Shown here: positions 1-64,000 of the stretch, piece by piece | How the letters are laid out: the number at the start of each line of letters is the position of its first letter | How positions within the stretch are numbered: position 1 is the stretch's first letter | NCBI RefSeq assembly: GCF_056712565.1 | Contig: NZ_CM160072.1 | Strand: one strand, 5' to 3' | Length of the DNA: 64,000 nt | Program-made: the position numbers and the translations under genes | The notes under the pieces: generated by a model | Database searches by the model: none | What the model saw: only the letters and a program-made list of their open reading frames with translations | Told to the model about the DNA's origin: nothing

Positions 1-701
1 CGGTCAAGTTCGAGGATCCAGCCCGCAACGTTATCGAGGAAGTAACGGTCGTGGGTAATCGCCACCACGGTGCCTTCGAAGTCGTGCAGGAAGCGTTCCA
101 GCCACGCTACGGATTCCGCATCCAGGTGGTTGGTCGGTTCGTCGAGCAGCAGCATGTCTGGTTTTTCCAGCAGCAGGCGGCACAACGCCACGCGACGACG
201 CTCACCACCGGAAAGGTTAGCGATTTTCGCGTCCCAGTCCGGCAGACGCAGCGCATCCGCCGCACGCTCCAGCTGAACGTTCAGGTTGTGACCGTCGTGA
301 GCCTGAATGATCTCTTCCAGACGGCCTTGTTCAGCGGCCAGCTTGTCAAAATCGGCATCCGGATCGGCATACAGCGCATACACTTCATCCAGGCGTTTCA
401 GGGCGTTAACCACTTCAGAAACCGCTTCTTCAATGGACTCACGAACGGTGTGTTCCGGGTTCAGCTGCGGTTCCTGCGGCAGATAACCAATCTTGATGTC
501 TGGCTGCGGACGTGCTTCACCTTCGATGTCTTTATCAATGCCCGCCATAATGCGCAGCAGGGTGGACTTACCCGCGCCGTTCAGACCCAGGACACCAATT
601 TTTGCCCCAGGGAAGAAACTCAGAGAGATGTTTTTCAAAATATGACGTTTCGGCGGAACAACTTTGCCGACACGATGCATGGTATAAACGAATTGAGCCA
701 C
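1..701 (-). CDS. ettA: Energy-dependent translational throttle protein EttA (ABC-F ATPase), N-terminal ~233 codons; the 3' end lies beyond the window start
   Basis: Reverse complement of 608-701 reads VAQFVYTMHRVGKVVPPKRHILKNISLSFFPGAKIGVLG, the EttA N-terminus as recalled; frame stays open to position 1. Start taken as GTG (complement of 699-701). Confidence 0.9.
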   Translation of the reverse strand, partial: MAQFVYTMHRVGKVVPPKRHILKNISLSFFPGAKIGVLGLNGAGKSTLLRIMAGIDKDIEGEARPQPDIKIGYLPQEPQLNPEHTVRESIEEAVSEVVNALKRLDEVYALYADPDADFDKLAAEQGRLEEIIQAHDGHNLNVQLERAADALRLPDWDAKIANLSGGERRRVALCRLLLEKPDMLLLDEPTNHLDAESVAWLERFLHDFEGTVVAITHDRYFLDNVAGWILELD

Positions 702-907
702 GTTGGACTTCGCCTCTATGTTTATCGTGATGATGAGTTTTCAAAGGCGAAGTGTAGCCTGTTTCCCTGTCTAATCCCAGCCAGTCGATCACCCCGTAAA
801 AGTAAAAAAGTGTCCGTAACGTGGCGTAAACGGCAATGACTGGTTAGCATAAATCTATTACGCGGCATGACGCTGCATTGATGTATTGACACTTAGAGGA
901 TGCGCTT

Positions 908-2845
908 GTGGAAAAAGCCAAACACGTTACCTGGCGGCTGTTGGCTGTCGGTGTCTGTCTGCTGACGGTCAGCAGCGTGGCGCGAGCCGACTCACTGGAT
1001 GAGCAGCGTAGTCGTTACGCGCAAATCAAGCAGGCCTGGGATAATCGACAAATGGATGTGGTCGAACAAATGATGCCTGGACTGAAAGATTACCCACTTT
1101 ATCCCTACCTGGAATACCGCCAGATCACTGATGACCTGATGAATCAACCGGCGGTGACGGTCACTAACTTTGTTCGCGCTAACCCCACGCTTCCTCCCGC
1201 TCGCACGCTGCAATCTCGTTTCGTCAATGAACTGGCGCGGCGTGAAGACTGGCGTGGCTTGTTAGCCTTTAGCCCGGAAAAGCCCGGAACTACCGAAGCG
1301 CAATGTAATTACTACTATGCGAAATGGAACACCGGGCAGAGTGAAGAAGCCTGGCAAGGGGCGAAAGAGCTGTGGCTAACCGGCAAGAGCCAGCCTAACG
1401 CCTGTGACAAGTTATTTAGCGTCTGGCGTGCGTCAGGTAAACAAGATCCGCTGGCGTATTTAGAGCGTATCCGTCTGGCGATGAAAGCGGGTAACACCGG
1501 CCTGGTAACAGTGCTGGCAGGGCAGATGCCTGCCGATTACCAGACTATCGCTTCGGCAATCATTTCACTGGCGAACAACCCTAATACGGTACTGACCTTC
1601 GCGCGTACAACCGGCGCGACCGATTTTACCCGTCAAATGGCGGCGGTGGCGTTTGCCAGTGTGGCGCGGCAGGATGCTGAAAATGCACGGCTGATGATCC
1701 CGTCGCTTGCTCAGGCACAGCAGCTTAATGAAGATCAGATTCAGGAGCTGCGCGATATTGTCGCATGGCGTTTGATGGGCAACGATGTCACCGACGAGCA
1801 GGCGAAATGGCGCGATGACGCGATTATGCGTTCGCAATCTACTTCGCTTATTGAACGCCGTGTGCGAATGGCGCTTGGCACCGGCGATCGTCGCGGCCTG
1901 AATACCTGGCTGGCGCGTCTGCCTATGGAAGCGAAAGAGAAAGATGAATGGCGTTACTGGCAGGCGGATTTATTGCTGGAACGCGGACGTGAAGCTGAAG
2001 CAAAAGAGATTTTGCATCAACTCATGCAACAGCGTGGTTTCTACCCGATGGTTGCTGCACAACGCATCGGCGAAGAGTATGAGCTGAAGATTGATAAAGC
2101 GCCGCAGAATGTTGACAGCGCCCTGACTCAGGGGCCGGAGATGGCGCGCGTGCGCGAGTTGATGTACTGGAATCTCGATAACACCGCGCGTAGCGAGTGG
2201 GCCAATCTGGTGAAGAGCAAGTCAAAAACAGAGCAGGCTCAACTGGCTCGGTATGCTTTCAATAACCAATGGTGGGATCTTAGCGTTCAGGCAACGATCG
2301 CCGGGAAGCTGTGGGATCATCTGGAAGAGCGATTCCCGCTGGCTTACAACGATCTTTTCAAACGCTACACCAGTGGTAAGGAGATCCCGCAAAGCTATGC
2401 GATGGCGATTGCCCGTCAGGAGAGTGCCTGGAATCCGAAAGTGAAATCACCGGTAGGGGCCAGCGGCCTGATGCAGATTATGCCTGGTACCGCGACCCAT
2501 ACGGTGAAGATGTTCTCTATTCCCGGTTATAGCAGCCCTGGGCAATTGCTGGATCCGGAAACAAACATCAACATTGGCACCAGTTACCTGCAATATGTTT
2601 ATCAGCAGTTTGGCAATAACCGTATTTTCTCCTCAGCAGCTTATAACGCCGGGCCAGGGCGGGTGCGAACCTGGCTTGGCAACAGCGCAGGGCGTATCGA
2701 CGCAGTGGCATTTGTCGAGAGTATTCCATTCTCCGAGACGCGCGGTTATGTGAAAAACGTGCTGGCTTATGACGCTTACTACCGCTATTTCATGGGGGAT
2801 AAACCGACGTTGATGAGCGCCACGGAATGGGGACGTCGTTACTGA
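908..2845 (+). CDS. slt: Soluble lytic murein transglycosylase Slt70
   Basis: 645-aa ORF with GTG start, signal-peptide-like N-terminus and C-terminal lysozyme-like motifs (ESAWNP, GLMQIMPGTA, AYNAGPGRV); matches Slt from memory. Confidence 0.95.
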   Translation: MEKAKHVTWRLLAVGVCLLTVSSVARADSLDEQRSRYAQIKQAWDNRQMDVVEQMMPGLKDYPLYPYLEYRQITDDLMNQPAVTVTNFVRANPTLPPARTLQSRFVNELARREDWRGLLAFSPEKPGTTEAQCNYYYAKWNTGQSEEAWQGAKELWLTGKSQPNACDKLFSVWRASGKQDPLAYLERIRLAMKAGNTGLVTVLAGQMPADYQTIASAIISLANNPNTVLTFARTTGATDFTRQMAAVAFASVARQDAENARLMIPSLAQAQQLNEDQIQELRDIVAWRLMGNDVTDEQAKWRDDAIMRSQSTSLIERRVRMALGTGDRRGLNTWLARLPMEAKEKDEWRYWQADLLLERGREAEAKEILHQLMQQRGFYPMVAAQRIGEEYELKIDKAPQNVDSALTQGPEMARVRELMYWNLDNTARSEWANLVKSKSKTEQAQLARYAFNNQWWDLSVQATIAGKLWDHLEERFPLAYNDLFKRYTSGKEIPQSYAMAIARQESAWNPKVKSPVGASGLMQIMPGTATHTVKMFSIPGYSSPGQLLDPETNINIGTSYLQYVYQQFGNNRIFSSAAYNAGPGRVRTWLGNSAGRIDAVAFVESIPFSETRGYVKNVLAYDAYYRYFMGDKPTLMSATEWGRRY

Positions 2846-2866
2846 TCCACACGTTTATGATATGCT

Positions 2867-2890
2867 ATCGTACTCTTTAGCGAGTACAAC
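2867..2890 (+). promoter_or_regulatory. Trp repressor operator (trpR autoregulation) overlapping the trpR promoter
   Basis: Inverted repeat GTACTC-tttagc-GAGTAC about 45 bp upstream of trpR, resembling the TrpR operator half-sites. Confidence 0.65.
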
Positions 2891-2919
2891 CGGGGGAGGC
2901 ATTTTGCTTCCCCCGCTAA

Positions 2920-3261
<342 letters not shown>

Positions 3262-3265
3262 TTTT

Positions 3266-3873
<608 letters not shown>

Positions 3874-3912
3874 TCAGAAAATTAACGTTACAGCAGTATA
3901 CGGAAAAAAAGC

Positions 3913-4560
3913 ATGTTACAGGTATACCTAGTCCGCCACGGTGAAACGCAGTGGAACGCCGAGCGACGTATTCAGGGCCAGTCTGACAGCCCGCTGACCG
4001 CCAAAGGTGAGCAACAGGCGATGCAGGTGGCAACCCGTGCCAAAGAGCTTGGCATTACGCATATCATCAGTAGCGATTTAGGACGGACCCGGCGCACGGC
4101 GGAAATCATCGCCCAGGCCTGCGGCTGTGACATCATCTTTGATTCTCGCCTGCGTGAATTAAATATGGGTGTACTGGAAACAAGAAATATCGATTCACTC
4201 ACCGAAGAAGAAGAGAACTGGCGTCGGCAGCTGGTCAATGGCACCGTTGACGGGCGTATTCCTGAAGGCGAGTCAATGCAGGAGCTCAGCGATCGCGTTA
4301 ATGCGGCACTGGAATCTTGCCGGGACTTACCGCAGGGAAGCCGACCGCTACTGGTGAGCCATGGTATTGCACTGGGATGCCTGGTGAGTACGATTCTCGG
4401 ATTACCAGCATGGGCAGAGCGCCGCTTACGTCTGCGTAACTGTTCTATTTCGCGCGTGGATTATCAGGAAAGCTTGTGGCTGGCGTCTGGCTGGGTGGTT
4501 GAAACCGCAGGGGACATCTCGCATCTGGACGCCCCTGCATTAGATGAGCTGCAGCGTTAA
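3913..4560 (+). CDS. gpmB: Probable phosphoglycerate mutase GpmB (histidine phosphatase family)
   Basis: 215-aa ORF MLQVYLVRHGETQWNAERRIQG... carrying the RHGE catalytic motif; matches GpmB/YtjC. Confidence 0.92.
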   Translation: MLQVYLVRHGETQWNAERRIQGQSDSPLTAKGEQQAMQVATRAKELGITHIISSDLGRTRRTAEIIAQACGCDIIFDSRLRELNMGVLETRNIDSLTEEEENWRRQLVNGTVDGRIPEGESMQELSDRVNAALESCRDLPQGSRPLLVSHGIALGCLVSTILGLPAWAERRLRLRNCSISRVDYQESLWLASGWVVETAGDISHLDAPALDELQR

Positions 4561-5426
4561 CGACGGATCGGAATCAGCAGTTCACAGCGCAGATTAATTG
4601 GGCGATCTCCCGCTTTGGCATCTTCTGCCGGGTAGTATCGCTCAATATCCTGACCTTTACGGCGCGTCAAGTTAAGCATTGGCATGCACGTTCCGTATAC
4701 CGTCAGGATAAACTCCTGCACGCCGGTTCCCAGACCTTCATAGGTAAACATCACATATTCGCCGCCCTGCAACATCACCGGATGCCCAGTCAGTACATAG
4801 CCATCTGCCTGATCCTGAGCTAACGCGGTGGTGTAGAACACCTCTTGTTCGTCGTCTTTATCCTGGCTCGGACGTGTTTCGTTCAAACCGTAAAGCACTG
4901 GTGGAATGGTTGGCGAGTTGCCGAGAAAATCGTGCCAGAACTGGTAGCGCATTTCATGGCGGAAATCAGAGATTTGCTCCAGCGAACAGGAGTAGCTCTG
5001 GGTAACACCAATCAGCGGCGTATCTTCCAGGGTGACAAATTTGTGCTCTGGCATAGTGAATTCACCCAGACGCAGCGGCGGGCGAATACCAAAGGCGCTC
5101 CATTCAGGAGAACGGCGGTAAAGTGCAGGAGTCTGGGCAAACTGCTTCTTGAAAGCGCGGGTAAATGTCTGTTGAGAGTCGAAGCGGTATTGCAGCGCGA
5201 TGTCCAGAATCGGACGCGCAGTCAGGCGTAGTGCGACCGCCGATTTCGACAAACGACGAGCACGAATATACGCGCCAATAGCATGGCCAGTGACATCTTT
5301 AAACATTCTCTGTAAGTGCCACTTGGAATAACCTGCTTTCGCCGCTACATTGTCGAGCGACAGGGGATGATCCAGATGACCTTCCAGCCAGATTAAAAGG
5401 TCGCGAATAATGCCGGCCTGATCCAT
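4557..5426 (-). CDS. rob: Right-origin-binding protein Rob (AraC/XylS family regulator)
   Basis: 289-aa ORF MDQAGIIRDLLIWLEGHLD... with N-terminal AraC-type HTH; matches Rob. Confidence 0.95.
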   Translation of the reverse strand: MDQAGIIRDLLIWLEGHLDHPLSLDNVAAKAGYSKWHLQRMFKDVTGHAIGAYIRARRLSKSAVALRLTARPILDIALQYRFDSQQTFTRAFKKQFAQTPALYRRSPEWSAFGIRPPLRLGEFTMPEHKFVTLEDTPLIGVTQSYSCSLEQISDFRHEMRYQFWHDFLGNSPTIPPVLYGLNETRPSQDKDDEQEVFYTTALAQDQADGYVLTGHPVMLQGGEYVMFTYEGLGTGVQEFILTVYGTCMPMLNLTRRKGQDIERYYPAEDAKAGDRPINLRCELLIPIRR

Positions 5427-5636
5427 AAAATATCCTCATCCTTTCAACAACGAGCACCTGACATCAGGTAATTGGATAATAGCATTTTTTGCTGTTTTAG
5501 CATTCAGTGTTTTTTTCTTAGTCGAGTATGTTTTAGGTCTTGACGGAAATAAAAGTATTGAGATTTTGTTCTTAATCAATATGTTATTTACCGTGACGAA
5601 CTAATTGCTCGTGTAATAGATAAAAATGGTAACGAT

Positions 5637-6110
5637 ATGAAATACAAGCATTTAATCCTGTCTTTAAGCCTGATAATGCTGGGGCCATTGGCTCATGCAG
5701 AAGAGATTGGTTCGGTCGACACCGTATTTAAAATGATCGGCCCGGATCACAAAATTGTTGTTGAAGCCTTTGACGATCCCGATGTGAAAAATGTCACCTG
5801 TTATGTGAGCCGGGCGAAAACCGGTGGTATTAAAGGGGGATTGGGCCTGGCAGAAGATACCTCCGATGCGGCCATTTCTTGTCAACAAGTCGGGCCGATT
5901 GAATTGTCGGATCGTATTAAAAACGGCAAAGCTCAGGGCGAGGTAGTATTCAAAAAACGCACGTCCCTGGTCTTTAAGTCGTTACAGGTCGTGCGCTTTT
6001 ATGACGCTAAACGCAACGCGCTCGCTTATCTGGCTTACTCCGACAAAGTTGTAGAAGGTTCGCCGAAAAACGCGATTAGCGCGGTTCCTGTCATGCCGTG
6101 GCGGCAATAA
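5637..6110 (+). CDS. creA: Periplasmic protein CreA
   Basis: 157-aa ORF with signal peptide ([21 protein letters not shown]); first gene of the creABCD cluster by position and sequence. Confidence 0.9.
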
Positions 6111-6122
6111 CAGAGGCGATTT

Positions 6123-6812
6123 ATGCAACGGGAAACGGTCTGGTTAGTCGAAGACGAGCAAGGGATAGCCGATACGCTGGTCTACATGTTGCAACAGGAA
6201 GGTTTTGACGTCGAGGTCTTTGAGCGAGGCTTGCCAGTGCTGGATAAAGCTCGCCAGCAGGTTCCCGATGTCATGATTCTCGATGTTGGTTTGCCTGATA
6301 TCAGCGGCTTTGAATTGTGCCGCCAGTTACTGGCGCTCCATCCGGCGTTACCTGTACTGTTCCTGACGGCCCGAAGTGAAGAGGTCGATCGCCTGCTTGG
6401 GCTGGAAATTGGCGCTGACGACTACGTGGCTAAACCGTTTTCACCTCGCGAAGTGTGCGCCAGAGTGCGCACCTTACTGCGTCGGGTGAAGAAGTTCTCG
6501 ACTCCGTCTCCCGTTATCCGTATTGGTCATTTTGAATTGAATGAACCTGCGGCGCAGATCAGCTGGTTTGACACGCCATTAACGCTGACGCGGTATGAGT
6601 TTTTATTGCTGAAGACGTTACTCAAGTCGCCGGGCCGCGTCTGGTCCCGCCAGCAACTGATGGATAGCGTGTGGGAAGATGCGCAGGACACCTACGATCG
6701 CACCGTCGATACCCACATTAAAACGCTGCGTGCCAAGCTGCGCGCCATCAACCCCGATCTTTCACCGATTAATACTCATCGCGGCATGGGATATAGCCTG
6801 AGGGGCCTGTAA
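6123..6812 (+). CDS. creB: Two-component response regulator CreB (OmpR family)
   Basis: 229-aa ORF with receiver domain (VEDEQGIADTL..., DVGLPDISG) and winged-helix C-terminus. Confidence 0.95.
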   Translation: MQRETVWLVEDEQGIADTLVYMLQQEGFDVEVFERGLPVLDKARQQVPDVMILDVGLPDISGFELCRQLLALHPALPVLFLTARSEEVDRLLGLEIGADDYVAKPFSPREVCARVRTLLRRVKKFSTPSPVIRIGHFELNEPAAQISWFDTPLTLTRYEFLLLKTLLKSPGRVWSRQQLMDSVWEDAQDTYDRTVDTHIKTLRAKLRAINPDLSPINTHRGMGYSLRGL

Positions 6813-8236
6813 TGCGTATCGGCATGCGGTTGTTGCTGGGCTATTTTTTACTGGTGGCGGTGGCGGCCTGGTTCGTACTGGCTATTTTTGTCAAAGAAGT
6901 TAAACCGGGCGTGCGAAGAGCAACCGAGGGGACGTTAATCGACACCGCAACGTTGCTGGCGGAGCTGGCGCGTCCCGATTTGCTCTCTGGGGACCCAACG
7001 CATGGGCAACTGGCGCAGGCGTTTAATCAGCTACAACATCGCCCGTTTCGCGCCAATATCGGTGGCATTAACAAAGTGCGCAACGAATATCATGTCTATA
7101 TGACCGATGCGCAGGGCAAAGTATTGTTCGATTCGGCAAATAAAGCCGTTGGACAGGATTATTCGCGCTGGAATGACGTCTGGCTAACGTTGCGTGGTCA
7201 GTATGGTGCGCGCAGCACGTTGCAAAATCCTGCCGATCCCGAAAGTTCTGTGATGTATGTTGCCGCGCCGATTATGGACGGCTCGCGGCTTATTGGCGTT
7301 TTGAGCGTAGGCAAACCGAACGCGGCGATGGCTCCGGTCATTAAGCGTAGCGAGCGGCGAATTTTATGGGCCAGCGCCATTTTGTTGGGGATTGCACTGG
7401 TGATTGGCGCAGGCATGGTTTGGTGGATCAACCGCTCTATTGCCAGGCTCACTCGCTATGCTGATTCCGTCACTGACAATAAGCCCGTTCCTCTCCCCGA
7501 TCTCGGTAGTAGCGAGTTGCGTAAACTCGCGCAGGCGCTGGAAAGTATGCGCGTGAAGCTGGAAGGGAAAAACTATATTGAGCAGTATGTTTATGCGTTA
7601 ACTCATGAGCTAAAAAGCCCACTGGCGGCGATTCGTGGCGCGGCGGAAATTTTACGCGAAGGTCCGCCGCCGGAAGTGGTGGCTCGTTTTACCGACAACA
7701 TTCTGACGCAAAATGCGCGAATGCAGGCACTGGTGGAAACGTTACTACGCCAGGCAAGACTGGAGAATCGTCAGGAAGTCGTTCTGACTGCTGTTGATGT
7801 GGCGGCATTATTTCGCCGCGTCAGCGAAGCGCGCACCGTGCAGTTGGCAGAAAAAAACATCACTTTGCATGTTATGCCTACTGAGGTTAACGTTGCTTCT
7901 GAACCGGCGTTACTGGAGCAGGCGCTGGGGAATTTACTGGATAACGCCATCGATTTTACTCCCGAGAGCGGTTGCATAACGCTAAGCGCCGAAGTGGATC
8001 AGGAATACGTCACCCTTAAGGTGCTGGATACCGGTAGTGGGATTCCTGACTACGCGCTGTCACGTATTTTTGAACGCTTTTACTCTTTGCCGCGTGCAAA
8101 TGGGCAAAAAAGCAGCGGTCTGGGGTTGGCGTTTGTCAGTGAGGTCGCCCGTTTGTTTAACGGCGAAGTCACGCTGCGCAACGTGCAGGAAGGTGGCGTG
8201 CTGGCCTCGCTTCGACTTCACCGTCACTTCACATAG
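6812..8236 (+). CDS. creC: Sensor histidine kinase CreC
   Basis: 474-aa ORF with two TM segments, H-box (LTHELKSPLAAIRG) and ATPase motifs (DNAIDF, DTGSGIP, GLGLAFV); start overlaps creB stop. Confidence 0.95.
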   Translation: MRIGMRLLLGYFLLVAVAAWFVLAIFVKEVKPGVRRATEGTLIDTATLLAELARPDLLSGDPTHGQLAQAFNQLQHRPFRANIGGINKVRNEYHVYMTDAQGKVLFDSANKAVGQDYSRWNDVWLTLRGQYGARSTLQNPADPESSVMYVAAPIMDGSRLIGVLSVGKPNAAMAPVIKRSERRILWASAILLGIALVIGAGMVWWINRSIARLTRYADSVTDNKPVPLPDLGSSELRKLAQALESMRVKLEGKNYIEQYVYALTHELKSPLAAIRGAAEILREGPPPEVVARFTDNILTQNARMQALVETLLRQARLENRQEVVLTAVDVAALFRRVSEARTVQLAEKNITLHVMPTEVNVASEPALLEQALGNLLDNAIDFTPESGCITLSAEVDQEYVTLKVLDTGSGIPDYALSRIFERFYSLPRANGQKSSGLGLAFVSEVARLFNGEVTLRNVQEGGVLASLRLHRHFT

Positions 8237-8293
8237 CTTCAAATTCTTCCCACATAGCCTTCGTATCCTGCTGTCATTGCAAAGGAGAAGACT

Positions 8294-9646
8294 ATGTTGA
8301 AATCCCCCCTGTTCTGGAAAATGACCACCTTGTTTGGTGCAGTATTGCTGTTGTTGATTCCGATAATGCTGATTCGGCAGGTGATTGTCGAACGTGCCGA
8401 TTACCGTAGCGATGTGGAAGATGTGATTCGCCAAAGTACCAGCGGGCCGCAAAAACTCGTTGGGCCGCTCATCGCTATTCCTGTGACCGAGCTTTATACG
8501 GTGCAGGAAGACGATAAAACCGTGGAGCGGAAACGAAGTTTTATTCATTTTTGGTTACCTGAGTCATTGATGGTTGATGGCAATCAGAATGTGGAAGAAC
8601 GCAAGATAGGCATCTATACCGGTCAGGTCTGGCACAGTGATTTAACGCTAAAAGCCGATTTCGATGTTTCGCGTCTTAGCGAACTCGACGCGCCAAATAT
8701 CACCTTAGGCAAGCCATTTATTGTGATTAGCGTCGGGGATGCGCGTGGTATTGGTGTGGTGAAAGCGCCTGAAGTTAACGGTACGGCGCTGACCATTGAA
8801 CCCGGCACCGGGTTAGAGCAAGGCGGGCAGGGCGTGCATATCCCTTTACCCGAAGGGGACTGGCGCAAGCAGAACCTGAAGCTGAATGTGGCGCTGAATT
8901 TAAGCGGTACCGGCGATCTTTCTGTGGTGCCTGGCGGGCGTTATAGCGAAATGACCTTAACCAGCAACTGGCCGCATCCCAGTTTTTTAGGTGATTTTCT
9001 ACCAGCCAAACGGGAAGTTAGCGAGTCAGGTTTTCAGGCGCAATGGCAAAGTAGCTGGTTTGCTAATAATCTCGGTGAGCGTTTTGCTTCAGGCAATGAT
9101 ACCGGCTGGGAAAACTTCCCCGCGTTTAGCGTCGCAGTGACGACGCCAGCCGATCAATACCAATTAACGGACCGGGCGACTAAGTACGCCATTCTGCTGA
9201 TTGCGCTGACTTTTATGGCATTCTTTGTTTTTGAAACGCTCACCGCGCAACGTTTACACCCAATGCAATATTTGCTGGTGGGGCTTTCATTGGTGATGTT
9301 TTATTTGCTCTTGCTGGCGCTTTCTGAACATACCGGTTTTACCGTGGCATGGATAATCGCCAGTCTGATTGGGGCGTTAATGAACGGTATTTATTTGCAG
9401 GCGGTATTGAAAGGCTGGCGTAATAGCATGTTGTTTACCCTCGCGCTGTTGTTGCTGGATGGTGTGATGTGGGGACTGCTCAACTCTGCCGATAGCGCGC
9501 TGTTGTTGGGAACCAGTGTGCTGGTGGTGGCGCTGGCCGGCATGATGTTTGTGACCCGTAATATCGACTGGTATGCGTTTTCACTGCCGAAAATGAAAGC
9601 CAGTAAAGAAGTTACCATGGACGATGAATTACGTATCTGGAAATAA
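8294..9646 (+). CDS. creD: Inner membrane protein CreD
   Basis: 450-aa ORF, multi-pass membrane protein immediately downstream of creC. Confidence 0.9.
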   Translation: MLKSPLFWKMTTLFGAVLLLLIPIMLIRQVIVERADYRSDVEDVIRQSTSGPQKLVGPLIAIPVTELYTVQEDDKTVERKRSFIHFWLPESLMVDGNQNVEERKIGIYTGQVWHSDLTLKADFDVSRLSELDAPNITLGKPFIVISVGDARGIGVVKAPEVNGTALTIEPGTGLEQGGQGVHIPLPEGDWRKQNLKLNVALNLSGTGDLSVVPGGRYSEMTLTSNWPHPSFLGDFLPAKREVSESGFQAQWQSSWFANNLGERFASGNDTGWENFPAFSVAVTTPADQYQLTDRATKYAILLIALTFMAFFVFETLTAQRLHPMQYLLVGLSLVMFYLLLLALSEHTGFTVAWIIASLIGALMNGIYLQAVLKGWRNSMLFTLALLLLDGVMWGLLNSADSALLLGTSVLVVALAGMMFVTRNIDWYAFSLPKMKASKEVTMDDELRIWK

Positions 9647-9659
9647 GGTAGAAAAATAA

Positions 9660-9686
9660 AAACGGCGCTAAAAAGCGCCGTTTTTA
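9660..9686. terminator. Bidirectional rho-independent terminator between convergent creD and arcA
   Basis: AACGGCGCT-aaaa-AGCGCCGTT hairpin flanked by A-run on one side and T-run on the other. Confidence 0.7.
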
Positions 9687-9705
9687 TTGACGGTGGTAAA
9701 GCCGA

Positions 9706-10422
9706 TTAATCTTCCAGATCACCGCAGAAGCGATAACCTTCACCGTGAATGGTGGCGATGATTTCCGGCGTATCCGGCGTAGATTCGAAATGTTTACGAA
9801 TACGGCGGATCGTCACATCTACAGTACGGTCGTGCGGTTTCAGCTCACGGCCGGTCATTTTCTTCAGCAGTTCAGCACGGGACTGAATTTTGCCTGGGTT
9901 TTCACAGAAGTGAAGCATGGCGCGGAACTCGCTGCGCGGCAGCTTGTACTGCTCGCCATCAGGGCCGATCAACGAACGGCTGTTGATGTCCAGTTCCCAA
10001 CCATTGAACTTGTAGCTTTCAACGCTACGACGTTCTTCGCTGACAGTACCCAGATTCATGGTACGGGACAGCAGGTTGCGTGCACGAATAGTCAGTTCAC
10101 GCGGGTTGAACGGTTTGGTGATGTAGTCATCTGCACCGATTTCGAGGCCGAGAATTTTATCGACTTCGTTGTCACGGCCAGTCAGGAACATCAACGCAAC
10201 ATTCGCCTGCTCGCGCAGTTCACGCGCTAACAGAAGACCGTTCTTACCCGGCAGATTGATATCCATGATCACCAGGTTGATGTCATATTCAGAGAGGATC
10301 TGATGCATTTCCGCGCCATCTGTCGCTTCGAAAACATCATAGCCTTCCGCTTCGAAAATACTTTTCAACGTGTTGCGTGTTACCAACTCGTCTTCAACGA
10401 TAAGAATGTGCGGGGTCTGCAT
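9706..10422 (-). CDS. arcA: Aerobic respiration control response regulator ArcA
   Basis: 238-aa [33 protein letters not shown]..., OmpR-family receiver plus winged helix; matches ArcA. Confidence 0.97.
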
Positions 10423-10517
10423 GTTTGCTACCTAAATTGCCAACTAAATCGAAACAGGAAGTACAAAAGTCCCTGACCTGCCTGATGCATGCTGCAAATT
10501 AACATGATCGGCGTAAC

Positions 10518-10658
10518 ATGACTAAAGTACGTAATTGCGTTCTTGATGCACTTTCCATCAACGTCAACAACATCATTAGCTTGGTCGTGGGTACTTTCCC
10601 TCAGGACCCGACAGTGTCAAAAACGGCTGTCATCCTAACCATTTTAACAGCAATATAA
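10518..10658 (+). CDS. yjjY: Small protein YjjY (46 aa)
   Basis: ATG at 10518 opens a 46-codon frame MTKVRNCVLDALSINVNNIISLVVGTFPQDPTVSKTAVILTILTAI, at the expected position between arcA and lasT; below the ORF-track length cutoff. Confidence 0.55.
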   Translation: MTKVRNCVLDALSINVNNIISLVVGTFPQDPTVSKTAVILTILTAI

Positions 10659-11057
10659 CAGGCTAAGAGGGGCAGGACACCCAATAAAACTACGCTTCGT
10701 TGACATATATCAAGTTCAATTGTAGCACGTTAACAGTTTGATGAAATGATCGTATCTAAATGCTAGCTTTCGTCACATTATTTTAATAATCCAACTAGTT
10801 GCTTCATACAACTAATAAACGTGGTGAATCCAATTATCGAGATTTATTTTTTATAAAATTATCCTAAGTAAACAGAAGGATATGTAGCATTTTTTAACAA
10901 TTCAATCGTTAGTACAGTCAGGAAATAGTTTAGCTTTTTTTAAGCTAAGCAAAGGGCTTTTCCTGCGACTTACGTTAAGAATTTGTAAATTCGCAACGCG
11001 TAATAAGTTGACAATGATCACCCTGTTCGCGGTTATTTGGTCAAGAAGAGTGGCAAT

Positions 11058-11744
11058 ATGCGTATAACGATTATTCTGGTTGCACCCGCCAGAGCAGAAA
11101 ATATTGGGGCAGCGGCGCGGGCAATGAAAACGATGGGTTTTAGCGAACTGCGGATTGTTGATAGTCAGGCACACTTGGAGCCAGTCGCCCGTTGGGTCGC
11201 ACATGGATCTGGTGATATTATTGATAATATTAAAGTTTTCAAGACACTAGCTGAATCGTTACACGATGTCGATTTCACTGTTGCCACCACTGCGCGCAGT
11301 CGGGCGAAATATCATTACTACGCTACGCCAGTAGAACTGGTGCCGCTGTTAGAGGAAAAATCTTCATGGATGAGCCATGCCGCTCTGGTGTTTGGTCGCG
11401 AAGATTCCGGGCTGACTAACGAAGAGTTAGCGTTGGCTGACGTTCTTACTGGTGTGCCGATGGTGGCGGATTATCCTTCGCTCAATCTGGGGCAGGCAGT
11501 GATGGTCTATTGCTATCAATTAGCAACATTAATACAACAACCGGCGAAAAGTGACACAACGGCAGACCAACATCAACTGCAAGCTTTACGCGAACGAGCC
11601 ATGACATTGCTGACGACTCTGGCAGTGGCAGATGACATAAAACTGGTCGACTGGTTACAACAACGCCTGGGGCTTTTAGAGCAACGAGACACGGCAATGT
11701 TGCACCGTTTGCTGCATGATATTGAAAAAAATATCACCAAATAA
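11058..11744 (+). CDS. lasT: tRNA/rRNA methyltransferase LasT (SpoU/TrmH family)
   Basis: ORF MRITIILVAPARAENIGAAARAMKTMGF... matches LasT/YjtD; start set at the internal Met rather than the ORF-track start. Confidence 0.85.
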   Translation: MRITIILVAPARAENIGAAARAMKTMGFSELRIVDSQAHLEPVARWVAHGSGDIIDNIKVFKTLAESLHDVDFTVATTARSRAKYHYYATPVELVPLLEEKSSWMSHAALVFGREDSGLTNEELALADVLTGVPMVADYPSLNLGQAVMVYCYQLATLIQQPAKSDTTADQHQLQALRERAMTLLTTLAVADDIKLVDWLQQRLGLLEQRDTAMLHRLLHDIEKNITK

Positions 11745-11878
11745 AAAACGCCTTAGTAAGTGATTTTCAGCTTTTCATTCTGACTGCAACGGGCAATATG
11801 TCTCTGTGTGGATTAAAAAAAGAGTGTCTGATAGCAGCTTCTGAACTGGTTACCTGCCGTGAGTAAATTAAAATTTTA

Positions 11879-11916
11879 TTGACTTAGGTCACTAAATACT
11901 TTAACCAATATAGGCA
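11879..11916 (+). promoter_or_regulatory. thr operon promoter region (approximate -35 TTGACT through transcription start)
   Basis: TTGACT hexamer at 11879-11884 followed by an AT-rich -10 region about 40 bp upstream of thrL; placement by the known thr leader architecture. Confidence 0.45.
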
Positions 11917-11954
11917 TAGCGCACAGACAGATAAAAATTACAGAGTACACAACA

Positions 11955-12023
<69 letters not shown>

Positions 12024-12043
12024 CGCGTACAGGAAACACAGAA

Positions 12044-12078
12044 AAAAGCCCGCACCTGACAGTGCGGGCTTTTTTTTC
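12044..12078 (+). terminator. thr attenuator (rho-independent terminator)
   Basis: AAAGCCCGCAC-ctgaca-GTGCGGGCTTTTTTTT hairpin plus U-run between thrL and thrA. Confidence 0.88.
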
Positions 12079-12103
12079 GACCAAAGGTAACGAGGTAACA
12101 ACC

Positions 12104-14566
12104 ATGCGAGTGTTGAAGTTCGGCGGTACATCAGTGGCAAATGCAGAACGTTTTCTGCGGGTTGCCGATATTCTGGAAAGCAATGCCAGGCAGGGGCAGG
12201 TGGCGACCGTCCTCTCTGCCCCCGCCAAAATTACCAACCATCTGGTAGCGATGATTGAAAAAACCATTAGCGGCCAAGATGCTTTACCCAATATCAGCGA
12301 TGCCGAACGTATTTTTGCCGAACTTCTGACGGGACTCGCCGCCGCCCAGCCGGGATTTCCGCTGGCACAATTGAAAACTTTCGTCGACCAGGAATTTGCC
12401 CAAATAAAACATGTCCTGCATGGCATTAGTTTGTTGGGGCAGTGCCCGGATAGCATCAACGCTGCGCTGATTTGCCGTGGCGAGAAAATGTCGATCGCCA
12501 TTATGGCCGGCGTGTTAGAAGCGCGTGGTCACAACGTTACCGTTATCGATCCGGTCGAAAAACTGCTTGCAGTGGGGCATTACCTCGAATCTACCGTTGA
12601 TATTGCTGAGTCCACCCGCCGTATTGCGGCAAGCCGCATTCCGGCTGACCACATGGTGCTGATGGCTGGTTTCACTGCCGGTAATGAAAAAGGCGAGCTG
12701 GTGGTTCTGGGACGCAACGGTTCCGACTACTCCGCTGCGGTGCTGGCGGCCTGTTTACGCGCCGATTGTTGCGAGATCTGGACGGATGTTGACGGTGTTT
12801 ATACCTGCGATCCGCGTCAGGTGCCCGATGCGAGGTTGTTGAAGTCGATGTCCTATCAGGAAGCGATGGAGCTTTCTTACTTCGGCGCTAAAGTTCTTCA
12901 CCCCCGCACCATCACCCCCATCGCCCAGTTTCAGATCCCTTGCCTGATTAAAAATACCGGAAATCCTCAAGCTCCAGGTACGCTCATTGGTGCCAGCCGT
13001 GATGAAGACGAATTACCGGTCAAGGGCATTTCCAATCTGAATAACATGGCAATGTTCAGCGTTTCCGGCCCGGGGATGAAAGGGATGGTTGGCATGGCGG
13101 CGCGCGTCTTTGCAGCGATGTCACGCGCCCGTATTTCCGTGGTGCTGATTACGCAATCATCTTCCGAATACAGTATCAGTTTCTGCGTTCCGCAAAGCGA
13201 CTGTGTGCGAGCTGAACGGGCAATGCAGGAAGAGTTCTACCTGGAACTGAAAGAAGGCTTACTGGAGCCGTTGGCGGTGACGGAACGGCTGGCCATTATC
13301 TCGGTGGTAGGTGATGGTATGCGCACCTTACGTGGGATCTCGGCGAAATTCTTTGCCGCGCTGGCCCGCGCCAATATCAACATTGTCGCCATTGCTCAGG
13401 GATCTTCTGAACGCTCAATCTCTGTCGTGGTCAATAACGATGATGCGACCACTGGCGTGCGCGTTACTCATCAGATGCTGTTCAATACCGATCAGGTTAT
13501 CGAAGTGTTTGTGATTGGCGTCGGTGGCGTTGGCGGTGCGCTGCTGGAGCAACTGAAGCGTCAGCAAAGCTGGTTGAAGAATAAACATATCGACTTACGT
13601 GTCTGCGGTGTTGCTAACTCGAAGGCACTGCTCACCAATGTACATGGCCTTAATCTGGAAAACTGGCAGGAAGAACTGGCGCAAGCCAAAGAGCCGTTTA
13701 ATCTCGGGCGCTTAATTCGCCTCGTGAAAGAATATCATCTGCTGAACCCGGTCATTGTTGACTGTACTTCCAGCCAGGCAGTGGCGGATCAATATGCCGA
13801 CTTCCTGCGCGAAGGTTTCCACGTTGTTACGCCGAACAAAAAGGCCAACACCTCGTCGATGGATTACTACCATCAGTTGCGTTATGCGGCGGAAAAATCG
13901 CGGCGTAAATTCCTCTATGACACCAACGTTGGGGCTGGATTACCGGTTATCGAGAACCTGCAAAATCTGCTCAATGCTGGTGATGAATTGATGAAGTTCT
14001 CCGGCATTCTTTCAGGTTCGCTTTCTTATATCTTCGGCAAGTTAGACGAAGGCATGAGTTTCTCCGAGGCGACCACACTGGCGCGGGAAATGGGTTATAC
14101 CGAACCGGACCCGCGAGATGATCTTTCTGGTATGGATGTGGCGCGTAAGCTATTGATTCTCGCTCGTGAAACGGGACGTGAACTGGAGCTGGCGGATATT
14201 GAAATTGAACCTGTGCTGCCCGCAGAGTTTAACGCCGAGGGTGATGTCGCCGCTTTTATGGCGAATCTGTCACAGCTCGACGATCTCTTTGCCGCGCGTG
14301 TGGCGAAGGCCCGTGATGAAGGAAAAGTTTTGCGCTATGTTGGCAATATTGATGAAGATGGCGTCTGCCGCGTGAAGATTGCCGAAGTGGATGGTAATGA
14401 TCCGCTGTTCAAAGTGAAAAATGGCGAAAACGCCCTGGCCTTCTATAGCCACTATTATCAGCCGCTGCCGTTGGTACTGCGCGGATATGGTGCGGGCAAT
14501 GACGTTACAGCTGCCGGTGTCTTTGCTGATCTGCTACGTACCCTCTCATGGAAGTTAGGAGTCTGA
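12104..14566 (+). CDS. thrA: Bifunctional aspartokinase I / homoserine dehydrogenase I
   Basis: 820-aa protein [26 protein letters not shown]...; ORF-track start at 12062 lies inside the attenuator hairpin, so the ATG at 12104 was used. Confidence 0.97.
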
Positions 14567-14567
14567 C

Positions 14568-15500
14568 ATGGTTAAAGTTTATGCCCCGGCTTCCAGTGCC
14601 AATATGAGCGTCGGGTTTGATGTGCTCGGGGCGGCGGTGACACCTGTTGATGGTGCATTGCTCGGAGATGTAGTCACGGTTGAGGCGGCAGAGACATTCA
14701 GTCTCAACAACCTCGGACGCTTTGCCGATAAGCTGCCGTCAGAGCCACGGGAAAATATCGTTTATCAGTGCTGGGAGCGTTTTTGCCAGGAGCTTGGCAA
14801 GCAAATTCCAGTGGCGATGACTCTGGAAAAGAATATGCCGATCGGTTCGGGCTTAGGCTCCAGCGCCTGTTCAGTGGTCGCGGCGCTGATGGCGATGAAT
14901 GAACACTGCGGCAAGCCGCTTAATGACACTCGTTTGCTGGCTTTGATGGGCGAGTTGGAAGGGCGTATCTCCGGCAGCATTCATTACGACAACGTGGCAC
15001 CGTGTTTTCTTGGTGGTATGCAGTTGATGATTGAAGAAAACGACATCATCAGTCAGCAAGTGCCAGGGTTTGATGAGTGGCTGTGGGTGCTGGCGTATCC
15101 GGGGATTAAAGTCTCGACGGCAGAAGCCAGGGCTATTTTACCGGCGCAGTATCGCCGCCAGGATTGCATTGCGCACGGGCGACATCTGGCAGGCTTCATT
15201 CACGCCTGCTATTCCCGTCAGCCTGAGCTTGCCGCGAAGCTGATGAAAGATGTTATCGCTGAACCCTACCGTGAACGGTTACTGCCAGGCTTCCGGCAGG
15301 CGCGGCAGGCGGTTGCGGAAATCGGCGCGGTAGCGAGCGGTATCTCCGGCTCCGGCCCGACTTTGTTCGCTCTGTGTGACAAGCCGGATACCGCCCAGCG
15401 CGTTGCCGACTGGTTGGGTAAAAACTACCTGCAAAATCAGGAAGGTTTTGTTCATATTTGCCGGCTGGATACGGCGGGCGCACGAGTACTGGAAAACTAA
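14568..15500 (+). CDS. thrB: Homoserine kinase
   Basis: 310-aa [27 protein letters not shown]... with GHMP kinase motif [10 protein letters not shown]. Confidence 0.97.
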
Positions 15501-16787
15501 ATGAAACTCTACAATCTGAAAGATCACAATGAGCAGGTCAGCTTTGCGCAAGCCGTAACCCAGGGGTTGGGCAAAAATCAGGGGCTGTTTTTCCCGCACG
15601 ACCTGCCGGAATTCAGCCTGACTGAAATTGATGAGATGCTGAAGCTGGATTTTGTCACCCGCAGTGCGAAGATCCTCTCGGCGTTTATTGGTGATGAAAT
15701 CCCGCAGGAAATCCTGGAAGAGCGCGTACGCGCGGCGTTTGCCTTCCCGGCTCCGGTCGCCAATGTTGAAAGCGATGTCGGTTGTCTGGAATTGTTCCAC
15801 GGGCCAACGCTGGCATTTAAAGATTTCGGCGGTCGCTTTATGGCACAAATACTGACCCATATTGCGGGCGATAAGCCAGTGACCATTCTGACCGCGACAT
15901 CCGGTGATACTGGAGCGGCAGTGGCTCATGCTTTCTACGGTTTACCGAATGTGAAAGTGGTTATCCTCTATCCACGAGGCAAAATCAGTCCACTGCAAGA
16001 AAAACTGTTCTGTACATTGGGCGGCAATATCGAAACTGTTGCCATCGACGGCGATTTCGATGCCTGTCAGGCGCTGGTGAAGCAGGCGTTTGATGATGAA
16101 GAACTGAAAGTGGCGCTGGGGCTAAACTCTGCTAACTCCATTAACATCAGCCGTTTGCTGGCGCAGATTTGCTACTACTTTGAAGCTGTTGCGCAGCTGC
16201 CGCAGGAAGCGCGCAACCAGCTGGTTGTCTCGGTGCCAAGCGGAAACTTCGGCGATTTGACGGCGGGTCTGCTGGCGAAGTCACTCGGTCTGCCGGTGAA
16301 ACGTTTTATTGCTGCGACCAACGTGAACGATACCGTGCCACGTTTCCTGCACGACGGTCAGTGGTCACCCAAAGCGACTCAGGCGACGTTATCCAATGCG
16401 ATGGATGTTAGCCAGCCAAACAACTGGCCGCGTGTGGAAGAGTTGTTCCGCCGCAAAATCTGGCAACTGAAAGAGCTGGGGTATGCAGCCGTGGATGATG
16501 AAACCACGCAACAGACAATGCGTGAGTTAAAAGAACTGGGCTATACCTCGGAGCCGCACGCTGCCGTAGCTTATCGTGCGCTGCGTGACCAGTTGAATCC
16601 AGGCGAATATGGCTTGTTCCTCGGCACCGCGCATCCGGCGAAATTTAAAGAGAGCGTGGAAGCGATTCTCGGTGAAACGTTGGATCTGCCAAAAGAGCTG
16701 GCAGAACGTGCTGATTTACCCTTGCTTTCGCATAACCTGCCCGCCGATTTTGCTGCGTTGCGTAAATTGATGATGAATCATCAGTAA
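15501..16787 (+). CDS. thrC: Threonine synthase
   Basis: 428-aa ORF MKLYNLKDHNEQVSFAQAVTQGLG... with PLP-lysine region FHGPTLAFKDFGGRF. Confidence 0.97.
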   Translation: MKLYNLKDHNEQVSFAQAVTQGLGKNQGLFFPHDLPEFSLTEIDEMLKLDFVTRSAKILSAFIGDEIPQEILEERVRAAFAFPAPVANVESDVGCLELFHGPTLAFKDFGGRFMAQILTHIAGDKPVTILTATSGDTGAAVAHAFYGLPNVKVVILYPRGKISPLQEKLFCTLGGNIETVAIDGDFDACQALVKQAFDDEELKVALGLNSANSINISRLLAQICYYFEAVAQLPQEARNQLVVSVPSGNFGDLTAGLLAKSLGLPVKRFIAATNVNDTVPRFLHDGQWSPKATQATLSNAMDVSQPNNWPRVEELFRRKIWQLKELGYAAVDDETTQQTMRELKELGYTSEPHAAVAYRALRDQLNPGEYGLFLGTAHPAKFKESVEAILGETLDLPKELAERADLPLLSHNLPADFAALRKLMMNHQ

Positions 16788-16808
16788 CATCTATTCATTA
16801 TCTCAATC

Positions 16809-16844
16809 AGGCCGGGTTTGCTTTTATGCAGCCCGGCTTTTTTA
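16809..16844 (+). terminator. Probable thr operon terminator
   Basis: GCCGGG...CCCGGC stem followed by TTTTTT about 25 bp after the thrC stop. Confidence 0.55.
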
Positions 16845-17000
16845 TGAAGAAAATATGGAGAAAAACGACAGGGAAAAAGGAGAAATTCTCAATAAATGCG
16901 GTAAATTAGAGATTAGGATTGCGGAGAATAACAACTGCCGTTCTCATCGCGTAATCTCCGGATATCGACCCATAACGGGCAATGATAAAAGGAGTAACCT

Positions 17001-17297
17001 GTGAAAAAGATGCAATCTATCGTACTCGCACTTTCCCTGGTTCTGGTCGCTCCCATGGCAGCGCAGGCTGCGGAAATTACGCTAGTCCCGTCAGTAAAAT
17101 TACAGATAGGCGATCGTGATAATCGTGGCTATTACTGGGATGGCGGTCACTGGCGCGACCACGGCTGGTGGAAACAACATTATGAATGGCGAGGCAATCG
17201 CTGGCACCCATATGGACCGCCGCCATCGCCGCGCCATAACAAGCACAATGATCATCGTGGCGATCATCGTCCGGAGCCGGACAAACATCATCGCTAA
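17001..17297 (+). CDS. yaaX: His/Trp-rich small secreted protein YaaX (DUF2502)
   Basis: 98-aa ORF with GTG start, signal peptide ([23 protein letters not shown]) and a His/Trp/Arg-rich mature region. Confidence 0.85.
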
Positions 17298-17336
17298 ATA
17301 TCAATGCCGGATTACCATCCGGCATTGACTACAAAC

Positions 17337-18113
17337 TTAACGCTGCTCGTAGCGTTTAAACACCAGTTCGCCATTGCTGGAGGAAGCTTCATCAAAGAAG
17401 TAACCTTCGCTATTAAAACCAGTCAGTTGCTCTGGTTTGGTCAGCCGATTTTCAATAATGAAACGACTCATCAGACCGCGTGCTTTCTTAGCGTAGAAGC
17501 TGATTATCTTAAATTTGCCGTTCTTCTCATCGAGGAACACTGGCTTGATAATCTCGGCATTCAATTTCTTCGGCTTCACCGATTTAAAATACTCATCTGA
17601 CGCCAGATTTATCACCACATTATCGCCTTGTGCTGCGAGCGCCTCGTTCAGCTTGTTGGTGATGATATCTCCCCAGAATTGATACAGATCTTTCCCTCGG
17701 GCATTCTCAAGACGTATCCCCATTTCCAGACGATAAGGCTGCATTAAATCGAGCGGGCGCAGTACGCCATACAAGCCGGAAAGCATTCGCAAATGCTGTT
17801 GGGCAAAATCGAAATCGTCTTCGCTGAAGGTTTCGGCCTGCAAGCCAGTGTAGACATCACCTTTAAACACCAGAATTGCCTGGCGGGCATTCTCCGGTGT
17901 GAAATTTGGCTGCCAGTCATGAAAGCGAGCGGCGTTGATACCCGCCAGTTTGTCGCTGATGCGCATCAGGGAGCTAATCTGCGGGGGCGTCAGTTTCCGC
18001 GCTTCATGGATCAGCTGCTGGGCGTTGTCTAACAGCTCCGGCAGCGTATAGCGCGTGGTGGTCAACGGGCTTTGGTAATCAAGCGTTTTCGCAGGTGAAA
18101 TAAGAATCAGCAT
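17337..18113 (-). CDS. yaaA: Peroxide stress resistance protein YaaA (DUF328/UPF0246)
   Basis: 258-aa [31 protein letters not shown]...; matches YaaA. Confidence 0.92.
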
Positions 18114-18182
18114 ATCCAGTCCTTGCAGGAAATTTATGCCGACTTTAGCAAAAAAAGAGAATGAGTTGATCGATAGTTGTGA

Positions 18183-19613
18183 TTACTCCTGCGAAACATC
18201 ATCCCACGCGTCTGGAGAAAGCTGGCGACCGATCTCCGGATAACGCAACGGATCAAACACCGGACGCACGCCGAGTTTACGCTGGCGTAGATAATCACTG
18301 GCAATGGTATGAACCACAGGCGAGAGCAGTAATATGGCGGTCAAATTGGTAATAGCCATGCAGGCCATAATGATATCTGCCAGTTGCCACATCAGCGGAA
18401 GACTTAGCAAGGTGCCGCCGATGACCGTTGCGAAGGTGCAGATCCGCAGACACCAGATCGCTTTAGGGTTGTTCAGGCGTAAAAAGAAGAGATTGTTTTC
18501 GGCATAAATGTAGTTGGTAACGATGGAGCTGAAGGCAAACAGAATAACCACGAGGGTAACAAACTCCGCACCCCAGGAACCCATTAGCACCCGCATCGCC
18601 TTCTGGATAAGCTGAATACCTTCCAGCGGCATGTAGGTTGTGCCGTTACCCGCCAGTAATATCAGCATGGCGCTTGCCGTGCAGATGACCAGGGTGTCGA
18701 TAAAAATGCCAATCATCTGGACAATTCCTTGCGCTGCCGGATGCGGAGGCCAGGACGCAGCTGCCGCTGCCGCGTTTGGCGTCGACCCCATTCCCGCCTC
18801 ATTGGAAAACATACTGCGCTGAAAACCGTTAGTAATCGCCTGGCTTAAGGTATATCCCGCCGCGCCGCCTGCAGCTTCCTGCCAGCCAAAAGCACTCTCA
18901 AAAATAGACCAAATGACGTGGGGAAGTTGCCCGATATTCATTACGCAAATCACCAGGCAGGTCAGTACCCAGATTATCGCCATCAACGGGACAAACCCCT
19001 GCATGAGCCGGGCGACGCCATGAAGACCGCGAGTGATCGCCAGCAGAGCAAAGACAGCGAGAATAATACCTGTTACCAGCGGGGGAAAATCAAAAGAAAA
19101 ACTCAGAGCTCGCGCAACGGCGTTCGCCTGAACTCCGCTGAAAATTATGGCGTAGGCGATGAGCAAAAAGACGGCGAACAGAACGCCCATCCAGCGCATC
19201 CCCAGCCCGCGCGCCATATACCATGCCGGTCCGCCACGAAACTGCCCATTGGCATCACGTTCTTTATAAAGCTGTGCGAGGGAACATTCGGCAAACGAGG
19301 TCGCCATGCCGATAAATGCGGCAACCCACATCCAGAAGACGGCTCCAGGTCCACCGGCGGTAATTGCCAGCGCAACGCCGGCCAGGTTGCCGCTACCCAC
19401 GCGCGCTGCAAGACTGGTACACAATGACTGAAATGAGGTTAAACCGCCTGGCTGTGGATGAATGCTATTTTTAAGACTTTTGCCAAACTGGCGGATGTAG
19501 CGAAACTGCACAAATCCGGTGCGAAAAGTGAACCAACAACCTGCGCCGAAGAGCAGGTAAATCATTACCGATCCCCAAAGGACGCTGTTAATAAAGGAGA
19601 AAAAATCTGGCAT
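18183..19613 (-). CDS. yaaJ: Alanine/glycine:cation symporter family transporter YaaJ
   Basis: 476-aa polytopic membrane ORF MPDFFSFINSVLWGSVMIYLLFGAG...; AGCS family. Confidence 0.9.
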   Translation of the reverse strand: MPDFFSFINSVLWGSVMIYLLFGAGCWFTFRTGFVQFRYIRQFGKSLKNSIHPQPGGLTSFQSLCTSLAARVGSGNLAGVALAITAGGPGAVFWMWVAAFIGMATSFAECSLAQLYKERDANGQFRGGPAWYMARGLGMRWMGVLFAVFLLIAYAIIFSGVQANAVARALSFSFDFPPLVTGIILAVFALLAITRGLHGVARLMQGFVPLMAIIWVLTCLVICVMNIGQLPHVIWSIFESAFGWQEAAGGAAGYTLSQAITNGFQRSMFSNEAGMGSTPNAAAAAASWPPHPAAQGIVQMIGIFIDTLVICTASAMLILLAGNGTTYMPLEGIQLIQKAMRVLMGSWGAEFVTLVVILFAFSSIVTNYIYAENNLFFLRLNNPKAIWCLRICTFATVIGGTLLSLPLMWQLADIIMACMAITNLTAILLLSPVVHTIASDYLRQRKLGVRPVFDPLRYPEIGRQLSPDAWDDVSQE

Positions 19614-19891
19614 GCATATCCCTCTTATTGCCGGTCGCGATGACTTTCCTGTGTAAACGTTACCAATTGTTTAAGAAGTATATACGCTACGAGGTACTTG
19701 ATAACTTCTGCGTAGCATACATGAGGTTTTGTATAAAAATGGCGGGCGATATCAACGCAGTGTCAGAAATCCGAAACAGTCTCGCCTGGCGATAACCGTC
19801 TTGTCGGCGGTTGCGCTGACGTTGCGTCGTGATATCATCAGGGCAGACCGGTTACATCCCCCTAACAAGCTGTTTAAAGAGAAATACTATC

Positions 19892-20845
19892 ATGACGGAC
19901 AAATTGACCTCCCTTCGTCAGTACACCACCGTAGTGGCCGACACTGGGGACATCGCGGCAATGAAGCTGTATCAACCGCAGGATGCCACAACCAACCCTT
20001 CTCTCATTCTTAACGCAGCGCAGATTCCGGAATACCGTAAGTTGATTGATGATGCTGTCGCCTGGGCGAAACAGCAGAGCAACGATCGCGCGCAGCAGAT
20101 CGTGGACGCGACCGACAAACTGGCCGTAAATATTGGTCTGGAAATCCTGAAACTGGTTCCGGGCCGTATCTCAACTGAAGTTGATGCGCGTCTTTCCTAT
20201 GACACCGAAGCGTCAATTGCGAAAGCAAAACGCCTGATCAAACTCTACAACGATGCAGGTATTAGCAACGATCGTATTCTGATCAAACTGGCTTCTACCT
20301 GGCAGGGTATCCGTGCTGCGGAACAGCTGGAAAAAGAAGGCATCAACTGTAACCTGACCCTGCTGTTCTCCTTCGCTCAGGCTCGTGCTTGTGCGGAAGC
20401 GGGCGTGTTCCTGATCTCGCCGTTTGTTGGCCGTATTCTTGACTGGTACAAAGCGAATACCGATAAGAAAGAGTACGCTCCGGCAGAAGATCCGGGCGTG
20501 GTTTCTGTATCTGAAATCTACCAGTACTACAAAGAGCATGGTTATGAAACCGTGGTTATGGGCGCAAGCTTCCGTAACATCGGCGAAATTCTGGAACTGG
20601 CAGGCTGCGACCGTCTGACCATCGCACCGGCACTGCTGAAAGAGCTGGCGGAGAGCGAAGGGGCTATCGAACGTAAACTGTCTTACACTGGTGAAGTGAA
20701 AGCGCGTCCGGCGCGTATCACTGAGTCCGAGTTCCTGTGGCAGCACAACCAGGATCCAATGGCAGTAGATAAACTGGCGGAAGGTATCCGTAAGTTTGCT
20801 GTTGACCAGGAAAAACTGGAAAAAATGATCGGCGATCTGCTGTAA
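19892..20845 (+). CDS. talB: Transaldolase B
   Basis: 317-aa protein [25 protein letters not shown]...; start set at the internal ATG at 19892 (ORF track starts upstream at 19829). Confidence 0.97.
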
Positions 20846-20852
20846 TCATACT

Positions 20853-20880
20853 TAGCGTGACCGGGAAGTCGGTCACGCTA
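20853..20880 (+). terminator. Hairpin after talB (possible terminator)
   Basis: TAGCGTGACCG-ggaagt-CGGTCACGCTA perfect inverted repeat 8 bp after the talB stop; no strong U-run. Confidence 0.45.
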
Positions 20881-20959
20881 CCTCTTCTGAAACCTGTCTG
20901 TCACTCCCTTCGCAGTGTATCATTCTGTTTAACGAGACTGTTTAAACGGAAAAATCTTG

Positions 20960-21547
20960 ATGAATACTTTACGTATTGGCTTAGTTTCCATCTCTGATCG
21001 CGCATCCAGCGGCGTTTATCAGGATAAAGGCATCCCTGCGCTGGAAGAATGGCTGACATCGGCGCTAACCACGCCGTTTGAACTGGAAACCCGCTTAATC
21101 CCCGATGAGCAGGCGATCATCGAGCAAACGTTGTGTGAGCTGGTGGATGAAATGAGTTGCCATCTGGTGCTCACCACGGGCGGAACTGGCCCGGCGCGTC
21201 GTGACGTAACGCCCGATGCGACGCTGGCAGTAGCGGACCGCGAGATGCCAGGCTTTGGTGAACAGATGCGCCAGATCAGCCTGCATTTTGTACCAACTGC
21301 GATCCTTTCGCGTCAGGTGGGGGTGATTCGCAAACAGGCGCTGATCCTTAACTTACCCGGTCAACCGAAGTCTATTAAAGAGACGCTGGAAGGTGTGAAG
21401 GACGCTGAGGGTAACGTTGTGGTGCACGGTATTTTTGCCAGCGTACCGTACTGCATTCAGTTGCTGGAAGGGCCATACGTTGAAACGGCACCGGAAGTGG
21501 TTGCAGCATTCAGACCGAAGAGTGCAAGACGCGAAGTTAGCGAATAA
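20960..21547 (+). CDS. mog: Molybdopterin adenylyltransferase Mog
   Basis: ORF MNTLRIGLVSISDRASSGVYQDKGIPALEEW...; MoaB/MogA family. Start could be one codon earlier. Confidence 0.92.
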   Translation: MNTLRIGLVSISDRASSGVYQDKGIPALEEWLTSALTTPFELETRLIPDEQAIIEQTLCELVDEMSCHLVLTTGGTGPARRDVTPDATLAVADREMPGFGEQMRQISLHFVPTAILSRQVGVIRKQALILNLPGQPKSIKETLEGVKDAEGNVVVHGIFASVPYCIQLLEGPYVETAPEVVAAFRPKSARREVSE

Positions 21548-21593
21548 AAAAATCCCCCCAAGCGGGGGGATCAGACTGATGACAAACGCAAAA

Positions 21594-21694
21594 CTGCCTG
21601 ATGCGCTACGCTTATCAGGCCTACGATCTTCTTGCAATATATTGAATTTGCACGATTTTGTAGGCCGGATAAGGCGTTCACGCCGCATCCGGCA
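21594..21694. repeat. REP/BIME cluster between mog and satP
   Basis: CTGCCTGATGCGCTACGCTTATCAGGCCTAC and GTAGGCCGGATAAGGCGTTCACGCCGCATCCGGCA units in opposite orientation. Confidence 0.7.
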
Positions 21695-21751
21695 TAAACA
21701 AAGCGCACGTTGTTAACAATCTTATCCCTTCGAGCGGGGGGAGCTTAACAA

Positions 21752-22318
21752 TTAGTGAGACTCACCAATCGGCAGAACGGTGCGACCAAACTGCTCGTTC
21801 AGCACTTCACCCATCGCCAGATAGATTGCACTGGCACCGCAGATAAGACCAATCCAGCCGGCAAAGTGGATGATCGCGGCGTTACCGGCAATGTTACCGA
21901 TCGCCAGCAGGGCAAACAGCACGGTCAGGCTAAAGAAAACGAATTGCAGAACGCGTGCGCCTTTCAGCGTGCCGAAGAACATAAACAGCGTAAATATGCC
22001 CCACAGACCCAGGTAGACACCAAGGAACTGTGCATTTGGCGCATCGGTCAGCCCCAGTTTCGGCATCAGCAGAATTGCAACCAGCGTCAGCCAGAAAGAA
22101 CCGTAAGAGGTGAATGCGGTTAAACCGAAAGTGTTGCCTTTTTTGTACTCCAGCAGACCGGCAAAAATTTGCGCGATGCCGCCGTAGAAAATGCCCATGG
22201 CAAGAATAATACCGTCCAGAGCAAAATAACCCACGTTGTGCAGGTTAAGCAGAATGGTGGTCATGCCGAAGCCCATCAGGCCCAGCGGTGCCGGATTAGC
22301 CAACTTAGTGTTGCCCAT
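21752..22318 (-). CDS. satP: Succinate-acetate/proton symporter SatP (GPR1/FUN34/YaaH family)
   Basis: 188-aa six-TM ORF MGNTKLANPAPLGLMGFGMTTILLNLHN...; matches YaaH/SatP. Confidence 0.92.
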   Translation of the reverse strand: MGNTKLANPAPLGLMGFGMTTILLNLHNVGYFALDGIILAMGIFYGGIAQIFAGLLEYKKGNTFGLTAFTSYGSFWLTLVAILLMPKLGLTDAPNAQFLGVYLGLWGIFTLFMFFGTLKGARVLQFVFFSLTVLFALLAIGNIAGNAAIIHFAGWIGLICGASAIYLAMGEVLNEQFGRTVLPIGESH

Positions 22319-22466
22319 AATTCCTCAAAAATCATCATCGAATGAATGGTGAAATAATTTCCCTGAATAACTGTAGTGTTTTCAGGGCGCGGCATAATAA
22401 TCAGCCAGTGGGGCAGTGTCTACGATCTTTTGAGGGGAAAATGAAAATTTTCCCCGGTTTCCGGTA

Positions 22467-23180
22467 TCAGACCTGAGTGGCGCTAACCATCCGGCGCAGG
22501 CAGGCGATTTGCAGTACGGCTGGAATTGTCACGCGATAGGCACTGCCGCTGACCGCTTTAACCCCATTTAATGCTGCGCCCACAGGGCCTCCCAGACCCG
22601 CGCCGCGCAGCAAACCATGCCCAAGCACGCTCATTGCTGCGTGGGTGCGTAAAATGCGGGTCAATTGGCTGGAAAGCAAATGCGACACACCTTTTGCCAA
22701 TAATTTGTCTTTCATCAGCAGCGGCAGCAGCTCTTCCAGCTCATTCACCCTGGCATCGACCGCGTGCAGAAACTCCTGCTTATGTTCCTCGTCCATTTTC
22801 TTCCAGGTATTACGCAGAAATTGTTCCAGTAACTGTTGCTCAATTTCAAACGTAGACATCTCTTTGTCGGCTTTCAGCTTCAATCGCTTTGAAACATCGA
22901 GCAAAATGGCGCGATACAATTTACCGTGTCCGCGCAGTTTGTTGGCGATACTATCGCCACCAAAATGCTGTAATTCTCCGGCAATCAGCTGCCAGTTGCG
23001 GCGGTGTCGCTCGGGATGTCCTTCCATCGATTTAAACAGTTCGTTGCGCATCAGTACGCTGGAGAGGCGAGTTTTGCCTTTTTCATTATGGGTGAGCAGC
23101 CGGGCGAAATTTGCCAACTGTTCCTCACTACAATGCTGGAGAAAATCCAGATCTGAATCATTCAGGTAATTAACATTCAT
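22467..23180 (-). CDS. yaaW: UPF0174 family protein YaaW
   Basis: 237-aa ORF MNVNYLNDSDLDFLQHCSEEQLANFARLL...; matches YaaW. Confidence 0.85.
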   Translation of the reverse strand: MNVNYLNDSDLDFLQHCSEEQLANFARLLTHNEKGKTRLSSVLMRNELFKSMEGHPERHRRNWQLIAGELQHFGGDSIANKLRGHGKLYRAILLDVSKRLKLKADKEMSTFEIEQQLLEQFLRNTWKKMDEEHKQEFLHAVDARVNELEELLPLLMKDKLLAKGVSHLLSSQLTRILRTHAAMSVLGHGLLRGAGLGGPVGAALNGVKAVSGSAYRVTIPAVLQIACLRRMVSATQV

Positions 23181-23205
23181 TTTTTGTGGTTTCTATATTC
23201 TGGCG

Positions 23206-23610
23206 TTAGTCGTCGCCGATAATTTTCAGCGTGGCCATATCCGATGAGTTCACTGTATGACCGGAAAAGGTGATTTTTGAGACGCAGCGTTTGTTGTCGT
23301 TATCGCTGTTAATGTTGATCCAGTCAGTGGTTTGCTCTTCTTTTATTTCTGAAGGAATATTCAGGGTCTGACTGGCGCTTCGGGTGGCTTTGAAATAAAT
23401 CGATGCACCGCTTAACTGCAAATCGCCATGGTCGGCTGAGAGTTGTATGCGTTTAACAATGCGACAAACAGGAAGTTTCAGCGCCAGATCGTTGGTTTCG
23501 TTTCGCGGCATTGCAATGACGCCGAGGATTTTATGGTCGTTTGCCTGCGCCGTGCAGCACAGCATCAGGCTAATCGCCAGGCTGGCGGAAATCGTAATAA
23601 CGGATTTCAT
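23206..23610 (-). CDS. yaaI: DUF2541 periplasmic protein YaaI
   Basis: 134-aa ORF with signal peptide [23 protein letters not shown]. Confidence 0.85.
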
Positions 23611-23825
23611 AAGGATTCTCTTGGTGGGGAGGGGTAAGGGGATGAAACTAGTTTACTGCTGATAAAGAGAAGTTTCAGGTACGTAATATTTTCTTTTTAT
23701 TACAATTTTTTGATGAATGCCTTGGCTGCGATTCATTCTTTATATGAATAAAATTGTTGTCAGTTTCACGTCTTGTCCTGCCATATCGCGAAATTTCTGC
23801 GCAAAAGCACAAAAAATTTTTGCAT

Positions 23826-23862
23826 CTCCCCCTTGATGACGTGGGTTACGACCCCATTTAGT
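23826..23862 (+). promoter_or_regulatory. sigma-32 heat-shock promoter of dnaK (P1-like)
   Basis: CCCCCTTGATG (-35-like) and CCCCATTTA (-10-like) with sigma-32 type spacing, about 120 bp upstream of the dnaK ATG. Confidence 0.65.
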
Positions 23863-23981
23863 AGTCAACCGCAGTGAGTGAGTCTGCAAAAAAATGAAAT
23901 TGGGCAGTTGAAACCAGACGTTTCGCCCCTATTACAGACTCACAACCACATGATGACCGAATATATAGTGGAGACGTTTAG

Positions 23982-25898
23982 ATGGGTAAAATAATTGGTA
24001 TCGACCTGGGTACTACCAACTCTTGTGTAGCGATTATGGATGGCACCACTCCTCGTGTACTGGAGAACGCCGAAGGCGATCGCACCACGCCTTCTATCAT
24101 TGCCTATACCCAGGATGGTGAAACTCTGGTTGGTCAGCCGGCTAAACGTCAGGCAGTGACGAACCCGCAAAACACCCTGTTTGCGATTAAACGCCTGATT
24201 GGCCGCCGCTTCCAGGACGAAGAAGTACAGCGTGATGTTTCCATCATGCCGTTCAAAATTATTGCTGCTGATAACGGCGACGCATGGGTCGAAGTTAAAG
24301 GCCAGAAAATGGCACCGCCGCAGATCTCTGCTGAAGTGCTGAAAAAAATGAAGAAAACCGCTGAAGATTACCTGGGTGAACCGGTAACTGAAGCTGTTAT
24401 TACCGTACCGGCATACTTTAACGATGCTCAGCGTCAGGCAACCAAAGACGCAGGCCGTATCGCTGGTCTGGAAGTAAAACGTATCATCAACGAACCGACC
24501 GCAGCTGCGCTGGCTTACGGTCTGGACAAAGGTACTGGCAACCGTACTATCGCGGTTTATGACCTGGGTGGTGGTACTTTCGATATTTCCATTATCGAAA
24601 TCGACGAAGTTGACGGCGAAAAAACCTTCGAAGTTCTGGCAACCAACGGTGATACCCACCTGGGTGGTGAAGACTTCGACAGTCGTCTGATCAACTATCT
24701 GGTTGAAGAATTCAAGAAAGATCAGGGCATTGACCTGCGCAACGATCCGCTGGCAATGCAGCGCCTGAAAGAAGCGGCAGAAAAAGCGAAAATCGAACTG
24801 TCTTCCGCTCAGCAGACCGACGTTAACCTGCCGTACATCACTGCAGACGCGACCGGTCCGAAACACATGAACATCAAAGTGACTCGTGCGAAACTGGAAA
24901 GCCTGGTTGAAGATCTGGTAAACCGTTCCATTGAGCCGCTGAAAGTTGCACTGCAGGACGCTGGCCTGTCCGTATCTGATATCGACGACGTTATCCTCGT
25001 TGGTGGTCAGACTCGTATGCCAATGGTTCAGAAGAAAGTTGCTGAATTCTTTGGTAAAGAGCCGCGTAAAGATGTTAACCCGGACGAAGCTGTAGCCATC
25101 GGTGCTGCTGTTCAGGGTGGTGTTCTGACTGGTGACGTAAAAGACGTACTGCTGCTGGACGTTACCCCGCTGTCTCTGGGTATCGAAACCATGGGCGGTG
25201 TGATGACCACGCTGATCGCGAAAAACACCACTATCCCGACCAAGCACAGCCAGGTGTTCTCTACCGCTGAAGACAACCAGTCTGCGGTAACCATCCATGT
25301 GCTGCAGGGTGAACGTAAACGTGCGGCTGATAACAAATCTCTGGGTCAGTTCAACCTGGATGGTATCAACCCGGCACCGCGCGGCATGCCGCAGATCGAA
25401 GTTACCTTCGATATCGATGCTGACGGTATCCTGCACGTTTCCGCGAAAGACAAAAACAGCGGTAAAGAGCAGAAGATCACTATCAAGGCTTCTTCTGGTC
25501 TGAACGAAGATGAAATCCAGAAAATGGTACGCGACGCAGAAGCTAACGCCGAAGCTGACCGTAAGTTTGAAGAGCTGGTACAGACTCGCAACCAGGGCGA
25601 CCATCTGCTGCACAGCACCCGTAAGCAGGTTGAAGAAGCAGGCGACAAACTGCCGGCTGACGACAAAACTGCTATCGAGTCTGCGCTGACTGCACTGGAA
25701 ACTGCTCTGAAAGGTGAAGACAAAGCCGCTATCGAAGCGAAAATGCAGGAACTGGCACAGGTTTCCCAGAAACTGATGGAAATCGCCCAGCAGCAACATG
25801 CCCAGCAGCAGACTGCCGGTGCTGATGCTTCTGCAAACAACGCGAAAGATGACGATGTTGTCGACGCTGAATTTGAAGAAGTCAAAGACAAAAAATAA
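23982..25898 (+). CDS. dnaK: Molecular chaperone DnaK (Hsp70)
   Basis: 638-aa [24 protein letters not shown]... with Hsp70 signatures IDLGTTNS and DLGGGTFD. Confidence 0.99.
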
Positions 25899-25986
25899 TC
25901 GCCCTATAAACGGGTAATTATACTGACACGGGCGAAGGGGAATTTCCTCTCCGCCCGTGCATTCATCTAGGGGCAAATCAAAAAAG

Positions 25987-27117
25987 ATGGCTAAGCAAGA
26001 TTATTACGAGATTTTAGGCGTTTCCAAAACAGCGGAAGAGCGTGAAATCAAAAAGGCCTACAAACGCCTGGCCATGAAATACCACCCGGACCGTAACCAG
26101 GGTGACAAAGAGGCCGAGGCGAAATTTAAAGAGATCAAGGAAGCTTATGAAGTTCTGACCGACTCGCAAAAACGTGCGGCATACGATCAGTATGGTCATG
26201 CTGCGTTTGAGCAAGGCGGCATGGGCGGCGGCGGTTTTGGCGGCGGCGCAGACTTCAGCGATATTTTTGGTGACGTTTTCGGCGATATTTTTGGCGGCGG
26301 ACGTGGTCGTCAACGTGCGGCGCGCGGTGCTGATTTACGCTATAACATGGAGCTCACCCTCGAAGAAGCTGTACGTGGCGTGACCAAAGAGATCCGCATT
26401 CCGACTCTGGAAGAGTGTGACGTTTGCCACGGTAGCGGTGCAAAACCAGGTACACAGCCGCAGACCTGTCCGACCTGTCATGGTTCTGGCCAGGTGCAGA
26501 TGCGCCAGGGTTTCTTTGCCGTGCAGCAGACCTGTCCACACTGTCAGGGCCGCGGTACGCTGATCAAAGATCCGTGCAACAAATGTCATGGTCATGGTCG
26601 TGTTGAGCGCAGCAAAACGCTGTCCGTTAAAATCCCGGCAGGGGTGGACACTGGAGACCGCATCCGTCTTGCGGGCGAAGGTGAAGCGGGTGAACACGGC
26701 GCACCGGCAGGCGATCTGTACGTTCAGGTTCAGGTTAAACAGCACCCGATTTTCGAGCGTGAAGGCAACAACCTGTATTGCGAAGTCCCGATCAACTTCG
26801 CTATGGCGGCGCTGGGTGGTGAAATCGAAGTACCGACCCTTGATGGTCGCGTCAAACTGAAAGTGCCTGGCGAAACCCAGACCGGTAAGCTGTTCCGTAT
26901 GCGCGGTAAAGGCGTCAAGTCTGTCCGCGGTGGCGCACAGGGTGATTTGCTATGCCGCGTTGTTGTCGAAACACCGGTAGGTTTGAACGAGAAGCAGAAA
27001 CAGCTGCTGCAAGAGCTGCAAGAAAGCTTTGGTGGCCCAACCGGCGAGCACAACAGCCCGCGTTCAAAGAGCTTCTTTGATGGCGTGAAGAAGTTTTTTG
27101 ACGACCTGACTCGCTAA
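25987..27117 (+). CDS. dnaJ: Co-chaperone DnaJ (Hsp40)
   Basis: 376-aa protein [12 protein letters not shown]... with J-domain HPD, Gly/Phe-rich linker and four CxxCxGxG zinc-finger repeats; start set at ATG 25987. Confidence 0.98.
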
Positions 27118-27221
27118 CCTCCCCAAAAGCCTGCCCGTGGGCAGGCCAGGGTAAAAACCAGGGTGCGTTGAAGATATGCGAGCACCTGTAAAGTGGCGGG
27201 GATCACTCCCCGCCGTTGCTC

Positions 27222-27374
27222 TTACTCGGATTCGTAAGCCGTGAAAACAGCAACCTCCGTCTGGCCAGTTCGGATGTGAACCTCACAGAGGTCTTTTCTC
27301 GTTACCAGCGCCGCCACTACGGCGGTGATACAGATGACGATCAGGGCGACAATCATCGCCTTATGCTGCTTCAT
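27222..27374 (-). CDS. hokC: Type I toxin HokC (Hok/Gef family membrane toxin)
   Basis: 50-codon frame MKQHKAMIVALIVICITAVVAALVTRKDLCEVHIRTGQTEVAVFTAYESE inside the 80-aa ORF. Confidence 0.88.
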   Translation of the reverse strand: MKQHKAMIVALIVICITAVVAALVTRKDLCEVHIRTGQTEVAVFTAYESE

Positions 27375-27431
27375 TGCTCTCTTCTCCTTGACCTTACGGT
27401 CAGTAAGAGGCACTCTACATGTGTTCTGCAT
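27222..27431 (-). CDS. mokC: MokC, overlapping reading frame that modulates hokC translation
   Basis: Same frame as hokC starting at the upstream Met (MQNTCRVPLTDRKVKEKRA...), as in characterised hok/mok loci. Confidence 0.6.
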   Translation of the reverse strand: MQNTCRVPLTDRKVKEKRAMKQHKAMIVALIVICITAVVAALVTRKDLCEVHIRTGQTEVAVFTAYESE

Positions 27432-27477
27432 ATAGGGGGCCTCGGGTTGATGGTAAAATATCACTCGGGGCTTTTCT
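27423..27477 (+). ncRNA. sokC: Putative SokC antisense RNA (approximate position)
   Basis: Placed only by analogy to hok/sok loci, where Sok is antisense to the mok start region; no promoter or terminator was convincingly identified in the sequence. Confidence 0.3.
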
Positions 27478-27985
27478 CTATCTGCCGTTCAGCTAATGCC
27501 TGAGACAGACAGCCTCAAGCACCCGCCGCTATTATATCGCTCTCTTTAACCCATTCTGTTTTATCGATTCTAATCCTGAAGACGCCTCGCATTTTTGCGT
27601 AATCAATCTTTAGTACATTGTTTATTTTAACTCTTATGTGCGTTTTCATTTACAAAAGTTGAGATTATGAACAAGAGGTTTAAGTTATGCCTGAATGGTG
27701 AGTTATTACTGGAGAAAGTAATAGAAGATACAAAATATTCTTGTACAGAATTGAATTTTCTTTTTGTGAGGAAAAATGTTTATAAATCAATGAGTGATAT
27801 TTAAAATCGACACACTTTTTGAAACACGATACCTCCACACCCGGGGGTAAAAGTAATCTGCGATCTCCATCACGCTTTGCCATTCACCTTTAAATATACT
27901 TTCTGAGTCGTTCTTAATCAAAATGAATTATCTGATGTATTGATTTCTATGGAACCATAAAAAAAATGAATGGAGAGCATATTAT

Positions 27986-28747
27986 ATGTCTGCCAAAAGA
28001 CGGCTTCTTATTGCGTGTGCCCTGACAACGATTTTCTATCACCTTCCTGCATATTCTTCATTAGAATATAAAGGTTCCTTTGGCTCAATAAATGCAGGTT
28101 ATGCTGACTGGAATAGTGGCTTCATTAACACTCATCGTGGTGAAGTATGGAAAGTGACTGCAGACTTTGGTGTGAATTTTAAAGAAGCCGAGTTTTACTC
28201 ATTTTATGAAAGCAATGTGCTTAACCATGCCGTAGCGGGGCGTAATCATACCGTTTCTGCTATGACACATGTCAGACTCTTTGACTCCAATATGACTTTC
28301 TTTGGCAAGATCTATGGTCAATGGGATAACTCATGGGGTGACGATCTTGATATGTTTTATGGTTTGGGCTACCTCGGCTGGAATGGTTCATGGGGGTTTT
28401 TTAAACCGTATATTGGATTACATAATCAATCTGGAGACTACGTCTCAGCCAAATATGGACAAACAAATGGCTGGAATGGTTATGTTGTTGGCTGGACAGC
28501 AGTATTACCTTTTACGTTATTTGACGAAAAATTTGTTTTATCTAACTGGAATGAAATAGAACTGGACAGAAATGATGCCTATGCGGAACAACAATTTGGT
28601 CGGAATGGGCTAAATGGCGGTTTAACAGTAGCCTGGAAGTTCTATCCTCGCTGGAAAGCCAGTGTGACGTGGCGTTATTTCGATAATAAGTTGGGCTACG
28701 ATGGTTTTGGCGATCAAATGATTTATATGCTTGGTTATGATTTCTAA
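27986..28747 (+). CDS. Tsx-family outer-membrane beta-barrel channel (nucleoside-specific-channel-like porin)
   Basis: 253-aa ORF with signal peptide, Trp/Tyr/Gly-rich composition, and C-terminus ...MLGYDF ending in Phe; local similarity to Tsx (LEYxxF near N-terminus, GYxF C-terminus). Good SD (GGAGAG) upstream. Confidence 0.7.
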   Translation: MSAKRRLLIACALTTIFYHLPAYSSLEYKGSFGSINAGYADWNSGFINTHRGEVWKVTADFGVNFKEAEFYSFYESNVLNHAVAGRNHTVSAMTHVRLFDSNMTFFGKIYGQWDNSWGDDLDMFYGLGYLGWNGSWGFFKPYIGLHNQSGDYVSAKYGQTNGWNGYVVGWTAVLPFTLFDEKFVLSNWNEIELDRNDAYAEQQFGRNGLNGGLTVAWKFYPRWKASVTWRYFDNKLGYDGFGDQMIYMLGYDF

Positions 28748-28766
28748 TTTTCATCAGGGAATAATT

Positions 28767-30260
28767 ATGCAGAAAACATTAATGGCCAGTTTGATCGGCC
28801 TTGCAGTTTGCACAGGGAATGCTTTTAATCCAGTCGTAGCTGCCGAGACTAAACAACCCAATTTAGTCATCATTATGGCGGATGATTTAGGCTATGGTGA
28901 TTTAGCAACATATGGACATCAGATCGTTAAAACACCCAATATTGACAGGCTTGCCCAGGAGGGCGTCAAATTTACTGACTACTATGCACCAGCTCCCTTA
29001 AGTTCTCCTTCGCGGGCGGGGTTATTAACGGGGCGGATGCCATTTCGTACCGGCATACGTTCATGGATCCCAACGGGAAAAGATGTGGCATTAGGGCGTA
29101 ATGAACTCACGATTGCTAATCTACTCAAAGCGCAAGGGTATGACACGGCCATGATGGGTAAGCTGCATCTGAATGCAGGCGGCGATCGCACCGATCAGCC
29201 GCAGGCAAAAGATATGGGCTTTGATTACTCACTGGTTAATACGGCGGGTTTTGTTACCGACGCCACGCTGGATAACGCTAAAGAACGCCCGCGTTATGGC
29301 ATGGTTTACCCGACAGGCTGGCTACGTAACGGGCAACCCACTCCACGAGCCGATAAAATGAGCGGTGAGTATGTCAGTTCGGAAGTCGTCAACTGGCTGG
29401 ATAACAAAAAGGACAGCAAGCCTTTCTTCCTCTATGTTGCTTTTACCGAAGTGCATAGCCCCCTGGCTTCGCCCAAAAAATACCTCGACATGTACTCACA
29501 ATATATGAGCGCGTATCAGAAGCAGCATCCTGATTTATTTTATGGCGACTGGGCAGACAAACCCTGGCGTGGTGTGGGGGAATATTATGCCAATATCAGC
29601 TATCTGGATGCACAGGTTGGAAAAGTGCTGGATAAAATCAAAGCGATGGGTGAAGAAGATAACACAATCGTTATTTTTACCAGTGATAACGGTCCGGTAA
29701 CGCGTGAAGCGCGCAAAGTGTATGAGCTGAATTTGGCAGGGGAAACGGATGGATTACGCGGTCGCAAGGATAACCTTTGGGAAGGCGGAATTCGTGTTCC
29801 AGCCATTATTAAATATGGTAAACATCTACCACAGGGAATGGTTTCAGATACACCCGTTTATGGTCTGGACTGGATGCCTACTTTAGCGAAAATGATGAAC
29901 TTCAAATTACCTACAGACCGTACTTTCGATGGTGAATCGCTGGTTCCTGTTCTTGAGCAAAAAGCATTGAAACGCGAAAAGCCATTAATTTTCGGGATTG
30001 ATATGCCATTCCAGGATGATCCAACCGATGAATGGGCGATCCGTGATGGTGACTGGAAGATGATTATCGATCGCAATAATAAACCGAAATATCTCTACAA
30101 TCTGAAATCTGATCGTTATGAAACACTTAATCTGATCGGTAAAAAACCAGATATTGAAAAACAGATGTATGGTAAGTTTTTAAAATATAAAACTGATATT
30201 GATAATGATTCTCTAATGAAAGCCAGAGGTGATAAACCAGAAGCGGTGACCTGGGGCTAA
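28767..30260 (+). CDS. Periplasmic sulfatase, Ser-type (formylglycine precursor is Ser)
   Basis: 497-aa protein with signal peptide (MQKTLMASLIGLAVCTG...), metal-binding IIMADDLGYGDL, and sulfatase signature PLSSPSRAGLLTG (S-x-P-x-R). Start set at the internal ATG with SD, 19 bp after the porin stop. Confidence 0.85.
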   Translation: MQKTLMASLIGLAVCTGNAFNPVVAAETKQPNLVIIMADDLGYGDLATYGHQIVKTPNIDRLAQEGVKFTDYYAPAPLSSPSRAGLLTGRMPFRTGIRSWIPTGKDVALGRNELTIANLLKAQGYDTAMMGKLHLNAGGDRTDQPQAKDMGFDYSLVNTAGFVTDATLDNAKERPRYGMVYPTGWLRNGQPTPRADKMSGEYVSSEVVNWLDNKKDSKPFFLYVAFTEVHSPLASPKKYLDMYSQYMSAYQKQHPDLFYGDWADKPWRGVGEYYANISYLDAQVGKVLDKIKAMGEEDNTIVIFTSDNGPVTREARKVYELNLAGETDGLRGRKDNLWEGGIRVPAIIKYGKHLPQGMVSDTPVYGLDWMPTLAKMMNFKLPTDRTFDGESLVPVLEQKALKREKPLIFGIDMPFQDDPTDEWAIRDGDWKMIIDRNNKPKYLYNLKSDRYETLNLIGKKPDIEKQMYGKFLKYKTDIDNDSLMKARGDKPEAVTWG

Positions 30261-30308
30261 CCTGATAATCATAATAAATGTAATGTATGCCATTTAGGGC
30301 TATGCCCG

Positions 30309-30345
30309 CCTGATTCAGTGCTACGCATTGAATCAGGTTCTTTTC
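30309..30345 (+). terminator. Rho-independent terminator after the porin-sulfatase pair
   Basis: CCTGATTCA-gtgctacgcat-TGAATCAGG perfect 9-bp stem followed by TTCTTTTCG. Confidence 0.65.
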
Positions 30346-30382
30346 GCGTTGAACAATATCAAGATACGGCTATTCGCAGGGA

Positions 30383-31648
30383 GTGGATATGTTTACCAAC
30401 GTAAATGTTGATTGTTGCAAAACACCAGGATGTAAAAACCTGGGGTTGCTGAATAGCCAGGATTATGTCGCACAGGGTAAAAATATTTTATGCCGTGAAT
30501 GTGGTTACTTGTTTCCAGTGATATCTGAACAGTCGCTTAATATTTATCGTAATATTGTGAATCACTCCTGGAGAGGTTTGATTTGCCAATGTTCAACTTG
30601 CGGAGGCACGTCCCTCAAAAAATATGGATATTCTGCACAAGGCCAGAGAAGAATGTATTGCCATCATTGTGAGAAAACATTTATCACTCTGGAACATGTA
30701 ATTACCACACCACGAGGAGCCCTGTTAGCATTGATGATTGAGCAAGGGGAGGCACTTGCGGATATCAGAAAGTCATTACTTCTTAACAGCACTGGACTTA
30801 GCCGTGAACTGTTAAAATTAGCGCGTGAAGCAAACTATAAAGAAAGTCGACAGTGTTTCCCAGCTTCTGATATTACCCTGAGTACCCGCGCTTTTCGCGT
30901 CAAGTATAATGGTAGCAATAACTCTCTTTATGCTCTTGTTACCGCAGAAGAACAAAGCGGCAGGGTGGTTGCCATCTCAACCAATTACTCCCCATCTGCC
31001 GTAGAGCAACATTATCAATACACATCGAACTATGAAGAGCGTATGTCTCCAGGGACGCTGGCACATCATGTCCAGCGCAAAGAGTTACTTACTATGCGGC
31101 GGGATACCTTGTTTGATATTGATTACGGCCCGGCAGTTTTACATCAAAACGATCCGGGAATGTTGGTAAAACCGGTTCTTCCGGCATATCGTCATTTTGA
31201 ACTGGTCAGAATACTGACCGATGAGCATTCCAACAACGTTCAGCATTACCTTGATCACGAATGCTTTATATTGGGCGGCTGCCTGATGGCTAATTTGCAG
31301 CATATTCATCAAGGTCGCTGCCATATTTCCTTTGTCAAAGAGCGCGGTGTGGCACCCGCCACCATTGATTTTCCACCGCGATTATTCCTTAGTGGTGGGG
31401 TACGAAATAATGTCTGGCGTGCATTTTCTAACCGCAATTATTCAATGGCTGTATGCAATCTCACTGGCAGTAAGAAAGTCCGCGAGATGCGGCATGCAAC
31501 ATTGAACAGTGCGACGCGTTTTATCCACTTTGTGGAGAACCATCCTTTCCTTATATCATTGAACCGAATGTCTCCTGCGAATGTCGTTTCTACATTAGAT
31601 ATCCTCAAACATCTGTGGAATAAAAAACTAGAGCATGGAACAATTTAA
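30383..31648 (+). CDS. Uncharacterised protein with two N-terminal InsA-like Cys4 zinc ribbons
   Basis: 421-aa ORF with SD (GGGAG); two C-x(n)-C...C-x2-C motifs (CCKTPGC...CRECG and CQCSTCG...CHHCEKTF) resembling the IS1 InsA zinc ribbon; remainder not recognised. Confidence 0.6.
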   Translation: MDMFTNVNVDCCKTPGCKNLGLLNSQDYVAQGKNILCRECGYLFPVISEQSLNIYRNIVNHSWRGLICQCSTCGGTSLKKYGYSAQGQRRMYCHHCEKTFITLEHVITTPRGALLALMIEQGEALADIRKSLLLNSTGLSRELLKLAREANYKESRQCFPASDITLSTRAFRVKYNGSNNSLYALVTAEEQSGRVVAISTNYSPSAVEQHYQYTSNYEERMSPGTLAHHVQRKELLTMRRDTLFDIDYGPAVLHQNDPGMLVKPVLPAYRHFELVRILTDEHSNNVQHYLDHECFILGGCLMANLQHIHQGRCHISFVKERGVAPATIDFPPRLFLSGGVRNNVWRAFSNRNYSMAVCNLTGSKKVREMRHATLNSATRFIHFVENHPFLISLNRMSPANVVSTLDILKHLWNKKLEHGTI

Positions 31649-31882
31649 TTATTACTTTTCCGAATAATTTCTTCAGAAATCTTGACATTAGACTATGATT
31701 AATGGGGTTTAAGGTCATCAGCCGCCGCTTTCGGGCATCAAAAACTCATCTCTCGCTGATGGCGCAATTCTTTTAATAGATCGTAAAAAGCGAGCTATTC
31801 CTACACTATAATCTGATTTTAACGATGATTCGTGCGGGGTAAAATCGTGAAAACGATCTATTCACCTGAAGAGAAATAAAAA

Positions 31883-33049
31883 GTGAAACATCTGCATCGA
31901 TTCTTTAGCAGTGATGCCTCGGGAGGCATTATTCTCATTATTGCCGCTGTATTAGCGATGATTATGGCCAACAGCGGTGCAACCAGTGGATGGTATCACG
32001 ACTTTCTTGAGACGCCGGTTCAGCTCCGGGTTGGGACACTTGAGATCAACAAGAACATGCTGCTATGGATCAATGACGCTCTGATGGCGGTATTTTTCCT
32101 GTTGGTTGGTCTGGAAGTTAAACGCGAGCTGATGCAAGGTTCGCTGGCCAGTCTGCGCCAGGCGGCATTTCCTGTTATTGCCGCAATCGGCGGGATGATT
32201 GTCCCGGCATTGCTCTATCTGGCTTTTAACTATGCCGATCCGATTACCCGCGAAGGCTGGGCAATCCCGGCGGCGACTGACATTGCCTTTGCACTTGGTG
32301 TGTTGGCGCTGTTGGGAAGTCGTGTTCCGTTAGCGCTGAAGATCTTTTTGATGGCTCTGGCTATTATCGACGATCTTGGGGCCATCATTATCATCGCATT
32401 GTTCTACACTAATGACTTATCGATGGCCTCTCTTGGCGTCGCGGCTGTAGCAATTGCGGTACTCGTGGTATTGAATCTGTGTGGTGTACGCCGCACGGGC
32501 GTTTATATTCTGGTTGGCGTGGTGCTGTGGACAGCGGTGTTGAAATCGGGGGTTCACGCAACCCTGGCTGGCGTCATTGTCGGCTTCTTTATTCCTTTGA
32601 AAGAGAAGCATGGGCGCTCTCCGGCTAAACGTCTGGAGCATGTTTTGCATCCATGGGTGGCGTATCTGATTTTGCCGCTGTTTGCATTTGCTAATGCTGG
32701 CGTTTCACTGCAAGGTGTCACGCTGGAAGGTTTGACCTCCATCCTGCCATTAGGGATCATCGCTGGTTTGCTGATTGGCAAGCCACTGGGTATTAGTCTG
32801 TTCTGCTGGTTGGCGCTGCGTTTGAAATTGGCACATCTGCCAGAGGGAACGACTTACCAGCAAATTATGGCGGTTGGTATCCTGTGCGGTATCGGTTTTA
32901 CTATGTCTATCTTTATTGCCAGCCTGGCATTTGGTAGCGTAGATCCAGAACTGATTAACTGGGCAAAATTAGGTATCCTTGTCGGTTCAATTTCTTCGGC
33001 GGTAATTGGATATAGCTGGTTACGCGTTCGTTTACGTCCATCAGTTTGA
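31883..33049 (+). CDS. nhaA: Na+/H+ antiporter NhaA
   Basis: 388-aa ORF with GTG start ([22 protein letters not shown]...); matches NhaA. Confidence 0.96.
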
Positions 33050-33108
33050 CAGGACGATGTACTGGGGAGCCATAAACGGCTCCCTTTTCATTGTTATCAG
33101 GGAGAGAA

Positions 33109-34014
33109 ATGAGCATGTCTCATATCAATTACAACCACTTGTATTACTTCTGGCATGTCTACAAAGAAGGTTCTGTGGTTGGCGCAGCGGAGGCGCTTTA
33201 TTTAACACCACAAACCATTACCGGGCAGATCCGGGCGCTGGAAGAGCGCCTGCAAGGGAAACTATTTAAGCGTAAAGGACGTGGTCTGGAACCCAGCGAA
33301 CTGGGGGAACTGGTCTATCGCTATGCCGATAAAATGTTCACCTTAAGCCAGGAAATGCTGGATATCGTCAACTATCGCAAAGAGTCCAACTTATTGTTTG
33401 ATGTTGGTGTGGCAGATGCACTTTCCAAACGTCTGGTCAGCAGTGTTCTGGATGCCGCAGTTGTGGAAGACGAGCAGATCCATCTACGCTGTTTCGAATC
33501 GACGCACGAGATGCTTTTAGAGCAGTTGAGTCAGCATAAACTGGATATGATCATCTCTGACTGTCCGATCGATTCCACTCAGCAGGAAGGGCTGTTTTCC
33601 ATGAAAATTGGCGAATGTGGTGTCAGTTTCTGGTGCACTAACCCACTACCAGAAAAGCCGTTTCCTGCCTGTCTTGAAGAGCGTCGTTTACTTATTCCGG
33701 GGCGTCGCTCAATGTTGGGGCGTAAGCTATTAAACTGGTTTAACTCCCAGGGCTTGAACGTCGAAATTTTGGGTGAGTTTGATGATGCTGCGTTGATGAA
33801 AGCCTTTGGGGCGACGCATAACGCTATTTTCGTTGCACCTTCGCTTTACGCTAATGATTTCTATAACGATGACTCGGTTGTGGAGATAGGCCGTGTTGAG
33901 AACGTGATGGAAGAGTACCACGCGATTTTTGCCGAAAGGATGATTCAGCACCCTGCAGTACAGCGTATCTGCAATACAGACTATTCTGCGCTGTTTACTC
34001 CAGCTTCAAAATAA
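33109..34014 (+). CDS. nhaR: LysR-family transcriptional activator NhaR
   Basis: 301-aa protein [40 protein letters not shown]...; start set at the internal Met. Confidence 0.95.
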
Positions 34015-34061
34015 ACATTTGTACTTTGCAGGCCGAATTTTGGCCTGCAGATGGATATAAA

Positions 34062-34089
34062 AAAACCCGCCAGAGCGGGTTTTTTTACA
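34062..34089. terminator. Bidirectional terminator between convergent nhaR and rpsT
   Basis: AAAAAAACCCGC-cag-AGCGGGTTTTTTT symmetric hairpin with A-run and T-run flanks. Confidence 0.75.
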
Positions 34090-34109
34090 AAGCTGACAAC
34101 AACAGGCAA

Positions 34110-34394
<285 letters not shown>

Positions 34395-34475
34395 CTATAT
34401 GGACAATTCAAAGGCCGAGGAATATGCCCTTTTAGCCTTCTTTTGTCAATGGATTTGTGCAAATAAGCGCCGTTA

Positions 34476-34694
34476 ATGTGCCGGCACTCGTTACGTAGTG
34501 ATGGCGCAGGATTCTACCAGCTTGCGGGGTGTGAATACAGCTTTTCCGCGAGAAAAATTGCAGCAGGCGGTCAGTTTCTTCCCATGATTTGCGCCATAGC
34601 AATGAAAAGCCACTTCTTTCTGATTTCGGTACTCAATCGCCGGTTAACCTTGACCGCTGTACAAGGTATACTCGGACGATTTTCACTGTTTTGA
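34476..34694 (+). CDS. yaaY: Small uncharacterised protein YaaY
   Basis: 72-aa ORF at the expected position upstream of ribF; coding status is weak. Confidence 0.45.
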   Translation: MCRHSLRSDGAGFYQLAGCEYSFSARKIAAGGQFLPMICAIAMKSHFFLISVLNRRLTLTAVQGILGRFSLF

Positions 34695-34701
34695 GCCAGA
34701 C

Positions 34702-35643
34702 ATGAAGCTGATACGCGGCATACATAATCTCAGCCAGGCCCCGCAAGAAGGGTGTGTGCTGACTATTGGTAATTTCGACGGCGTGCATCGCGGTCATCGC
34801 GCGCTGTTACAGGGCTTGCAGGAAGAAGGGCGCAAGCGCAACTTACCGGTGATGGTGATGCTTTTTGAACCTCAACCACTGGAACTGTTTGCTACTGATA
34901 AAGCCCCGGCACGGCTCACCCGGCTGCGGGAAAAACTGCGTTATCTTGCAGAGTGTGGCGTTGATTACGTGCTGTGCGTGCGTTTTGACAGGCGTTTTGC
35001 GGCGTTAACCGCGCAAAACTTCATCAGTGATCTTCTGGTGAAGCACTTGCGGGTAAAATTTCTTGCCGTAGGTGACGATTTCCGCTTTGGCGCTGGTCGT
35101 GAAGGCGATTTCTTGTTATTACAGAAAGCGGGCATGGAATACGGCTTCGATATCACCAGCACGCAAACTTTTTGCGAAGGTGGCGTGCGTATCAGCAGCA
35201 CCGCCGTGCGTCAGGCGCTTGCGGATGACAATCTGGCTCTGGCAGAAAGTTTACTGGGGCACCCGTTTGCCATCTCCGGGCGTGTAGTCCACGGTGATGA
35301 ATTAGGGCGCACTATAGGTTTCCCGACGGCGAATGTACCGCTACGCCGTCAGGTTTCCCCGGTGAAAGGGGTTTATGCGGTAGAAGTGTTGGGCCTTGGC
35401 GAAAAGCCGTTACCCGGCGTTGCAAACATCGGAACACGCCCAACGGTTGCCGGTATTCGCCAGCAACTGGAAGTGCATTTGTTAGATGTTGCAATGGACC
35501 TTTATGGTCGCCATATACAAGTAGTGCTGCGTAAAAAAATACGCAATGAGCAGCGATTTGCATCGCTGGACGAACTGAAAGCGCAGATTGCGCGTGATGA
35601 ATTAACCGCCCGCGAATTTTTTGGGCTAACAAAACCGGCTTAA
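34702..35643 (+). CDS. ribF: Bifunctional riboflavin kinase / FMN adenylyltransferase
   Basis: 313-aa ORF MKLIRGIHNLSQAPQEGCVLTIGNFDGVHRGHRALL... Confidence 0.97.
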   Translation: MKLIRGIHNLSQAPQEGCVLTIGNFDGVHRGHRALLQGLQEEGRKRNLPVMVMLFEPQPLELFATDKAPARLTRLREKLRYLAECGVDYVLCVRFDRRFAALTAQNFISDLLVKHLRVKFLAVGDDFRFGAGREGDFLLLQKAGMEYGFDITSTQTFCEGGVRISSTAVRQALADDNLALAESLLGHPFAISGRVVHGDELGRTIGFPTANVPLRRQVSPVKGVYAVEVLGLGEKPLPGVANIGTRPTVAGIRQQLEVHLLDVAMDLYGRHIQVVLRKKIRNEQRFASLDELKAQIARDELTAREFFGLTKPA

Positions 35644-35685
35644 GCCTGTTATGTAATCAAACCGAAATACGGAACCGAGAATCTG

Positions 35686-38502
35686 ATGAGTGACTATAAA
35701 TCAACCCTGAATTTGCCGGAAACAGGGTTCCCGATGCGTGGCGATCTCGCCAAGCGCGAACCGGGAATGCTGGCGCGTTGGACTGATGATGATCTGTACG
35801 GCATCATTCGTGCAGCTAAAAAAGGCAAAAAAACCTTCATTCTGCATGATGGCCCTCCTTATGCGAATGGCAGTATTCATATTGGTCACTCGGTTAACAA
35901 GATTCTGAAAGACATTATCATTAAGTCCAAAGGGCTTTCTGGATATGACTCGCCGTATGTGCCTGGCTGGGACTGTCATGGTCTGCCAATCGAGCTGAAA
36001 GTAGAGCAAGAATACGGTAAGCCGGGGGAGAAATTCACCGCCGCTGAGTTCCGCGCCAAGTGCCGCGAATACGCTGCGACCCAGGTTGACGGTCAGCGCA
36101 AAGACTTTATCCGTCTGGGCGTGCTGGGCGACTGGTCGCACCCGTACCTGACCATGGACTTCAAAACTGAAGCCAACATCATCCGCGCGCTGGGCAAAAT
36201 CATCGGCAACGGTCACCTGCACAAAGGCGCGAAGCCGGTGCACTGGTGCGTTGACTGCCGTTCTGCACTGGCAGAAGCGGAAGTTGAGTATTACGACAAA
36301 ACTTCTCCGTCCATCGACGTCGCTTTCCTGGCGGTCGATCAGGATGCGCTTAAAACGAAATTTGGCGTAAGCAATGTTAACGGCCCAATTTCGCTGGTTA
36401 TATGGACCACCACGCCGTGGACGCTGCCTGCTAACCGCGCAATCTCCATTGCACCTGATTTTGATTATGCGCTGGTGCAAATCGACGGTCAGGCCGTGAT
36501 CCTCGCGAAAGATCTGGTTGAAAGCGTAATGCAGCGTATCGGCGTTAGCGATTACACCATTCTTGGCACGGTGAAAGGTGCCGAGCTGGAACTGTTGCGC
36601 TTTACCCATCCGTTTATGGACTTCGATGTTCCGGCAATTCTCGGCGACCACGTTACGCTGGATGCCGGTACCGGTGCCGTTCATACCGCGCCAGGCCACG
36701 GTCCGGACGACTATGTGATCGGTCAAAAATATGGTCTGGAAACCGCTAACCCGGTTGGCCCGGACGGCACTTATCTGCCGGGTACTTACCCGACTCTGGA
36801 TGGCGTTAACGTCTTCAAAGCGAACGATATTGTCATTGCGTTGTTGCAGGAAAAAGGCGCACTGTTGCACGTTGAGAAAATGCAACACAGCTATCCGTGC
36901 TGCTGGCGTCATAAAACGCCGATCATCTTCCGCGCGACGCCGCAGTGGTTCGTCAGCATGGATCAGAAAGGTCTGCGTGCGCAGTCACTGAAAGAGATCA
37001 AAGGCGTGCAGTGGATCCCTGACTGGGGCCAGGCGCGTATCGAGTCGATGGTTGCTAACCGTCCTGACTGGTGTATCTCTCGTCAGCGTACCTGGGGCGT
37101 GCCGATGTCACTGTTCGTGCACAAAGACACAGAAGAACTGCATCCGCGTACTCTCGAACTGATGGAAGAAGTGGCAAAACGCGTTGAAGTTGACGGCATT
37201 CAGGCGTGGTGGGATCTCGATGCGAAAGAGATCCTCGGCGACGAAGCTGACCAGTATGTGAAAGTACCGGATACGCTGGATGTATGGTTTGACTCCGGAT
37301 CTACCCACTCTTCCGTTGTTGATGTGCGTCCGGAATTTGCCGGTCACGCAGCGGACATGTATCTGGAAGGTTCTGACCAACACCGTGGCTGGTTCATGTC
37401 TTCCCTGATGATCTCTACCGCGATGAAGGGCAAAGCGCCATATCGTCAGGTACTGACTCACGGCTTTACCGTGGATGGTCAGGGTCGCAAGATGTCTAAA
37501 TCCATCGGTAACACCGTTTCGCCGCAGGATGTGATGAACAAACTGGGTGCGGATATTCTGCGTCTGTGGGTGGCATCAACCGACTACACTGGCGAAATGG
37601 CCGTTTCTGACGAGATCCTGAAACGTGCTGCCGACAGCTATCGTCGTATCCGTAACACCGCGCGCTTCCTGCTGGCAAACCTGAACGGTTTTGATCCGGC
37701 AAAAGATATGGTGAAACCGGAAGAGATGGTGGTACTGGATCGCTGGGCCGTAGGTTGTGCGAAAGCGGCACAGGAAGACATCCTCAAAGCGTACGAAGCA
37801 TACGATTTCCACGAAGTGGTACAGCGTCTGATGCGCTTCTGCTCCGTTGAGATGGGGTCCTTCTACCTCGACATCATCAAAGACCGTCAGTATACCGCCA
37901 AAGCGGACAGCGTGGCGCGTCGTAGCTGCCAGACTGCGCTGTATCACATCGCAGAAGCGCTGGTTCGCTGGATGGCACCAATCCTCTCCTTCACCGCTGA
38001 TGAAGTGTGGGGTTACCTGCCGGGCGAACGTGAAAAATACGTCTTCACCGGCGAGTGGTACGAAGGCCTGTTTGGTCTGGCAGACAGTGAAGCAATGAAC
38101 GATGCGTTCTGGGACGAGCTGTTGAAAGTGCGTGGCGAAGTGAACAAAGTCATTGAGCAAGCGCGTGCCGATAAGAAAGTGGGCGGCTCGCTGGAAGCGG
38201 CAGTAACCTTGTATGCAGAACCGGAACTGGCGGCGAAACTGACCGCGCTGGGCGATGAATTACGATTTGTCCTGTTGACCTCCGGCGCTACCGTTGCAGA
38301 CTATAACGACGCACCTGCTGATGCCCAGCAGAGCGAAGTCCTCAAAGGGCTGAAAGTCGCGTTGAGTAAAGCCGAAGGTGAGAAGTGCCCTCGCTGCTGG
38401 CACTACACCCAGGATGTCGGCAAGGTGGCGGAACACGCAGAAATCTGCGGCCGCTGTGTCAGCAACGTCGCCGGTGACGGTGAAAAACGTAAGTTTGCCT
38501 GA
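35686..38502 (+). CDS. ileS: Isoleucyl-tRNA synthetase
   Basis: 938-aa ORF with class I HIGH ([11 protein letters not shown]) and KMSKS motifs and C-terminal zinc-binding cysteines. Confidence 0.99.
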
Positions 38503-38996
38503 TGAGTCAATCGATCTGTTCAACAGGGCTACGCTGGCTGTGGCTGGTGGTAGTCGTGCTGATTATCGATCTGGGCAGCAAATACCTGATCCTCCAGAAC
38601 TTTGCTCTGGGGGATACGGTCCCGCTGTTCCCGTCGCTTAATCTGCATTATGCGCGTAACTATGGCGCAGCGTTTAGTTTCCTTGCCGATAGCGGCGGCT
38701 GGCAGCGTTGGTTCTTTGCCGGTATTGCGATTGGTATTAGCGTGATCCTGGCAGTGATGATGTATCGCTCGAAGGCCACGCAGAAGCTAAACAATATCGC
38801 TTACGCGCTGATTATTGGCGGCGCACTGGGCAACCTGTTCGACCGCCTGTGGCACGGCTTCGTTGTCGATATGATCGACTTCTATGTCGGCGACTGGCAC
38901 TTCGCCACCTTCAACCTTGCCGATACTGCCATTTGTGTCGGTGCGGCACTGATTGTGCTGGAAGGTTTTTTACCTTCTAAAGCGAAAAAACAATAA
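38502..38996 (+). CDS. lspA: Lipoprotein signal peptidase (signal peptidase II)
   Basis: 164-aa membrane [27 protein letters not shown]...; start overlaps the ileS stop. Confidence 0.97.
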
Positions 38997-39002
38997 TAAA
39001 CC

Positions 39003-39075
39003 CTGCCGGATGCGATGCTGACGCATCTTATCCGGCCTACAGATTGCTGCGAAATCGTAGGCCGCATCCGGCAAA
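39003..39075. repeat. REP element pair downstream of lspA
   Basis: CTGCCGGATGCGATGCTGACGCATCTTATCCGGCCTAC and GTAGGCCGCATCCGGCA palindromic units. Confidence 0.7.
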
Positions 39076-39103
39076 AATCCTCAAAATATAAGAGCAAACC
39101 TGC

Positions 39104-39553
39104 ATGTCTGAATCTGTACAGAGCAATAGCGCCGTCCTGGTGCACTTCACGCTGAAACTCGATGATGGCACCACCGCTGAGTCTACCCGCAACAACGGTA
39201 AACCGGCGCTGTTCCGCCTGGGTGATGCTTCTCTTTCTGAAGGGCTGGAGCAACACCTGCTGGGGCTGAAAGTGGGCGATAAAACCACCTTCTCGCTGGA
39301 GCCAGATGCGGCGTTTGGCGTGCCGTCACCGGACCTGATTCAGTACTTCTCCCGCCGTGAATTTATGGATGCAGGCGAGCCAGAAATTGGCGCAATCATG
39401 CTTTTTACCGCAATGGATGGCAGTGAGATGCCTGGCGTGATCCGCGAAATTAACGGCGACTCCATTACCGTTGATTTCAACCATCCGCTGGCCGGGCAGA
39501 CCGTTCATTTTGATATTGAAGTGCTGGAAATCGATCCGGCACTGGAGGCGTAA
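39104..39553 (+). CDS. fkpB: FKBP-type peptidyl-prolyl cis-trans isomerase FkpB (SlpA)
   Basis: 149-aa [32 protein letters not shown]... Confidence 0.95.
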
Positions 39554-39554
39554 C

Positions 39555-40505
39555 ATGCAGATCCTGTTGGCCAACCCGCGTGGTTTTTGTGCCGGGGTAG
39601 ACCGCGCTATCAGCATTGTTGAAAACGCGCTGGCCATTTACGGCGCACCGATATATGTCCGTCACGAAGTGGTGCATAACCGCTACGTGGTCGATAGCCT
39701 GCGCGAGCGTGGGGCTATCTTTATTGAGCAGATTAGCGAAGTACCGGACGGCGCGATCCTGATTTTCTCCGCACACGGTGTTTCTCAGGCAGTACGTAAC
39801 GAAGCGAAAAGCCGCGATTTGACGGTGTTTGATGCCACCTGTCCGCTGGTGACCAAAGTGCATATGGAAGTCGCCCGCGCCAGCCGTCGTGGTGAAGAAT
39901 CTATTCTCATCGGTCACGCCGGGCACCCGGAAGTGGAAGGGACGATGGGCCAGTACAGCAACCCGGAAGGGGGAATGTATCTGGTCGAATCGCCAGACGA
40001 TGTGTGGAAACTGACGGTCAAAAACGAAGAGAAGCTCTCCTTTATGACCCAAACCACGCTGTCGGTGGATGACACGTCTGATGTGATCGACGCGCTGCGT
40101 AAACGCTTCCCGAAAATTGTCGGTCCGCGCAAAGATGACATCTGCTACGCCACGACTAACCGTCAGGAAGCGGTACGCGCCCTGGCAGAGCAGGCGGAAG
40201 TAGTACTGGTGGTTGGTTCGAAAAACTCCTCCAACTCCAACCGTCTGGCGGAACTGGCCCAGCGTATGGGCAAGCGCGCGTTTTTGATTGACGATGCGAC
40301 AGATATCCAGGAAGAGTGGGTGAAAGAGGCGAAATGCGTCGGCGTGACTGCTGGCGCATCAGCTCCGGATATTCTGGTACAGAACGTAGTCGCACGTTTA
40401 CAGCAGCTTGGCGGTGGCGAAGCCATTCCGCTGGAAGGTCGTGAAGAAAACATTGTTTTCGAAGTGCCGAAAGAGCTGCGTGTCGATATTCGTGAAGTCG
40501 ATTAA
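39555..40505 (+). CDS. ispH: 4-hydroxy-3-methylbut-2-enyl diphosphate reductase IspH
   Basis: 316-aa protein [23 protein letters not shown]...; ORF-track start at 39471 is inside fkpB, so the ATG at 39555 was used. Confidence 0.97.
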
Positions 40506-40531
40506 GTCATTAGCAGCCTAAGTTATGCGAA

Positions 40532-40560
40532 AATGCCGGTCTTGTTACCGGCATTTTTTA
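40532..40560 (+). terminator. Rho-independent terminator after ispH
   Basis: AATGCCGGT-cttgtt-ACCGGCATT followed by TTTTT. Confidence 0.75.
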
Positions 40561-40570
40561 TGGAGAAAAC

Positions 40571-41485
40571 ATGCGTTTACCTATCTTCCTCGATACAGAC
40601 CCCGGCATTGACGATGCCGTTGCCATTGCCGCCGCGATTTTTGCCCCCGAACTCGATCTGCAACTGATGACCACTGTCGCGGGTAATGTTTCGGTAGAGA
40701 AAACCACCCGCAACGCCCTGCAACTGCTGCATTTCTGGAATGTGGATATTCCGCTTGCCCAGGGCGCTGCCGTACCACTGGTTCGTGCGCCGCGCGATGC
40801 GGCATCTGTACACGGTGAATCGGGAATGGCTGGCTATGACTTTGTTGAACACAACCGTCAGCCACTGGGTATACCGGCGTTTCTGGCAATTCGTGATGCC
40901 CTGATGCGTGCGCCAGAGCCCGTTACCCTGGTGGCCATCGGCCCGTTAACCAATATTGCGCTGTTACTTTCACAATGCCCGGAATGTAAGCCGTATATTC
41001 GCCGTCTGGTGATCATGGGCGGTTCTGCTGGTCGCGGCAACTGCACACCAAACGCCGAGTTTAATATCGCTGCCGATCCAGAAGCGGCAGCCTGTGTCTT
41101 CCGTAGCGGCATCGAAATCGTCATGTGCGGTCTGGATGTCACCAATCAGGCAATATTAACCCCTGACTATCTCGCTACTTTGCCGGAATTGAATCGCACC
41201 GGAAAAATGCTACACGCCCTGTTTAGCCACTACCGTAGCGGCAGTATGCAAAGTGGACTACGTATGCACGATCTTTGCGCTATCGCCTGGCTGGTGCGCC
41301 CGGAATTGTTCACTCTCAAACCGTGTTTTGTCGCGGTAGAAACTCAGGGTGAATTTACCTCAGGCACGACGGTTGTTGATATCGACGGTTGCCTGGGCAA
41401 ACCAGCCAATGTACAGGTGGCGCTGGATCTGGATGTGAAAGGCTTCCAGCAATGGGTGGCTGAGGTGCTGGCCCTGGCGCTCTAA
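40571..41485 (+). CDS. rihC: Non-specific ribonucleoside hydrolase RihC
   Basis: 304-aa [27 protein letters not shown]... with the nucleoside hydrolase DTDPGIDD motif. Confidence 0.96.
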
Positions 41486-41507
41486 TAATAAAACAAGGAA
41501 GTGTTCT

Positions 41508-41873
41508 ATGACGTATGGAGAAGCGTATCTGGAAGGGTGGAAAAACATCTTTAATTATGAAGGTGTTTCCAATCGCTTCGAGTTCTGGTCGTTTATGATT
41601 GGTAGTGGCGTTATCTGTCTGCTTCCGCTTTTATGTTGGTGGTTAGCGGTAACAATTAACAATGACTATGGTGTTTTCATTTTTTTTGCGCTGCCCGCGT
41701 CATTTATTTTAACGTTGATTTTTGCCATACCGGCGATAGCGTTAGCCGTCAGAAGGATGCACGATATCGGATATTCAGGGTGGTGGGTTACCATTGTCGT
41801 GTTGATCCCTGTTACGGGCGTAATTCTGCTTATACTGTGCTGCCTGCCGTCAAAGTCACAAGACCAGGCATAA
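41508..41873 (+). CDS. DUF805-family small inner-membrane protein
   Basis: 121-aa ORF with SD (AAGGAAG); DUF805 hallmarks RFEFWSF and RRMHDIGYSGWW plus three hydrophobic segments. Confidence 0.7.
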   Translation: MTYGEAYLEGWKNIFNYEGVSNRFEFWSFMIGSGVICLLPLLCWWLAVTINNDYGVFIFFALPASFILTLIFAIPAIALAVRRMHDIGYSGWWVTIVVLIPVTGVILLILCCLPSKSQDQA

Positions 41874-42018
41874 TGACAGAGGGTATGACGCATCACTTTC
41901 TGCGTCATGCCTTTCACTGATATCCCTCCCTGTTTATCATTAATTTCTAATTATCAGCGTTTTTGGCTGGCGGCGTAGCGATGCGCTGGTTACTCTGAAA
42001 ACGGTCTATGCAAATTAA

Positions 42019-42855
<837 letters not shown>

Positions 42856-43018
42856 CCACAAGATATTTATGGTGATGCAAAAACAACACATTTAATTCGT
42901 TGAATATAAAGGGCTTTAATTTTTGGCCCTTTTATTTTTAGTGTTATGCTTTTAAATCTAATGCAAATGCTGAAAATTACATGTTTTGTATTCTGTTTTT
43001 GTTGTTTTAATGTAAATT

Positions 43019-43034
43019 TTGACCATTTGGTCCA
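43019..43034 (+). promoter_or_regulatory. Putative RutR box upstream of carAB P1
   Basis: TTGACCAtttGGTCCA resembles the RutR consensus TTGACCAnnTGGTCAA; RutR is known to bind upstream of carAB. Confidence 0.5.
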
Positions 43035-43073
43035 CTTTTTTCTGCTCATTTTGATTTCATGCAATCTTCTTGC

Positions 43074-43090
43074 TGCGCAAGCGTTTTCCA
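43074..43090 (+). promoter_or_regulatory. Putative PurR box in the carAB P1 region
   Basis: GCGCAAGCGTTTTCC matches about 11 of 16 positions of the PUR box consensus ACGCAAACGTTTGCGT. Confidence 0.35.
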
Positions 43091-43261
43091 GAACATGTTA
43101 TATGATCTTTTTGTCGCTTAATGCCTGTAAAACATGCATGAGCCACAAAATAATATAAAAAATCCCGCCATTAAGTTGACTTTTAGCTCCCATATCTCCA
43201 GAATGCCGCCGTTTGCCAGAAATTCGTCGGTAAGCAGATTTGCATTGATTTACGTCATCAT

Positions 43262-43300
43262 TGTGAATTAATATGCAAATAAAGTGAGTGAATATTCTCT
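43262..43300 (+). promoter_or_regulatory. Tandem ARG boxes (ArgR operator) overlapping carAB P2
   Basis: TGTGAATTAATATGCA and GTGAATATTCTCT resemble ArgR half-site pairs (TGAAT...ATTCA) immediately upstream of the carA start. Confidence 0.55.
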
Positions 43301-43310
43301 GGAGGGTGTT

Positions 43311-44459
43311 TTGATTAAGTCAGCGCTATTGGTTCTGGAAGACGGAACCCAGTTTCACGGTCGGGCCATAGGGGCAACAGGTTCGGCGGTTGGGGAAGTC
43401 GTTTTCAATACTTCAATGACCGGTTATCAAGAAATCCTCACTGATCCTTCCTATTCTCGTCAAATCGTTACTCTTACTTATCCCCATATTGGCAATGTCG
43501 GCACTAATGACGCCGATGAAGAATCTTCTCAGGTTCATGCCCAAGGTCTGGTGATTCGCGACCTGCCGCTGATTGCCAGCAACTTCCGTAATACCGAAGA
43601 CCTCTCTTCTTACCTGAAGCGCCATAACATCGTGGCGATTGCCGATATCGATACCCGTAAGCTGACGCGTTTACTGCGTGAGAAAGGTGCTCAGAATGGC
43701 TGCATTATCGCAGGCGATAACCCGGATGCGGCGCTGGCATTAGAAAAAGCCCGCGCGTTCCCAGGTCTGAACGGCATGGATCTGGCAAAAGAAGTAACCA
43801 CCGCAGAACCCTATAGCTGGACACAAGGGAGCTGGACACTGACCGGCGGCCTGCCAGAAGCGAAAAAAGAAGACGAGCTGCCGTACCACGTCGTGGCCTA
43901 CGATTTCGGTGCCAAGCGCAACATCCTGCGTATGCTGGTGGATAGAGGCTGTCGCCTGACCATCGTTCCGGCGCAAACTTCTGCGGAAGATGTGCTGAAA
44001 ATGAATCCGGACGGCATCTTCCTCTCCAACGGTCCTGGCGACCCGGCCCCGTGCGATTACGCCATTACCGCTATCCAGAAATTCCTCGAAACTGATATTC
44101 CGGTATTCGGCATCTGCCTCGGTCATCAGCTGCTGGCGCTGGCGAGCGGTGCGAAGACTGTCAAAATGAAATTTGGTCACCACGGCGGCAACCATCCGGT
44201 TAAAGATGTTGAGAAAAATGTGGTGATGATCACCGCCCAGAACCACGGTTTTGCGGTGGATGAAGCAACATTACCTGCAAACCTGCGTGTCACACATAAA
44301 TCCCTGTTCGACGGTACGTTACAGGGCATTCATCGTACCGATAAACCGGCGTTCAGCTTCCAGGGACACCCGGAAGCCAGCCCTGGTCCACACGACGCCG
44401 CGCCGTTGTTTGACCACTTTATCGCGTTAATTGAGCAGTACCGTAAAACCGCTAAGTAA
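43311..44459 (+). CDS. carA: Carbamoyl-phosphate synthase small (glutaminase) subunit
   Basis: 382-aa protein (L/M)[21 protein letters not shown]...; TTG start at 43311 preceded by GGAGGG SD (ORF track begins at an upstream in-frame GTG). Triad region GICLGHQ present. Confidence 0.95.
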
Positions 44460-44476
44460 TCAGGAGTAAAAGAGCC

Positions 44477-47400
44477 ATGCCAAAACGTACAGATATAAAA
44501 AGTATCCTGATTCTGGGTGCGGGCCCGATTGTTATCGGTCAGGCGTGTGAGTTTGACTACTCTGGCGCGCAAGCGTGTAAAGCCCTGCGTGAAGAGGGTT
44601 ACCGCGTCATTCTCGTGAACTCCAACCCGGCGACTATCATGACCGACCCGGAAATGGCTGATGCAACCTACATCGAGCCGATTCACTGGGAAGTGGTACG
44701 CAAGATTATTGAAAAAGAGCGCCCGGACGCGGTGCTGCCAACCATGGGGGGGCAGACGGCGCTGAACTGTGCGCTGGAGCTTGAGCGTCAGGGCGTGCTG
44801 GAAGAGTTCGGCGTCACCATGATTGGTGCCACTGCCGATGCGATTGATAAAGCCGAAGACCGCCGCCGTTTCGACGTAGCGATGAAGAAAATCGGTCTGG
44901 AAACTGCGCGTTCCGGTATCGCTCATTCAATGGAAGAAGCGCTGGCGGTTGCCGCTGAAGTTGGCTTCCCGTGCATTATTCGCCCATCCTTTACCATGGG
45001 CGGTAGCGGTGGCGGTATCGCTTATAACCGTGAAGAATTTGAAGAAATTTGCGCCCGCGGTCTGGATCTTTCTCCGACTAAAGAGCTGCTGATTGATGAG
45101 TCGCTGATCGGCTGGAAAGAGTACGAGATGGAAGTGGTGCGTGATAAAAACGACAACTGCATCATCGTCTGCTCTATCGAAAACTTTGATGCGATGGGCA
45201 TCCACACCGGTGACTCCATCACTGTCGCGCCAGCCCAAACGCTGACCGATAAAGAATATCAAATCATGCGTAACGCCTCGATGGCGGTACTGCGTGAAAT
45301 CGGCGTTGAAACCGGTGGTTCCAACGTCCAGTTTGCGGTGAACCCGAAAAACGGTCGCCTGATTGTTATCGAAATGAACCCACGCGTGTCTCGCTCCTCT
45401 GCGCTGGCGTCGAAAGCCACTGGTTTCCCGATTGCCAAAGTGGCGGCGAAACTGGCGGTGGGTTACACCCTCGACGAGCTGATGAACGACATCACCGGTG
45501 GGCGTACTCCGGCCTCCTTCGAGCCGTCCATCGACTATGTGGTTACTAAAATTCCTCGCTTCAACTTCGAGAAATTCGCCGGTGCTAACGACCGTCTGAC
45601 CACTCAGATGAAATCGGTTGGCGAAGTGATGGCGATTGGTCGCACGCAGCAGGAATCCCTACAAAAAGCGCTGCGCGGCCTGGAAGTGGGCGCAACTGGC
45701 TTCGATCCGAAAGTGAGTCTCGACGACCCGGAAGCGCTGACTAAAATCCGCCGCGAACTGAAAGATGCTGGCGCAGAGCGTATCTGGTATATCGCTGATG
45801 CCTTCCGCGCGGGCCTGTCTGTAGACGGTGTATTTAATTTGACCAACATTGACCGCTGGTTCCTGGTACAGATTGAAGAGCTGGTGCGTCTGGAAGAGAA
45901 AGTCGCAGAAGTGGGCATCACTGGCCTGCACGCTGAATTCCTGCGCCAGCTGAAACGCAAAGGCTTTGCCGATGCGCGTCTGGCAAAACTCGCGGGCGTG
46001 CGTGAAGCAGAAATCCGCAAGCTGCGCGACCAGTATGACCTGCACCCGGTTTACAAGCGCGTGGATACTTGTGCGGCAGAGTTCGCCACCGACACCGCTT
46101 ACATGTACTCCACTTATGAAGAAGAGTGCGAAGCGAATCCGTCCACCGATCGTGAAAAAATCATGGTGCTCGGCGGCGGCCCGAACCGTATCGGTCAGGG
46201 TATCGAATTCGACTACTGCTGTGTACACGCCTCGCTGGCGCTGCGCGAAGACGGTTATGAAACCATTATGGTTAACTGTAACCCGGAAACCGTCTCCACC
46301 GACTACGACACCTCTGACCGTCTCTACTTCGAGCCGGTAACTCTGGAAGACGTGCTGGAAATTGTGCGTATTGAGAAGCCGAAAGGCGTTATCGTCCAGT
46401 ACGGCGGTCAGACCCCGCTGAAACTGGCGCGCGCGCTGGAAGCTGCTGGCGTACCGGTTATCGGTACCAGCCCGGATGCCATCGACCGTGCGGAAGACCG
46501 TGAACGCTTCCAGCATGCGGTTGAGCGTCTGAAACTGAAACAACCGGCGAACGCCACCGTTACCACCATCGAAATGGCGGTTGAGAAAGCGAAAGAGATT
46601 GGCTACCCGCTGGTGGTGCGTCCGTCTTACGTTCTCGGCGGTCGGGCGATGGAAATCGTCTATGACGAAGCTGACCTGCGTCGCTACTTCCAGACAGCGG
46701 TCAGCGTATCTAACGATGCGCCAGTGTTGCTGGACCACTTCCTTGATGACGCAGTAGAAGTTGACGTGGATGCCATCTGCGACGGCGAAATGGTGCTGAT
46801 TGGCGGCATCATGGAGCATATTGAGCAGGCGGGTGTGCACTCCGGTGACTCCGCATGTTCACTGCCAGCTTACACCTTAAGTCAGGAAATTCAGGATGTG
46901 ATGCGCCAGCAGGTGCAGAAACTGGCCTTCGAACTGCAGGTGCGCGGCCTGATGAACGTGCAGTTTGCGGTGAAAAACAACGAAGTCTACCTGATTGAAG
47001 TTAACCCGCGTGCGGCGCGTACCGTTCCGTTCGTCTCCAAAGCCACCGGCGTACCGCTGGCAAAAGTGGCGGCGCGTGTGATGGCTGGCAAATCGCTGGC
47101 TGAGCAGGGCGTAACCAAAGAAGTTATCCCGCCGTACTACTCGGTGAAAGAAGTGGTGCTGCCGTTCAATAAATTCCCGGGCGTTGACCCGCTGTTAGGG
47201 CCAGAAATGCGCTCTACCGGGGAAGTAATGGGCGTGGGCCGCACCTTCGCTGAAGCGTTTGCCAAAGCGCAGCTGGGCAGCAACTCCACCATGAAGAAAC
47301 ACGGTCGTGCGCTGCTTTCCGTGCGCGAAGGCGATAAAGAACGCGTGGTGGACCTGGCGGCAAAACTGCTGAAACAGGGCTTCGAGCTGGATGCGACTCA

Positions 47401-47698
47401 CGGCACGGCGATTGTGCTGGGCGAAGCGGGTATCAATCCGCGTCTGGTGAACAAGGTGCATGAAGGCCGTCCGCACATTCAGGACCGTATTAAGAATGGC
47501 GAATATACCTACATCATCAACACCACCTCAGGTCGTCGTGCGATTGAAGACTCCCGCGTGATCCGTCGCAGTGCGCTGCAATATAAAGTGCATTACGACA
47601 CCACCCTGAACGGCGGCTTTGCCACCGCGATGGCGCTGAATGCCGATGCGACCGAAAAAGTAATTTCGGTGCAGGAAATGCACGCGCAGATCAAATAA
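44477..47698 (+). CDS. carB: Carbamoyl-phosphate synthase large subunit
   Basis: 1073-aa [36 protein letters not shown]... with duplicated ATP-grasp domains. Confidence 0.99.
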
Positions 47699-47751
47699 TA
47701 GCGTGTCATGGCGGATATTTTTCATCCGCTAATTTGATCGAATAACTAATA

Positions 47752-47778
47752 CGGTTCTCTGATGAGGACCGTTTTTTT
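47752..47778 (+). terminator. carAB rho-independent terminator
   Basis: CGGTTCTC-tgat-GAGGACCG stem followed by TTTTTTT. Confidence 0.75.
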
Positions 47779-48488
47779 GTGCACAGAAAACCCCCAGCTA
47801 GGCTGGGGGTTCCGGAAAGCTTTCAGCTTTGAGCCAGTTATTAAAACCCCTTTTGATTTGTTAAAACACCTTGCGGTCTGGCAACTGCAAGTGTCAAACA
47901 AGAAATCAAAAGGGGGTCCCAATGGGGAACGAAAAGAGCTTAGCGCACACCCGATGGAACTGTAAATATCACATAGTATTTGCGCCAAAATACCGAAGAC
48001 AGGTGTTCTACAGAGAGAAGCGTAGAGCAATAGGCTGTATTTTGAGAAAGCTGTGTGAGTGGAAAAGTGTACGGATTCTGGAAGCTGAATGCTGTGCAGA
48101 TCATATCCATATGCTTGTGGAGATCCCGCCCAAAATGAGCGTATCAGGCTTTATGGGATATCTGAAAGGGAAAAGCAGTCTGATGCCTTACGAGCAGTTT
48201 GGTGATTTGAAATTCAAATACAGGAACAGGGAGTTCTGGTGCAGAGGGTATTACGTCGATACGGTGGGTAAGAACACGGCGAAGATACAGGATTACATAA
48301 AGCACCAGCTTGAAGAGGATAAAATGGGAGAGCAGTTATCGATTCCCTATCCGGGCAGCCCGTTTACGGGCCGTAAGTAACGAAGTTGGATGCAAATGTC
48401 AGATCGTGTGCGCCTGTTAGGGCGCGGCTGGTAAGAGAGCCTTATAGGCGCATTTGAAAAACCTCCGGCTATGCCGGAGGATATTTAT
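47779..48488 (+). mobile_element. IS200-type insertion sequence (IS200/IS605 family); ends approximate
   Basis: Left-end perfect hairpin AAAACCCCCAGC-tagg-CTGGGGGTT, then a stem-loop (CCCCTTTTGATTT...AAATCAAAAGGGGG) sequestering the tnpA RBS, then a 152-codon tnpA and a right-end hairpin CCTCCGGC-tat-GCCGGAGG. Size about 0.71 kb. Confidence 0.75.
47922..48380 (+). CDS. tnpA: IS200 transposase TnpA (Y1 HUH transposase)
   Basis: 152-aa protein MGNEKSLAHTRWNCKYHIVFAPKYRRQVFY... with HUH motif (DHIHML) and catalytic Tyr region (RGYYVDTVG). Confidence 0.9.
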   Translation: MGNEKSLAHTRWNCKYHIVFAPKYRRQVFYREKRRAIGCILRKLCEWKSVRILEAECCADHIHMLVEIPPKMSVSGFMGYLKGKSSLMPYEQFGDLKFKYRNREFWCRGYYVDTVGKNTAKIQDYIKHQLEEDKMGEQLSIPYPGSPFTGRK

Positions 48489-48669
48489 TTGCCCATTAAG
48501 TAAATCTTTTGGGGAATCGATATTTTTGATGACATAAGCAGGATTTAGCTCACACTTATCGACGGTGAAGTTGCATACTATCGATATATCCACAATTTTA
48601 ATATGGCCTTGTTTAATTGCTGCAAAACGAGTCATAGCCAGTCTTTTAATTTGTGAAACTGGAGTTCGT

Positions 48670-49065
48670 ATGTGTGAAGGATGTGTTGAAAAACCACTCT
48701 ATTTGTTAATCGCCGAATGGATGATGGCTGAAAACCGGTGGGTGATAGCAAGAGAGATCTCTATTCATTTCGATATTGAACACAGCAAGGCGGTTAATAC
48801 CCTGACTTATATTCTGTCGGAAGTCACAGAAATAAGCTGCGAAGTTAAGATGATCCCTAATAAGCTGGAAGGGCGGGGATGCCAGTGCCAGCGACTGGTA
48901 AAAGTGGTTGATATCGATGAGCAAATTTACGCGCGCCTGCGCAATAACAGCCGGGATAAATTAGTCGGCGTAAGAAAGACGCCGCGTATTCCTGCCGTTC
49001 CGCTCACGGAACTTAACCGCGAGCAGAAGTGGCAGATGATGTTGTCAAAGAGTATGCGTCGTTAA
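48670..49065 (+). CDS. caiF: Carnitine operon transcriptional activator CaiF
   Basis: 131-aa protein MCEGCVEKPLYLLIAEWMMAENRWVIAREIS...; start set at the internal Met. Confidence 0.9.
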   Translation: MCEGCVEKPLYLLIAEWMMAENRWVIAREISIHFDIEHSKAVNTLTYILSEVTEISCEVKMIPNKLEGRGCQCQRLVKVVDIDEQIYARLRNNSRDKLVGVRKTPRIPAVPLTELNREQKWQMMLSKSMRR

Positions 49066-49097
49066 TGTCATTTCGTTGATACCGTGCGACCTGGTCG

Positions 49098-49180
49098 CTG
49101 GATGCGATGCTGGCGCATCTTATCCGGCCTACGGTTGCTTTACAGCCAGGTCGGATAAGGCGTTTATGCCGCATCCGACG
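49098..49180. repeat. REP element pair between convergent caiF and caiE
   Basis: GCTGGATGCGATGCTGGCGCATCTTATCCGGCCTAC and CAGGTCGGATAAGGCGTTTATGCCGCATCCGACG units. Confidence 0.7.
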
Positions 49181-49183
49181 ATG

Positions 49184-49774
49184 TTACCGTTTCGGCGTCA
49201 CATCCGTCGTCCCCTGCAAACGGGGGCGATTTTCCTCCATTTGCCTCAGTGGCTGCGTTTCATGTAACGCTGCATGACAGCGCCCGACAAGATCCTGATA
49301 CTCTTTGGTATTCAACCGTTTCCAGTGTAACTCGTCGTCACTCACGCTGCGTACAGCGCGGGCTGGCGTACCCATCAACAACTGGCGTTTCTCGCCGCGA
49401 AAGCCCGCTTTGACAAAGCTCATAGCGGCAACAATGCTCTCTTCGCCAATGACCGCGCCATCCATAATCACGCTGTTCATCCCGACCAGTGCATCGCGAC
49501 CAATCACACAACCATGCAGGATCGCTCCGTGCCCGATATGACCGTTTTCCCCAACGATGGTGTCAGTGTCGCAGTAGCCATGCATAATGCAGCCATCCTG
49601 AATATTGGCTCCCGCTTGCACGATCAACCGCCCGTAGTCACCACGCAGTGAGGCGAGTGGGCCGATGTAGACACCGGCTCCCACAATCACATCGCCAATC
49701 AATACTGCACTGGGATGGACAAACGCCGTCGGGTGAACAACCGGAATTAACCCCTCAAAGGCGTAATAGCTCAC
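49184..49774 (-). CDS. caiE: Carnitine operon protein CaiE (hexapeptide-repeat / gamma-carbonic-anhydrase-like)
   Basis: Translation ...[31 protein letters not shown]... with left-handed beta-helix repeats; GTG start 5 nt downstream of the caiD stop (the ORF-track ATG start would overlap caiD). Confidence 0.88.
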
Positions 49775-49779
49775 GGTTG

Positions 49780-50565
49780 TTAACGTCCTTTCCACACTGG
49801 ATCGCGCTTCTCGGCAAACGCCAGCGGCCCTTCAATGGCATCCTCCGAATGCAGAACCGATGGATAGTGTTTCAACACGCCGCTGCGAATATAGCGATAC
49901 GCTTCTTCTACCGGCATTTCACTGGTGGTGCGGTAGATCTCTTTCAGCGCCGCAATCGCCAGCGGAGCGCTGTTAACCAGCTGCTGCGCCAGTTCGCGGG
50001 CGTTATCCATCAGTTCCGCCTGGCTAACCACGCGGTTGACTACCCCCCAACGCAGCGCCTCTTCTGCGCCCATTCGTCTGCCGGTCATCACCATTTCATT
50101 GACGATGGCAGGCGGCAGGATCTTCGGCAGACGCAGCACGCCGCCGCTGTCAGGAACGATGCCCAGTTTGGCTTCCGGTAGGGCGAAGCTGGCGTTATCG
50201 GCACAAACAATAAAATCTGCCGCCAGCGCCAGTTCAAAGCCGCCGCCAAAGGCATAGCCGTTCACAGCGGCGATGACCGGTTTGTCGAGATTGAAAATTT
50301 CGGTTAATCCCGCAAAACCTCCCGGGCCAAAGTCAGCATCCGGTGCTTCGCCTTCTGCTGCCGCTTTTAAATCCCAGCCCGCGGAAAAGAATTTCTCTCC
50401 GGCACCGGTAATAATGGCGACACGTAATTGCGGATCGTCACGGAAATTTAGAAATACTTCGCCCATTTCAAAGCTGGTTTTTGCATCAATAGCATTCGCT
50501 TTTGGACGATCAAGGGTAATTTCCAGAATTGATCCATTGCGGGTCAGATGTAATGATTCACTCAT
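49780..50565 (-). CDS. caiD: Crotonobetainyl-CoA hydratase CaiD (enoyl-CoA hydratase family)
   Basis: 261-aa protein [27 protein letters not shown]...; start set at the internal ATG with AAGGAA SD. Confidence 0.92.
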
Positions 50566-50673
50566 TCCTTTTCTCCATTTTTGCTTTTTCAGGGACGACA
50601 ACATCCCTGCAAAAAATGCATATTGTTTTAGAGCGTGATTATTAGCTGACAGGGTAGTTCCCTGCCGTTTCAT

Positions 50674-52227
50674 TTATTTCAGATTCTTTCTAATTATTTT
50701 CCCCGAGCAATTACGTGGCAGATCTTTTCTGATCTCCAGATAAGAGGGCACTTTAAATTTCGCCATATTCTGTTCACAGAAGCAGAAGAATTCCTCTTCG
50801 CTCAATGTTTCACCTTCATTCAGCACCACAAATGCTTTGATGGCTTCATCGCGAATCGAATCTTTAATACCCACAACCACGATATCCTGAATTTTTGGAT
50901 GGGTGGCGATGATATTTTCGAGCTCCACGCAGGAGACATTCTCGCCACCGCGTTTGATCATATTGCAGCGGCGATCGACGAAATAAAAAAAGCCCTCTTC
51001 GTCGCGGTATCCGGTATCGCCGGTATGTAGCCAGCCATCGGCTTCCAGCACTTTCGCAGTGGCTTTCGGGTTGAGAAAATACTCTTTGAAGATGGTTTTC
51101 CCTGGTACGCCTTTAATACAGATTTCACCGAGCTCACCAGCCGGGAGGGGACGATTGTGATCGTCGCGGATCTCCGCTTCGTAGCAAAAGCCCGCCCGAC
51201 CAATCGACGGCCAGCGCCGTTTATCGCCAGGGCGATCGCCGATAATGCCCACAATGGTTTCCGTCATCCCATAAGACGTCAGCAAGCGAACGCCGAAGCG
51301 TTCACAAAACGCGTCTTTTTCCTGTTCCGACAAGTTGAGATAAAACATCACTTCCCGCAGGCGGTGTTGCCGATCGTTCGCTGAAGGCGGCTGCACCATC
51401 AACGTACGAATCATCATCGGAATACATTCGGTAATGGTGGCGCGGTACTTCTGCACCTGTCCCCAGAAGGCGCGGGCGCTGTATTTCTCGACCAGCACAA
51501 AGGTGGCCCCGGCAGAAAACGCCGCCATCGCCGCAGTACACTGGCAATCGATATGAAACGCAGGCATTACCGTCAGGTAGACGTCATCGTCACGCAGTGC
51601 ACACTGCCAGGCGGAGTAATATCCAGCGAAGCGCAGGTTGTAATGGGTAATCACCACCCCTTTCGGTCGGGAGGTAGTGCCGGAGGTGAAGAGAATTTCC
51701 GCCGTATCGTCAGTCGATAGCGGCGGTGCATAGCACAAGGTGGCAGGTTGTTGATTTTTCAGTTGAGTAAACGAACTCACGCCATCATCAGCGGGAAGTG
51801 CCATATCTATCAGGCAAATGTGCCGCAACTGAGAGGCATCTTCCTGCTGAATCTGTTGATACATAGGATAAAATTGCGCACTGGTCACCAGCAGGCACGC
51901 CTGGCTATTTTGCAGGATCCACGTGCTTTCTTCGCGCAACAGGCGGGCGTTAATTGGCACCATAATCGCGCCAATTTTTGCCAGCCCGAACCAGCAAAAG
52001 ATAAATTCCGGGCAGTTGTCGAGATGTAGAGCAACCTTGTCGCCTTTGCGAATCCCCAGCGTATAAAACAGGTTTGCCGTGCGGTTAATCTCCTGATTTA
52101 ACTCAAGATAACTATACCGGTTAACGACTCCGCCGCTGGATTCACAAATCAGCGCCGTTTTATGACCGTAAACGTCCGCCAGATCGTCCCACATTTGACG
52201 TAGATGTTGTCCGCCAATGATATCCAT
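50674..52227 (-). CDS. caiC: Carnitine/crotonobetaine--CoA ligase CaiC
   Basis: Adenylate-forming enzyme with AMP-binding motif [10 protein letters not shown]; start set at MDIIGGQ (ORF track begins 5 codons upstream). Confidence 0.9.
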
Positions 52228-52299
52228 TGCACCTCTATCCATTTTGTTCGTTTGTTATTGGGCGGGCGCTAGTCAGGCAAGTTGACTGACGCCACGCGT

Positions 52300-53535
<1,236 letters not shown>

Positions 53536-53550
53536 TTATGTAGCGCATGA

Positions 53551-53635
<85 letters not shown>

Positions 53636-53644
53636 CGCACGGAC

Positions 53645-54787
53645 TTAACGGTATTGCTTCAGCACCGCGCGACCCAGCGTCAGGATCTGCATTTCGTCAG
53701 ATCCTCCGGAAACGCGGTCTACACGCAGGTCACGCCAGAAGCGGCTGATGCGGTGGTTGCCCGCAATCCCGACACCGCCCAGCACCTGCATTGCGCTATC
53801 CACCACTTCAAATGCCGCATTGGCGCAGAAGTATTTGCACATCGCTGCATCGCCAGAGGTGATGGTGCCGTTGTCTGCTTTCCACGCTGCTTCATACAGC
53901 ATGTTTTTCATGGAGTTTAATTTGATCGCCATGTGGGCGAATTTTTCCTGAATCAACTGGAAACGACCAATAGCCTCGCCAAACTGCACACGCTGGTTGG
54001 CGTAGCGCGCCGCATCTTCAAAGGCGCACATCGCCGTACCGTAGTTGGTCAGGGCTACCAGGAAACGTTCATGGTCGAACTCTTCTTTGACGCGGTTAAA
54101 GCCGTTACCTTCCCGACCGAACATGTCTTTCTCGTCCAGTTCCACGTCGTCAAAGGTGATTTCACAGCAGCTATCCATACGCAGACCGAGCTTTTCAAGT
54201 TTGGTCACTTTGATGCCCGGTTTGCTCATATCAACAAACCATTCGGTGTAGACAGGTTTGTCCGGAGAAGCCCCGTCGCGCGCCATCACCACGATGTACG
54301 GGGTGTAGGCGCTGCTGGTAATAAAACACTTACTACCATTAAGATAAATCTTACCATTTCTACGGGTATAAGTCGTTTTCAGGCTACCCACGTCGGAGCC
54401 TGCGCCCGGTTCGGTAATTGCTGAGTTCCACATCTGCTTACCGGTGCCGCGGAAAGCCATAATCTTGTCGATCTGCTCTTGCGTACCTTCACGCAGGAAG
54501 GTGTTAAACCCGCCCGGTAACTGATACAGCACGTAAGTTGGCGCTCCCAGACGACCCAGTTCCATCCACACGGCGGCGAGAGTAACAAACCCCGCGTCCA
54601 GACCACCGTGCTCTTCAGGGATCAGCAGACTGTCGATACCCATATCCGCCAGGGCTTTGACAAAACGTTCCGGGTAGACGCTGTCACGGTCGCACTCGGC
54701 AAAATAGGCCTCCCAGTTTTCGCTGGCCATCAGTTCGCGGATACCGGCGACAAACAGTTCCTGCTCATCATTTAAATTAAAATCCAT
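53645..54787 (-). CDS. caiA: Crotonobetainyl-CoA reductase CaiA (acyl-CoA dehydrogenase family)
   Basis: 380-aa [34 protein letters not shown]... with ACAD fold features. Confidence 0.95.
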
Positions 54788-54817
54788 CTTTCAACCTCTT
54801 GATATTTTGGGGGTTAA

Positions 54818-56335
<1,518 letters not shown>

Positions 56336-56471
56336 TTAATTCCACTGTGAAAACGAACATTTATTTTGCGTTCCCGTTTGTTTTATTTTTGTTAACATTT
56401 AATATAATTATTATTAACCTCGTGGACGCGTTAATGGCTAACTCATAATGGGTATTCAATAAGCTGCATTC

Positions 56472-56487
56472 TGTGATTGTTATCACA
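56472..56487. promoter_or_regulatory. CRP binding site in the divergent cai/fix control region
   Basis: TGTGA-ttgtta-TCACA, a near-perfect CRP consensus. Confidence 0.7.
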
Positions 56488-56579
56488 TTTTTGTTTCGGG
56501 TGAATAGAGGGCATTTTTTCGTTAATTTTGATTATTAATCAGTTTGTTATGTTATGTTGTGAGTAAAAAAATAGCATCT

Positions 56580-56716
56580 GACTTTCAATATTGGTGATCC
56601 ATAAAACAATATTGAAAATTTCTTTTTGCTACGCCATGTTTTCAATATTGGTGAGGAGCTTAACAATATTGAAAGTTGGATTTATCTGCGTGTGACATTT
56701 TCAATATTGGTGATTA
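56580..56716. promoter_or_regulatory. Array of five CAATATTG-core repeats (candidate CaiF activator sites)
   Basis: TTTCAATATTGGTGA three times (cores at 56586, 56643, 56702) alternating with AACAATATTGAAA twice (cores at 56607, 56664). Confidence 0.55.
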
Positions 56717-56804
56717 AAGTTTTATTTCCAAATTAAAGGGCGTGATATCTGTAATTAACACCACCGATATGAACGACGTTTCCTTCATGATTTCTGGAGA
56801 TGCA

Positions 56805-57575
56805 ATGAAGATTATTACTTGCTATAAGTGCGTGCCTGATGAACAGGATATTGCGGTCAATAATGCTGATGGTTCGTTAGACTTCAGCAAAGCCGATGCC
56901 AAAATAAGCCAATACGATCTCAACGCTATTGAAGCGGCTTGCCAGCTAAAGCAACAGGCAGCAGAGGCGCAGGTGACGGCCTTAAGTGTGGGCGGTAAAG
57001 CCCTGACCAACGCCAAAGGGCGTAAAGATGTGCTATCGCGCGGTCCGGATGAACTGATTGTGGTGATTGATGACCAGTTCGAGCAGGCACTGCCGCAACA
57101 AACGGCGAGCGTACTGGCTGCAGCCGCTCAGAAAGCAGGCTTTGATTTGATCCTCTGTGGCGATGGTTCTTCCGACCTTTATGCCCAGCAGGTTGGTTTG
57201 CTGGTAGGCGAAATCCTTAATATTCCGGCAGTTAACGGCGTCAGCAAAATTATCTCCCTGACTGCAGATACCCTCACCGTTGAGCGCGAACTGGAAGATG
57301 AAACAGAAACCTTAAGCATTCCGCTGCCTGCGGTTGTTGCTGTTTCCACTGATATCAACTCCCCACAAATTCCTTCGATGAAAGCCATTCTCGGCGCGGC
57401 GAAAAAGCCAGTCCAGGTATGGTCGGCGGCGGATATCGGTTTTAACGCAGAGGCAGCCTGGTCAGAACAACAGGTTGCCGCGCCGAAACAGCGCGAGCGT
57501 CAGCGCATCGTGATTGAAGGCGACGGCGAAGAACAGATCGCCGCATTTGCTGAAAATCTTCGCAAAGTCATTTAA
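56805..57575 (+). CDS. fixA: Electron transfer flavoprotein beta-subunit homologue FixA
   Basis: 256-aa protein [27 protein letters not shown]...; start set at the internal ATG. Confidence 0.93.
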
Positions 57576-57589
57576 TTACAGGGGATGCT

Positions 57590-58531
57590 ATGAACACGTT
57601 TTCTCAAGTCTGGGTATTCAGCGATACCCCTTCTCGTCTGCCGGAACTGATGAACGGTGCGCAGGCTTTAGCTAATCAAATCAACACGTTCGTCCTCAAT
57701 GATGCCGACGGCACACAGGCAATCCAGCTCGGCGCTAATCATGTCTGGAAATTAAGCGGCAAACCGGACGAGCGGATGATCGAAGATTACGCCGGTGTCA
57801 TGGCTGACACTATTCGCCAGCACGGCGCAGACGGTCTGGTGCTGTTGCCAAACACCCGTCGCGGCAAATTACTGGCGGCGAAACTGGGTTACCGCCTTAA
57901 CGCGGCGGTGTCTAACGATGCCAGCGCTGTTAGCGTGCAGGACGGTAAAGCGACAGTGAAACACATGGTTTACGGCGGTCTGGCGATTGGCGAAGAACGC
58001 ATTGCCACGCCGTATGCGGTACTGACCATCAGCAGCGGCACGTTCGATGCGGCTCAGCCAGACGCGTCACGCACTGGCGAAACGCACACCGTGGAGTGGC
58101 AGGCTCCGGCTGTGGCGATTACCCGCACGGCAACCCAGGCGCGTCAGAGCAACAGCGTCGATCTCGACAAAGCCCGCTTGGTGGTCAGCGTTGGTCGCGG
58201 TATTGGCAGCAAAGAGAACATTGCGCTGGCAGAACAGCTTTGCAAGGCGATAGGTGCGGAGTTGGCCTGTTCTCGTCCGGTGGCGGAAAACGAAAAATGG
58301 ATGGAGCACGAACGCTATGTCGGTATCTCCAACCTGATGCTGAAACCTGAACTGTACCTGGCGGTGGGGATCTCCGGGCAGATCCAGCACATGGTTGGCG
58401 CTAATGCGTCGCAAACCATTTTCGCCATCAACAAAGATAAAAATGCGCCGATCTTCCAGTACGCGGATTACGGCATTGTTGGCGACGCCGTGAAGATCCT
58501 TCCGGCACTGACCGTAGCTTTAGCGCGTTGA
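57590..58531 (+). CDS. fixB: Electron transfer flavoprotein alpha-subunit homologue FixB
   Basis: 313-aa [31 protein letters not shown]... Confidence 0.95.
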
Positions 58532-58581
58532 TCCACTCTGGCAGGGCTGCATTTTGGCCCTGCCGCTGACAGGGAGCTCTT

Positions 58582-59868
58582 ATGTCCGAAGATATCTTTG
58601 ACGCCATCATCGTCGGTGCAGGGCTTGCCGGTTCGGTTGCCGCACTGGTGCTCGCCCGCGAAGGTGCGCAAGTGTTAGTTATCGAGCGAGGCAATTCCGC
58701 AGGTGCCAAGAACGTCACCGGCGGGCGTCTCTATGCCCACAGTCTGGAACACATTATTCCTGGTTTCGCAGACTCCGCCCCCGTAGAACGCCTGATCACC
58801 CATGAAAAACTTGCGTTTATGACGGAAAAGTCAGCGATGACTATGGACTACTGCAATGGCGACGAAACCTCGCCATCCCAGCGTTCTTACTCCGTTTTAC
58901 GCAGTAAATTTGATGCCTGGCTGATGGAGCAGGCCGAAGAAGCGGGCGCGCAGTTAATTACCGGGATCCGCGTCGATAACCTCGTACAGCGCGATGGCAA
59001 AGTCGTCGGTGTAGAAGCCGATGGCGATGTGATTGAAGCGAAAACGGTGATCCTTGCTGATGGGGTGAATTCCATCCTTGCCGAAAAGCTGGGGATGGCA
59101 AAACGCGTTAAACCGACGGATGTGGCGGTTGGCGTGAAGGAACTGATCGAGTTACCGAAGTCGGTTATTGAAGACCGTTTTCAGTTGCAGGGTAATCAGG
59201 GCGCGGCTTGCCTGTTTGTGGGATCACCCACCGATGGCCTGATGGGCGGTGGCTTCCTTTATACCAATGAAAATACCCTGTCGCTGGGGCTGGTTTGTGG
59301 TTTGCATCATCTGCATGACGCAAAAAAATCGGTGCCGCAAATGCTGGAAGATTTCAAACAACATCCGGCCGTTGCACCGCTGATCGCGGGCGGCAAGCTG
59401 GTGGAATATTCCGCTCACGTAGTGCCGGAAGCGGGCATCAACATGCTGCCGGAGCTGGTCGGTGACGGCGTATTGATTGCTGGTGATGCCGCCGGAATGT
59501 GTATGAACCTCGGTTTTACCATTCGCGGTATGGATCTGGCGATTGCCGCCGGGGAAGCAGCAGCAAAAACTGTGCTTTCAGCGATGAAAAGCGACGATTT
59601 CAGTAAGCAAAAACTCGCGGAATATCGTCAGCATCTTGAGAGTGGCCCGCTGCGCGATATGCGCATGTACCAGAAACTACCGGCGTTTCTTGATAACCCA
59701 CGCATGTTTAGCGGCTACCCGGAACTGGCGGTGGGCGTGGCGCGTGACCTGTTCACCATTGACGGCAGTGCGCCGGAACTGATGCGCAAGAAAATCCTCC
59801 GCCACGGCAAGAAAGTGGGCTTCATCAATCTGATCAAGGATGGCATGAAAGGAGTGACCGTTTTATGA
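58582..59868 (+). CDS. fixC: ETF-quinone oxidoreductase-like flavoprotein FixC
   Basis: 428-aa ORF with FAD-binding GxGxxG (IVGAGLAGSVAA). Confidence 0.95.
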   Translation: MSEDIFDAIIVGAGLAGSVAALVLAREGAQVLVIERGNSAGAKNVTGGRLYAHSLEHIIPGFADSAPVERLITHEKLAFMTEKSAMTMDYCNGDETSPSQRSYSVLRSKFDAWLMEQAEEAGAQLITGIRVDNLVQRDGKVVGVEADGDVIEAKTVILADGVNSILAEKLGMAKRVKPTDVAVGVKELIELPKSVIEDRFQLQGNQGAACLFVGSPTDGLMGGGFLYTNENTLSLGLVCGLHHLHDAKKSVPQMLEDFKQHPAVAPLIAGGKLVEYSAHVVPEAGINMLPELVGDGVLIAGDAAGMCMNLGFTIRGMDLAIAAGEAAAKTVLSAMKSDDFSKQKLAEYRQHLESGPLRDMRMYQKLPAFLDNPRMFSGYPELAVGVARDLFTIDGSAPELMRKKILRHGKKVGFINLIKDGMKGVTVL

Positions 59869-60152
59869 CTTCTCCCGTCAATGTGGACGTCAAACTGGGC
59901 GTCAATAAATTCAATGTCGATGAAGAGCATCCGCACATTGTTGTGAAGGCCGATGCAGATAAACAGGCCCTGGAGCTGCTGGTGAAAGCGTGCCCCGCAG
60001 GTCTGTACAAGAAGCAGGATGACGGCAGTGTGCGCTTCGATTACGCCGGATGTCTGGAGTGCGGCACCTGTCGCATTCTGGGGCTGGGGTCGGCGCTGGA
60101 ACAGTGGGAATACCCGCGCGGCACCTTTGGTGTGGAGTTCCGTTACGGCTGA
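59865..60152 (+). CDS. fixX: Ferredoxin-like protein FixX
   Basis: 95-aa ORF overlapping the fixC stop, with cysteines (CPAGLY...CLECGTC) typical of ferredoxin-like FixX. Confidence 0.92.
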   Translation: MTSPVNVDVKLGVNKFNVDEEHPHIVVKADADKQALELLVKACPAGLYKKQDDGSVRFDYAGCLECGTCRILGLGSALEQWEYPRGTFGVEFRYG

Positions 60153-60210
60153 TGTTGGTTTGATACGTAATGCCGTACTGACTCTCATTGCAAAAAAACA
60201 GGAATAACCC

Positions 60211-61542
60211 ATGCAACCGTCCAGAAACTTTGATGATCTTAAATTCTCCTCTATTCACCGCCGCATTTTGCTGTGGGGAAGCGGTGGTCCGTTTCTGGAT
60301 GGTTATGTACTGGTAATGATTGGCGTGGCGCTGGAGCAACTGACTCCGGCGCTGAAACTGGACGCTGACTGGATTGGCTTGCTGGGCGCGGGAACGCTCG
60401 CCGGGCTGTTCGTTGGCACATCGCTGTTTGGCTATATCTCCGATAAAGTCGGACGGCGCAAAATGTTCCTCATTGATATCATCGCCATCGGCGTGATATC
60501 GGTGGCGACGATGTTTGTCTCATCCCCCGTCGAACTGTTGGTGATGCGGGTACTTATCGGCATTGTTATCGGTGCGGATTATCCCATCGCCACCTCAATG
60601 ATCACCGAGTTCTCCAGTACCCGTCAGCGGGCGTTTTCCATCAGCTTTATCGCCGCGATGTGGTATGTCGGCGCGACCTGCGCCGATTTGGTCGGCTATT
60701 GGCTTTATGATGTGGAAGGCGGCTGGCGCTGGATGCTGGGTAGCGCAGCGATTCCCTGTTTATTGATTTTGATTGGTCGATTCGAACTGCCTGAATCTCC
60801 CCGCTGGTTGTTACGCAAAGGGCGAGTAAAAGAGTGCGAAGAGATGATGATAAAACTGTTTGGCGAACCGGTGGCTTTCGAGGAAGAGCAGCCGCAGCAA
60901 ACCCGTTTTCGCGATCTGTTTAATCGCCGCCATTTTCCTTTTGTTCTGTTTGTTGCCGCCATCTGGACCTGCCAGGTGATCCCAATGTTCGCCATTTACA
61001 CCTTTGGCCCGCAAATCGTTGGTTTGTTAGGATTGGGGGTTGGCAAAAACGCGGCGCTGGGGAACGTGGTGATTAGTCTGTTCTTTATGCTCGGCTGTAT
61101 TCCGCCGATGCTGTGGCTAAACACTGCCGGACGGCGTCCATTGTTGATTGGCAGCTTTGCCATGATGACGCTGGCGCTGGCGGTTTTGGGGCTGATCCCG
61201 GATATGGGGATCTGGCTGGTAGTGATGGCCTTTGCGGTGTATGCCTTTTTCTCTGGCGGGCCGGGTAATTTGCAGTGGCTCTATCCTAATGAACTCTTCC
61301 CGACGGATATCCGCGCCTCTGCCGTGGGCGTGATTATGTCCTTAAGCCGTATTGGCACTATTGTATCGACCTGGGCACTGCCGATCTTTATCAATAATTA
61401 CGGTATCAGTAACACGATGCTAATGGGGGCGGGTATCTCGCTATTTGGCTTGTTGATTTCCGTAGCGTTTGCCCCGGAGACTCGAGGGATGTCACTGGCG
61501 CAGACCAGCAATATGACGATCCGCGGGCAGAGAATGGGGTAA
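60211..61542 (+). CDS. yaaU: MFS-superfamily transporter YaaU
   Basis: 443-aa 12-TM ORF MQPSRNFDDLKFSSIHRRILLWGSGGPFLDGY... Confidence 0.9.
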   Translation: MQPSRNFDDLKFSSIHRRILLWGSGGPFLDGYVLVMIGVALEQLTPALKLDADWIGLLGAGTLAGLFVGTSLFGYISDKVGRRKMFLIDIIAIGVISVATMFVSSPVELLVMRVLIGIVIGADYPIATSMITEFSSTRQRAFSISFIAAMWYVGATCADLVGYWLYDVEGGWRWMLGSAAIPCLLILIGRFELPESPRWLLRKGRVKECEEMMIKLFGEPVAFEEEQPQQTRFRDLFNRRHFPFVLFVAAIWTCQVIPMFAIYTFGPQIVGLLGLGVGKNAALGNVVISLFFMLGCIPPMLWLNTAGRRPLLIGSFAMMTLALAVLGLIPDMGIWLVVMAFAVYAFFSGGPGNLQWLYPNELFPTDIRASAVGVIMSLSRIGTIVSTWALPIFINNYGISNTMLMGAGISLFGLLISVAFAPETRGMSLAQTSNMTIRGQRMG

Positions 61543-61649
61543 TTTGTTCAGATTTCTCTCTTTTCTGAATCAATATTATTGACTATAAGCTGCGTGAATA
61601 TATGACTACACTTTGTGGGAAAACAAAGGCGTAATCACGCGGGCTACCT

Positions 61650-62180
61650 ATGATTCTTATAATTTATGCGCATCCGTATCCGCATTATTCCCATGCGAAT
61701 AAACGGATGCTTGAACAGGCAAGGACGCTGGAAGGCGTCGAAATTCGCTCTCTTTATCAACTCTATCCTGACTTCAATATCGACATTGCCGCCGAACAGG
61801 AGGCGCTGTCTCGTGCCGATCTGATCGTCTGGCAGCACCCAATGCAGTGGTACAGCATTCCACCGCTTCTTAAACTTTGGATCGATAAAGTTTTCTCGCA
61901 CGGCTGGGCTTACGGTCACGGCGGCACGGCGCTGCACGGCAAACATTTGCTGTGGGCGGTGACGACCGGCGGTGGGGAAAGCCATTTTGAGATTGGTGCG
62001 CATCCGGGCTTTGATGTGCTGTCGCAGCCGCTACAGGCGACGGCAATCTACTGCGGGCTGAACTGGCTGCCACCGTTTGCCATGCACTGCACCTTTATTT
62101 GTGACGACGAAACCCTCGAAGGGCAGGCGCGGCACTATAAGCAACGTCTGCTGGAATGGCAGGAGGCACATCATGGATAG
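61650..62180 (+). CDS. kefF: KefC ancillary protein KefF (flavodoxin-like quinone oxidoreductase)
   Basis: 176-aa [30 protein letters not shown]... Confidence 0.95.
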
Positions 62181-64000
62181 CCATACGCTTATTCAGGCGC
62201 TGATTTATCTCGGTTCGGCGGCGCTGATTGTACCCATTGCGGTACGCCTCGGTCTGGGATCGGTACTTGGCTATCTGATCGCCGGCTGCATCATTGGCCC
62301 GTGGGGGCTGCGACTGGTGACCGATGCCGAATCTATTCTGCACTTTGCAGAGATTGGCGTGGTGCTGATGCTGTTTATTATCGGCCTCGAACTCGATCCA
62401 CAAAGGCTGTGGAAGCTGCGTGCGGCAGTGTTCGGCGGTGGCGCATTGCAGATGGTGATTTGCGGCGGCCTGCTGGGGCTGTTTTGTATGTTACTTGGGC
62501 TGCGCTGGCAGGTCGCAGAATTGATCGGCATGACGCTGGCGCTCTCATCAACGGCGATTGCCATGCAGGCGATGAATGAACGCAATCTGATGGTGACGCA
62601 AATGGGCCGCAGTGCCTTTGCGGTGCTGCTGTTCCAGGATATCGCGGCGATCCCACTGGTGGCGATGATCCCGCTACTGGCAGCGAGCAGTGCTTCGACG
62701 ACGATGGGCGCATTTGTTCTCTCGGCGTTAAAAGTGGCGGGCGCGCTGGCGCTGGTGGTATTGCTGGGGCGCTATGTCACGCGTCCGGCACTGCGTTTTG
62801 TTGCCCGCTCTGGCTTGCGGGAAGTGTTTAGTGCCGTGGCGTTATTCCTCGTGTTTGGCTTTGGTTTGCTGCTGGAAGAGGTCGGCTTGTCGATGGCGAT
62901 GGGCGCGTTTCTGGCGGGCGTACTGCTGGCAAGCTCGGAATACCGTCATGCGCTGGAAAGCGATATCGAACCATTTAAAGGTTTGCTGCTGGGGCTGTTT
63001 TTCATCGGCGTTGGCATGTCGATAGACTTTGGCACGCTGATTGAAAACCCATTGCGCATTGTCATTTTGCTGCTCGGTTTCCTCATCATCAAAATCGCCA
63101 TGCTGTGGCTGATTGCCCGACCGTTGCAGGTGCCAAATAAACAGCGTCGCTGGTTTGCGGTGCTGTTAGGACAGGGCAGTGAGTTTGCCTTTGTAGTATT
63201 TGGTGCGGCGCAGATGGCGAATGTGCTGGAGCCAGAGTGGGCGAAATCGCTGACTCTGGCGGTGGCACTGTCGATGGCGGCAACGCCGATTCTGCTGGTA
63301 ATCCTCAATCGCCTTGAGCAATCTTCTACTGAAGAGGCGCGTGAAGCCGATGAGATCGACGAAGAACAGCCGCGGGTAATCATTGCCGGATTCGGTCGTT
63401 TTGGGCAGATAACCGGACGTTTACTGCTCTCCAGCGGGGTGAAAATGGTGGTGCTCGATCACGACCCGGACCATATCGAAACGCTGCGTAAATTCGGTAT
63501 GAAAGTGTTTTATGGCGATGCCACGCGGATGGATTTACTGGAATCTGCCGGAGCGGCGAAAGCGGAAGTGCTGATTAACGCCATCGACGATCCGCAAACC
63601 AACCTGCAACTGACGGAGATGGTGAAAGAACATTTCCCACATTTGCAGATTATTGCCCGCGCCCGCGATGTCGACCACTACATTCGTTTGCGTCAGGCAG
63701 GCGTTGAAAAGCCGGAGCGTGAAACCTTCGAAGGTGCGCTGAAAACCGGGCGTCTGGCACTGGAAAGTTTAGGTCTGGGGCCGTATGAAGCGCGAGAACG
63801 CGCCGATGTGTTCCGCCGCTTTAATATTCAGATGGTGGAAGAGATGGCAATGGTTGAGAACGACACCAAAGCCCGTGCGGCGGTCTATAAACGCACCAGC
63901 GCGATGTTAAGTGAGATCATTACCGAAGACCGTGAACATCTGTCATTAATTCAACGACATGGCTGGCAGGGAACCGAAGAAGGGAAACATACTGGCAATA
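62173..64000 (+). CDS. kefC: Glutathione-regulated K+/H+ antiporter KefC, N-terminal ~609 codons; continues beyond the window end
   Basis: ATG at 62173 overlapping the kefF stop; translation [30 protein letters not shown]... stays open to position 64000. Absent from the ORF track because no stop is reached. Confidence 0.93.

Follow-up and report, generated by a model that had tools for sequence, protein, structure and literature searches.

A BIME-1 element between the convergent mog and satP genes of Escherichia: an old spacer copy, with the 34-bp spacer of K-12 as a probable deletion

In the 64,000-nucleotide stretch of contig NZ_CM160072.1 (RefSeq assembly GCF_056712565.1) analyzed here, which we call the window, the genes mog and satP converge upon a shared intergenic spacer. 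The mog TAA occupies 21545-21547 on the plus strand, and the stop codon of satP, a minus-strand gene, lies at 21752-21754 (TTA on the plus strand), so that the spacer between them spans 21548-21751, or 204 bp. An earlier note, made from the sequence alone, had given this length and had described the spacer as filled with two oppositely oriented REP units; both its coordinates and the two inverted REPs were reproduced. The note had also put the K-12 spacer at about 34 bp, and precisely 34 bp (AAAAATCCCCCCGAGCGGGGGGATCTCAAAACAA) were measured in the K-12 derivative C600, as in two other E. coli strains, making the window longer by exactly 170 bp. Alignment with the K-12 region, a comparison the note had itself proposed, finds the REP cluster absent from K-12. 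The extra DNA consists of one complete 150-bp BIME-1 together with a second, decayed copy (H2) of a hairpin (H1) that precedes it. The E. coli strain ATCC 11775 is 100% identical to the window across a 504-bp query spanning the spacer, and a direct comparison of the two extends this identity to 1,104 bp. The features of the locus are collected in Table 1.

Table 1. Features of the mog–satP region, in window coordinates.
Feature	Position	Strand	Basis
mog (molybdopterin adenylyltransferase), left flanking gene	20960..21547	+	ORF; RefSeq annotation of the identical ATCC 11775 region
Hairpin H1 (ATCCCCCC-AAGC-GGGGGGATC; ATCCCCCCAAGCGGGGGGATC), intact	21552..21572	-	Terminator scan, K-12 alignment, repeat D1
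BIME-1 left flank AGACTGATGACAAACGCAAAAC	21573..21594	+	Homologous to the K-12 dppA-dppB element
Y-type REP TGCCTGATGCGCTACGCTTATCAGGCCTAC	21595..21624	+	Exact pattern match; none in shuffles
L linker with IHF-consensus-like site ATTCAATATATTG (21635-21647, -)	21625..21659	.	Rfam ES036, homology
Z-type REP GTAGGCCGGATAAGGCGTTCACGCCGCATCCGGCA, inverted relative to Y	21660..21694	-	Pattern match; inverted repeats I3, I5
BIME-1 right flank TAAACAAAGCGCACGTTGTTAACAATCT	21695..21722	+	Homologous to the dppA-dppB element; dpp homology stops at ~21722
Hairpin H2 (TATCCCTTCGAGCGGGGGGAGC), decayed direct repeat of H1	21723..21744	.	Repeat D1, 84% identity
Haplotype-diagnostic cluster versus all empty E. 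coli alleles: CTTAAC versus CTCAAAAC, and synonymous satP changes at 21758 and 21761	21745..21761	.	
satP (acetate uptake transporter), right flanking gene, convergent with mog	21752..22318	-	ORF; annotation

The 150-bp unit at 21573-21722 is assembled from a 22-bp left flank, a Y REP, a 35-bp linker, an inverted Z REP and a 28-bp right flank, with the GTAG/CTAC ends of Y and Z oriented towards each other across the linker. The REP patterns give 1 and 3 real matches, as against 0.00 in shuffles of the window. In both DNA and RNA folds Y pairs with Z, and the entire spacer, taken as single-stranded RNA or DNA, becomes one long hairpin in which H1 is paired with H2 as well (z -5.1 to -6.8). The linker is conserved with the dppA-dppB element discussed below and with orthologous spacers, across which the Y REP shows 0-2 differences; the left flank has none in orthologues from the cryptic lineages, locus L101 excepted, and four in E. 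albertii. Within the linker, ATTCAATATATTG departs from the IHF consensus WATCAANNNNTTR by one mismatch, a match that is by itself at chance level, since a scan with this consensus gave 53 matches where 53.3 were expected and is so uninformative on its own. An IHF site has been reported for the L linker of BIME-1 elements (PMC3333891).

One Y and one inverted Z, joined by a long, conserved L linker that carries the IHF consensus, thus form a single 150-bp unit between the stop codons of two convergent genes, and the spacer element, judged by its sequence, is an ordinary BIME-1 (RIB/RIP), that is, a non-coding, non-autonomous repeat of ~150 bp. The Z unit would be Z1, as assigned from its context (the L-type linker and 91% identity to the dppA-dppB element); the match to naRNA4, a Y/Z2 cluster, falls below threshold (38.3 vs 59.5 bits). 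Small open reading frames within the spacer were judged spurious because they run through the REP units.

With the 150-bp core as query, a 150-bp match of 91-92% identity is found in essentially every E. coli genome. In K-12 MG1655 this match lies between dppA and dppB, with 137 of the 150 positions identical and the flanks homologous as well as the REPs, and it is the dppA-dppB element that provides the best match in every genome lacking the insert. The E. coli genome search returned no near-identical donor copy elsewhere; with the best paralogue only 91-92% identical, no recent donor is visible. The dpp copy, the closest known BIME-1, is built like the mog–satP copy: a Y REP and an inverted Z REP on the two sides of an L linker with an IHF-type site, and short conserved flanks. 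It differs in that it has no flanking hairpin repeat, whereas the mog–satP element is bracketed by two terminator-type hairpins. In other respects the latter resembles BIME-1 elements at large, which are single-copy, extragenic and situated at the 3' ends of transcription units, and for which the literature describes presence/absence polymorphism among isolates. Being absent from K-12, the mog–satP copy is missing from K-12-based BIME catalogues. BIME-1 elements, as RIB or RIP, were reportedly the subject of work by Gilson, Bachellier and Hofnung, by Boccard and Prentki in 1993, and by Oppenheim in 1993. A search of the literature for ES036/CssrF, or for a dpp RIP reference, found nothing relevant.

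The hairpins H1, with its C6/G6 stem, and H2 constitute a direct repeat of ~20-21 bp, and in several lineages both share the core TCCCCC-GAGC-GGGGGA, loop included. Alignment identifies H1 as the counterpart of the single hairpin of K-12. Read on the minus strand, H1 has a 9-bp stem (21572-21551) followed by the T-run TTTTTATTCG; it has the make-up of a rho-independent terminator and is the putative terminator of satP. The terminator scan found no T-run terminator-like site on the plus strand or at H2, leaving H1 on the minus strand as the sole one in the region, and it detected none for mog on that gene's own strand in either allele. H2 is an intact hairpin with a 9-10-bp stem in E. albertii and other lineages, the stem being a perfect 10 bp in E. 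albertii NBRC 107761. Salmonella and the empty E. coli spacers have one hairpin.

In strains with the filled spacer, satP transcripts would run first through the decayed H2 and then through Z REP, L linker and Y REP before stopping at H1, which lies there ~180 nt past the satP stop codon. As H1 is the only T-run terminator for satP, the satP 3' UTR should carry Z, L and Y, and would be ~170 nt longer in filled strains. REP stem-loops impede 3'-5' exonucleases and so slow decay. The linker may in addition offer a putative IHF site between the two convergent units. An effect of stop-codon-proximal REPs on translation was reportedly described by Liang and colleagues in 2015; the REPs considered here, 48 nt from one stop codon and 57 nt from the other, lie too far away for it. 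The net functional effect is probably small, modest at most and possibly neutral.

The linker also brings a covariance-model match to a small RNA. Rfam family RF02751, ES036 (CssrF), matches full-length at 21617-21659 on the minus strand with 50.6 bits, above its gathering score of 37.6, and on that ground the region could be read as encoding a functional sRNA, the polymorphism then being the gain or loss of an sRNA gene. We think this very unlikely. The 43-nt model amounts to the L linker plus the edges of the REPs, and it also matches the dppA-dppB BIME and all orthologous spacers tested, though not the K-12 or Salmonella mog–satP spacers; as it matches every BIME-1 examined, what it recognizes is a family of repeats, not one particular gene. 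A promoter scan of 21300-22000 yielded no sigma-70-like site, and the match falls inside the expected satP 3' UTR, so that any RNA from it would more readily be a processing product. Elsewhere in the window, gathering-level Rfam matches lie at 11959-12078, 25909-25986, 27372-27524 (minus strand), 43211-43263 and 47789-47912 (Thr leader, tpke11, the sok antitoxin RNA of a hok/sok locus, ES003 and STnc490).

Among 5,426 complete E. coli genomes, the full-length allele is present in 466 (~9%; 467 with a second query), all of them with B2-type flanks. With flanks included, identity to the window is 99% or more in 471 records, a level that every filled genome reaches. The remaining genomes give a 334-bp span for the 504-bp query and hence have the 34-bp allele. 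The spacer measures 204 bp by annotation in ATCC 11775, CFT073 and 536, and Nissle 1917, NU14, APEC O18 and MCJCHV-1 are likewise filled; SE15 (spacer 34 bp), E2348/69, K-12 and O157 lack the filled allele. That allele presumably marks B2 lineages of the ST73, ST95, ST127 and ST1193 type, and the strains without it include E2348/69, an EPEC strain, and SE15, presumably of ST131. The earlier note had called the cluster strain-specific and a useful strain marker, and had proposed a population survey of this junction. An allele carried by hundreds of genomes in several well-known B2 lineages is not specific to a strain; its use is as a marker of lineages, not of strains.

Two further observations concern the spacers of individual genomes. 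In E2348/69 (L090 1291-2882; NC_011601.1 9790-11381) the single, empty-type hairpin contains the IS4-family element ISEc13, with end CTGTCTCTTATACACAAATCCCC and flanking repeat CCGAGCGG, and in a divergent Escherichia lineage (L099 2089-2480; CP057162.1) an IS with an ISEc13-type end sits in H2, which explains why the L008 contig ends at H2. One IS family has hit the C-run/G-run hairpins of the mog–satP spacer twice. The RefSeq locus tags of CFT073 and 536 (L088, L089) skip one number between mog and satP (for example C_RS00055, C_RS00065), those of SE15 do not, and the skip suggests that a feature formerly annotated in the spacer was later dropped.

The state of the spacer outside E. coli bears directly on the polarity of the difference. 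E. albertii NBRC 107761 (L007) has a 207-bp spacer in which two hairpins enclose the BIME-1, oriented as in the window, and when metagenomes were scanned for filled alleles carrying the ancestral end of satP, only two contigs came up, both from E. albertii and both with this arrangement; in the contig scan, among the 80 matches listed, two were Escherichia loci and the rest came from other genera with a different gene order. SCPM-O-B-8794, a GTDB species representative labelled E. coli, is also filled, and its mog DNA is 92.9% identical to the window. Looking up its Mog protein led to eight more assemblies whose spacers are filled (186-207 bp) or filled with an IS, and which, where measured, diverge from the window by 2.8-3.8% in coding sequence; the Mog proteins of all Escherichia and Salmonella fall into one 90% cluster and are of no use for choosing species. 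L008/L099 and seven further non-coli assemblies have filled spacers with the same junctions. Two of the eight, PDIF01 and PDIJ01, are published Escherichia strains from cryptic clade II (PMC6639607). The filled state extends beyond E. coli to E. albertii, to cryptic clade II and to three or more additional non-coli Escherichia lineages; none of the sampled loci could be assigned to E. fergusonii or to clades I and III-V. In Salmonella, mog and satP are adjacent, and the 55 bp between them contain a single hairpin and lack a BIME.

Because E. albertii, clade II and the other non-coli lineages are filled at the same junctions, the ancestral spacer is the filled one, and the 34-bp form is derived. 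The comparison demonstrates, at the level of spacer sequences, that the BIME-1 entered before the sampled Escherichia lineages split, and after or apart from the Salmonella lineage. In one of the non-coli loci (L101; CP057686.1, 2089-2274) the spacer is 186 bp, a 20-bp deletion having removed the left flank of the BIME-1 along with the first part of the Y REP, and this is a second, independent route of decay of the element. The Salmonella enterica spacer (L094 3092-3146) has the hairpin ATTCCTCCC-GGTG-CGGGAGGAAT and holds GATACTGAT, a 9-mer with which the E. albertii left flank of the BIME-1 also begins, with a chance probability of ~0.07; it may be a remnant, or nothing. In Citrobacter, Enterobacter, Kluyvera and others (L009-L032, L092/L093), a gene for a 440-aa MFS transporter lies between mog and satP and overlaps the 3' end of satP; it is missing from Escherichia and Salmonella, which makes the short spacer itself the scar of a gene loss.

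Mobile REP pairs offer an obvious comparison. In the REPIN/RAYT system, reportedly described by Nunvar in 2010, Bertels and Rainey in 2011 and Ton-Hoang in 2012, mobility is said to be due to a Y1 transposase. The spacer resembles a REPIN in that two inverted REPs give one long single-stranded hairpin. Unlike REPINs, however, the copy is orthologous across species, its best paralogue is 8-9% diverged and there is no sign of recent mobility; outgroup Escherichia lineages are filled at the site, which is not the pattern of a recently transposed REPIN, and the flanking direct repeat is not what IS200/IS605-like chemistry is expected to leave.

The earlier note had spoken of a REP insertion, and the corresponding reading would be a recent de novo entry of a REP/BIME element into a K-12-like 34-bp spacer, for example by a REP-associated transposase, in one strain or in a B2 lineage. 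The absence of the element from K-12 and from ~91% of E. coli genomes agrees with such an event, as do the ~20-bp flanking direct repeat, which resembles a target duplication, and the known presence or absence of BIME-1 elements among isolates. The polarity is nonetheless wrong. E. albertii, clade II and other non-coli Escherichia carry the same BIME-1 in the same orientation at the same junctions, and the window's divergence from those orthologous copies is about that of the neighbouring genes or greater; the nearest paralogue, that between dppA and dppB, is too distant (91-92%) to have been copied recently; and the flanking haplotype differences are held in common with clade II, which an insertion cannot produce. 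Moreover, Y1 transposases of the IS200/IS605 type leave no target duplication (PMC3333891). We regard a recent insertion as extremely improbable, and a de novo insertion in B2 as essentially excluded.

How the 34-bp spacer may have arisen is suggested by its own sequence. The K-12 spacer can be read as H1+ATCT, as found in L101 and L008, joined to CAAA(A)CAA, which flanks H2 on the right in the E. albertii/L101 type, and from this fit we infer a deletion between H1 and H2. The BIME-1 and one hairpin copy would have been lost by misalignment or recombination between the ~20-bp repeats, with the palindromic Y/Z pair helping by folding back in single-stranded DNA. Slippage is well known as a route by which sequence is deleted between short direct repeats on either side of a palindrome. 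In the precise-excision model for Tn5 and Tn10, a transposon is lost between its flanking direct repeats in a process stimulated by inverted repeats. As in that model, the flanking repeat is present in the empty mog–satP allele as a single hybrid copy, and the lost segment is a long palindrome; unlike there, the repeats are ~20 bp long, imperfect and hairpins themselves, and the deletion is deduced from comparison.

H1 and H2 may have begun either as a target duplication or as two pre-existing hairpins. One could go further and propose that the pair is the integration footprint of the BIME-1, a ~20-bp terminator hairpin duplicated upon copy-in at a hairpin target, unlike the duplication-free Y1 chemistry of the IS200/IS605 type, with the same repeats later serving precise loss and with spacer allele classes older than the Escherichia species boundaries being exchanged on tracts of a few hundred bp. 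We consider this combination speculative and rather improbable.

The filled B2 genomes pose a separate question, as their spacers sit within an unusual haplotype. Against SE15 the window differs by ~0.3% in the flanks, but 4-5 events, among them the two synonymous changes in the last satP codons (21758 and 21761), fall within 21-26 bp to the right of H2, a clustering with a Poisson P of ~1e-6 to 1e-8 vs the B2 background. The clade II loci L097, L102 and L103 agree with the window at these diagnostic positions and have the same decayed H2, shortened by 2 bp; E. albertii, L098, L100 and L101 agree there with the empty alleles. The cluster of differences shared with clade II points to short-tract recombination or old polymorphism, and haplotype-discriminating sites place the left border of the B2-specific tract within 21503-21560 and its right border within 21761-21814. 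Spacers are mosaic within clade II as well, where L097 and L104 differ by 0.9% in talB, mog and satP taken together but by 10.8% in the spacer and have different H2/right-flank types: the assortment of spacer alleles is independent of the genes on either side. At the end of satP (21755-21765), two synonymous changes make GTGAGACTCAC, a perfect palindrome that is also present in the clade II loci L097 and L102-L104; the K-12 sequence, GTGGGATTCAC, has two mismatched palindrome positions. A quasi-palindrome template switch was ruled out as the source of these changes, which correct different arms and have the same states in clade II.

We lean, by a small measure of confidence over an even chance, towards import of the filled spacer into the ancestor of the ST73/ST95/ST127-type B2 lineages by recombination with a non-coli Escherichia related to clade II. 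An empty spacer would have been replaced on a tract of 200-310 bp in the ancestor of the filled B2 lineages. No donor allele was found among the sampled lineages. The window's spacer differs from clade II at 9 of 204 positions and its left half is closer to L098/L100, which, together with the mosaic nature of spacers, keeps alive the alternative that a B2 sublineage simply retained the filled haplotype by vertical descent from the E. coli ancestor, the deletion allele having spread elsewhere by descent and recombination. Such retention starts from a state that is ancestral in the genus, and between the window and clade II the spacer divergence (4.4%) is close to that of the coding sequence (3.7%), as vertical descent would have it; recombination near a 170-bp heterology is moreover expected to be rare and could preserve an island of old divergence. 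On the other hand, SE15 and E2348/69 combine B2-type flanks with the common empty allele, so that several replacements would be needed in place of one import. The ratio of spacer to coding divergence is 1.2-1.3 for the window and clade II as against 1.5-12 for all other lineage pairs, and 1.2 seems low for vertical descent. The GAGACT at the satP end, finally, is derived relative to E. albertii, L098, L100 and L101, and occurs only in clade II and the filled B2 genomes. Retention is on balance the less likely of the two, though a serious contender.

The account as a whole, in which a BIME-1 between H1 and H2 is old in the genus, the 34-bp spacer arose by deletion and the B2 haplotype is shared with clade II, we hold at a probability of roughly 80%. 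The locus is a standard BIME-1 with a type of polymorphism described since 1997, and nothing in it alters existing knowledge of REP/BIME elements. What is new is local, namely that this copy is ancestral in the genus, that K-12 shows the deletion, that the B2 allele is an old haplotype shared with clade II, and that a duplicated hairpin brackets the element. For practical purposes, 204 vs 34 bp is a simple PCR-sized marker. Its length sets a large group of B2 ExPEC lineages (the CFT073, 536, Nissle, NU14 and APEC O18 types) apart from all other E. coli, the B2-flanked strains SE15 and E2348/69 included. The filled, empty and IS-disrupted alleles occur in near-identical backgrounds and are usable to measure the effect of a BIME-1 on convergent 3' ends. 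For the comparison of Escherichia genomes, K-12 is not the ancestral reference at this locus: what appears relative to K-12 as an insertion is the old state.

Follow-up and report, generated by a model that had tools for sequence, protein, structure and literature searches.

The closest described counterpart of the open frame examined here is mbiA (also htgA or htpY; b0012) of Escherichia coli K-12, which the MG1655 RefSeq record carries as an annotated CDS for the 'uncharacterized protein MbiA' at 10830..11315, opposite yaaW (b0011). In terms of origin, overprinting in the E. coli/Shigella lineage has been proposed to have given rise to htgA, with slower evolution of yaaW offered as an argument, although the same study describes the existence of htgA as controversial, its start codon as having been moved, its expression as not induced by sigma-32, and its frame as truncated by a nonsense mutation in one strain (Delaye 2008). 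This account agrees with the sequence-only reading of the present DNA, according to which the overlapping frame had once been annotated as a heat-shock-associated gene and was later questioned. In a later preprint, which cites Fellner 2014, mbiA/yaaW appears as one of a small number of overlapping gene pairs 'verified by demonstrating a phenotype'.

Two further groups of systems bear comparison. The antisense embedded genes of E. coli O157:H7 (nog1/citC, asa, pop/ompA, laoB and ano) are, like mbiA, fully embedded in an older gene and taxonomically restricted, and an overprinting origin has been claimed for them in papers that report ribosome profiling and phenotypes in their support; for the mbiA frame, in contrast, the selection test described below gave a neutral result. 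Excludons are divergent or convergent transcription units that overlap, and yaaW-mbiA has been listed as a divergent excludon in the MG1655 'excludome', its transcripts overlapping in no fewer than 50% of the 58 RNA-seq samples. In this pair, one unit is nested wholly within the other and the regulatory effect is putative.

The window studied here is a stretch of 64,000 nucleotides from contig NZ_CM160072.1 (assembly GCF_056712565.1). The frame that had been flagged occupies positions 22645..23169 of the plus strand and, in the ORF listing, has a GTG start, 174 codons and a TAA stop. As had been claimed, it lies wholly inside yaaW (22467..23180, minus strand, 237 amino acids). The surrounding open frame, measured from stop to stop, covers 22540-23169 (209 codons) and is bounded upstream by an in-frame TAG at 22537..22539, which derives from the YaaW Ala214-Tyr215 junction (GCC followed by TAT). 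The fourth codon of the flagged ORF, the ATG at 22654, corresponds to K-12 position 10830 and hence to the annotated mbiA start; calling ORFs from the first ATG, GTG or TTG simply adds the 3 codons upstream that begin with GTG 22645. From the K-12 start, mbiA in the window strain spans 22654..23169 (171 codons), and in an alignment its product is identical to K-12 MbiA at 158 of 161 residues (98%), with 3 amino acid differences. The K-12 stop, TGA, is replaced by TGG at 23137-23139, which makes the window ORF 10 codons longer. Locus (between satP and yaaI/dnaK), strand, frame and ATG are otherwise the same, and the gene order satP-yaaW-yaaI-dnaK is common to both strains. The differing stop is allelic variation at one mbiA locus, and the assignment to an htgA/mbiA-type frame in the sequence-only reading is borne out: the flagged ORF is the already-known E. 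coli mbiA/htgA/htpY locus, annotated and long debated.

An 851-nt query of this region found matches in 5,424 of 5,426 complete E. coli genomes, with 100% identity to SK1144 and others. None of the 12 PGAP records of E. coli that were inspected, from SK1144 and 11 diverse strains, annotates mbiA. Plasmid-labelled records account for three of the 5,424 satP-yaaW-yaaI matches, one being the 404-kb pMTY18781-1 (NZ_AP023206.1), which suggests chromosomal segments carried on megaplasmids or replicons that were mis-assigned.

The host gene itself encodes a protein of the JukA family with Ubiq_cyt_C_chap and DUF3944 domains, and it is under strong purifying selection. The match of YaaW to the PADLOC JukA model spans the whole protein (E = 3.8e-57), and JukA ('formerly YaaW') is described as the sensor of the Pseudomonas aeruginosa anti-jumbo-phage Juk system; yaaI (DUF2541), located 25 nt upstream of yaaW on the same strand and its partner in a possible Juk-like pair (22467-23610, minus strand), matched no PADLOC model. 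On every PGAP-annotated record listed for the locus, YaaW is named 'msyB: acidic protein MsyB'. The name can be traced to an end-to-end match of YaaW (520 bits) to NF007593 (PRK10236.1), an NCBIfam equivalog titled 'acidic protein MsyB'. YaaW is a basic protein (pI 9.5), called 'putative enzyme-specific chaperone YaaW' in K-12 RefSeq, and the model name looks wrong.

The product of the flagged frame had been described as rich in serine and cysteine, and it is: Ser accounts for 41 of 174 residues (23.6%) and Cys for 15 (8.6%), and the sequence contains the run SSGSSSSSS. The geometry of the overlap accounts for this composition. Judging from the coordinates, the third codon positions of the ORF and of yaaW coincide, while the first position of either frame faces the second position of the other, which is the 123/213 phase described for htgA/yaaW (Delaye 2008). 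Each antisense codon is thus the reverse complement of the third base of yaaW codon j plus the first two bases of codon j+1, and the YaaW amino acid sets the first two antisense bases. Specifically, GAN (Asp/Glu) becomes TCN (Ser), CTN (Leu) becomes AGN (Ser/Arg), and CAN (His/Gln) becomes TGN (Cys, Trp or stop). Because the third codon positions coincide, the amino acids of the ORF are set by selection on YaaW, whose residues 5-176 comprise 18% Leu, 10% Glu and 9% Lys; the serine run of the ORF is the mirror of YaaW NELEELLPLL. When YaaW was recoded synonymously, the expected Ser and Cys contents were 23.5% and 7.6%, against 24.0% and 8.8% observed. As this content matches that of recoded YaaW, the composition carries no independent information.

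The same phase governs where stops can occur, which is only at yaaW junctions of the form NNY followed by TAY or NNT followed by CAN. YaaW contains three Tyr residues, and most of its Gln and His residues are preceded by Glu, Lys, Gln or Trp, none of whose codons has T as its last base. The length of the open frame was compared with chance by resampling the synonymous codons of YaaW according to local codon usage. Recoded genes had 4.7 expected stops, against 3 observed, and a longest open stretch with a median of 108 codons; a stretch of at least 209 codons had P = 0.028 (1 in 36, the top 3%). Within a set of 41 neighbouring genes, no open stretch in this phase is longer than that of yaaW, the next being dnaK with 183, and in any phase an antisense open stretch of at least 173 codons is found in 9 of the 41, with dnaK open over 638 codons. 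The ORF is somewhat long for its phase, yet within what a genome yields by chance.

The antisense frame of dnaK is an instructive comparison, as both it and the yaaW frame are stop-free through the amino acid and codon content of the sense gene. A 678-aa ORF at 23940-25976 on the minus strand runs antisense across all of dnaK (23982-25898, plus strand), with no stop in 638 codons. It lies in the 1-3/2-2/3-1 phase, in which stops require the rare codons TTA, CTA and TCA, whereas the yaaW shadow lies in the phase with third positions paired (3-3), its stops depend on Tyr, His and Gln junctions and its opening would have needed a replacement in YaaW (Y73F, below). Long open antisense frames in the 1-3/2-2/3-1 phase are also found opposite ispH (316 codons), ileS (427), dnaJ (242) and tal (209).

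With respect to selection, the comparison of both frames across Escherichia that the sequence-only reading had proposed gave different results for the two: yaaW is strongly constrained and the ORF frame evolves at the neutral rate. The analysis used 16 alleles: 13 distinct alleles of E. coli, one from a divergent 'E. coli' (89% identity), and one each from Escherichia sp. E1V33 and E. albertii; species sampling was limited by a contig scan that gave only 11 loci. Every segregating mutation in the overlap was assigned a class for each of the two frames, with the full set of possible single-base changes as the reference and with transitions and transversions treated separately. Among yaaW-synonymous mutations in Escherichia, 27 alter the ORF protein against 23.6 expected, which corresponds to a maximum-likelihood omega of 1.23 (95% CI 0.75-1.95); values of 0.5 (chi2 = 12.2) and 0.2 (chi2 = 42.9) are rejected. 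The same calculation in clades in which the frame is broken gave 42 such mutations against 40.8 expected (omega 1.05, 0.71-1.52). On the yaaW-synonymous background, then, the 16 Escherichia alleles reveal no purifying selection on the ORF frame beyond that of yaaW itself. Constraint on yaaW was evident on either background (z = -3.5 and -13.7), and the pairwise dN/dS of yaaW within Escherichia is 0.016-0.02. These results, together with a composition that mirrors YaaW, uphold the statement that the frame is not separable from a chance frame kept open by constraints on yaaW.

Two other signals that might be taken as selection on the ORF were considered and rejected. A naive dN/dS calculation in the ORF frame yields low values (approximately 0.06-0.2), but Citrobacter alleles in which the frame is broken are equally low, and the naive value is for this reason an artefact of constraint on yaaW. 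The possibility that apparent purifying selection in this phase is a by-product of the overlapping gene has been raised previously (PMC4182739). The slower evolution of yaaW, as argued by Delaye (2008), was the other. In Escherichia the dN/dS of YaaW is indeed only about half that in Citrobacter, but the C-terminal 60 codons, which are not overlapped, show the reduction as well; the slowdown is gene-wide and so cannot be attributed to the ORF. Moreover, the dS of yaaW within Escherichia (0.60-1.01) is not below that of the flanking satP and yaaI (0.22-0.77). A single contrast runs in the opposite direction. Mutations affecting both proteins and those affecting YaaW only stand at 9:5 in Escherichia and 57:6 in the outgroups (Fisher p = 0.024), a deficit in the direction expected under constraint on the ORF. 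We consider this evidence weak, since the counts are small and the comparison is confounded, the YaaW-only class consisting of third-position and mostly conservative YaaW changes; against Citrobacter alone, the difference in ratio is not significant.

The distribution of stops suggests how the frame came to be open. Three species of Citrobacter, Salmonella diarizonae and UBA7338 have 3-6 stops within the ORF-equivalent region. One of these falls at ORF codon 104 (22963..22965, plus strand; AAA, Lys, in the window) and is obligate in Citrobacter, Salmonella and UBA7338, where it is dictated by YaaW His72-Tyr73 (CAT followed by TAC). In all Escherichia sampled, YaaW residues 72-73 are His-Phe, which removes the codon-104 stop. 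From this distribution, the one obligate internal stop would have been lost on the Escherichia stem when Tyr73 of YaaW was conservatively replaced by Phe, and third-position choices at approximately 7 facultative sites would have left some 210 codons open.

The downstream boundary of the frame varies within E. coli. Counts of stop alleles were obtained from 5,426 E. coli genomes with site-centred 55-mers and megablast seeding on the exact allele only. At codon 162 (23137..23139, plus strand), the TGG of the window occurs in 3,881 genomes and the K-12 mbiA stop, TGA, in 1,501, the difference being synonymous in yaaW (CTC/CTT); counted from the ATG, the product has 171 codons with TGG and 161 with TGA, and the flagged 174-codon version is therefore the commoner E. 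coli allele and the 161-codon K-12 version the rarer. At codon 146 (23089..23091, plus strand), TGG in the window, 248 of the 5,426 genomes carry TGA through a yaaW-synonymous ACC>ACT change, and E. albertii has acquired TGA at the same codon independently. The TAA that ends the window allele (23167..23169, plus strand) is effectively obligate, as it derives from YaaW Asn4-Tyr5 (AAY followed by TAY). Three ends thus segregate within the species (3,881, 1,501 and 248 genomes), and the ORF boundary is not conserved.

Stops are present at two of the three sites at which one yaaW-synonymous transition can create one (codons 146 and 162). The other five stop-creating yaaW-synonymous changes (4 transversions and 1 transition, codons 5-122) were found in none of the 5,426 genomes, in a search that used 25-nt flanks with N spacers and was calibrated with matched control sites, where variants were detected at no fewer than 2 of 22 transversion and 3 of 20 transition sites. 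By our own calculation, the probability of finding none of the five stops under neutrality is approximately 0.6, and the test is without power to show constraint. Codons 1-145 are open in all 16 Escherichia alleles, E. albertii included, and, within the reach of this search, in the 5,426 genomes; their openness in the 16 alleles likewise fits neutrality (P roughly 0.3 from the 16 alleles, by our own estimate).

At the level of the protein, the ORF product matched no Pfam, NCBIfam or PADLOC model, and a search of 5.8 billion proteins returned only one E. coli cluster, with no homologue outside the genus. Three weaker protein matches (P0002-P0004, 51-64% identity) that resembled distant homologues were rejected: they are mosaics, from metagenome assemblies in which this E. 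coli locus is frameshift-ridden or chimeric, with dnaK and satP fragmented on the same contig. An AlphaFold2 model from the single sequence without an alignment had a mean pLDDT of 29 and a pTM of 0.17, bearing in mind that single-sequence models are often poor. The codon adaptation index of the ORF, 0.565, falls short of every one of the 41 neighbouring genes, whose minimum is 0.608 and median 0.704, and lies inside the range of the same-phase antisense frames of those genes (0.465-0.576).

The ATG at 22654 is preceded at a distance of 7-11 nt by a weak to moderate Shine-Dalgarno-like GGGTG (22643..22647, plus strand), with an anti-SD duplex energy of -3.9 kcal/mol, compared with medians of -5.8 for the 41 real genes and -2.2 for all ATGs, while the GTG at 22645 has no such site (+1.3). 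Promoter scans found no sigma-70 consensus promoter upstream of the ORF on the plus strand, and under lenient settings only a weak extended -10-like element, TGaAATAAT, at 22350-22358. A sigma-32-type promoter (CTTGAAA-N13-15-CCCCATNT) had no match upstream of 22654, the sole nearby match being at 22669, inside the ORF; the same scan recovered dnaK P1 (23832) and P2 (23907) as positive controls. An Rfam scan identified no family within the yaaW region. According to the literature, RNA from both strands of yaaW-mbiA exists, and an intragenic htgA/yaaW promoter has been reported to be active in vitro. In the literature searched, we found no evidence for translation of the mbiA frame, and the experimental claims concerning it are second-hand.

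Several observations concern the surroundings of the pair. A perfect 8-bp hairpin (GGGGAAAA-TGAAAA-TTTTCCCC) is located at 22434-22455, in the spacer between satP and yaaW and immediately beyond the stop codon of yaaW; it has no T-run and so was not called by the terminator scan, and any plus-strand transcript starting in this spacer must cross it to reach the ORF. The mog-satP interval contains a match to the Rfam sRNA ES036/CssrF (21617-21659, minus strand; 50.6 bits, above the gathering score) and partial matches to naRNA4 (REP-like) on both strands at 21663-21731. Further along the window, according to the annotation of the matching strain, the segment 27986-31649, between mokC/dnaJ and nhaA, carries genes for OmpK and a sulfatase and a hypothetical gene, and the segment 34073-37513, between nhaR and rpsT, genes for a GH31 glycosidase and an MFS transporter. 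In K-12 these two places are occupied instead by IS186 and IS1, and the two gene sets look like strain-variable islets.

Taken together, we regard it as probable that the ORF is a shadow of yaaW that drifts neutrally and is possibly pervasively transcribed or translated. The frame would be open, and would seem conserved, only through its phasing against a strongly constrained gene; since its opening it has drifted neutrally, with amino acid changes accumulating at the neutral rate and stops reappearing. Occasional translation from the weak site at ATG 22654 is plausible, given the published reports of transcripts from both strands, and any product would be a basic polypeptide rich in Ser and Cys, under no selection and probably without structure, which would rank as a proto-gene at most. 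The heat-shock phenotype described early on would then stem from disruption of yaaW or from neighbourhood effects near dnaK rather than from loss of MbiA. A very young and weakly selected gene could escape all of these tests, and such a gene, overprinted in the Escherichia ancestor and translated at a low level from ATG 22654, is the main competing explanation, one that we nonetheless hold to be unlikely. Its function would reside in the first 145 or so residues, with a dispensable C-terminus, and would serve a condition-dependent trait. Biofilm formation is such a trait, and is reportedly altered in translationally arrested mbiA mutants. The duplex energy at its ATG, transcription of both strands, the retained K-12 CDS, the top-3% open length, the open codons 1-145 and the deficit of mutations that alter both proteins all suit a young gene, as do the case made for overprinting and slower yaaW evolution (Delaye 2008) and the phenotype for the pair to which the preprint passage refers. 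Set against these are the absence of a fold and of homologues, the non-coding-like codon usage, and the fact that the study that made the case itself calls htgA controversial and not induced by sigma-32. In addition, omega is the same as in clades with a broken frame, E. coli carries three different ends, the dS of yaaW is undepressed and the slowdown of YaaW is not specific to the overlap. The open core that all Escherichia sampled share, E. albertii among them, is compatible with neutral retention in both the 16-allele and the 5,426-genome estimates, and the deficit of mutations changing both proteins relative to the outgroups is the confounded comparison discussed above. A bolder form of the same idea treats mbiA as a genuine de novo gene with a datable birth, opened on the Escherichia stem by the YaaW Tyr73-to-Phe replacement and a few synonymous changes, with codons 1-145 as its core, a free-running C-terminus and selection too weak or too conditional for approximately 100 substitutions to register; this we consider improbable.

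The functional entity may alternatively be the plus-strand RNA, with the ORF incidental. An excludon-type antisense transcript would in this case lower or gate the expression of yaaW (and of yaaI-yaaW) by transcriptional interference or cleavage of double-stranded RNA. Such a role is compatible with neutral evolution of the ORF protein and with phenotypes of mutations that change the RNA as well, and it draws on the listing of the pair in the excludome and on the promoter activity reported in vitro. However, antisense transcripts are pervasive and common in E. coli, and they are often noise. Furthermore, the weak extended -10 at 22350-22358 is the sole candidate in place of a consensus plus-strand promoter, the region contains no Rfam family, and the unreduced dS of yaaW leaves no extra constraint visible at the nucleotide level. 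Of the readings considered here, we hold a functional RNA to be the most doubtful. Drift of a frame in the shadow of yaaW remains our preferred explanation.

The htgA/mbiA locus is among the most cited examples of bacterial genes born by overprinting and is still a CDS in the K-12 reference. The present analysis supplies a list of the yaaW-synonymous stops, natural alleles with three different ends and the frame-opening Y73F change. Should the frame prove to be no more than a shadow of yaaW, caution would be warranted both in the use of htgA as an example and in the application of naive dN/dS to antisense genes in this phase.

Follow-up and report, generated by a model that had tools for sequence, protein, structure and literature searches.

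The window analysed here, a stretch of 64,000 nucleotides of contig NZ_CM160072.1 (assembly GCF_056712565.1), very probably carries a chromosomal hokC/mokC/sokC type I toxin-antitoxin locus that is complete and free of interruptions; its most natural interpretation is as the ancestral arrangement of the locus that bears IS186 in Escherichia coli K-12. The functional unit spans approximately 27121-27560 and is wider than the interval in which the locus was first flagged (27222-27480): both reading frames and sokC lie inside that interval, which leaves out tac and the promoter on the 5' side (27513-27560) and the hairpin, fbi box and terminator on the 3' side (27121-27215). Over the 701 nt of 27050-27750 the window agrees at every base with the E. 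coli type strain ATCC 11775 (DSM 30083), in which a type I toxin is annotated at the hokC position and the gene order runs dnaK, dnaJ, toxin, OmpK/Tsx-like porin, sulfatase, hypothetical protein, nhaA and nhaR.

The toxin gene and its enclosing frame

The hokC gene occupies 27222-27374 of the minus strand, as 50 codons and a stop, and was assigned as a Hok/Gef membrane toxin from the list of open reading frames, from Pfam and from its identity with K-12. Its product, MKQHKAMIVALIVICITAVVAALVTRKDLCEVHIRTGQTEVAVFTAYESE, matches the Pfam HOK_GEF family (PF01848) over the whole profile with 85.5 bits (E 1.8e-24; the cut-off is 22 bits), which places it among the toxins of about 50 residues for which an N-terminal transmembrane helix is a family trait. 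The coding sequence is identical to that of K-12 hokC, and the HokC protein likewise.

Around hokC, in the same frame and with a common stop codon, lies mokC, whose 69 codons at 27222-27431 (minus) were delimited from the reading frame list and from the K-12 annotation, where mokC is given at 16751-16960 and again shares its stop codon with hokC. The start adopted is the ATG of the K-12 type at 27431-27429; the reading frame list extends the frame further, to a GTG at 27464. A Shine-Dalgarno sequence (SD), GAGG, is found 9 nt upstream of the ATG, so that the overlapping frame has a ribosome-binding signal of its own. MokC differs from its K-12 counterpart in a single residue, Leu2 to Gln (L2Q), resulting from a SNP at 27427. 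By analogy with the R1 model, translation of hokC would be coupled to that of mokC. The earlier note's description of a complete 50-codon hokC nested in mokC is thus borne out by the frame at 27222-27374 inside the mokC frame that extends to 27431, and by the Pfam score of 85.5 bits.

The codon for Tyr47 of hokC, UAC at 27234-27236 (minus), is followed by G, creating a UACG motif within GGCUUACGAAUCC that is identical in K-12. The hokC mRNA, like that of hokB, is described in a preprint as undergoing A-to-I editing by TadA, by which tyrosine becomes cysteine and toxicity rises (bioRxiv 10.1101/2025.08.07.668861). A further open reading frame of 95 codons on the plus strand (27216-27503), antisense to hokC, was set aside because it simply mirrors a conserved gene on the other strand; it is unannotated in both K-12 and ATCC 11775.

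Signals of the hokC mRNA

The 5' leader of the hokC mRNA, at 27372-27524 (minus), matches the Rfam sok/hok-leader model (RF01794) over positions 1-157 of 157, with 116.9 bits (E 2.9e-27) against a gathering score of 59, and the start of the model places the 5' end of the mRNA at 27524 (minus). Counting from there on the minus strand, the leader contains in turn tac (nt 1-12, 27524-27513, sequence GGGUGCUUGAGG), ucb (nt 52-58, 27473-27467), the mokC SD GAGG (nt 82-85, 27443-27440), dcb (nt 114-118, 27411-27407) and the hokC SD AAGGAG (about nt 136-141). A putative hokC promoter can be read from the sequence at 27531-27560 (minus), consisting of a perfect -10 box, TATAAT, at 27536-27531, which lies 7 nt upstream of the predicted 5' end, and a poor -35 at about 27554-27560. 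The one SNP relative to K-12 in this promoter, at 27556, falls in the weak -35 region.

At the other end of the gene, 7 bp past the hokC stop, begins a GC-rich hairpin (27196-27215, minus), GGCGGGGA-GUGA-UCCCCGCC in the RNA and GGCGGGGA-TCAC-TCCCCGCC as DNA, whose stem is perfect and which is intact in the window. By analogy with R1 this would be the 3' stem-loop that marks the end of the processed hokC mRNA. The fold-back inhibition (fbi) box, UUCAACGCACCC(U), follows at 27161-27173 (minus), 48 nt past the hokC stop; it was located from both the minimum free energy (MFE) and the centroid fold of the 404-nt transcript described below, and its duplex with tac has an energy of -18.3 kcal/mol. 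Finally, a terminator-like hairpin, GCCUGCCC-ACG-GGCAGGC followed by UUUUGGGG, abuts the dnaJ stop at 27121-27147 (minus) and is likely to form the 3' end of the full-length mRNA.

A scan of 27050-27700 for consensus sigma-70 promoters and terminators called neither the hokC or sokC promoter nor the terminator hairpins. The hokC promoter escapes because its -35 is weak and the terminator hairpin because it is followed by only four U, so that the assignments of promoter and terminator rest on position and homology. What the scan did report on the plus strand, a CAGACA/TATTAT pair at 27506-27535, matches no known element, and the same is true of a weak hairpin inside the hokC coding sequence; both are within the number expected from shuffled sequence and were put down to chance. 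A match to the Pseudomonas rpsL leader at 27128-27254 was similarly discounted as chance: its 19.5 bits (E 0.67) lie below the gathering score of 70, and it merely overlaps the two GC hairpins.

The antisense RNA

The antisense gene sokC was placed at about 27423-27481 on the plus strand, its coordinates being carried over through the alignment from K-12, where it is annotated as an sRNA at 16952-17010. SokC is predicted to leave its 5' end unpaired, as a tail over the mokC start codon, and to form a hairpin at approximately 27438-27472, followed by a U-tract, UUUUCU. It is complementary to nt 44-102 of the mRNA, a region that takes in ucb, the mokC SD (nt 82-85) and the mokC AUG (nt 94-96). 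Two SNPs, at 27427 and 27437, separate it from K-12 sokC (SokC nt 5 and nt 15); they both lie in the overlap of sokC with mokC and, because SokC is cis-encoded, leave its complementarity to the mRNA unaffected.

The candidate promoter for sokC (27388-27416, plus) was again read from the sequence and comprises a -35 box TTGACC at 27388-27393, a 17-bp spacer and a -10 box CACTCT at 27411-27416. Since the strict consensus scan omitted this pair of boxes, its assignment is inferred from the position relative to the K-12 sokC start. The earlier note had named the absence of any Sok promoter as a finding that would count against its reading; in the event the promoter region is base-for-base identical to that of K-12, where sokC is an annotated sRNA, and the equivalent region of the window has the TTGACC/CACTCT boxes, the predicted hairpin and the U-tract.

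Predicted folds and a proposed switch

In the predicted fold of a 404-nt transcript running from 27524 to 27121, nt 1-12 pair with nt 352-364 (27173-27161) through 12 bp and one bulge in both the MFE and the centroid structures, closing tac on fbi over long range in silico. The MFE is -173 kcal/mol, compared with -132.9 +/- 5.5 kcal/mol for dinucleotide shuffles (z = -7.3), and in this closed fold ucb (here nt 54-59) is predicted to pair with the mokC SD region. A 'closed' tac/fbi form is known for the hok mRNA of R1 (PMC9841398). When the transcript is shortened to 350 or 335 nt, tac is predicted to shift to ucb (nt 52-58). In the 335-nt form the SD then pairs with dcb (nt 114-118), giving the 'open' form, while in the 350-nt form it is paired locally instead. 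The two alternative sets of pairings, tac/fbi with ucb/SD and tac/ucb with SD/dcb, are therefore predicted for the 404-nt and 335-nt forms respectively, but not uniformly across truncations. In particular, at 345 nt, with the transcript cut at 27180, the mRNA 5' end pairs with a weak, G-U-rich alternative partner, GAGCACCUG (plus strand), at 27180-27188; the length at which the predicted fold switches is thus somewhat blurred. This pairing may represent a fold-back intermediate during 3' trimming or may be an artefact of prediction.

The transcript SNPs at 27427 and 27437 both fall at unpaired positions of the predicted fold. Mutation of the fold-back or translational activation elements was the other finding that, according to the earlier note, would tell against a functional module; tac, fbi, ucb, dcb and the mokC SD are all present, with the expected alternative pairings in silico, and none is mutated.

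By homology with hok/sok of plasmid R1, the following course of events can be proposed. The promoter at about 27531-27560, presumably weak given its perfect -10 but poor -35, would yield a full-length mRNA of some 400 nt, from 27524 to about 27121, which would be closed by the predicted tac/fbi and ucb/mokC SD pairings and hence untranslatable and Sok-resistant. Slow trimming of the 3' end as far as the GC-rich hairpin would leave about 330-335 nt and remove fbi; the trimmed mRNA would refold, as it does in silico, into the open form with tac/ucb and SD/dcb pairing, and mokC, hence hokC, would become translatable. SokC, made from the stronger-looking internal promoter and complementary to nt 44-102, would bind this open form and direct it to RNase III. 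The toxin itself, HokC, is a membrane-depolarising peptide of 50 residues. Where IS186 has inserted into the hairpin loop, as in K-12-type genomes, the mRNA loses fbi and the hairpin alike; in the predicted fold of a K-12 transcript reading into IS186 the tac/fbi pairing is absent and the RNA is in the open form, in which it would be expected to stay. The IS-free hokC of strain ECOR24 is credited with a transcript of about 330 nt (PMC3562002), a size that fits a processed end just after the GC hairpin, as modelled here.

Comparison with plasmid-borne relatives

The order of elements in the window – promoter, tac, ucb, mok SD, dcb, hok, GC hairpin, fbi and terminator – is that of hok/mok/sok of plasmid R1, of flm of F and of other plasmid loci, with which the locus also shares the position of its putative antisense gene, over the mok start, and the predicted alternative closed and open folds. 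HokC is approximately 40% identical to plasmid Hok proteins. Among plasmid hok loci chosen by protein similarity, those designated L008 (IncY), L009 (IncFII) and L011 (Vibrio) each have a GC hairpin right after the stop, fbi 47-55 nt past the stop and then a terminator, and in each the full-length transcript is predicted to fold with its fbi paired to nt 1-10. The sequences of tac and fbi differ among loci yet stay complementary, that is, they covary: tac and fbi are GGGUGCUUGAGG and CUUCAACGCACCC in the window, GGCGCUUGAGGC and GCCUGAAGCGCC in the IncFII locus, and GGGUGCUCUUGGU and GCCAACGAGCACCC in the Vibrio locus.

A matrix of cross-pairing between tac elements and 3' untranslated regions gave a mean of -18.7 kcal/mol for cognate pairs compared with -15.3 kcal/mol, several loci having nearly the same tac; because this matrix is not clean, the comparison relies on the four loci with 5'-3' pairing in the full-length MFE structure. 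Elsewhere, the best tac duplex of the flm locus (L007) lies far downstream, the 5' end of L010 is uncertain (Rfam score of 34 bits), and L006 is cut by IS26 and has no leader. The annotated mok frame of the flm locus is offset from hok, whereas mokC of the window is in frame with hokC.

An empty IS186 site

No IS186 intervenes between dnaJ and hokC in the window, as the earlier note had observed. The dnaJ stop codon ends at 27117 and the 104 bp that separate it from the hokC stop at 27222 are unique sequence, and the terminal repeat of IS186 finds no match, with up to three mismatches allowed, anywhere in the 64-kb window. The interval instead holds an undisrupted IS186 target, GGCGGGGATCACTCCCCGCC. 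The note's statement that in K-12 an IS186 copy sits downstream of hokC is likewise correct: in the MG1655 record IS186A is annotated between dnaJ and hokC at 15387-16731. When placed from its terminal repeats, the element measures 1339 bp and is flanked by a 10-bp duplication, GGATCACTCC. Its insertion point is the loop of the GC-rich hairpin, 20 bp past the hokC stop in K-12, and the duplicated bases correspond to 27201-27210 of the window. Deleting IS186 together with one of the two duplicated 10-bp stretches makes K-12 align to the window free of gaps. Since the hairpin is intact in the window, the latter contains the exact empty site.

The same alignment shows how little else has changed. 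Over the 303 nt from the hokC stop to the mRNA 5' end there are just two differences from K-12, the SNPs already mentioned at 27427 (T for A) and 27437 (G for A), with three further changes in the stretch that separates fbi from the terminator. The neighbouring dnaJ gene shows 2.0% divergence from K-12. The K-12 genes hokC (gef), mokC and sokC (sof), b4412, b0018 and b4413 respectively, are listed in its annotation together with IS186A, and have the same tac, ucb, dcb, hokC SD, sokC promoter, 3' hairpin and fbi sequences as the window. What distinguishes K-12 is that IS186A parts the 3' arm of the hairpin, fbi and the terminator from the gene, along with the L2Q difference in MokC and the two SokC SNPs.

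On its other flank the alignment with K-12 ends at about 27598, well upstream of the hokC promoter. Between that promoter and nhaA the window has an insert of some 4 kb (approximately 27598-31880) whose three genes are absent from K-12. Their products are a channel protein of the Tsx/OmpK type (27986-28747; 52.7 bits to Pfam Channel_Tsx), a sulfatase (about 28731-30260; 201.8 bits to Pfam Sulfatase) and a 421-residue Cys-rich protein without a Pfam match (30383-31648). The left boundary of the insert is common to around 1241 of 5426 complete E. coli genomes.

Frequency of the empty site and recurrence of the insertion

A 221-bp probe across the insertion site has a one-piece match in 3814 of the 5426 complete E. 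coli genomes (70%). IS-free hokC is the majority state in E. coli and, most simply, the ancestral one. The body of the locus (27222-27540) is found almost everywhere, in 5417 genomes, being contiguous over at least 80% of its length in 5128 and at least 99% identical in 4763. The junction of IS186 with hokC seen in K-12 was detected in about 841 genomes and that of the opposite orientation in about 953, figures that are approximate since together they exceed the 1611 genomes without a continuous junction and are probably inflated by look-alikes. One such look-alike (H73, NZ_AP027404.1, around 1659933-1660054) matches the IS186-end/hok junction query with 90% identity but lies beside another Hok/Gef gene elsewhere in the chromosome. 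It would fit the IS186 copy that adjoins hokE in K-12, and suggests that IS186 is drawn to the GC hairpin downstream of the hok stop in several paralogues.

IS186 is found at the identical base, with the identical 10-bp duplication GGATCACTCC, in both orientations and in different flanking backgrounds. Copies at the hokC hairpin were located in the loci L001 (1891-3229), L003 (1185-2523) and L005 (1140-2478); in the latter two the element is in the opposite orientation, and the flank is of the ATCC 11775 type in L003 and of the K-12 type in L005. The combination of both orientations with different flanks shows the hokC 3' hairpin to be a recurrent target of IS186, struck independently more than once. 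In L005 (strain 005008) the locus has been struck twice, an IS150 (2753-4122) lying in the hokC leader/sokC region in addition to the IS186 downstream. In another locus, L004 (strain MLI104K2), only the hokC-proximal IS186 repeat is found, that on the dnaJ side being absent, and a 'hypothetical protein' coding sequence is annotated across an insert of around 700 bp.

Genes of the hok family adjoin insertion hot spots, and adaptive disruption has been proposed for them generally (preprint 10.1101/527788). We think it improbable, but worth stating, that the recurrent IS186 hits reflect, beyond a target preference, recurrent selection in favour of separating hokC from fbi and from the stabilising hairpin. 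Such a separation would neutralise or rewire a chromosomal killer module, while IS-free strains would keep a reservoir of stable mRNA with a real physiological role.

Is the IS-free locus functional?

The IS-free hokC of ECOR24 and its relation to the IS186-bearing copy of K-12 were reportedly studied by Pedersen and Gerdes in 1999. The ECOR24 locus reportedly resembles that of the window in its site by dnaJ, its set of genes, the absence of IS186 and an fbi contiguous with the mRNA. It is stated in a later preprint, with reference to Pedersen and Gerdes (1999), that ECOR24 hokC gave neither post-segregational killing nor activation by rifampicin, and that the same was true of hokA of E. coli C and hokB of K-12 (bioRxiv 10.1101/2025.08.07.668861). 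Post-segregational killing, a phenotype of the plasmid members, would on that account be lacking in the chromosomal IS-free hokC of ECOR24; belonging to the sequence family does not depend on it. The ECOR24 result argues against R1-like behaviour in vivo. The suggestion that the window, being free of IS186, may carry a functional module therefore holds in part: hokC, mokC and the regulatory elements are intact in sequence, but the IS-free condition is simply that of most E. coli, and the IS-free ECOR24 form is reported to lack killing.

The accompanying idea, that IS186 inactivates the K-12 locus, also needs qualification. The element does part fbi and the hairpin arm from the gene, but inactivation is contested by the finding that knock-down of sokC is strongly deleterious in a K-12 CRISPRi screen, the more so in poor media (bioRxiv 10.1101/2020.03.04.975888). 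Probably, IS186 alters the regulation of hokC rather than switching it on or off. A fuller version of this reading, in which both forms are active but have mRNAs of different stability and depend on SokC to different degrees, so that the present strain is in no way special, is a serious possibility, falling somewhat short of even. It is favoured by the predicted state of the K-12 transcript, which would be locked open, translatable and accessible to Sok; by the strong fitness defect on sokC knock-down, growing as nutrients become limiting; and by the report that K-12 gef is transcribed, terminates inside the IS and is regulated by an antisense RNA (PMC3562002). On the other hand, a dCas9 block at sokC covers the hokC leader as well, which means that the CRISPRi phenotype cannot be ascribed purely to loss of the antitoxin; the result comes from a preprint screen without follow-up, and the sources consulted contain no head-to-head comparison of the IS-free and IS-bearing forms.

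Another reading, which we hold possible but on the doubtful side, is that the locus is intact in sequence yet phenotypically silent, the mRNA being transcribed and processed without HokC ever reaching toxic levels; the IS-free state would then be immaterial. The behaviour reported for ECOR24 hokC, E. coli C hokA and K-12 hokB points this way, as do the very poor -35 of the hokC promoter and the tolerance of IS186 in the locus by about 30% of genomes. Against silence, the transcript body is at least 99% identical in 4763 of 5417 genomes and differs from K-12 at only 2 of 303 nt, compared with 2.0% in dnaJ, which suggests constraint. The deleterious effect of sokC knock-down even in K-12 (bioRxiv 10.1101/2020.03.04.975888) also speaks against it, as does the toxicity of the HokC coding sequence on expression (bioRxiv 10.1101/2025.08.07.668861). 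Moreover, without Sok one chromosomal copy of R1 hok suffices to kill (PMC9841398), so copy number alone is not limiting. There remains virtually no chance that the reading frame and its surrounding signals are accidental features of an intergenic spacer, a notion for which nothing speaks save the small size of the frame and which is already ruled out by the Pfam (E 1.8e-24) and Rfam (E 2.9e-27) matches, the stability of the fold (z -7.3) and the presence of the locus body in 5417 of 5426 genomes.

Implications

The IS-free hokC locus is already known, is routinely annotated and is the common form in E. coli; it is K-12 that is the atypical reference for this gene. Physiological work on chromosomal hok, whether on persistence, phage exclusion or editing of the toxin RNA, would therefore be better carried out in an IS-free strain such as this one, since it is there that the full switch between closed and open mRNA is predicted to be intact.

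Follow-up and report, generated by a model that had tools for sequence, protein, structure and literature searches.

Introduction

What kind of gene lies between a sulfatase gene and nhaA in this Escherichia coli chromosome, and what could its product do there? The window (the whole stretch of DNA that was analyzed, 64,000 nucleotides of contig NZ_CM160072.1, assembly GCF_056712565.1) carries on its plus strand a coding sequence at 30389..31648, which is called here the target gene, and its product the target protein. In databases, the gene and its homologs are labeled 'hypothetical', 'cytoplasmic protein' and, sometimes in RefSeq, 'IS1 family transposase' or 'transposase'. A preliminary description had pictured an orphan gene whose product had been domesticated from a transposase into a DNA-binding regulator, perhaps one that controls the porin-sulfatase operon next to it, or else the remnant of a decayed element. 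To our knowledge, there are many good records from eukaryotes of DDE transposases that have become host regulators, but hardly any from bacteria. The searchable literature yielded no publication on the target gene, its family or its regulatory role, and did not describe any regulator of this family that bacteria have derived from a DDE transposase.

The locus and the gene model

Over the target gene, the window is 100% identical to the E. coli type strain ATCC 11775 (phylogroup B2). The gene order is dnaK-dnaJ-mokC/hokC, a three-gene islet, and nhaA-nhaR-rpsT-ribF-ileS. The islet consists of a Tsx/OmpK-like channel gene, a sulfatase gene and the target gene, in that order (Table 1). It has a G+C content of 34-47%, compared with about 51% for the flanks. 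The open reading frame from 30383 to 31648 is not interrupted. It had been listed as encoding 421 amino acids from a GTG; the frame is real and intact, and its start is probably the ATG at 30389, so that the product is most likely 419 amino acids long. This is because a Shine-Dalgarno sequence, AGGGAG, is found 5 nt 5' of this ATG, MF forms the N-terminus in all 42 of the 42 aligned orthologs, and PGAP places the start at the same ATG. Residue numbers below are those of the 419-aa form unless they are marked as 421-aa numbering, which was used in the preliminary description.

Table 1. Features of the islet, its promoter region and the target protein (positions in the window).
Feature	Position	Strand	Remarks
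Diverged E. coli counterpart TCGACACACTTTTTGAAACACGA of CAACAT-N4-TGACAY	27807..27829	+	About 48 bp upstream of the CRP-like box; candidate operator
CRP-like box TGCGATCTCCATCACG	27859..27874	+	Conserved block in promoter-region alignments across genera
Tsx/OmpK-family outer-membrane channel	27986..28747	+	First gene of the islet; Salmonella homolog with Pfam Channel_Tsx
Ser-type sulfatase, motif SSPSR	28767..30260	+	Conserved neighbor upstream of the target gene
Terminator-like hairpin, 14-bp stem then TCTTTTCGCG	30308..30338	+	Between the sulfatase gene and the target gene
Target gene, CDS	30389..31648	+	419 aa, probable start ATG 30389; listed ORF from GTG 30383
Zinc ribbon 1, residues 10-38, ligands C10, C15, C35, C38	30416..30502	+	Four Cys at least 90% conserved (47-member family alignment); AF2 beta-hairpins
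InsA-homologous module, residues 65-148: zinc ribbon 2 (C68, C71, C91, C94) and helix-turn-helix	30581..30832	+	
Predicted RNase H-like (DDE-transposase-fold) domain, residues about 158-419	30860..31645	+	Beta insertion 311-357, C-terminal helical bundle

The DNA-binding part of the protein

There are two cysteine clusters near the N-terminus, and in the E. coli protein each has five cysteines. The ortholog alignment identifies the invariant ligands as C12/C17/C37/C40 and C70/C73/C93/C96 (421-aa numbering), while C11 and C68 of the same numbering are variable. The tandem Cys4 clusters reported earlier can thus be retained as two four-cysteine ligand sets, although with the variable C11 and C68 removed from the list of ligands. 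That both ribbons are InsA-like can be upheld by profile for ribbon 2, which scores 28.0 bits against the NCBIfam model IS1_IS1595_Zn (cut-off 28); ribbon 1 is matched by no Pfam or NCBIfam model. A Pfam scan of the target protein and 47 relatives gave zinc-ribbon matches only, among them Zn_ribbon_InsA in seven of the 47 relatives. In PHROGs, the only match is a zinc-ribbon 'transposase' family.

The relation to IS1 extends beyond the ribbon. When the family profile was aligned to IS1 InsAB' with hhalign, the probability was 96.4% (E 1e-9), and the alignment covered residues 65-148 of the query and 5-91 of InsA only. A local IS1 HMM alignment agrees on these boundaries (IS1 positions 3-92). 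In distant relatives, the match to the NCBIfam IS1 transposase model, which has 199 positions, runs from position 1 as far as 130-140. Ribbon 2 and the helix-turn-helix (HTH) of the target protein are therefore homologous to the whole InsA module, which is a zinc ribbon plus HTH. InsA itself is a DNA-binding repressor. The HTH is located at about residues 108-153; it is of InsA type and is also GerE-like. The target protein thus has the HTH DNA-binding domain that is expected of a one-component transcription factor.

The C-terminal domain

The remaining 300 or so residues were thought to match no fold. This can no longer be maintained, since HMM searches and structure prediction place the HTH (about 108-153) and an RNase H-like fold (about 158-419) in them. 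A first AF2 model, built from close orthologs alone, was poor (pLDDT 57.8) and was discarded. Twenty-nine distant relatives from an exhaustive representative search were then added to the alignment, and the resulting model has a pLDDT of 92.1 and a pTM of 0.92. Its secondary structure elements are β1 (161-172), β2 (179-187), β3 (193-198), α1 (224-237), β4 (258-260), α2 (263-278), β5 (283-288) and α3 (292-307), followed by the beta insertion and a helical C-terminus (364-415). The order β1-β2-β3-α1-β4-α2-β5-α3 is that of the canonical RNase H-like/DDE fold of transposases and integrases. On this order, the unrecognized residues are an HTH and a transposase-type catalytic domain.

Fold matches for the C-terminal domain include transposases, integrases, PIWI domains and EndoV. 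Foldseek against the PDB was weaker, with Argonaute PIWI domains ranking about level with transposases (ISCth4), as may be expected if the core of the model is a generic RNase H-like one. A PDB sequence search with the family profile gave insignificant matches only, and Pfam DDE_Tnp_IS1 (PF03400) had no matches in the target protein or the 47 relatives. The C-terminal part aligned to InsB with an hhalign probability of 0.3% and hmmsearch also gave no signal, a weak negative since the IS1 alignment is of low diversity. NCBIfam transpos_IS1 scored 19.5 bits against a cut-off of 100.

Catalytic positions were mapped by secondary-structure topology and not by 3-D superposition. No conserved Asp column is present in the C-terminal domain across the 47-sequence family alignment, β1 included; D161 on β1 is invariant within the Enterobacteriaceae clade only. 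The second catalytic Asp of DDE enzymes sits after β4. In the target protein this position is K261-P262, of which P262 is invariant. The sole universally acidic column of the domain is E291, where the helix that follows β5 begins. The residues that are conserved instead are G191, N199, Y211, R238, Y246, P262, H269, F270, H286, H290, E291, W343 and N411. H269 is invariant, and H286 and H290, which are near E291 in sequence, are 87-89% conserved. The prediction is thus a fold of the DDE-transposase type in which, by topology, the catalytic triad is not conserved. As transposon ends and mobility are missing too (see below), the most economical reading is that transposition chemistry was lost and the pocket re-purposed. 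Some residual chemistry is possible, given the conserved E291 and the clade-invariant D161.

Distribution, copy number and inheritance

The target gene is present in 1275 of 5426 complete E. coli genomes. It is found in one copy each, always on the chromosome and in no case on a plasmid. The idea of a pseudogene in most strains was looked at in a 60-row sample spread down the ranking of carriers, and it does not agree with the result: 59 copies (about 98%) carry an intact-CDS annotation, and the remaining copy is labeled a frameshifted pseudogene. Neither is the gene an orphan. Homologs form 58 clusters in a close search and 96 representatives in a wider one, and there are syntenic orthologs across enteric genera. 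Full-length homologs with 55-85% identity are found in E. albertii, Salmonella, Citrobacter, Klebsiella and Kluyvera. Full-length structural relatives in AFDB occur across Enterobacterales and Vibrionales, and the AFDB matches suggest that the family has hundreds of members in these two orders. Geobacter, Thiocapsa and Paraburkholderia have longer relatives, of about 600 amino acids.

A scan of one genome per species identified 17 loci, one per genome; it used the close-ortholog alignment, and distant relatives are therefore under-sampled in it. Sixteen of these loci are from Enterobacteriaceae (Escherichia spp., Salmonella, Citrobacter, Klebsiella, Phytobacter, Kluyvera, Kosakonia and UBA3516). 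In these the target gene is located between nhaA and the sulfatase gene, with or without a gene for a radical-SAM/SPASM anaerobic sulfatase-maturating enzyme, anSME. The sulfatase gene is adjacent in all 15 whose contig reaches it, and the same nhaA-side site is used in at least seven genera. The dN/dS ratio (Nei-Gojobori) is 0.10 when the second E. coli allele is compared and 0.08 in the comparison with E. albertii, and dS is saturated between genera. From these comparisons, the target gene is a vertically inherited host gene under purifying selection. The decayed remnant that was once considered is rejected, given full length in 59 of 60 sampled carriers and these dN/dS values.

There are no terminal inverted repeats that bracket the target gene, the best pairs being 14-24 nt long, of 71-93% complementarity and scattered. 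No companion transposase is present near it. Both observations bear out what had been seen at the outset. An invertible segment was not found near the gene either. Copy number, synteny, dN/dS and the lack of inverted repeats rule out both a decayed element and an active insertion sequence, and a domesticated, immobile transposase descendant is well supported.

Gene neighborhood and relatives

The neighbors of the target gene can indicate what its product is needed for. In E. coli, the porin and sulfatase genes are present together in 1273 genomes and the target gene in 1275, essentially an identical set. The gene for anSME is found between the sulfatase gene and the target gene in 10 of the 16 loci. 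In the genera that keep it, the target gene starts 12-35 nt after it, and the two are presumably co-transcribed. Escherichia, some Klebsiella species and Phytobacter massiliensis have lost the local anSME gene and kept the target gene. In Escherichia, this loss has left a 128-nt spacer with the terminator-like hairpin, and no convincing promoter of the target gene's own was found in the E. coli spacer. The E. coli sulfatase is of Ser type, so its maturation would depend on an unlinked anSME. Other genes have been added in some genera. The loci of Salmonella and two Citrobacter species have genes for a 5'-nucleotidase and arylsulfotransferases, and the Klebsiella spallanzanii locus has a 5'-nucleotidase.

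More distant relatives fall into two kinds of neighborhood. Those with 34%, 32%, 28% and 26% identity abut an anSME gene, with a Ser-type sulfatase also present wherever the contig extends far enough. One of these four is linked to a Tsx-like channel as well. Where flanks are visible, their chromosomal sites differ from the nhaA site. The relatives with 23-27% identity, which occur in Vibrionales and Proteus, are divergent from nucleoside-scavenging genes and have no sulfatase nearby. For example, one is found opposite a deoB-like mutase, a nucleoside phosphorylase and a nucleoside:H+ symporter, and another opposite a NupC-type transporter and a phosphorylase. A periplasmic 5'-nucleotidase is the divergent neighbor of three relatives, one of them in a Proteus genome. 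Four of the five divergent nucleoside-gene intergenic regions contain TGTGA-N6-TCACA with at most one mismatch, where 0.045 would be expected from shuffled sequences. An HTH gene that is kept beside or divergent from CRP-box catabolic operons is the classic signature of a dedicated regulator. The target gene is the sole DNA-binding candidate encoded within the sulfatase cluster, and its linkage to the putative target operon is conserved, divergent arrangements included.

The promoter region and a candidate operator

Upstream of the channel gene, alignments made by gene arrangement were informative, and k-mer sharing across promoter regions was not. In E. coli, a -10-like TATACT (27895-27900) is found 20 nt downstream of the CRP-like box. 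This spacing would center the box near -40.5, in the geometry of a class II activator site. In Kosakonia and Phytobacter the box reads TGTGATATCTCTATCACA. A 16-bp element, CAACAT-N4-TGACAY, is located 48-49 bp upstream of the CRP-like box. It is exact in Salmonella, Citrobacter, Klebsiella, Kosakonia, Phytobacter and UBA3516, in promoter regions only, and their loci (about 8.6-17 kb each) contain no further exact matches. Loci with divergent channel and sulfatase genes have it twice, in inverted orientation (in locus L004, minus strand 4726-4741 and plus strand 4892-4907). Both of the inverted copies in Salmonella have a CRP-like box of their own at an equal distance. The E. coli counterpart (Table 1) has no match to the element within two mismatches. 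The element is proposed as the predicted operator of the target protein, an assignment that is circumstantial. The TGnGA-N6-TCAC box may also be a CRP site that acts without the target protein.

A putative transcription factor

The target protein is read here as a DDE transposase with zinc ribbons that has been domesticated and is no longer mobile, and it most likely serves as a locus-specific transcription factor for the Tsx-like channel/Ser-type sulfatase cluster; the probability of this reading as a whole is put at roughly 0.55. The regulator suggested in the preliminary description is well supported in its origin by the InsA homology, DDE fold, single copy, synteny and purifying selection. 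Its role in regulation is favored by the sulfatase and anSME linkage, and we infer this role, the binding of DNA at the conserved element and the co-operation with CRP. In such a mechanism, the two Cys4 ribbons and the InsA-type HTH would form a DNA-binding head. This head would bind the element upstream, which is separated by about 48 bp from the CRP-like box with its class II placement. The RNase H-like domain, formerly catalytic, would have lost the two catalytic aspartates and may have been turned to oligomerization or effector sensing; the residues conserved in it now include one Arg, one Pro, three His, one Glu and one Trp. The regulated cluster would be the Tsx-like channel and the Ser-type sulfatase, to which anSME, a 5'-nucleotidase or an arylsulfotransferase may be added in other genera.

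Alternative explanations

There are other functions that such a protein could have. Its active site may have been remodeled, with His/His/His/Glu in place of Asp/Asp/Glu, so that it would act on the locus or its transcript, as a site-specific nuclease, as a recombinase or in RNA processing, and would not be a pure regulator. The fold is akin to that of nucleases, and the acidic E291 in 100% of the family, the invariant H269, the well-kept H286 and H290 and the clade-invariant D161 could all belong to such a site. However, no acidic residue is conserved family-wide on β1 or after β4, where there is a Lys-Pro pair. There are no repeats or invertible segments nearby, the gene order is stable across genera, and the PADLOC defense models do not match the target protein. 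An enzyme of this kind is considered unlikely. Somewhat less probable still is a protein partner and not a DNA-binding factor, namely an accessory or chaperone that matures the unfolded sulfatase with the radical-SAM anSME. The short distance to the anSME gene in most genera, as if the two were translationally coupled, would suit it, and distant relatives abut an anSME gene too. Yet the target gene is retained after the local anSME gene is lost, the relatives of 23-27% identity are beside nucleoside genes without a sulfatase, and the homology of the N-terminal half, with its GerE-like HTH, is to InsA, a DNA-binding protein.

The RefSeq labels and the InsA homology of the N-terminal part could also be taken to mean that the target gene encodes the transposase of an insertion sequence that is still live or has decayed recently, and that its resemblance to a host gene is coincidental. 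This is effectively refuted. The gene is single-copy, is found only on chromosomes without flanking inverted repeats, and occupies one orthologous site in at least seven genera. Its dN/dS is about 0.1 with dS saturated between genera, and its product has neither a conserved catalytic Asp nor a Pfam DDE match. A domesticated transposase descendant that probably acts as a transcription factor is the preferred reading.

Comparison with known systems

Compared with IS1, the target protein has an extra N-terminal zinc ribbon and is encoded by a single ORF with no programmed frameshift. Its C-terminal domain has about 260 residues, in contrast to about 140 in InsB, with which it has no detectable sequence similarity. 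The target gene is also unlike IS1 in having no inverted repeats, in being single-copy and immobile, and in the catalytic Asp, which is not conserved. In the absence of an IS1-type DDE domain, inverted repeats and mobility, it does not qualify as an IS1 transposase, yet it plainly descends from such an enzyme. The IS256/Mutator-family ISCth4 (PDB 6xg8) and Tn5 transposase (PDB 1mm8) are just 9-11% identical to it, and the NCBIfam score here is below the cut-off (23.7 bits versus 27). By topology, the DDE triad of these systems is not conserved in the target protein, and its gene has no transposon ends.

Transposase-derived transcription factors include FHY3/FAR1 of plants, which come from Mutator-like elements, and the TnpB-derived TldR repressors of bacteria. 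The target protein may be likened to these by analogy: a DNA-binding module would be kept, catalysis lost, the gene fixed at one host locus and host genes regulated. It differs in lineage, being derived from an IS1/IS256-like zinc-ribbon DDE enzyme, and in its γ-proteobacterial hosts. There may also be an analogy to CytR-type control. The E. coli nucleoside genes (tsx, deo, nupG and nupC) are CRP-dependent and under this type of control, and the neighbors of the family are likewise Tsx-like channels, nucleoside transporters and phosphorylases, deoB, 5'-nucleotidases and CRP-like boxes. The target protein is unrelated to CytR and has no LacI-family domain.

Implications for the family and its hosts

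A transposase-derived DNA-binding protein of this kind is unusual for bacteria, and to annotate such genes as 'IS1 family transposase' or 'hypothetical protein' is misleading. It can be suggested, tentatively and with less assurance than the role at this one locus, that the target protein is the founding member of an undescribed γ-proteobacterial family of DDE-transposase-derived transcription factors. An IS1/IS256-like ancestor would have been fixed at host loci and its pocket rebuilt as a His/Glu-lined site that senses an effector or metal. The family would co-activate, with CRP, operons for the scavenging of sulfate esters and nucleosides, one of which, in E. coli of the gut and urinary tract, may act on sulfated compounds that come from the host. 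If the proposed role is true, the target gene would be a clean and genetically tractable bacterial example of DDE-transposase domestication, vertically inherited across Enterobacteriaceae. It would also assign a regulator to the sulfatase cluster of essentially all sampled B2 extra-intestinal pathogenic E. coli (UTI89, ST131) and of Salmonella.

Alleles and flanks of the islet

There are two deeply diverged alleles at the locus of the transposase-derived protein within E. coli, as seen when window positions 29000-33000 are compared with E. coli TUM9757 (L002). Identity is about 99% across dnaK/dnaJ, falls to 76-86% across the transposase-derived gene, and returns to 92-95% in nhaA. The dS between the two alleles of this gene is 0.91, a magnitude that is found between species. 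The allele of E. whittamii is 96% identical to the B2 allele. The islet is also a mosaic. Only 124 genomes carry a porin/sulfatase allele with 99% or more identity to that of the window, whereas 1044 reach this identity in the transposase-derived gene. Judged from these sequence comparisons, the divergence and the mosaic islet look like old recombination imports with the transposase-derived gene at their centre. In one genome, E. coli 24A16CRGN010 (L003, 7007-7983), this gene is a frameshifted and partly deleted pseudogene, the sole such case among the sampled E. coli genomes. The porin and sulfatase genes beside it are still annotated as intact.

A type I toxin gene lies just upstream of the islet (see table). 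It encodes 80 amino acids and has the C-terminal Hok sequence MKQHKAMIVALIVICITAVVAALVTRKDLCEVHIRTGQTEVAVFTAYESE. On the other side, a block is inserted downstream of nhaR in other E. coli lineages (L002, 10672-14651; L003, 10404-14328) and is not found in the window, where positions 33380-34100 were compared. Identity between the window and these two loci falls sharply, beginning at the 3' end of nhaR. Both blocks carry a fimbrial gene and a partial usher pseudogene; in addition, espX1 is present in L002, and a chaperone pseudogene and IS1B are present in L003.

Features located in the window and in loci of distant family members
Feature	Locus	Position	Strand	Remark
hokC/mokC type I toxin gene	window	27222-27464	minus	immediately upstream of islet; mokC in PGAP
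Near-consensus CRP box	L013	4082-4097
Near-consensus CRP box	L014	1259-1274
Near-consensus CRP box	L031	6915-6930
Near-consensus CRP box	L034	5923-5938

Relatives, sulfatase maturation and possible substrate

The entire fold of the transposase-derived protein is shared by longer AFDB proteins of about 570-630 amino acids (E8WS89, E8WJC5, A0A1H3BKZ2, and A0AAP5BKH7) from Thiocapsa, Paraburkholderia, and other bacteria, with TM-scores on the query of 0.68-0.70 and 16-18% identity. Some are annotated as "insertion element protein". These proteins could be the still-mobile relatives of the family.

The sulfatase (window 28767-30260) is of the Ser type, with an SSPSR motif. The gene for an anaerobic sulfatase-maturating enzyme (anSME) sits between the sulfatase and the transposase-derived gene in Salmonella, Citrobacter, Kosakonia, and Phytobacter. 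No anSME gene was found at this place in Escherichia (window 30261-30388 and the compared loci). The E. coli sulfatase would need an unlinked anSME for maturation, presumably AslB or YdeM, and would otherwise be inactive.

Near-consensus CRP boxes were found in four of five divergent intergenic regions, against 0.045 expected by chance. These regions have distant family members on one side and nucleoside-catabolism or 5'-nucleotidase genes on the other. Among the loci L004, L018, L020, L021, and L023, a larger cluster is present in Salmonella (L004, 404-11091) and two Citrobacter species. In these loci the Tsx-like channel gene is inverted and has an extra periplasmic-type 5'-nucleotidase gene beside it. 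The cluster lies between two arylsulfotransferase paralogs that share 59-63% identity. Only the 5'-nucleotidase and inverted channel genes are added in K. spallanzanii (L023). The occurrence together of a nucleoside channel, a nucleotidase, and a sulfatase hints, speculatively, that the substrate is a sulfated nucleotide or nucleoside.

Follow-up and report, generated by a model that had tools for sequence, protein, structure and literature searches.

Does the short spacer between the convergent genes nhaR and rpsT represent the undisturbed form of a junction that is interrupted by an IS1 element in Escherichia coli K-12, or is it an allele with a history of its own? The question arises from a 64,000-nt stretch of contig NZ_CM160072.1 (NCBI RefSeq assembly GCF_056712565.1), referred to as the window in the following, for which a preliminary description had assumed the former.

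Structure and Genomic Context of the nhaR-rpsT Junction

The stops of nhaR and rpsT face each other across exactly 95 bp, which contain two hairpins, termed HP1 and HP2. The elements of the junction are:

33109-34014, plus strand: nhaR CDS with 301 codons and a stop, taking the ATG of MSMSHINY as start
34015-34109, no strand: nhaR-rpsT spacer, 95 bp between the two stops
34025-34051, no strand: HP1, with a 12-bp stem tttgcaggccga/att/ttggcctgcaga and no adjacent U-tract on either strand
34051-34057, no strand: variable point of the junction; at 34057, just before HP2, homology to the window resumes in all other E. coli junction types
34058-34087, no strand: HP2, predicted intrinsic terminator of rpsT, symmetric A7-CCCGC-CAGA-GCGGG-T7
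34110-34373, minus strand: rpsT CDS (ribosomal protein S20); from 34057 on, the window does not differ from B2 strain R11 (100% identity)

The mechanically called nhaR ORF begins upstream of the ATG, at TTG 33091. The nhaR product is identical to WP_000062878.1, and the same protein is encoded in UTI89, CFT073 and STLEFF_47. In the RefSeq annotation of UTI89 the identical 95-bp spacer is found at 22247-22341, enclosed by nhaR (21341-22246) and rpsT (22342-22605), and the annotation of CFT073 likewise leaves 95 bp between both genes. Over 24 kb (window positions 22000-46000) the identity to UTI89, NU14, MS7163 and similar UTI89-type (UPEC) strains is 100%. The preliminary description was right in these respects: ORF coordinates and folding agree with a 95-bp gap holding two hairpins, one of them symmetric, and the strain, being identical to UPEC isolates over 24 kb, is not K-12.

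Comparison with E. coli K-12

The preliminary description had further stated that K-12 carries an IS1 element in this spacer, and this was confirmed. In K-12 MG1655 IS1A is annotated at 19796-20563, between the nhaR stop at 19620 and the rpsT stop at 20815, and it is absent from the window. The proposed alignment across nhaR-rpsT also showed that K-12 does not have the 95-bp junction. Its spacer measures 1194 bp, composed of 768 bp of IS1A and 426 bp without counterpart in the window. BLAST aligned window positions 31639-34004 with K-12 at 89% and positions 34057-36295 at 97.3%, with no alignment between these segments, and a search of the window with the two IS1A flanks of K-12 (175 and 251 bp) gave no match. 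Since 426 bp remain after subtraction of IS1, the K-12 spacer without its IS element is not the 95-bp junction.

The remaining K-12 sequence could be assigned to the island OI-1 of E. coli O157. The IS1A flanks are 100% and 99% identical to OI-1 DNA. In the intact island, of which they represent the two ends, these sequences are separated by 6505 bp (positions 2297 and 8803 of the O157 locus L002). The 9-bp borders of IS1A in K-12, gtaattgct and tacctcaat, differ from each other, and no target-site duplication is present. Because the duplication is missing and the flanks lie 6505 bp apart in O157, K-12 IS1A is explained as an IS-associated deletion inside the island. The K-12 junction is a different allele, namely the decayed remainder of the OI-1 fimbrial/espX1 island, 6.5 kb of which IS1A has replaced. 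The K-12 locus (b0021/b0022) and the window have the flanking core genes nhaR and rpsT in common; the former harbors its IS within OI-1 remnants, whereas the latter contains neither an IS nor island DNA. According to published work (PMC12428005), IS1A of K-12 adjoins both rpsT and the nhaAR operon, and a strong terminator separates it from rpsT.

An IS1 element is also present at this junction in the pig strain EC6 (position 4334 of locus L085), where it is oriented opposite to that of K-12 (position 6565 of locus L001) and has deleted another part of OI-1. The right-hand boundary of both elements is common within 2 bp (8803 and 8805 in the O157 locus), and the lengths of OI-1 that were deleted differ. 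This common boundary points to a preferred target or, alternatively, to one original insertion that was followed by a series of inversions and deletions.

For IS186A, which is located at 15387-16731 beside hokC/mokC in K-12, the earlier claim of its absence near hokC proved accurate. Window positions 27001-27210 correspond to K-12 15182-15390 and window positions 27199-27603 to K-12 16728-17135, which defines the following element:

27199-27210, no strand: empty target of K-12 IS186A in the dnaJ-hokC spacer; the K-12 flanks are contiguous with a 12-bp overlap

This site does look like a true empty site with one copy of the target shared by both flanks. The nhaR-rpsT spacer of the window is not an empty pre-insertion site of K-12 IS1A in the same sense: the flanks of the element are not contiguous in the window and a duplication of 8-9 bp is lacking.

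Junction Types in Complete E. coli Genomes

A total of 5426 complete E. coli genomes was screened for the content of the junction. OI-1 or its remnants were found in 4227 genomes (1193 of them at a coverage of at least 80%), the marker of an island with a GH31 glycoside hydrolase and an MFS transporter (GH31+MFS) in 640, and the window-type nhaR 3' end together with HP1 in 558, of which 556 span an intact 95-bp junction. These three marker counts come from separate searches, so that the classes may overlap in individual genomes, and they sum to 5425 of the 5426 genomes.

A separate query for the K-12 IS1A arrangement (coverage of at least 80%) retrieved 511 genomes, all of which fall into the OI-1 class. 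This distribution, the residual OI-1 DNA of K-12 with its widely separated and unduplicated flanks, and the lack of any window/K-12 homology between 34004 and 34057 leave hardly any room for the assumption that the window retains an ancestral IS-free junction which was later broken in K-12 by simple insertion of IS1. The presence of IS1A in K-12 and its absence from the window would fit such a history, as would the simple empty site of IS186A near hokC and the compact spacers that are the norm in other genera, but we consider it very improbable. The interpretation of the 95-bp junction as the IS-free ancestor of the K-12 junction was consequently abandoned.

The two occupied states carry unrelated DNA. 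OI-1, corresponding to z0020-z0025 of E. coli O157:H7, has been described as a putative fimbrial cluster encoding FmrA (PMC10877973). In O157 it comprises 6.9 kb with an adhesin-like gene, an usher, a chaperone, a fimbrial subunit and espX1; it lies exactly between nhaR and rpsT and borders on its right-hand side directly on the terminator that is also found in the window, whereas none of the cargo is present in the window. Most of the genomes that match OI-1 possess a form of 64% coverage, in which the usher is truncated. The GH31+MFS island occupies the same junction in R11, JJ1886 and ST131. The allele, which is shared by ST131-type B2 strains, Escherichia sp. E1V33 and Citrobacter werkmanii/youngae, agrees with the window in its position and, on the terminator and rpsT side, by 100% identity from 34057 on; it differs in that it holds 3.9 kb of cargo and that its nhaR 3' end is K-12-like (97.4%), whereas the window has a divergent block and no cargo.

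The nhaR-rpsT junction is an island-integration hotspot with unrelated cargos between the same core genes, and the 95-bp spacer is a compact, cargo-free allele of this hotspot in E. coli and its relatives. B2-type strains with the compact allele include UTI89, CFT073, LF82 and E2348/69. In the literature we found nothing that links nhaR with espX1 or deals with an integration hotspot at nhaR.

The natural isolate STLEFF_47 illustrates that the compact spacer is an IS target itself. Here, a 1312-bp element of the IS3 family (positions 9355-10666 of locus L004) is inserted between HP1 and HP2 of a window-type junction, with a 3-bp duplication (ATG) that corresponds to window positions 34051-34053.

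The Junction in Other Enterobacteriaceae

From other species 80 NhaR-encoding loci were retrieved, 70 of them with a complete rpsT. In these 70 loci the convergent genes nhaR and rpsT are mostly 47-130 bp apart, and the HP2 hairpin was found without exception (70/70). The compact junctions of Citrobacter sp. Cu233, Enterobacter, Leclercia, Buttiauxella and others resemble the window in their convergent stops and the single conserved hairpin that separates them. They differ by the lack of HP1, by a distance of mostly about 20-30 bp from the nhaR stop to the terminator and by a U-tract on the nhaR strand that is often imperfect.

Occupied junctions also occur outside E. coli. Inserts of 1.5-5.8 kb were detected in Phytobacter and Atlantibacter, and downstream of nhaR in C. 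amalonaticus and Escherichia sp. MOD1-EC7003 there are more than 3.6-4.3 kb without homology, the loci as retrieved not including rpsT. Remnants of OI-1 are present at the junction in E. albertii and in the divergent strain SCPM-O-B-8794. The GH31+MFS island is present in Escherichia sp. E1V33 (locus L011; 87%) and in C. werkmanii/C. youngae (loci L014, L015 and L017), where the spacer has a length of 3950 bp in all three loci; the identity between the C. werkmanii copy (L014) and E. coli R11 amounts to 76.6%. An 84-bp remnant of GH31 was identified in C. braakii (locus L078). Either the GH31+MFS island has long resided at this site, or it has been exchanged between genera. A compact junction is probably ancestral at the level of the family Enterobacteriaceae only.

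The Hairpins HP1 and HP2

Folding of positions 34005-34119 yielded both hairpins on both strands, with minimum free energies of -39.8 kcal/mol (plus strand) and -42.6 kcal/mol (minus strand). The z-scores were -6.3 and -5.7, respectively, and none of 200 shuffled sequences was as stable.

HP2 by itself folds with -16.8 (plus) and -17.6 kcal/mol (minus). It has a CCCGC/GCGGG core and a 4-nt loop, and the A7/T7 arms lengthen the stem to 13-14 pairs (13 bp on folding). Both transcribed strands end in a U-tract, encoded by T7 on the plus strand and by T7 on the minus strand, which derives from the A7 arm. The hairpin is located 22 nt from the rpsT stop codon and 43 nt from the nhaR stop codon. Its core is kept in all 71 sequences compared (window plus 70 species), as CCCGC/GCGGG in 63 and as CCGGC/GCCGG, with compensation on both sides, in the other eight. 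The T-run on the rpsT strand comprises seven residues in 69/71 sequences, and the A-run, which provides the U-tract in nhaR direction, varies from 0 to 8. HP2 is, as judged by this conservation, first of all the predicted Rho-independent rpsT terminator of the family. Because it is fully symmetric in this strain, it should stop nhaR transcripts as well, and we regard it as a putative terminator for both directions.

A consensus terminator scan of window positions 33000-35000 missed HP2 on both strands; we attribute this to the rule, which takes the A/T arms for stem and is then left without a T-rich tail. A simple terminator rule of this kind has a blind spot for bidirectional terminators such as HP2.

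The rpsT terminator of K-12 equals HP2 in its distance from the rpsT stop, its CCCGC/GCGGG core and T7 on the rpsT strand. The loops differ (CAGA in the window vs. TTGC/GC in K-12), and on the nhaR strand the perfect T7 of the window stands against GGGCTTTTTC in K-12, where the fold is weaker (-10.8 vs. -16.8 kcal/mol). Distal to the S20 gene, Mackie (1986, Nucleic Acids Res 14:6965) reportedly noted both an IS1 element and a strong terminator. For K-12 a strong terminator was described to prevent rpsT transcription from entering IS1A (PMC12428005).

HP1 by itself reaches -18.7 kcal/mol on the plus strand and -15.7 kcal/mol on the minus strand. It is present as a single copy in the window and at one place per genome in the 558 E. 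coli genomes with the window-type nhaR allele; it was not found in the remaining genomes of the 5426 and is absent from all 80 outgroup loci. A dispersed extragenic palindrome of the REP/BIME type was considered for HP1 and ruled out by its single-copy occurrence in the window and in the 558 genomes. An Rfam search with the HP1-HP2 sequence at a permissive E-value returned no family at the gathering threshold; the best match was STnc370 with 32 bits (threshold 54), and all matches were of generic, terminator-like character. HP1 probably acts as a secondary barrier or as a 3'-end stabilizer of the nhaR mRNA. It is more speculative that HP1 and HP2 give rise to a small RNA derived from the nhaR 3'-UTR, which would be specific to these strains.

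The position of HP1 raises the question whether the compact junction could be a deletion scar, from which a former island (GH31+MFS, as in ST131, or a foreign one that arrived together with the divergent block described below) was removed precisely, with HP1 as the leftover terminator between nhaR and the last gene of the island. Occupied alleles do possess a hairpin of their own right after nhaR (ctcccccaaagttaaggtgggggag in O157 and K-12, acgccccgctacatacggggcgtg in R11) and HP1 is found in the equivalent place; moreover, islands decay readily at this site, as documented by the 64%-coverage form of OI-1, by the IS1-associated deletions in K-12 and EC6 and by the GH31 remnant retained in C. 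braakii. A scar is nevertheless unlikely in our opinion, as none of the 558 window-type genomes contains an island, the 42 bp upstream of HP2 resemble neither OI-1 nor the GH31 island nor any of the 80 outgroup loci, and a direct repeat is missing at the putative deletion point.

Origin of the Divergent nhaR 3' Block

The sequence upstream of HP2 deviates from its surroundings over a well-defined segment:

33441-34056, no strand: divergent, putatively xenologous block of about 616 bp, made up of the 3' two-thirds of nhaR and, with HP1, the initial 42 bp of the spacer

Between the window and the B2 strain R11 there is no mismatch from 33050 to 33440, and 117 mismatches were counted from 33441 to the nhaR stop, mostly three bases apart, i.e., at third codon positions. 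The block shows an identity of about 80% to K-12, O157, R11, E. albertii and E1V33, and thus to every Escherichia tested, and of 81% to Citrobacter sp. Cu233. The nhaR 3' end of K-12 is 87-90% identical to those of E. albertii, E1V33 and SCPM-O-B-8794.

In neighbor-joining trees the block was placed outside the E. coli-E. albertii clade in 200/200 bootstraps and as the immediate sister of this clade in 97%, a position that is based on uncorrected distances over a 633-bp block and may include long-branch effects. For the flanks (nhaA, the 5' part of nhaR and rpsT-ribF) the window was the sister of R11 in 200/200 bootstraps. This phylogenetic discordance points to an imported segment. STLEFF_47 contains the identical block on a K-12-like nhaA background, and it follows from this different background that the block moves by recombination.

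A donor was sought on two levels. On the DNA level none was found among the 80 species loci, in which the best identity to the block was 81.6%. On the protein level (NhaR residues 92-301) the E. coli cluster reached 100% and other clusters, including Salmonella, at most 93%, which is not discriminating. One E. coli genome matches the block at 90-95%, and NT1F25 matches it at 80%; the former possibly stands closer to the donor allele. Escherichia sp. MOD1-EC7003 (locus L019) carries a second, independent foreign nhaR 3' half with about 80% identity to all other Escherichia, which groups with Kluyvera in the neighbor-joining analysis and is followed by more than 4.3 kb unrelated to OI-1 or the GH31 island.

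The divergence of the block might also be explained by vertical retention, i.e., by an unbroken descent of the compact junction and its nhaR 3' allele from the Enterobacteriaceae ancestor into B2, with the islands and the K-12-type nhaR end arising later. The K-12-type end follows the species tree (87-90%), and the window-type end is equally remote from all Escherichia (about 80%), which is opposed to such a descent, just as are the ordinary B2 flanks of the block with their identity to R11 up to 33440 and from 34057 on. In addition, all other sampled Escherichia lineages with identifiable spacer content are occupied or scarred. Taken together, we regard vertical retention as improbable, notwithstanding the compact junction with the same terminator in most genera, the occurrence of the compact allele in several B2-type strains (UTI89, CFT073, LF82 and E2348/69) and the NhaR tail FTPASK, which is nearer to that of Citrobacter and Salmonella (FTPVSK, FTPISK) than to FSPAVR of K-12.

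The best explanation, to which we assign a probability of roughly 0.8, is a compact, cargo-free allele of the hotspot that combines the conserved rpsT terminator with an imported block of nhaR 3' end and HP1. Positions 33441-34056 would have been acquired by homologous recombination from an unsampled lineage related to Escherichia, with one crossover within nhaR and the other at the conserved terminator. In the majority of the B2-type strains outside ST131 that were inspected, the import would have brought in, or left behind, the compact junction. HP2 would serve in this allele as the single bidirectional hairpin that terminates the convergent nhaA-nhaR transcript as well and insulates both genes, and such insulation by one hairpin would be typical of this junction in Enterobacteriaceae. 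We infer this direction and this mechanism of transfer as the most likely ones from the sequences. A point against the import is the right crossover, which is confined to about 30 bp of the terminator, since the window is identical to R11 from 34057 on; a tract of this length is short for RecA-mediated exchange. On the best reading, the compact junction of this lineage is the end of an imported segment and not an undisturbed ancestral state of E. coli. A more far-reaching version, in which E. coli regained its compact junction through gene flow from an unsampled sister of all known Escherichia and the block of about 616 bp is the only visible trace of this lineage, is put forward tentatively, with somewhat less than even chances.

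Further differences were observed in the neighborhood of the junction. Window positions 27604-31638 (about 4 kb, from sokC to nhaA) form a segment that is missing from K-12 and encodes, according to the RefSeq annotations of UTI89 and CFT073, an OmpK-like outer membrane protein, a sulfatase-family protein and a cysteine-rich hypothetical protein of 419 aa. The sulfatase and the hypothetical gene are also present in R11, and the segment is missing from STLEFF_47. The B2-type allele of nhaA (31883-33049) is 93% identical to K-12, vs. 97% downstream of rpsT, and includes stretches of 96-100% identity to Escherichia sp. E1V33. The nhaA-nhaR region as a whole looks mosaic.

Significance of the Compact Junction

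All components of the junction belong to known categories: a conserved shared terminator, a known IS, known islands and recombination at the flank of a hotspot. That two convergent genes share a terminator is textbook knowledge. Annotations of the junction already exist for UTI89, CFT073 and hundreds of other genomes, and IS1A and OI-1 are documented. Beyond correct annotation its import is therefore small; it is an ordinary, already annotated variant of an island site with strain-variable cargo and not the pre-insertion form of K-12. For comparative work it is of relevance that IS1A of K-12 is not a simple insertion and is unfit for inferring an "ancestral" empty site. A multi-state hotspot with its compact allele on a recombinant segment calls for caution in IS-based strain typing and in reconstructions of K-12 history. 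On the more far-reaching reading, with gene flow from an unsampled sister lineage, the junction would represent a clean three-allele polymorphism over 5425 of the 5426 complete genomes, which would be usable as a lineage marker in E. coli.

Follow-up and report, generated by a model that had tools for sequence, protein, structure and literature searches.

An intact IS200C in the carB terminator of Escherichia coli, apparently inherited within the ST95 complex, upstream of an unchanged caiF promoter

The window analysed here, a stretch of 64,000 nucleotides, comprises carA, carB, caiF and the cai and fix genes of Escherichia coli. In this window the spacer between carB and caiF measures 971 bp (47699-48669) as opposed to 261 bp in K-12 MG1655 (34039-34299), and both lengths are as given in an initial annotation of the locus. 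This raises the question of what occupies the additional sequence, how it came to reside there, and whether it interferes with the control of caiF and hence of carnitine metabolism. In short, we consider it highly probable that the segment is an intact IS200C, which entered the site once in an ancestor of the ST95 complex through a preference for terminator-type targets, persists as a nearly silent passenger and has a small effect on caiF or none at all. The features discussed below are compiled in Table 1. Elsewhere in the window, three extra ORFs at 27986-31648 were scanned with PADLOC and NCBIfam, and no defence system was matched.

The inserted segment represents IS200C, a known tnpA-only insertion sequence from the IS200 group of the IS200/IS605 family; the copy is intact and complete with 711 bp and lies on the + strand in the same orientation as carB. 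The 710 bases that were called first are 100% identical to many copies annotated as IS200C in complete E. coli genomes, so that a chance match can be dismissed. In RefSeq, identical copies bear the PGAP label 'IS200/IS605-like element IS200C family transposase', with TnpA deposited as WP_000526115.1, and an IS200C copy is present at a query coverage of at least 80% in 2,063 of 5,426 complete E. coli genomes. The traits of the family, i.e. a length of about 0.7 kb, tnpA as the sole long ORF and the lack of tnpB, are all present. Moreover, each hallmark by which the initial annotation had recognized an IS200-type element was recovered, namely hairpins at both ends, a stem-loop at the ribosome-binding site and a TnpA of 152 aa. 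The ends of IS200C, GTGCACAG... and ...ATATTTATT, do not form inverted repeats, and a subterminal hairpin is located at either end.

The exact boundaries were set by direct string comparison; a MAFFT alignment of the window with K-12 misplaced the large gap. The empty site of K-12 reads GGACCG-T9-GCCCATT, while the junctions in the window read GGACCG-T7, followed by GTGCACAG...GGAGGATATTTAT and by TT-GCCCATT, and with K-12 as the empty site an insert of 710 bp (47779-48488) is obtained. The best match to the reconstructed empty site is provided by B2 strains (CFT073, 536, Nissle 1917, LF82, E2348/69 and others), which agree at 399 of 400 positions. Since CFT073 features 8 T at this site and its flanks equal those of the window after one T is dropped, the ancestral run comprised 8 T and the insert comprises 711 bp; the 8 T of CFT073 correspond to 7 T, the element and 1 T in the window, and thus nothing was duplicated. 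The right ends of related copies in other genomes point to the same boundary, as 44 of 47 follow the consensus CCTCCGGCTATGCCGGAGG-ATATTTATT and stop at ...GGAGGATATTTATT, with any base coming next. On the basis of the closest empty sites with 8 T and of this consensus, the 710-bp estimate was replaced by 711 bp, so that the left end of the extent first proposed (47779-48488) stands, whereas its right end fell one base short of 48489. Owing to the T-run, the element could formally be placed at 47777-48487 or 47778-48488 just as well. Alignment to an uninterrupted carB-caiF region, the check that the initial annotation had put forward, thereby fixed both the ends and the target, and the segment is indeed bounded by IS200 ends.

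Both the terminator scan and the empty sites, which contain the same hairpin, bear out the earlier placement of the element directly behind the carB terminator, with the insertion point located inside its T-run. To the left of the insertion the terminator retains its hairpin and 7 T, with the stem ending 6 nt before the element, and in K-12 and CFT073 the same carB hairpin is followed by 9 T and 8 T, respectively. On the other side, 180 bp separate the element from the ATG of caiF at 48670, matching the distance of about 180 bp initially noted. The order carB-tnpA-caiF-caiE is likewise annotated at the locus of strain NU14.

Table 1. Coordinates of IS200C and of the neighbouring carB and caiF features in the window
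Feature	Coordinates	Strand	Basis
carB, carbamoyl-phosphate synthase large subunit, 1073 aa; stop codon ends at 47698	44477..47698	+	ORF; NU14 RefSeq annotation of the identical locus
carB intrinsic terminator, stem-loop 47751-47772 (9 bp) and T-run; integration target	47751..47778	+	Terminator scan; empty sites
IS200C, no target duplication	47779..48489	+	Identity to annotated copies; empty-site comparison; right-end consensus
Left-end subterminal hairpin, AACCCCCAGC-TAG-GCTGGGGGTT	47789..47811	+	Folds; nt 11-33 of the element
Antisense sRNA art200, expected position	47842..47932	-	Approximate; homology only
Stem-loop pairing with the ribosome-binding site	47847..47915	+	RNA fold; nt 69-137; within the Rfam match
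tnpA, Y1 HUH transposase, 152 aa	47922..48380	+	Pfam PF01797; structure alignment
Interior imperfect palindrome of the right end, TGCGCCT...AGGCGCA	48409..48452	+	DNA fold
Right-end subterminal hairpin, CCTCCGGC-TAT-GCCGGAGG, and 9-nt tail ATATTTATT ending the element	48462..48489	+	Terminator scan; DNA fold; consensus
CRP/FNR-type site CAGGATTTAGCTCACA, centre 48546.5 = -41.5	48539..48554	+	Motif scan, 7/10 consensus positions
TG and TACTAT, -10-like hexamer (48576-48581), with inferred caiF start 48588	48572..48588	+	Sequence; reported start position
caiF, 131 aa, intact	48670..49065	+	ORF; CaiF WP_000333104.1

The structured regions of the element closely follow those described for IS200. 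The left-end hairpin is perfect over 10 bp and represents the presumed binding site of TnpA; its exact 21-mer recurs in at least 120 stretches from other genomes, and the hairpin at nt 12-34 of the published IS200 has been described as a bidirectional terminator (Ellis 2015, PMC4513863). Further downstream, the stem-loop found here by folding agrees with the structure mapped to nt 69-138 of IS200, which sequesters the Shine-Dalgarno sequence (Ellis 2015, PMC4513863). The RNA fold of the first 167 nt of the element scores z = -5.5 against shuffled controls, and the Rfam family STnc490 (RF01405) matches positions 47789-47912 with 146 bits at a gathering score of 56. The antisense RNA art200, about 90 nt long and with 5' ends reported at nt 153/154 (Ellis 2015, PMC4513863), would be expected to overlap this region. 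At the opposite end, the DNA fold of 48381-48500 yields z = -3.4, and the hairpin at 48462-48480 consists of an 8-bp GC-rich stem followed by ATATTTATT, which appears terminator-like on both strands. In addition, the A-runs AGAAAA and GAAAAA stand 5' of the two hairpins while both cleavage points come after T-rich sequence, which, by analogy with IS608, would render an A-to-T guide pairing at the ends of IS200C plausible.

With respect to its distribution, the insertion was traced by junction queries, each composed of 80 nt of flank and 80 nt of element and run for either side, and among 5,426 complete E. coli genomes each junction was recovered from 128. Among the 60 occupied genomes listed are UTI89, S88, APEC O1, IHE3034, UM146, NU14, PMV-1, APEC O18 and IMT5155, as well as 'ST95-32', poultry isolates of the types O1:K1:H7 and O2:K1:H4, and the type strain ATCC 11775. 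Several of the listed strains are classical members of the sequence-type complex 95 (PMC4232414), and the specificity for ST95 is judged from these 60 strain names out of the 128 occupied genomes. The match to the junction query is single in most of the 60. The carB-caiF site is empty in other B2 strains and in every other phylogroup sampled. Nissle 1917 and ATCC 25922 were considered as carriers and discarded, given that their site is empty and their 100% identical IS200C copies are situated elsewhere.

Because both junctions are equally frequent and the listed genomes derive from one clonal complex, the simplest reading appears to be a single insertion in the ancestor of the ST95 complex that was inherited thereafter, which is consistent with the notoriously low transposition frequency of IS200 (Ellis 2015, PMC4513863). 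An empty site by itself does not prove prior absence, since excision of IS200/IS605 elements is precise and leaves no scar (PMC5027513), and the element might conceivably have been ancestral at the site and been lost from most E. coli rather than gained in one lineage. Such a history is scarcely credible, however, in view of an occupancy of just 128 of 5,426 genomes with the listed carriers confined to one clonal complex, of the empty sites in the other B2 strains and all other sampled phylogroups, and of the 100% identity to copies at other loci in other strains, which indicates a recent arrival; the low transposition frequency reported for IS200 likewise counts against an ancestral element lost by excision (Ellis 2015, PMC4513863). 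Both the element and its insertion between carB and caiF are already annotated in public genomes (UTI89, S88, APEC O1 and others). Judged from the 60 names, the junctions 47778/47779 and 48489/48490 provide a simple marker of the ST95 complex among complete E. coli genomes.

The inherited copy still encodes what appears to be a complete transposase. TnpA matches the Pfam family Y1_Tnp (PF01797) over residues 11-129 with E=2.2e-36, and solved TnpA structures of the IS200/IS605 family can be aligned to it over its length. Its residues H61-I62-H63 align to the DHIH of the PDB entries 2ec2 and 2f4f and constitute the HUH motif, while Y125 and Q129 are located in the C-terminal helix and fall on the catalytic tyrosine helix of solved TnpA structures; further structures matched are 2a6m (IS608), 2vhg and 2xm3, with E-values from 1e-15 to 1e-17. 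Substitution of this tyrosine, Y125F, served Ellis 2015 (PMC4513863) as the IS200 transposase mutant devoid of catalytic activity. The single junction-query match in most of the genomes listed implies no apparent spread since the lineage arose, and transposition of native IS200 was undetectable in the assay of Ellis 2015 (PMC4513863), both of which would also fit a dead relic devoid of mobility. We regard a relic as quite improbable, because the tnpA ORF is full length and retains HUH, Y125 and Q129, neither the ends nor any of the structured regions are damaged, identical copies reside at many other loci, and the low activity of IS200 was attributed to repression of tnpA and not to decay of the element (Ellis 2015, PMC4513863). 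According to published work on IS200, transposase expression is kept low by a weak tnpA promoter, by the terminator formed by the left-end hairpin, by sequestration of the ribosome-binding site and by the antisense RNA art200. The IS200C studied here is probably a nearly silent passenger.

The position of the insertion invites a comparison with other IS200-type copies. A search with the exact left-end hairpin 21-mer, in which each species was represented by one genome, yielded 124 left junctions with 116 unique flanks, which originate from Yersinia pestis (IS1541), Vibrio, Brenneria, Edwardsiella and Pluralibacter as well as from metagenome-assembled genomes labelled Oxalobacter, Mailhella/Desulfovibrio, Bacillota, Peptococcaceae, Elusimicrobiaceae and Saccharibacteria. 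In 93 of the 116 unique flanks (80%) the boundary is preceded by a perfect GC-rich hairpin whose end lies at most 12 nt away, compared with 468 of 3,000 random 50-mers (15.6%) and 385 of 3,187 runs of at least 5 T elsewhere (12.1%), both drawn from the same loci. Most of the 23 flanks without a perfect hairpin exhibit imperfect ones by eye. At least 4 T occur within the last 6 nt of 112 of the 116 unique flanks but in only about 5% of random windows; the boundary was defined by the first TTG, which forces flanks to end in 'TT' and makes that one feature circular. The carB flank of the window, with its 9-bp stem ending 6 nt from the element, constitutes a typical case. Hence, a target choice for terminator-like sites, i.e. 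a GC-rich hairpin and a T-run ending in TT, explains the position behind carB: the element landed there on account of the terminator, and closeness to caiF is a mere consequence.

Part of the enrichment of terminators at left flanks could nevertheless reflect the survival of harmless insertions instead of target choice. The pattern as such is not new, as a preprint (10.1101/2025.07.22.666184; 2025-26) has already described terminator-like sequences enriched upstream of IS200/IS605 elements, where they were read as limiting transposase expression and not as the target. As to the basis of a target choice, we tentatively entertain, though we would rather bet against it, that terminators on single-stranded DNA, with their GC hairpin and a T-rich tail ending in TT, mimic the right end of IS200-type elements, which likewise consists of a hairpin and ATATTTATT, and that TnpA reads them as a surrogate end. 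Such mimicry would account for the position in the carB terminator, for terminators at 80% of the left junctions in several phyla and for head-to-tail pairs of IS1541 in Yersinia pestis, in which one copy begins exactly after the right end of another.

In the IS200/IS605 family one strand is excised as a circle, and the model of transposition requires the lagging-strand template (PMC5027513). The GC skew is positive on the + strand throughout the window, from which it follows that the + strand, comprising the terminator hairpin, the T-run and the active strand of the element, is the lagging-strand template. Judging by the mechanism of the family, the ancestor of the ST95 complex would have acquired IS200C once by single-strand 'peel and paste' transposition, in which a circular single-stranded intermediate would have integrated into the T-run of the carB intrinsic terminator, whose hairpin and T-run on the carB sense strand would here be part of the lagging-strand template. 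Integration would have proceeded without target duplication and left the element oriented as carB. The carB site serves as a clean and datable example of terminator choice by IS200-type elements, a preference that would allow them to persist harmlessly between genes.

It remains to be considered whether the control of caiF is affected by its new neighbour. In the 1996 work of Eichler, the caiF start was reportedly placed 82 nt before the ATG, with a CRP motif at -41.5, an extended -10 and no -35; accordingly, we take position 48588 of the window, likewise 82 nt before the ATG, to be the putative start of transcription. CAGGATTTAGCTCACA is the sole CRP-like match in the K-12 spacer, and its centre at 34176.5 lies exactly at -41.5 from 34,218. 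This spacing, together with an anaerobic sigma-70 ChIP peak at K-12 34,197 (Myers 2013, supplement), corroborates this start. The right end of the element at 48489 thus corresponds to -99, and the CRP/FNR site, the -10 and the start are located 47-99 bp downstream of the element. From 60 nt before the caiF start through +5 the sequence is identical to K-12, while 400 bp of flanks, including the whole 180-bp region upstream of caiF, are the same as in CFT073 apart from the T-run. What was shifted away is confined to the part beyond -99, comprising the carB terminator and the 3' end of carB. Moreover, caiF, caiE, caiD, caiC, caiB, caiA, caiT, fixA, fixB and fixC are full-length ORFs, and the CaiF accession WP_000333104.1 is common to NU14, where the site is occupied, and CFT073, where it is empty.

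Hence, the insertion is situated neither within nor between mapped promoter or operator elements of caiF. The initial proposal that the element may displace or insulate caiF regulatory sequences finds no support in the mapped elements, all of which are found downstream of -99 and unchanged relative to K-12; the converse, an insertion outside the caiF promoter elements, holds for every mapped element from the CRP/FNR site to the start. A consensus scan of both strands over 47600-48750 detected no sigma-70-like site, and thus no outward-facing promoter at the ends of the element, although this evidence is weak since the same scan also misses the real caiF promoter, which features no -35. With the insertion, the right-end hairpin and its T-rich tail would replace the carB terminator as the last terminator-like structure before caiF.

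A rewiring of caiF would still be conceivable if an upstream site, be it an FNR site near the carB stop or a site of H-NS or NarL, had been moved by 711 bp, or if the added terminators blocked read-through from carAB; in either case, ST95 strains would differ in how they induce the carnitine pathway. An FNR ChIP-seq peak centred at 34,059-34,065 (Myers 2013) precedes the insertion point (~34,119) by about 55 bp and the -41.5 site by about 115 bp, and was considered as an upstream site cut off by the element; it was set aside because the authors of the same study put the best site at -41.5, the top-scoring FNR site for caiF, and no FNR-like motif matching at least 7 of 10 positions is present near the peak centre. 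The sites of the repressors H-NS and NarL at caiF are unmapped, so that an upstream one could now be 711 bp further away; a NarL site could not be located at caiF (PMC2718512). As for read-through, hairpins resembling terminators do exist at both ends of IS200C, but caiF was already insulated by the carB terminator before the insertion. Considering further that the CRP-like site, the -10 and the start are all found beyond the right end of the element and show no difference from K-12, that caiF, caiTABCDE and fixABC are intact, and that the 400-bp flanks with the 180-bp caiF upstream region are unchanged relative to CFT073, rewiring of caiF appears unlikely.

Since the caiF promoter is unchanged from -99 to +1, the effect of IS200C on carnitine regulation is expected to be small or nil, and a disturbed carnitine regulon is not supported by anything in the sequence. 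A literature search returned no caiF expression data for an insertion-bearing strain and nothing relevant on IS200 in connection with caiF or carB, or on caiF in ST95 strains. If caiF regulation were altered after all, this would point towards a lineage-specific change in anaerobic carnitine use of a major extraintestinal pathogen.

Compared with known systems, the element itself does not differ from IS200 of Salmonella enterica and IS200C of E. coli, with which it shares the length (about 707-711 bp), a single tnpA of 152 aa with Y125, the left hairpin (nt 11-33; published as nt 12-34), the stem-loop at nt 69-137, the STnc490/art200 match and the right hairpin, as well as the lack of inverted repeats and of a target duplication; only its location in the carB terminator of the ST95 complex is particular. 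IS1541 of Yersinia pestis likewise possesses the left-hairpin 21-mer, an identical right hairpin with the ATATTTATT tail and a position after a hairpin and T-run, while its left end reads GTGCCCAG in place of the GTGCACAG of the window. Moreover, IS1541 accounts for dozens of junctions in the Y. pestis genome, including tandem pairs, whereas one IS200C copy resides in the window and the match is single in most of the ST95-complex genomes listed. More distantly, IS608 of Helicobacter pylori and ISDra2 share a homologous Y1 HUH TnpA, subterminal hairpins, an orientation consistent with the lagging-strand template and insertion 3' of a short conserved target without duplication. On the other hand, these two elements carry tnpB and recognise TTAC or TTGAT, whereas IS200-type elements such as the one described here are devoid of tnpB and are found after a hairpin and T-run.

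The left-end hairpin of the IS200C copy contains a 21-mer, CCCCAGCTAGGCTGGGGGTTC, that recurs without mismatch in at least 120 stretches (loci L003-L122) from species-representative genomes. Among the matches listed, the sources comprise Enterobacterales, Vibrio and metagenome-assembled genomes; in the last group the matches are often located at contig ends, and these genomes are labelled as Oxalobacter, Mailhella/Desulfovibrio, Bacillota, Peptococcaceae, Elusimicrobiaceae and Saccharibacteria. This identity across phyla is unusually strict for the end of a mobile element, and the metagenome assemblies are possibly contaminated.

Positions of the features in the window
Feature	Position	Strand	Detail
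sok (sok/hokC locus)	27372-27524		
Three co-oriented ORFs	27986-31648		253, 509 and 421 aa; in a stretch of GC 0.43
388-aa ORF	31883-33049		
Centre of the caiF FNR ChIP-seq peak	~47719-47725		K-12 34,059-34,065
Left-end 21-mer CCCCAGCTAGGCTGGGGGTTC	47792-47812		
Right-end hairpin with flanks	48456-48489		
Rfam matches Ysr202 and STnc490	48457-48648 / 48460-48595	- / +	
naRNA4 matches	49040-49210		39.8 and 27.9 bits; gathering score 59.5

The right-end hairpin region yielded two weak Rfam matches, one to the Yersinia sRNA Ysr202, which at 32 bits lies far under the gathering score and whose alignment covers the terminal hairpin only, and one to STnc490 (20 bits). The latter arises because the two hairpins of the element resemble each other, the left end reading CCCCCAGC-TAG-GCTGGGGG and the right end CCTCCGGC-TAT-GCCGGAGG. 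In the Mailhella-type variants at loci L059 and L075, both flanks of the right-end hairpin are altered jointly: the bases on its 5' side are GGGGGAA / GAGGAA, whereas E. coli and Yersinia carry GAAAAA, and those on its 3' side are GGCCCCATT / GGCCCCTTT as opposed to ATATTTATT. This joint change is compatible with a pairing of the cleavage-proximal tail with the stretch 5' of the hairpin.

In Yersinia pestis NCTC5923, copies of the relative IS1541 are paired head-to-tail at three loci (L078 ~349, L079 ~2660 and L081 ~12604). The left end of one copy, GTGCCCAG..., lies immediately 3' of the right end of another, ...CCGGAGGATATTTATT, and thus the right end of the earlier copy served as the target of the next. 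These pairs suggest that the right-end hairpin with its T-rich tail may mimic the terminator-like target.

The carB-caiF site of E. coli FY26 (NZ_CP101741.1, 2990647-2994137) holds a truncated IS200C comprising the first 339 nt, followed on its 3' side by a repeat that begins with GATCGAATAACTAATACGGTTCTCTGATGAG, which is the carB terminator sequence. Beyond this repeat lie a second left end and a full tnpA. Either the site has been rearranged locally or the arrangement is an artefact of the assembly.

With respect to caiF regulation, the centre of the FNR ChIP-seq peak is located shortly past the carB stop codon (Myers 2013) and upstream of the IS200C insertion point. The -41.5 site of the caiF promoter, which the same study assigned to FNR, lies ~115 bp downstream of this centre. 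At the peak centre itself, no FNR-like motif with at least 7/10 matches was found.

Elsewhere in the window, a low-GC stretch between the sok/hokC locus and the 388-aa ORF harbors three ORFs, whose products are a PRK11528-like protein, a member of the sulfatase family and a protein that bears a transposase-like zinc-binding domain; a PADLOC scan of the three returned no match. From the gene order of K-12, the 388-aa ORF would correspond to nhaA, and the three ORFs are unexpected at this position.

Finally, the caiF-caiE gap contains two sub-threshold matches to naRNA4, which represents REP-type repeats. REP elements constitute the other class of hairpins that is bound by relatives of the Y1 transposases.

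Follow-up and report, generated by a model that had tools for sequence, protein, structure and literature searches.

The window, a 64,000-nucleotide stretch of contig NZ_CM160072.1 (RefSeq assembly GCF_056712565.1), was found to contain caiT, fixA and caiF in a gene order that agrees with that of MG1655 (Table 1). The caiT-fixA intergenic region was 100% identical to that of E. coli HS13-1 and was present in 5391 of 5426 complete E. coli genomes. Direct reading and a pattern search located five copies of the core CAATATTG in this region, at positions 56586, 56607, 56643, 56664 and 56702, giving core-to-core spacings of 21, 36, 21 and 38 bp along the array, exactly as reported in the initial annotation. 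The repeat search placed TTTCAATATTGGTGA at 56583, 56640 and 56699 and AACAATATTGAAA at 56605 and 56662, in agreement with the alternation of three copies of the first type with two of the second described there, and the span given there, 56578-56716, takes in all five copies. The array is flanked by a perfect CRP core (TGTGATTGTTATCACA, 56472-56487) and by the fixA start codon (ATG at 56805), so that its earlier placement between the CRP site and fixA was also correct.

The core was strongly enriched. Eight CAATATTG cores were present in the window compared with 1.20 expected, a number reached by none of 100 shuffles. All five exact matches to the 11-mer TTTCAATATTG in the window fell within the array stretch, and 11 matches were obtained in the window when up to one mismatch was allowed, compared with 1.75 expected. 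The repeat finder picked out TTTCAATATTGGTGA(T/G) in three copies, at intervals of 57 and 59 bp, as well as the inverted repeat TTTCAATATTG/CAATATTGAAA, whose arms are separated by 13 nt. A one-mismatch half-site, TTTCGATATTG, was also seen within the caiF coding sequence (48768-48778), where it is most likely a chance match.

Table 1. Features in and around the caiT-fixA control region, with positions numbered from the first nucleotide of the window.
Feature	Position	Strand	Description
caiF (activator gene)	about 48670-49065	plus	tblastn with K-12 CaiF, 98.5% identity over 131 amino acids
caiT	54818-56332	minus	504-amino-acid ORF, identical to K-12 CaiT; heads the operon running leftward
Strong CRP (or FNR) site TGTGATTGTTATCACA of the cai promoter	56472-56487		0 mismatches
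CaiF operator F1 (copies 1 and 2)	56583-56617	plus	TTTCAATATTG-N13-CAATATTGAAA, perfect 11-nt inverted repeat
Weak CRP-like site GGTGATCCATAAAACA in the F1 spacer	56593-56608		GGTGA-N6-AAACA, 3 mismatches
CaiF operator F2 (copies 3 and 4)	56640-56674	plus	TTTCAATATTG-N13-CAATATTGAAA, inverted repeat
Weak CRP-like site GGTGAGGAGCTTAACA in the F2 spacer	56650-56665		GGTGA-N6-TAACA, 2 mismatches
Predicted fixA promoter, GTGACA (56692-56697), N17, TAAAGT (56715-56720)	56692-56720	plus	promoter-like match
Copy 5, orphan half-site TTTCAATATTGGTGA	56699-56713	plus	no N13 partner
Conserved block GT[T/A]TTATTt	56719-56728	plus	1.1-2.0 bits per position, ungapped 20-genus alignment
Conserved downstream block TGnTAnnTnTATT (here TGATATCTGTAAT)	56743-56755	plus	1.2-1.7 bits at defined positions
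fixA	56805-57575	plus	ORF, 99.6% identical to K-12 FixA; first gene of the rightward operon

The published CaiF operators F1 and F2 have the sequence 5'-TTTCAATATTG-N13-CAATATTGAAA-3' (PMC12083890 and PMC3680233, quoting Buchet et al. 1999). These secondary sources report that both were protected by purified CaiF in footprints and credit activation by CaiF to them. In the window, the perfect 11-bp inverted repeat with its N13 interval was formed by copies 1 and 2 and again by copies 3 and 4, in the control region between caiT and fixA; caiF is encoded in the same genome, and all three genes are within the window. By both locus and sequence, these two pairs are F1 and F2 and are therefore already known.

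Copy 5 does not form this inverted repeat. It is identical to copy 1 over 16 nt, and the position 13 nt downstream, where a partner would be expected, reads TATTTCCAAAT, with only 4 of 11 matches to the right arm. Its left-arm sequence is the same as that of F1 and F2, including the GGTGA extension that is common to copies 1, 3 and 5 and absent from the right arms, but it has no right arm, it lies inside the predicted core promoter and it is not among the CaiF sites in the accessible literature. PMC3680233 and PMC12083890 describe no CaiF sites other than F1 and F2, and a search of the accessible literature for high-throughput CaiF binding data and start-site names returned nothing useful. The GGTGA extension may be part of the CaiF target or a CRP half-site; as a complete CRP site, copy 5 was rejected, having four mismatches to TGTGA-N6-TCACA and no CRP right half. 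The attribution of the whole array to CaiF in the initial annotation is thus upheld for copies 1 to 4, which carry the published F1/F2 sequence, while copy 5 falls outside the sites named in the accessible literature. Its remark that five copies are more than two dyads need was well founded, copy 5 being the unpaired one.

Within E. coli, the array was almost invariant. The 158-bp array was present at full length in 5362 of the 5426 complete genomes, and 2 of the 5390 matching genomes fell below 95% identity. The initial annotation had proposed that repeat number be compared across strains, and no variation in copy number was seen in this survey; all five copies were likewise invariant in six divergent E. 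coli strains. The segment between the CRP site and F1 (approximately 56460-56560) exists in two sharply different haplotypes within the species, which, along a length of about 100 bp, disagree at roughly 30% of positions. The flanks and all five repeats are identical between these haplotypes, and both keep the perfect CRP half-sites.

For comparison across genera, a single CaiT scan of species-representative genomes yielded 80 loci, from which the caiT-fixA intergenic regions were extracted and oriented like the window. The comparison set comprised 56 Enterobacterales intergenic regions from 21 genera. Bit scores were taken from an ungapped alignment of one representative per genus, covering 20 genera that included Hafnia, Edwardsiella, Budvicia, Leminorella, Limnobaculum, Proteus, Providencia and a Serratia isolate. 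The promoter-proximal 14-mer TTCAATATTGGTGA, which in copy 5 spans 56700-56713, was found to be exact in 50 of the 56 regions, to carry one or two mismatches in five and to be lost in one (Entomohabitans). In the alignment it scored 1.7 to 2.0 bits at every position, compared with 0 to 1.1 bits in the 45 nt upstream, and it was followed at a fixed distance of about 5 to 6 nt, without gaps, by the block GT[T/A]TTATT. The start of the 11-mer was usually 104 to 109 nt ahead of the fixA ATG in the Enterobacteriaceae and Morganellaceae. In the natural variant Entomohabitans teleogrylli, the promoter-proximal copy survives as a degenerate TTCAGCGACGTCGGGTGA; a single dyad and the GTTTTTATTT block are kept, and the leader carries an extra insertion of approximately 66 nt.

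The occurrence of the motif was associated with that of caiF. Matches to the 14-mer with one mismatch or none were confined, across 1.35 Mb of loci, to the caiT-fixA region, apart from one chance match in a Shewanella locus. It was absent from the intergenic regions of Shewanella and Ferrimonas and from the fetched Campylobacter-type loci, and caiF was not found in the fetched flanks of any of these three groups. Most of the loci bearing the motif have a caiF homologue; caiF was not found within the fetched flank for the two Salmonella representatives, Budvicia and Serratia H1w. In Salmonella enterica subsp. arizonae and diarizonae, the five copies are intact and there is no caiF homologue within 8 kb downstream of caiT, the expected place of caiE/caiF being occupied by a 629-amino-acid ORF with a Tat-like signal sequence.

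Upstream dyads differed in number from genus to genus. There was none in Hafnia, Edwardsiella, Serratia H1w, Leminorella and Limnobaculum, one in six genera such as Yokenella and Trabulsiella, two in the clade of E. coli, Citrobacter and Salmonella, and three in Proteus. The orphan half-site was the only CaiF-type element of the intergenic region in five genera, and in Providencia a perfect orphan is kept while the dyads are decaying. The geometry of the dyads was regular, with the 21-bp core-to-core distance found in 86 of the 90 forward/reverse core pairs counted across species and the period of the forward copies mostly 59 bp (range, 55 to 61 bp). In Proteus, with its three dyads and the orphan, this period is exactly 59 bp over the four forward copies, and Budvicia aquatica lacks dyads and carries a pair of complete promoter-type modules at a distance of 27 bp. 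Since the orphan persists while the number of dyads varies from zero to three, it is the constant element of the region, which suggests that copy 5 has a role of its own beside the promoter. This orphan half-site, strongly conserved and embedded in the predicted promoter, is undescribed in the accessible literature. A cooperative array of five sites, along the lines hinted at in the initial annotation, is not suggested by these data: one unpaired copy lies in the predicted promoter and is constant across genera, next to dyads that come and go.

The match GTGACA-N17-TAAAGT was the only promoter-like one on the plus strand of the intergenic region, and copy 5 fills its 17-bp spacer. An alternative -10 hexamer, TTTTAT, is present at 56720-56725, within the conserved block GT[T/A]TTATTt, and would reduce the spacer to 16 bp; copy 5 would sit between the predicted -35 and -10 with either hexamer. 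According to the RegulonDB paper (PMC3531196), fixAp bears a CRP pair placed like that of acsP2, with the proximal site at -69.5. Setting the CRP-like site nested in F2 at -69.5 would put the fixA start near 56727. This site was the second-best TGTGA-N6-TCACA match of the intergenic region, and the centre of the corresponding site nested in F1 is 57 bp away, so that a start at 56727 places the two at -69.5 and -126.5. For the cai promoter, a site at -41.5 is cited in PMC3680233, and applying this distance to the perfect CRP core gives a predicted cai start near 56438. Together, starts at 56727 and about 56438 reconcile the literature positions of -69.5 and -41.5. They would lie 289 bp apart, the same distance between the cai and fix starts that the 1999 work of Buchet is said to have given.

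With the start at 56727, the 14-mer would span about -27 to -14, nearly the entire spacer. In the Hafniaceae and Budviciaceae, the conserved block reads TATTAT, which matches the -10 consensus at five of six positions, 6 nt past the 14-mer. The arrangement of the CRP-like sequences at -69.5 and -126.5 is similar to that of acsP2, a class III promoter with synergistic CRP sites at -69.5 and about -122.5, but unlike those of acsP2, the fixA sites are weak (two to three mismatches) and nested in the operators of a second activator. As they are nested exactly in the 13-bp spacers of F1 and F2, the 35-bp footprints would be common to CaiF and CRP. Proteus is among the genera that preserve the pattern GGTGA-N6-T(A/G)(A/G)CA.

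Downstream of the predicted promoter, the TGnTAnnTnTATT block was found at a fixed, ungapped spacing from the 14-mer in the 20 genera, reading AATCATGGTATTTCTATTG in the distant genera (Hafniaceae and Budviciaceae). This block may represent either an element resembling an extended -10 or an operator within early transcribed DNA; neither Rfam nor the comparison with distant genera revealed a conserved ORF or RNA family behind it. With no stop in between, a GTG at 56742 shares the reading frame of fixA and could extend the N terminus by 21 codons (277-amino-acid ORF). A leader peptide or FixA extension was rejected, as the frame is not conserved, with a stop in Citrobacter, a four-codon ORF in RIT691 and breaks in other genera, and the distant genera have no conserved leader ORF. 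An RNA element was also rejected, the Rfam search giving a lone spurious match below threshold and the array lying upstream of both predicted starts, as was a conserved RNA structure in the long leaders of the Hafniaceae and Budviciaceae, where conservation was limited to the first ~57 bp.

CaiF was assigned to Pfam family PF07180 (CaiF_GrlA) with 28.5 bits against a cut-off of 25, and its sole PDB match was GrlA (4KT5 chain C, E value of 0.0035). Residues Y11, N43, Y47 and R75, implicated in DNA binding by alanine scanning (PMC12083890), were invariant in the 20 genera, with overall identity down to about 50%, and this is consistent with an unchanged DNA target. GrlA is described as activating the LEE1 P1 promoter by binding the 18-bp spacer between its -35 and -10 hexamers (PMC10877973 and PMC4856446, citing Islam et al. 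2011). We checked the sequence of this promoter in O157:H7, which reads TTGACA, TTTAATGATAATGTATTT, TACACA. The two activators thus share a Pfam family, and the target of GrlA, like the predicted position of copy 5, is located between the hexamers. They differ in that the LEE1 spacer is a suboptimal 18 bp, compared with 17 bp (or 16 bp) at fixA, and in that no upstream dyads have been reported for GrlA, unlike CaiF at fixA. A recognition sequence shared with the GrlA target was rejected, since the best match was 8 of 14 bases and was equalled by 94% of shuffles. The analogy with GrlA is one of position only. The members of the MerR family (MerR, CueR and SoxR) also act between -35 and -10, as proposed at fixA, but they are structurally unrelated dimers that bind a complete dyad in spacers of 19 to 20 bp, whereas the fixA spacer is of normal length and contains one half-site. 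As the fixA spacer, at 17 bp or 16 bp, is not overlong (18 to 20 bp), the spacer-shortening logic of MerR and GrlA is not directly transferable.

Taken together, the explanation we favor is that copy 5 is a third, unpaired CaiF element in the fixA core promoter with a positive effect, F1 and F2 being the published operators; we give this a rough probability of 45%. Of the possible readers of copy 5, CaiF is the most economical, because the bases of copy 5 are identical to those of the footprinted half-sites and the motif tracks caiF, and the predicted location between the hexamers suggests that it acts within the core promoter. The layout of the region, the match of copies 1 to 4 to F1 and F2, the conservation of copy 5 in a fixed register with the -10 block and its occurrence together with caiF are established; that CaiF binds copy 5, with a positive effect and in contact with polymerase, is what we infer. 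F1 and F2, together with cAMP-CRP, serve to activate both divergent promoters, cai and fix. In the proposed mechanism, a single CaiF subunit would bind copy 5 weakly when alone. RNA polymerase would take the place of the missing right arm or partner half-site, and CaiF and polymerase would stabilize one another, leading to activation from within the promoter as reported for GrlA. The upstream dyads would add cooperativity, synergy with CRP and reach to the distant cai promoter. Several points count against this explanation. The accessible papers name just two CaiF sites, and if the original footprint probe included copy 5, CaiF alone apparently left it unprotected. Proteins bound between the hexamers are more often repressors, the fixA spacer is not overlong, the LEE1 P1 spacer has no significant similarity to the 14-mer, and caiF was missing from the fetched flanks of the two Salmonella representatives, Budvicia and Serratia H1w. 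The start is a predicted one, and the second conserved block, TGnTA (56743-56747), allows another promoter assignment.

A stronger form of the same idea is that CaiF originally responded to the single promoter-embedded element TTCAATATTGGTGA and needs no other, acting there between the hexamers in the manner of GrlA, with the F1/F2-type dyads (zero to three) being lineage-specific additions that bring cooperativity and widen control to the cai promoter. In that case, one CaiF subunit is probably paired with polymerase instead of with a second half-site. We put this forward tentatively and regard it as somewhat doubtful.

A protein bound between -35 and -10 represses more often than it activates, and an unlikely alternative is that copy 5 does bind CaiF, as a low-affinity core-promoter site, but acts negatively, with activation coming from F1 and F2 only. 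Such a site could cap or delay fix transcription at high CaiF levels, or hold the promoter closed without effector. The position is the usual one for repression by occlusion, and the accessible literature gives activation to F1 and F2. A purely negative role is nevertheless hard to square with the five genera in which the orphan is the sole CaiF-type element near a dedicated activator gene. Furthermore, the fixed register relative to the -10 fits a stereospecific contact with polymerase better than plain occlusion, and the homologue GrlA activates from a spacer.

The TGnTA block raises the further possibility, which we judge to be slightly less likely still, that copy 5 is an activator half-site of the ordinary upstream kind. 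In that case the block at 56743-56751 would be the actual -10, with a start near 56758 and copy 5 near -52, where activators commonly bind. TGnTA does resemble an extended -10 and keeps a fixed spacing in 20 genera, but it lacks a T at -7 in every lineage, and a start at 56758 would move the CRP-like sites to -100.5 and -157.5, at odds with the acsP2-like pair (-69.5) of RegulonDB. It is mainly the missing -7 T and the contradiction with the RegulonDB CRP positions that make this assignment the less likely one; the TATTAT found 6 nt past the 14-mer in distant genera also argues against it.

It is improbable that copy 5 is conserved for a reason unconnected with CaiF, such as a core-promoter feature read by polymerase or a site for another protein, its likeness to F1 and F2 then reflecting common descent. 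The restriction of the GGTGA extension to copies 1, 3 and 5, and its absence from the right arms, could indicate that it belongs to a factor such as CRP. On the other hand, 2 bits per position across several families is not normal for spacer sequence, 11 of the bases are identical to footprinted CaiF half-sites, the motif follows caiF phylogenetically, and copy 5 is a poor CRP match. Lastly, the spacing of the forward copies every 57 to 59 bp, exactly 59 bp over four copies in Proteus, might suggest a leftover tandem duplication with a functionless, truncated last unit, but this is very improbable, as the linkers were no more alike than shuffled controls (p = 0.06 to 0.3) and Tandem Repeats Finder reported no array, which argues that the periodicity is kept by selection on site positions, and the unit taken to be truncated is conserved more widely than any other part, a pattern that argues against a functionless relic.

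Copy 5 adds a new putative site to the known CaiF system. CaiF is used as a biosensor for carnitine and crotonobetaine and in strain engineering, where current designs weigh F1 and F2 only. Should proximal activation take place at copy 5, about 60 bp could suffice for a minimal sensor promoter, and output should be tuned more directly by mutations in copy 5 than by altering the dyads. If copy 5 is instead inert or repressive, the finding amounts to the known CaiF operators plus one extra site. If activation from the spacer is true, it would provide a common and testable activation mechanism for the small CaiF/GrlA family, including a master virulence activator of EHEC and EPEC, and should TTCAATATTGGTGA prove to be the ancestral element, this mode of activation would be shared by the family.
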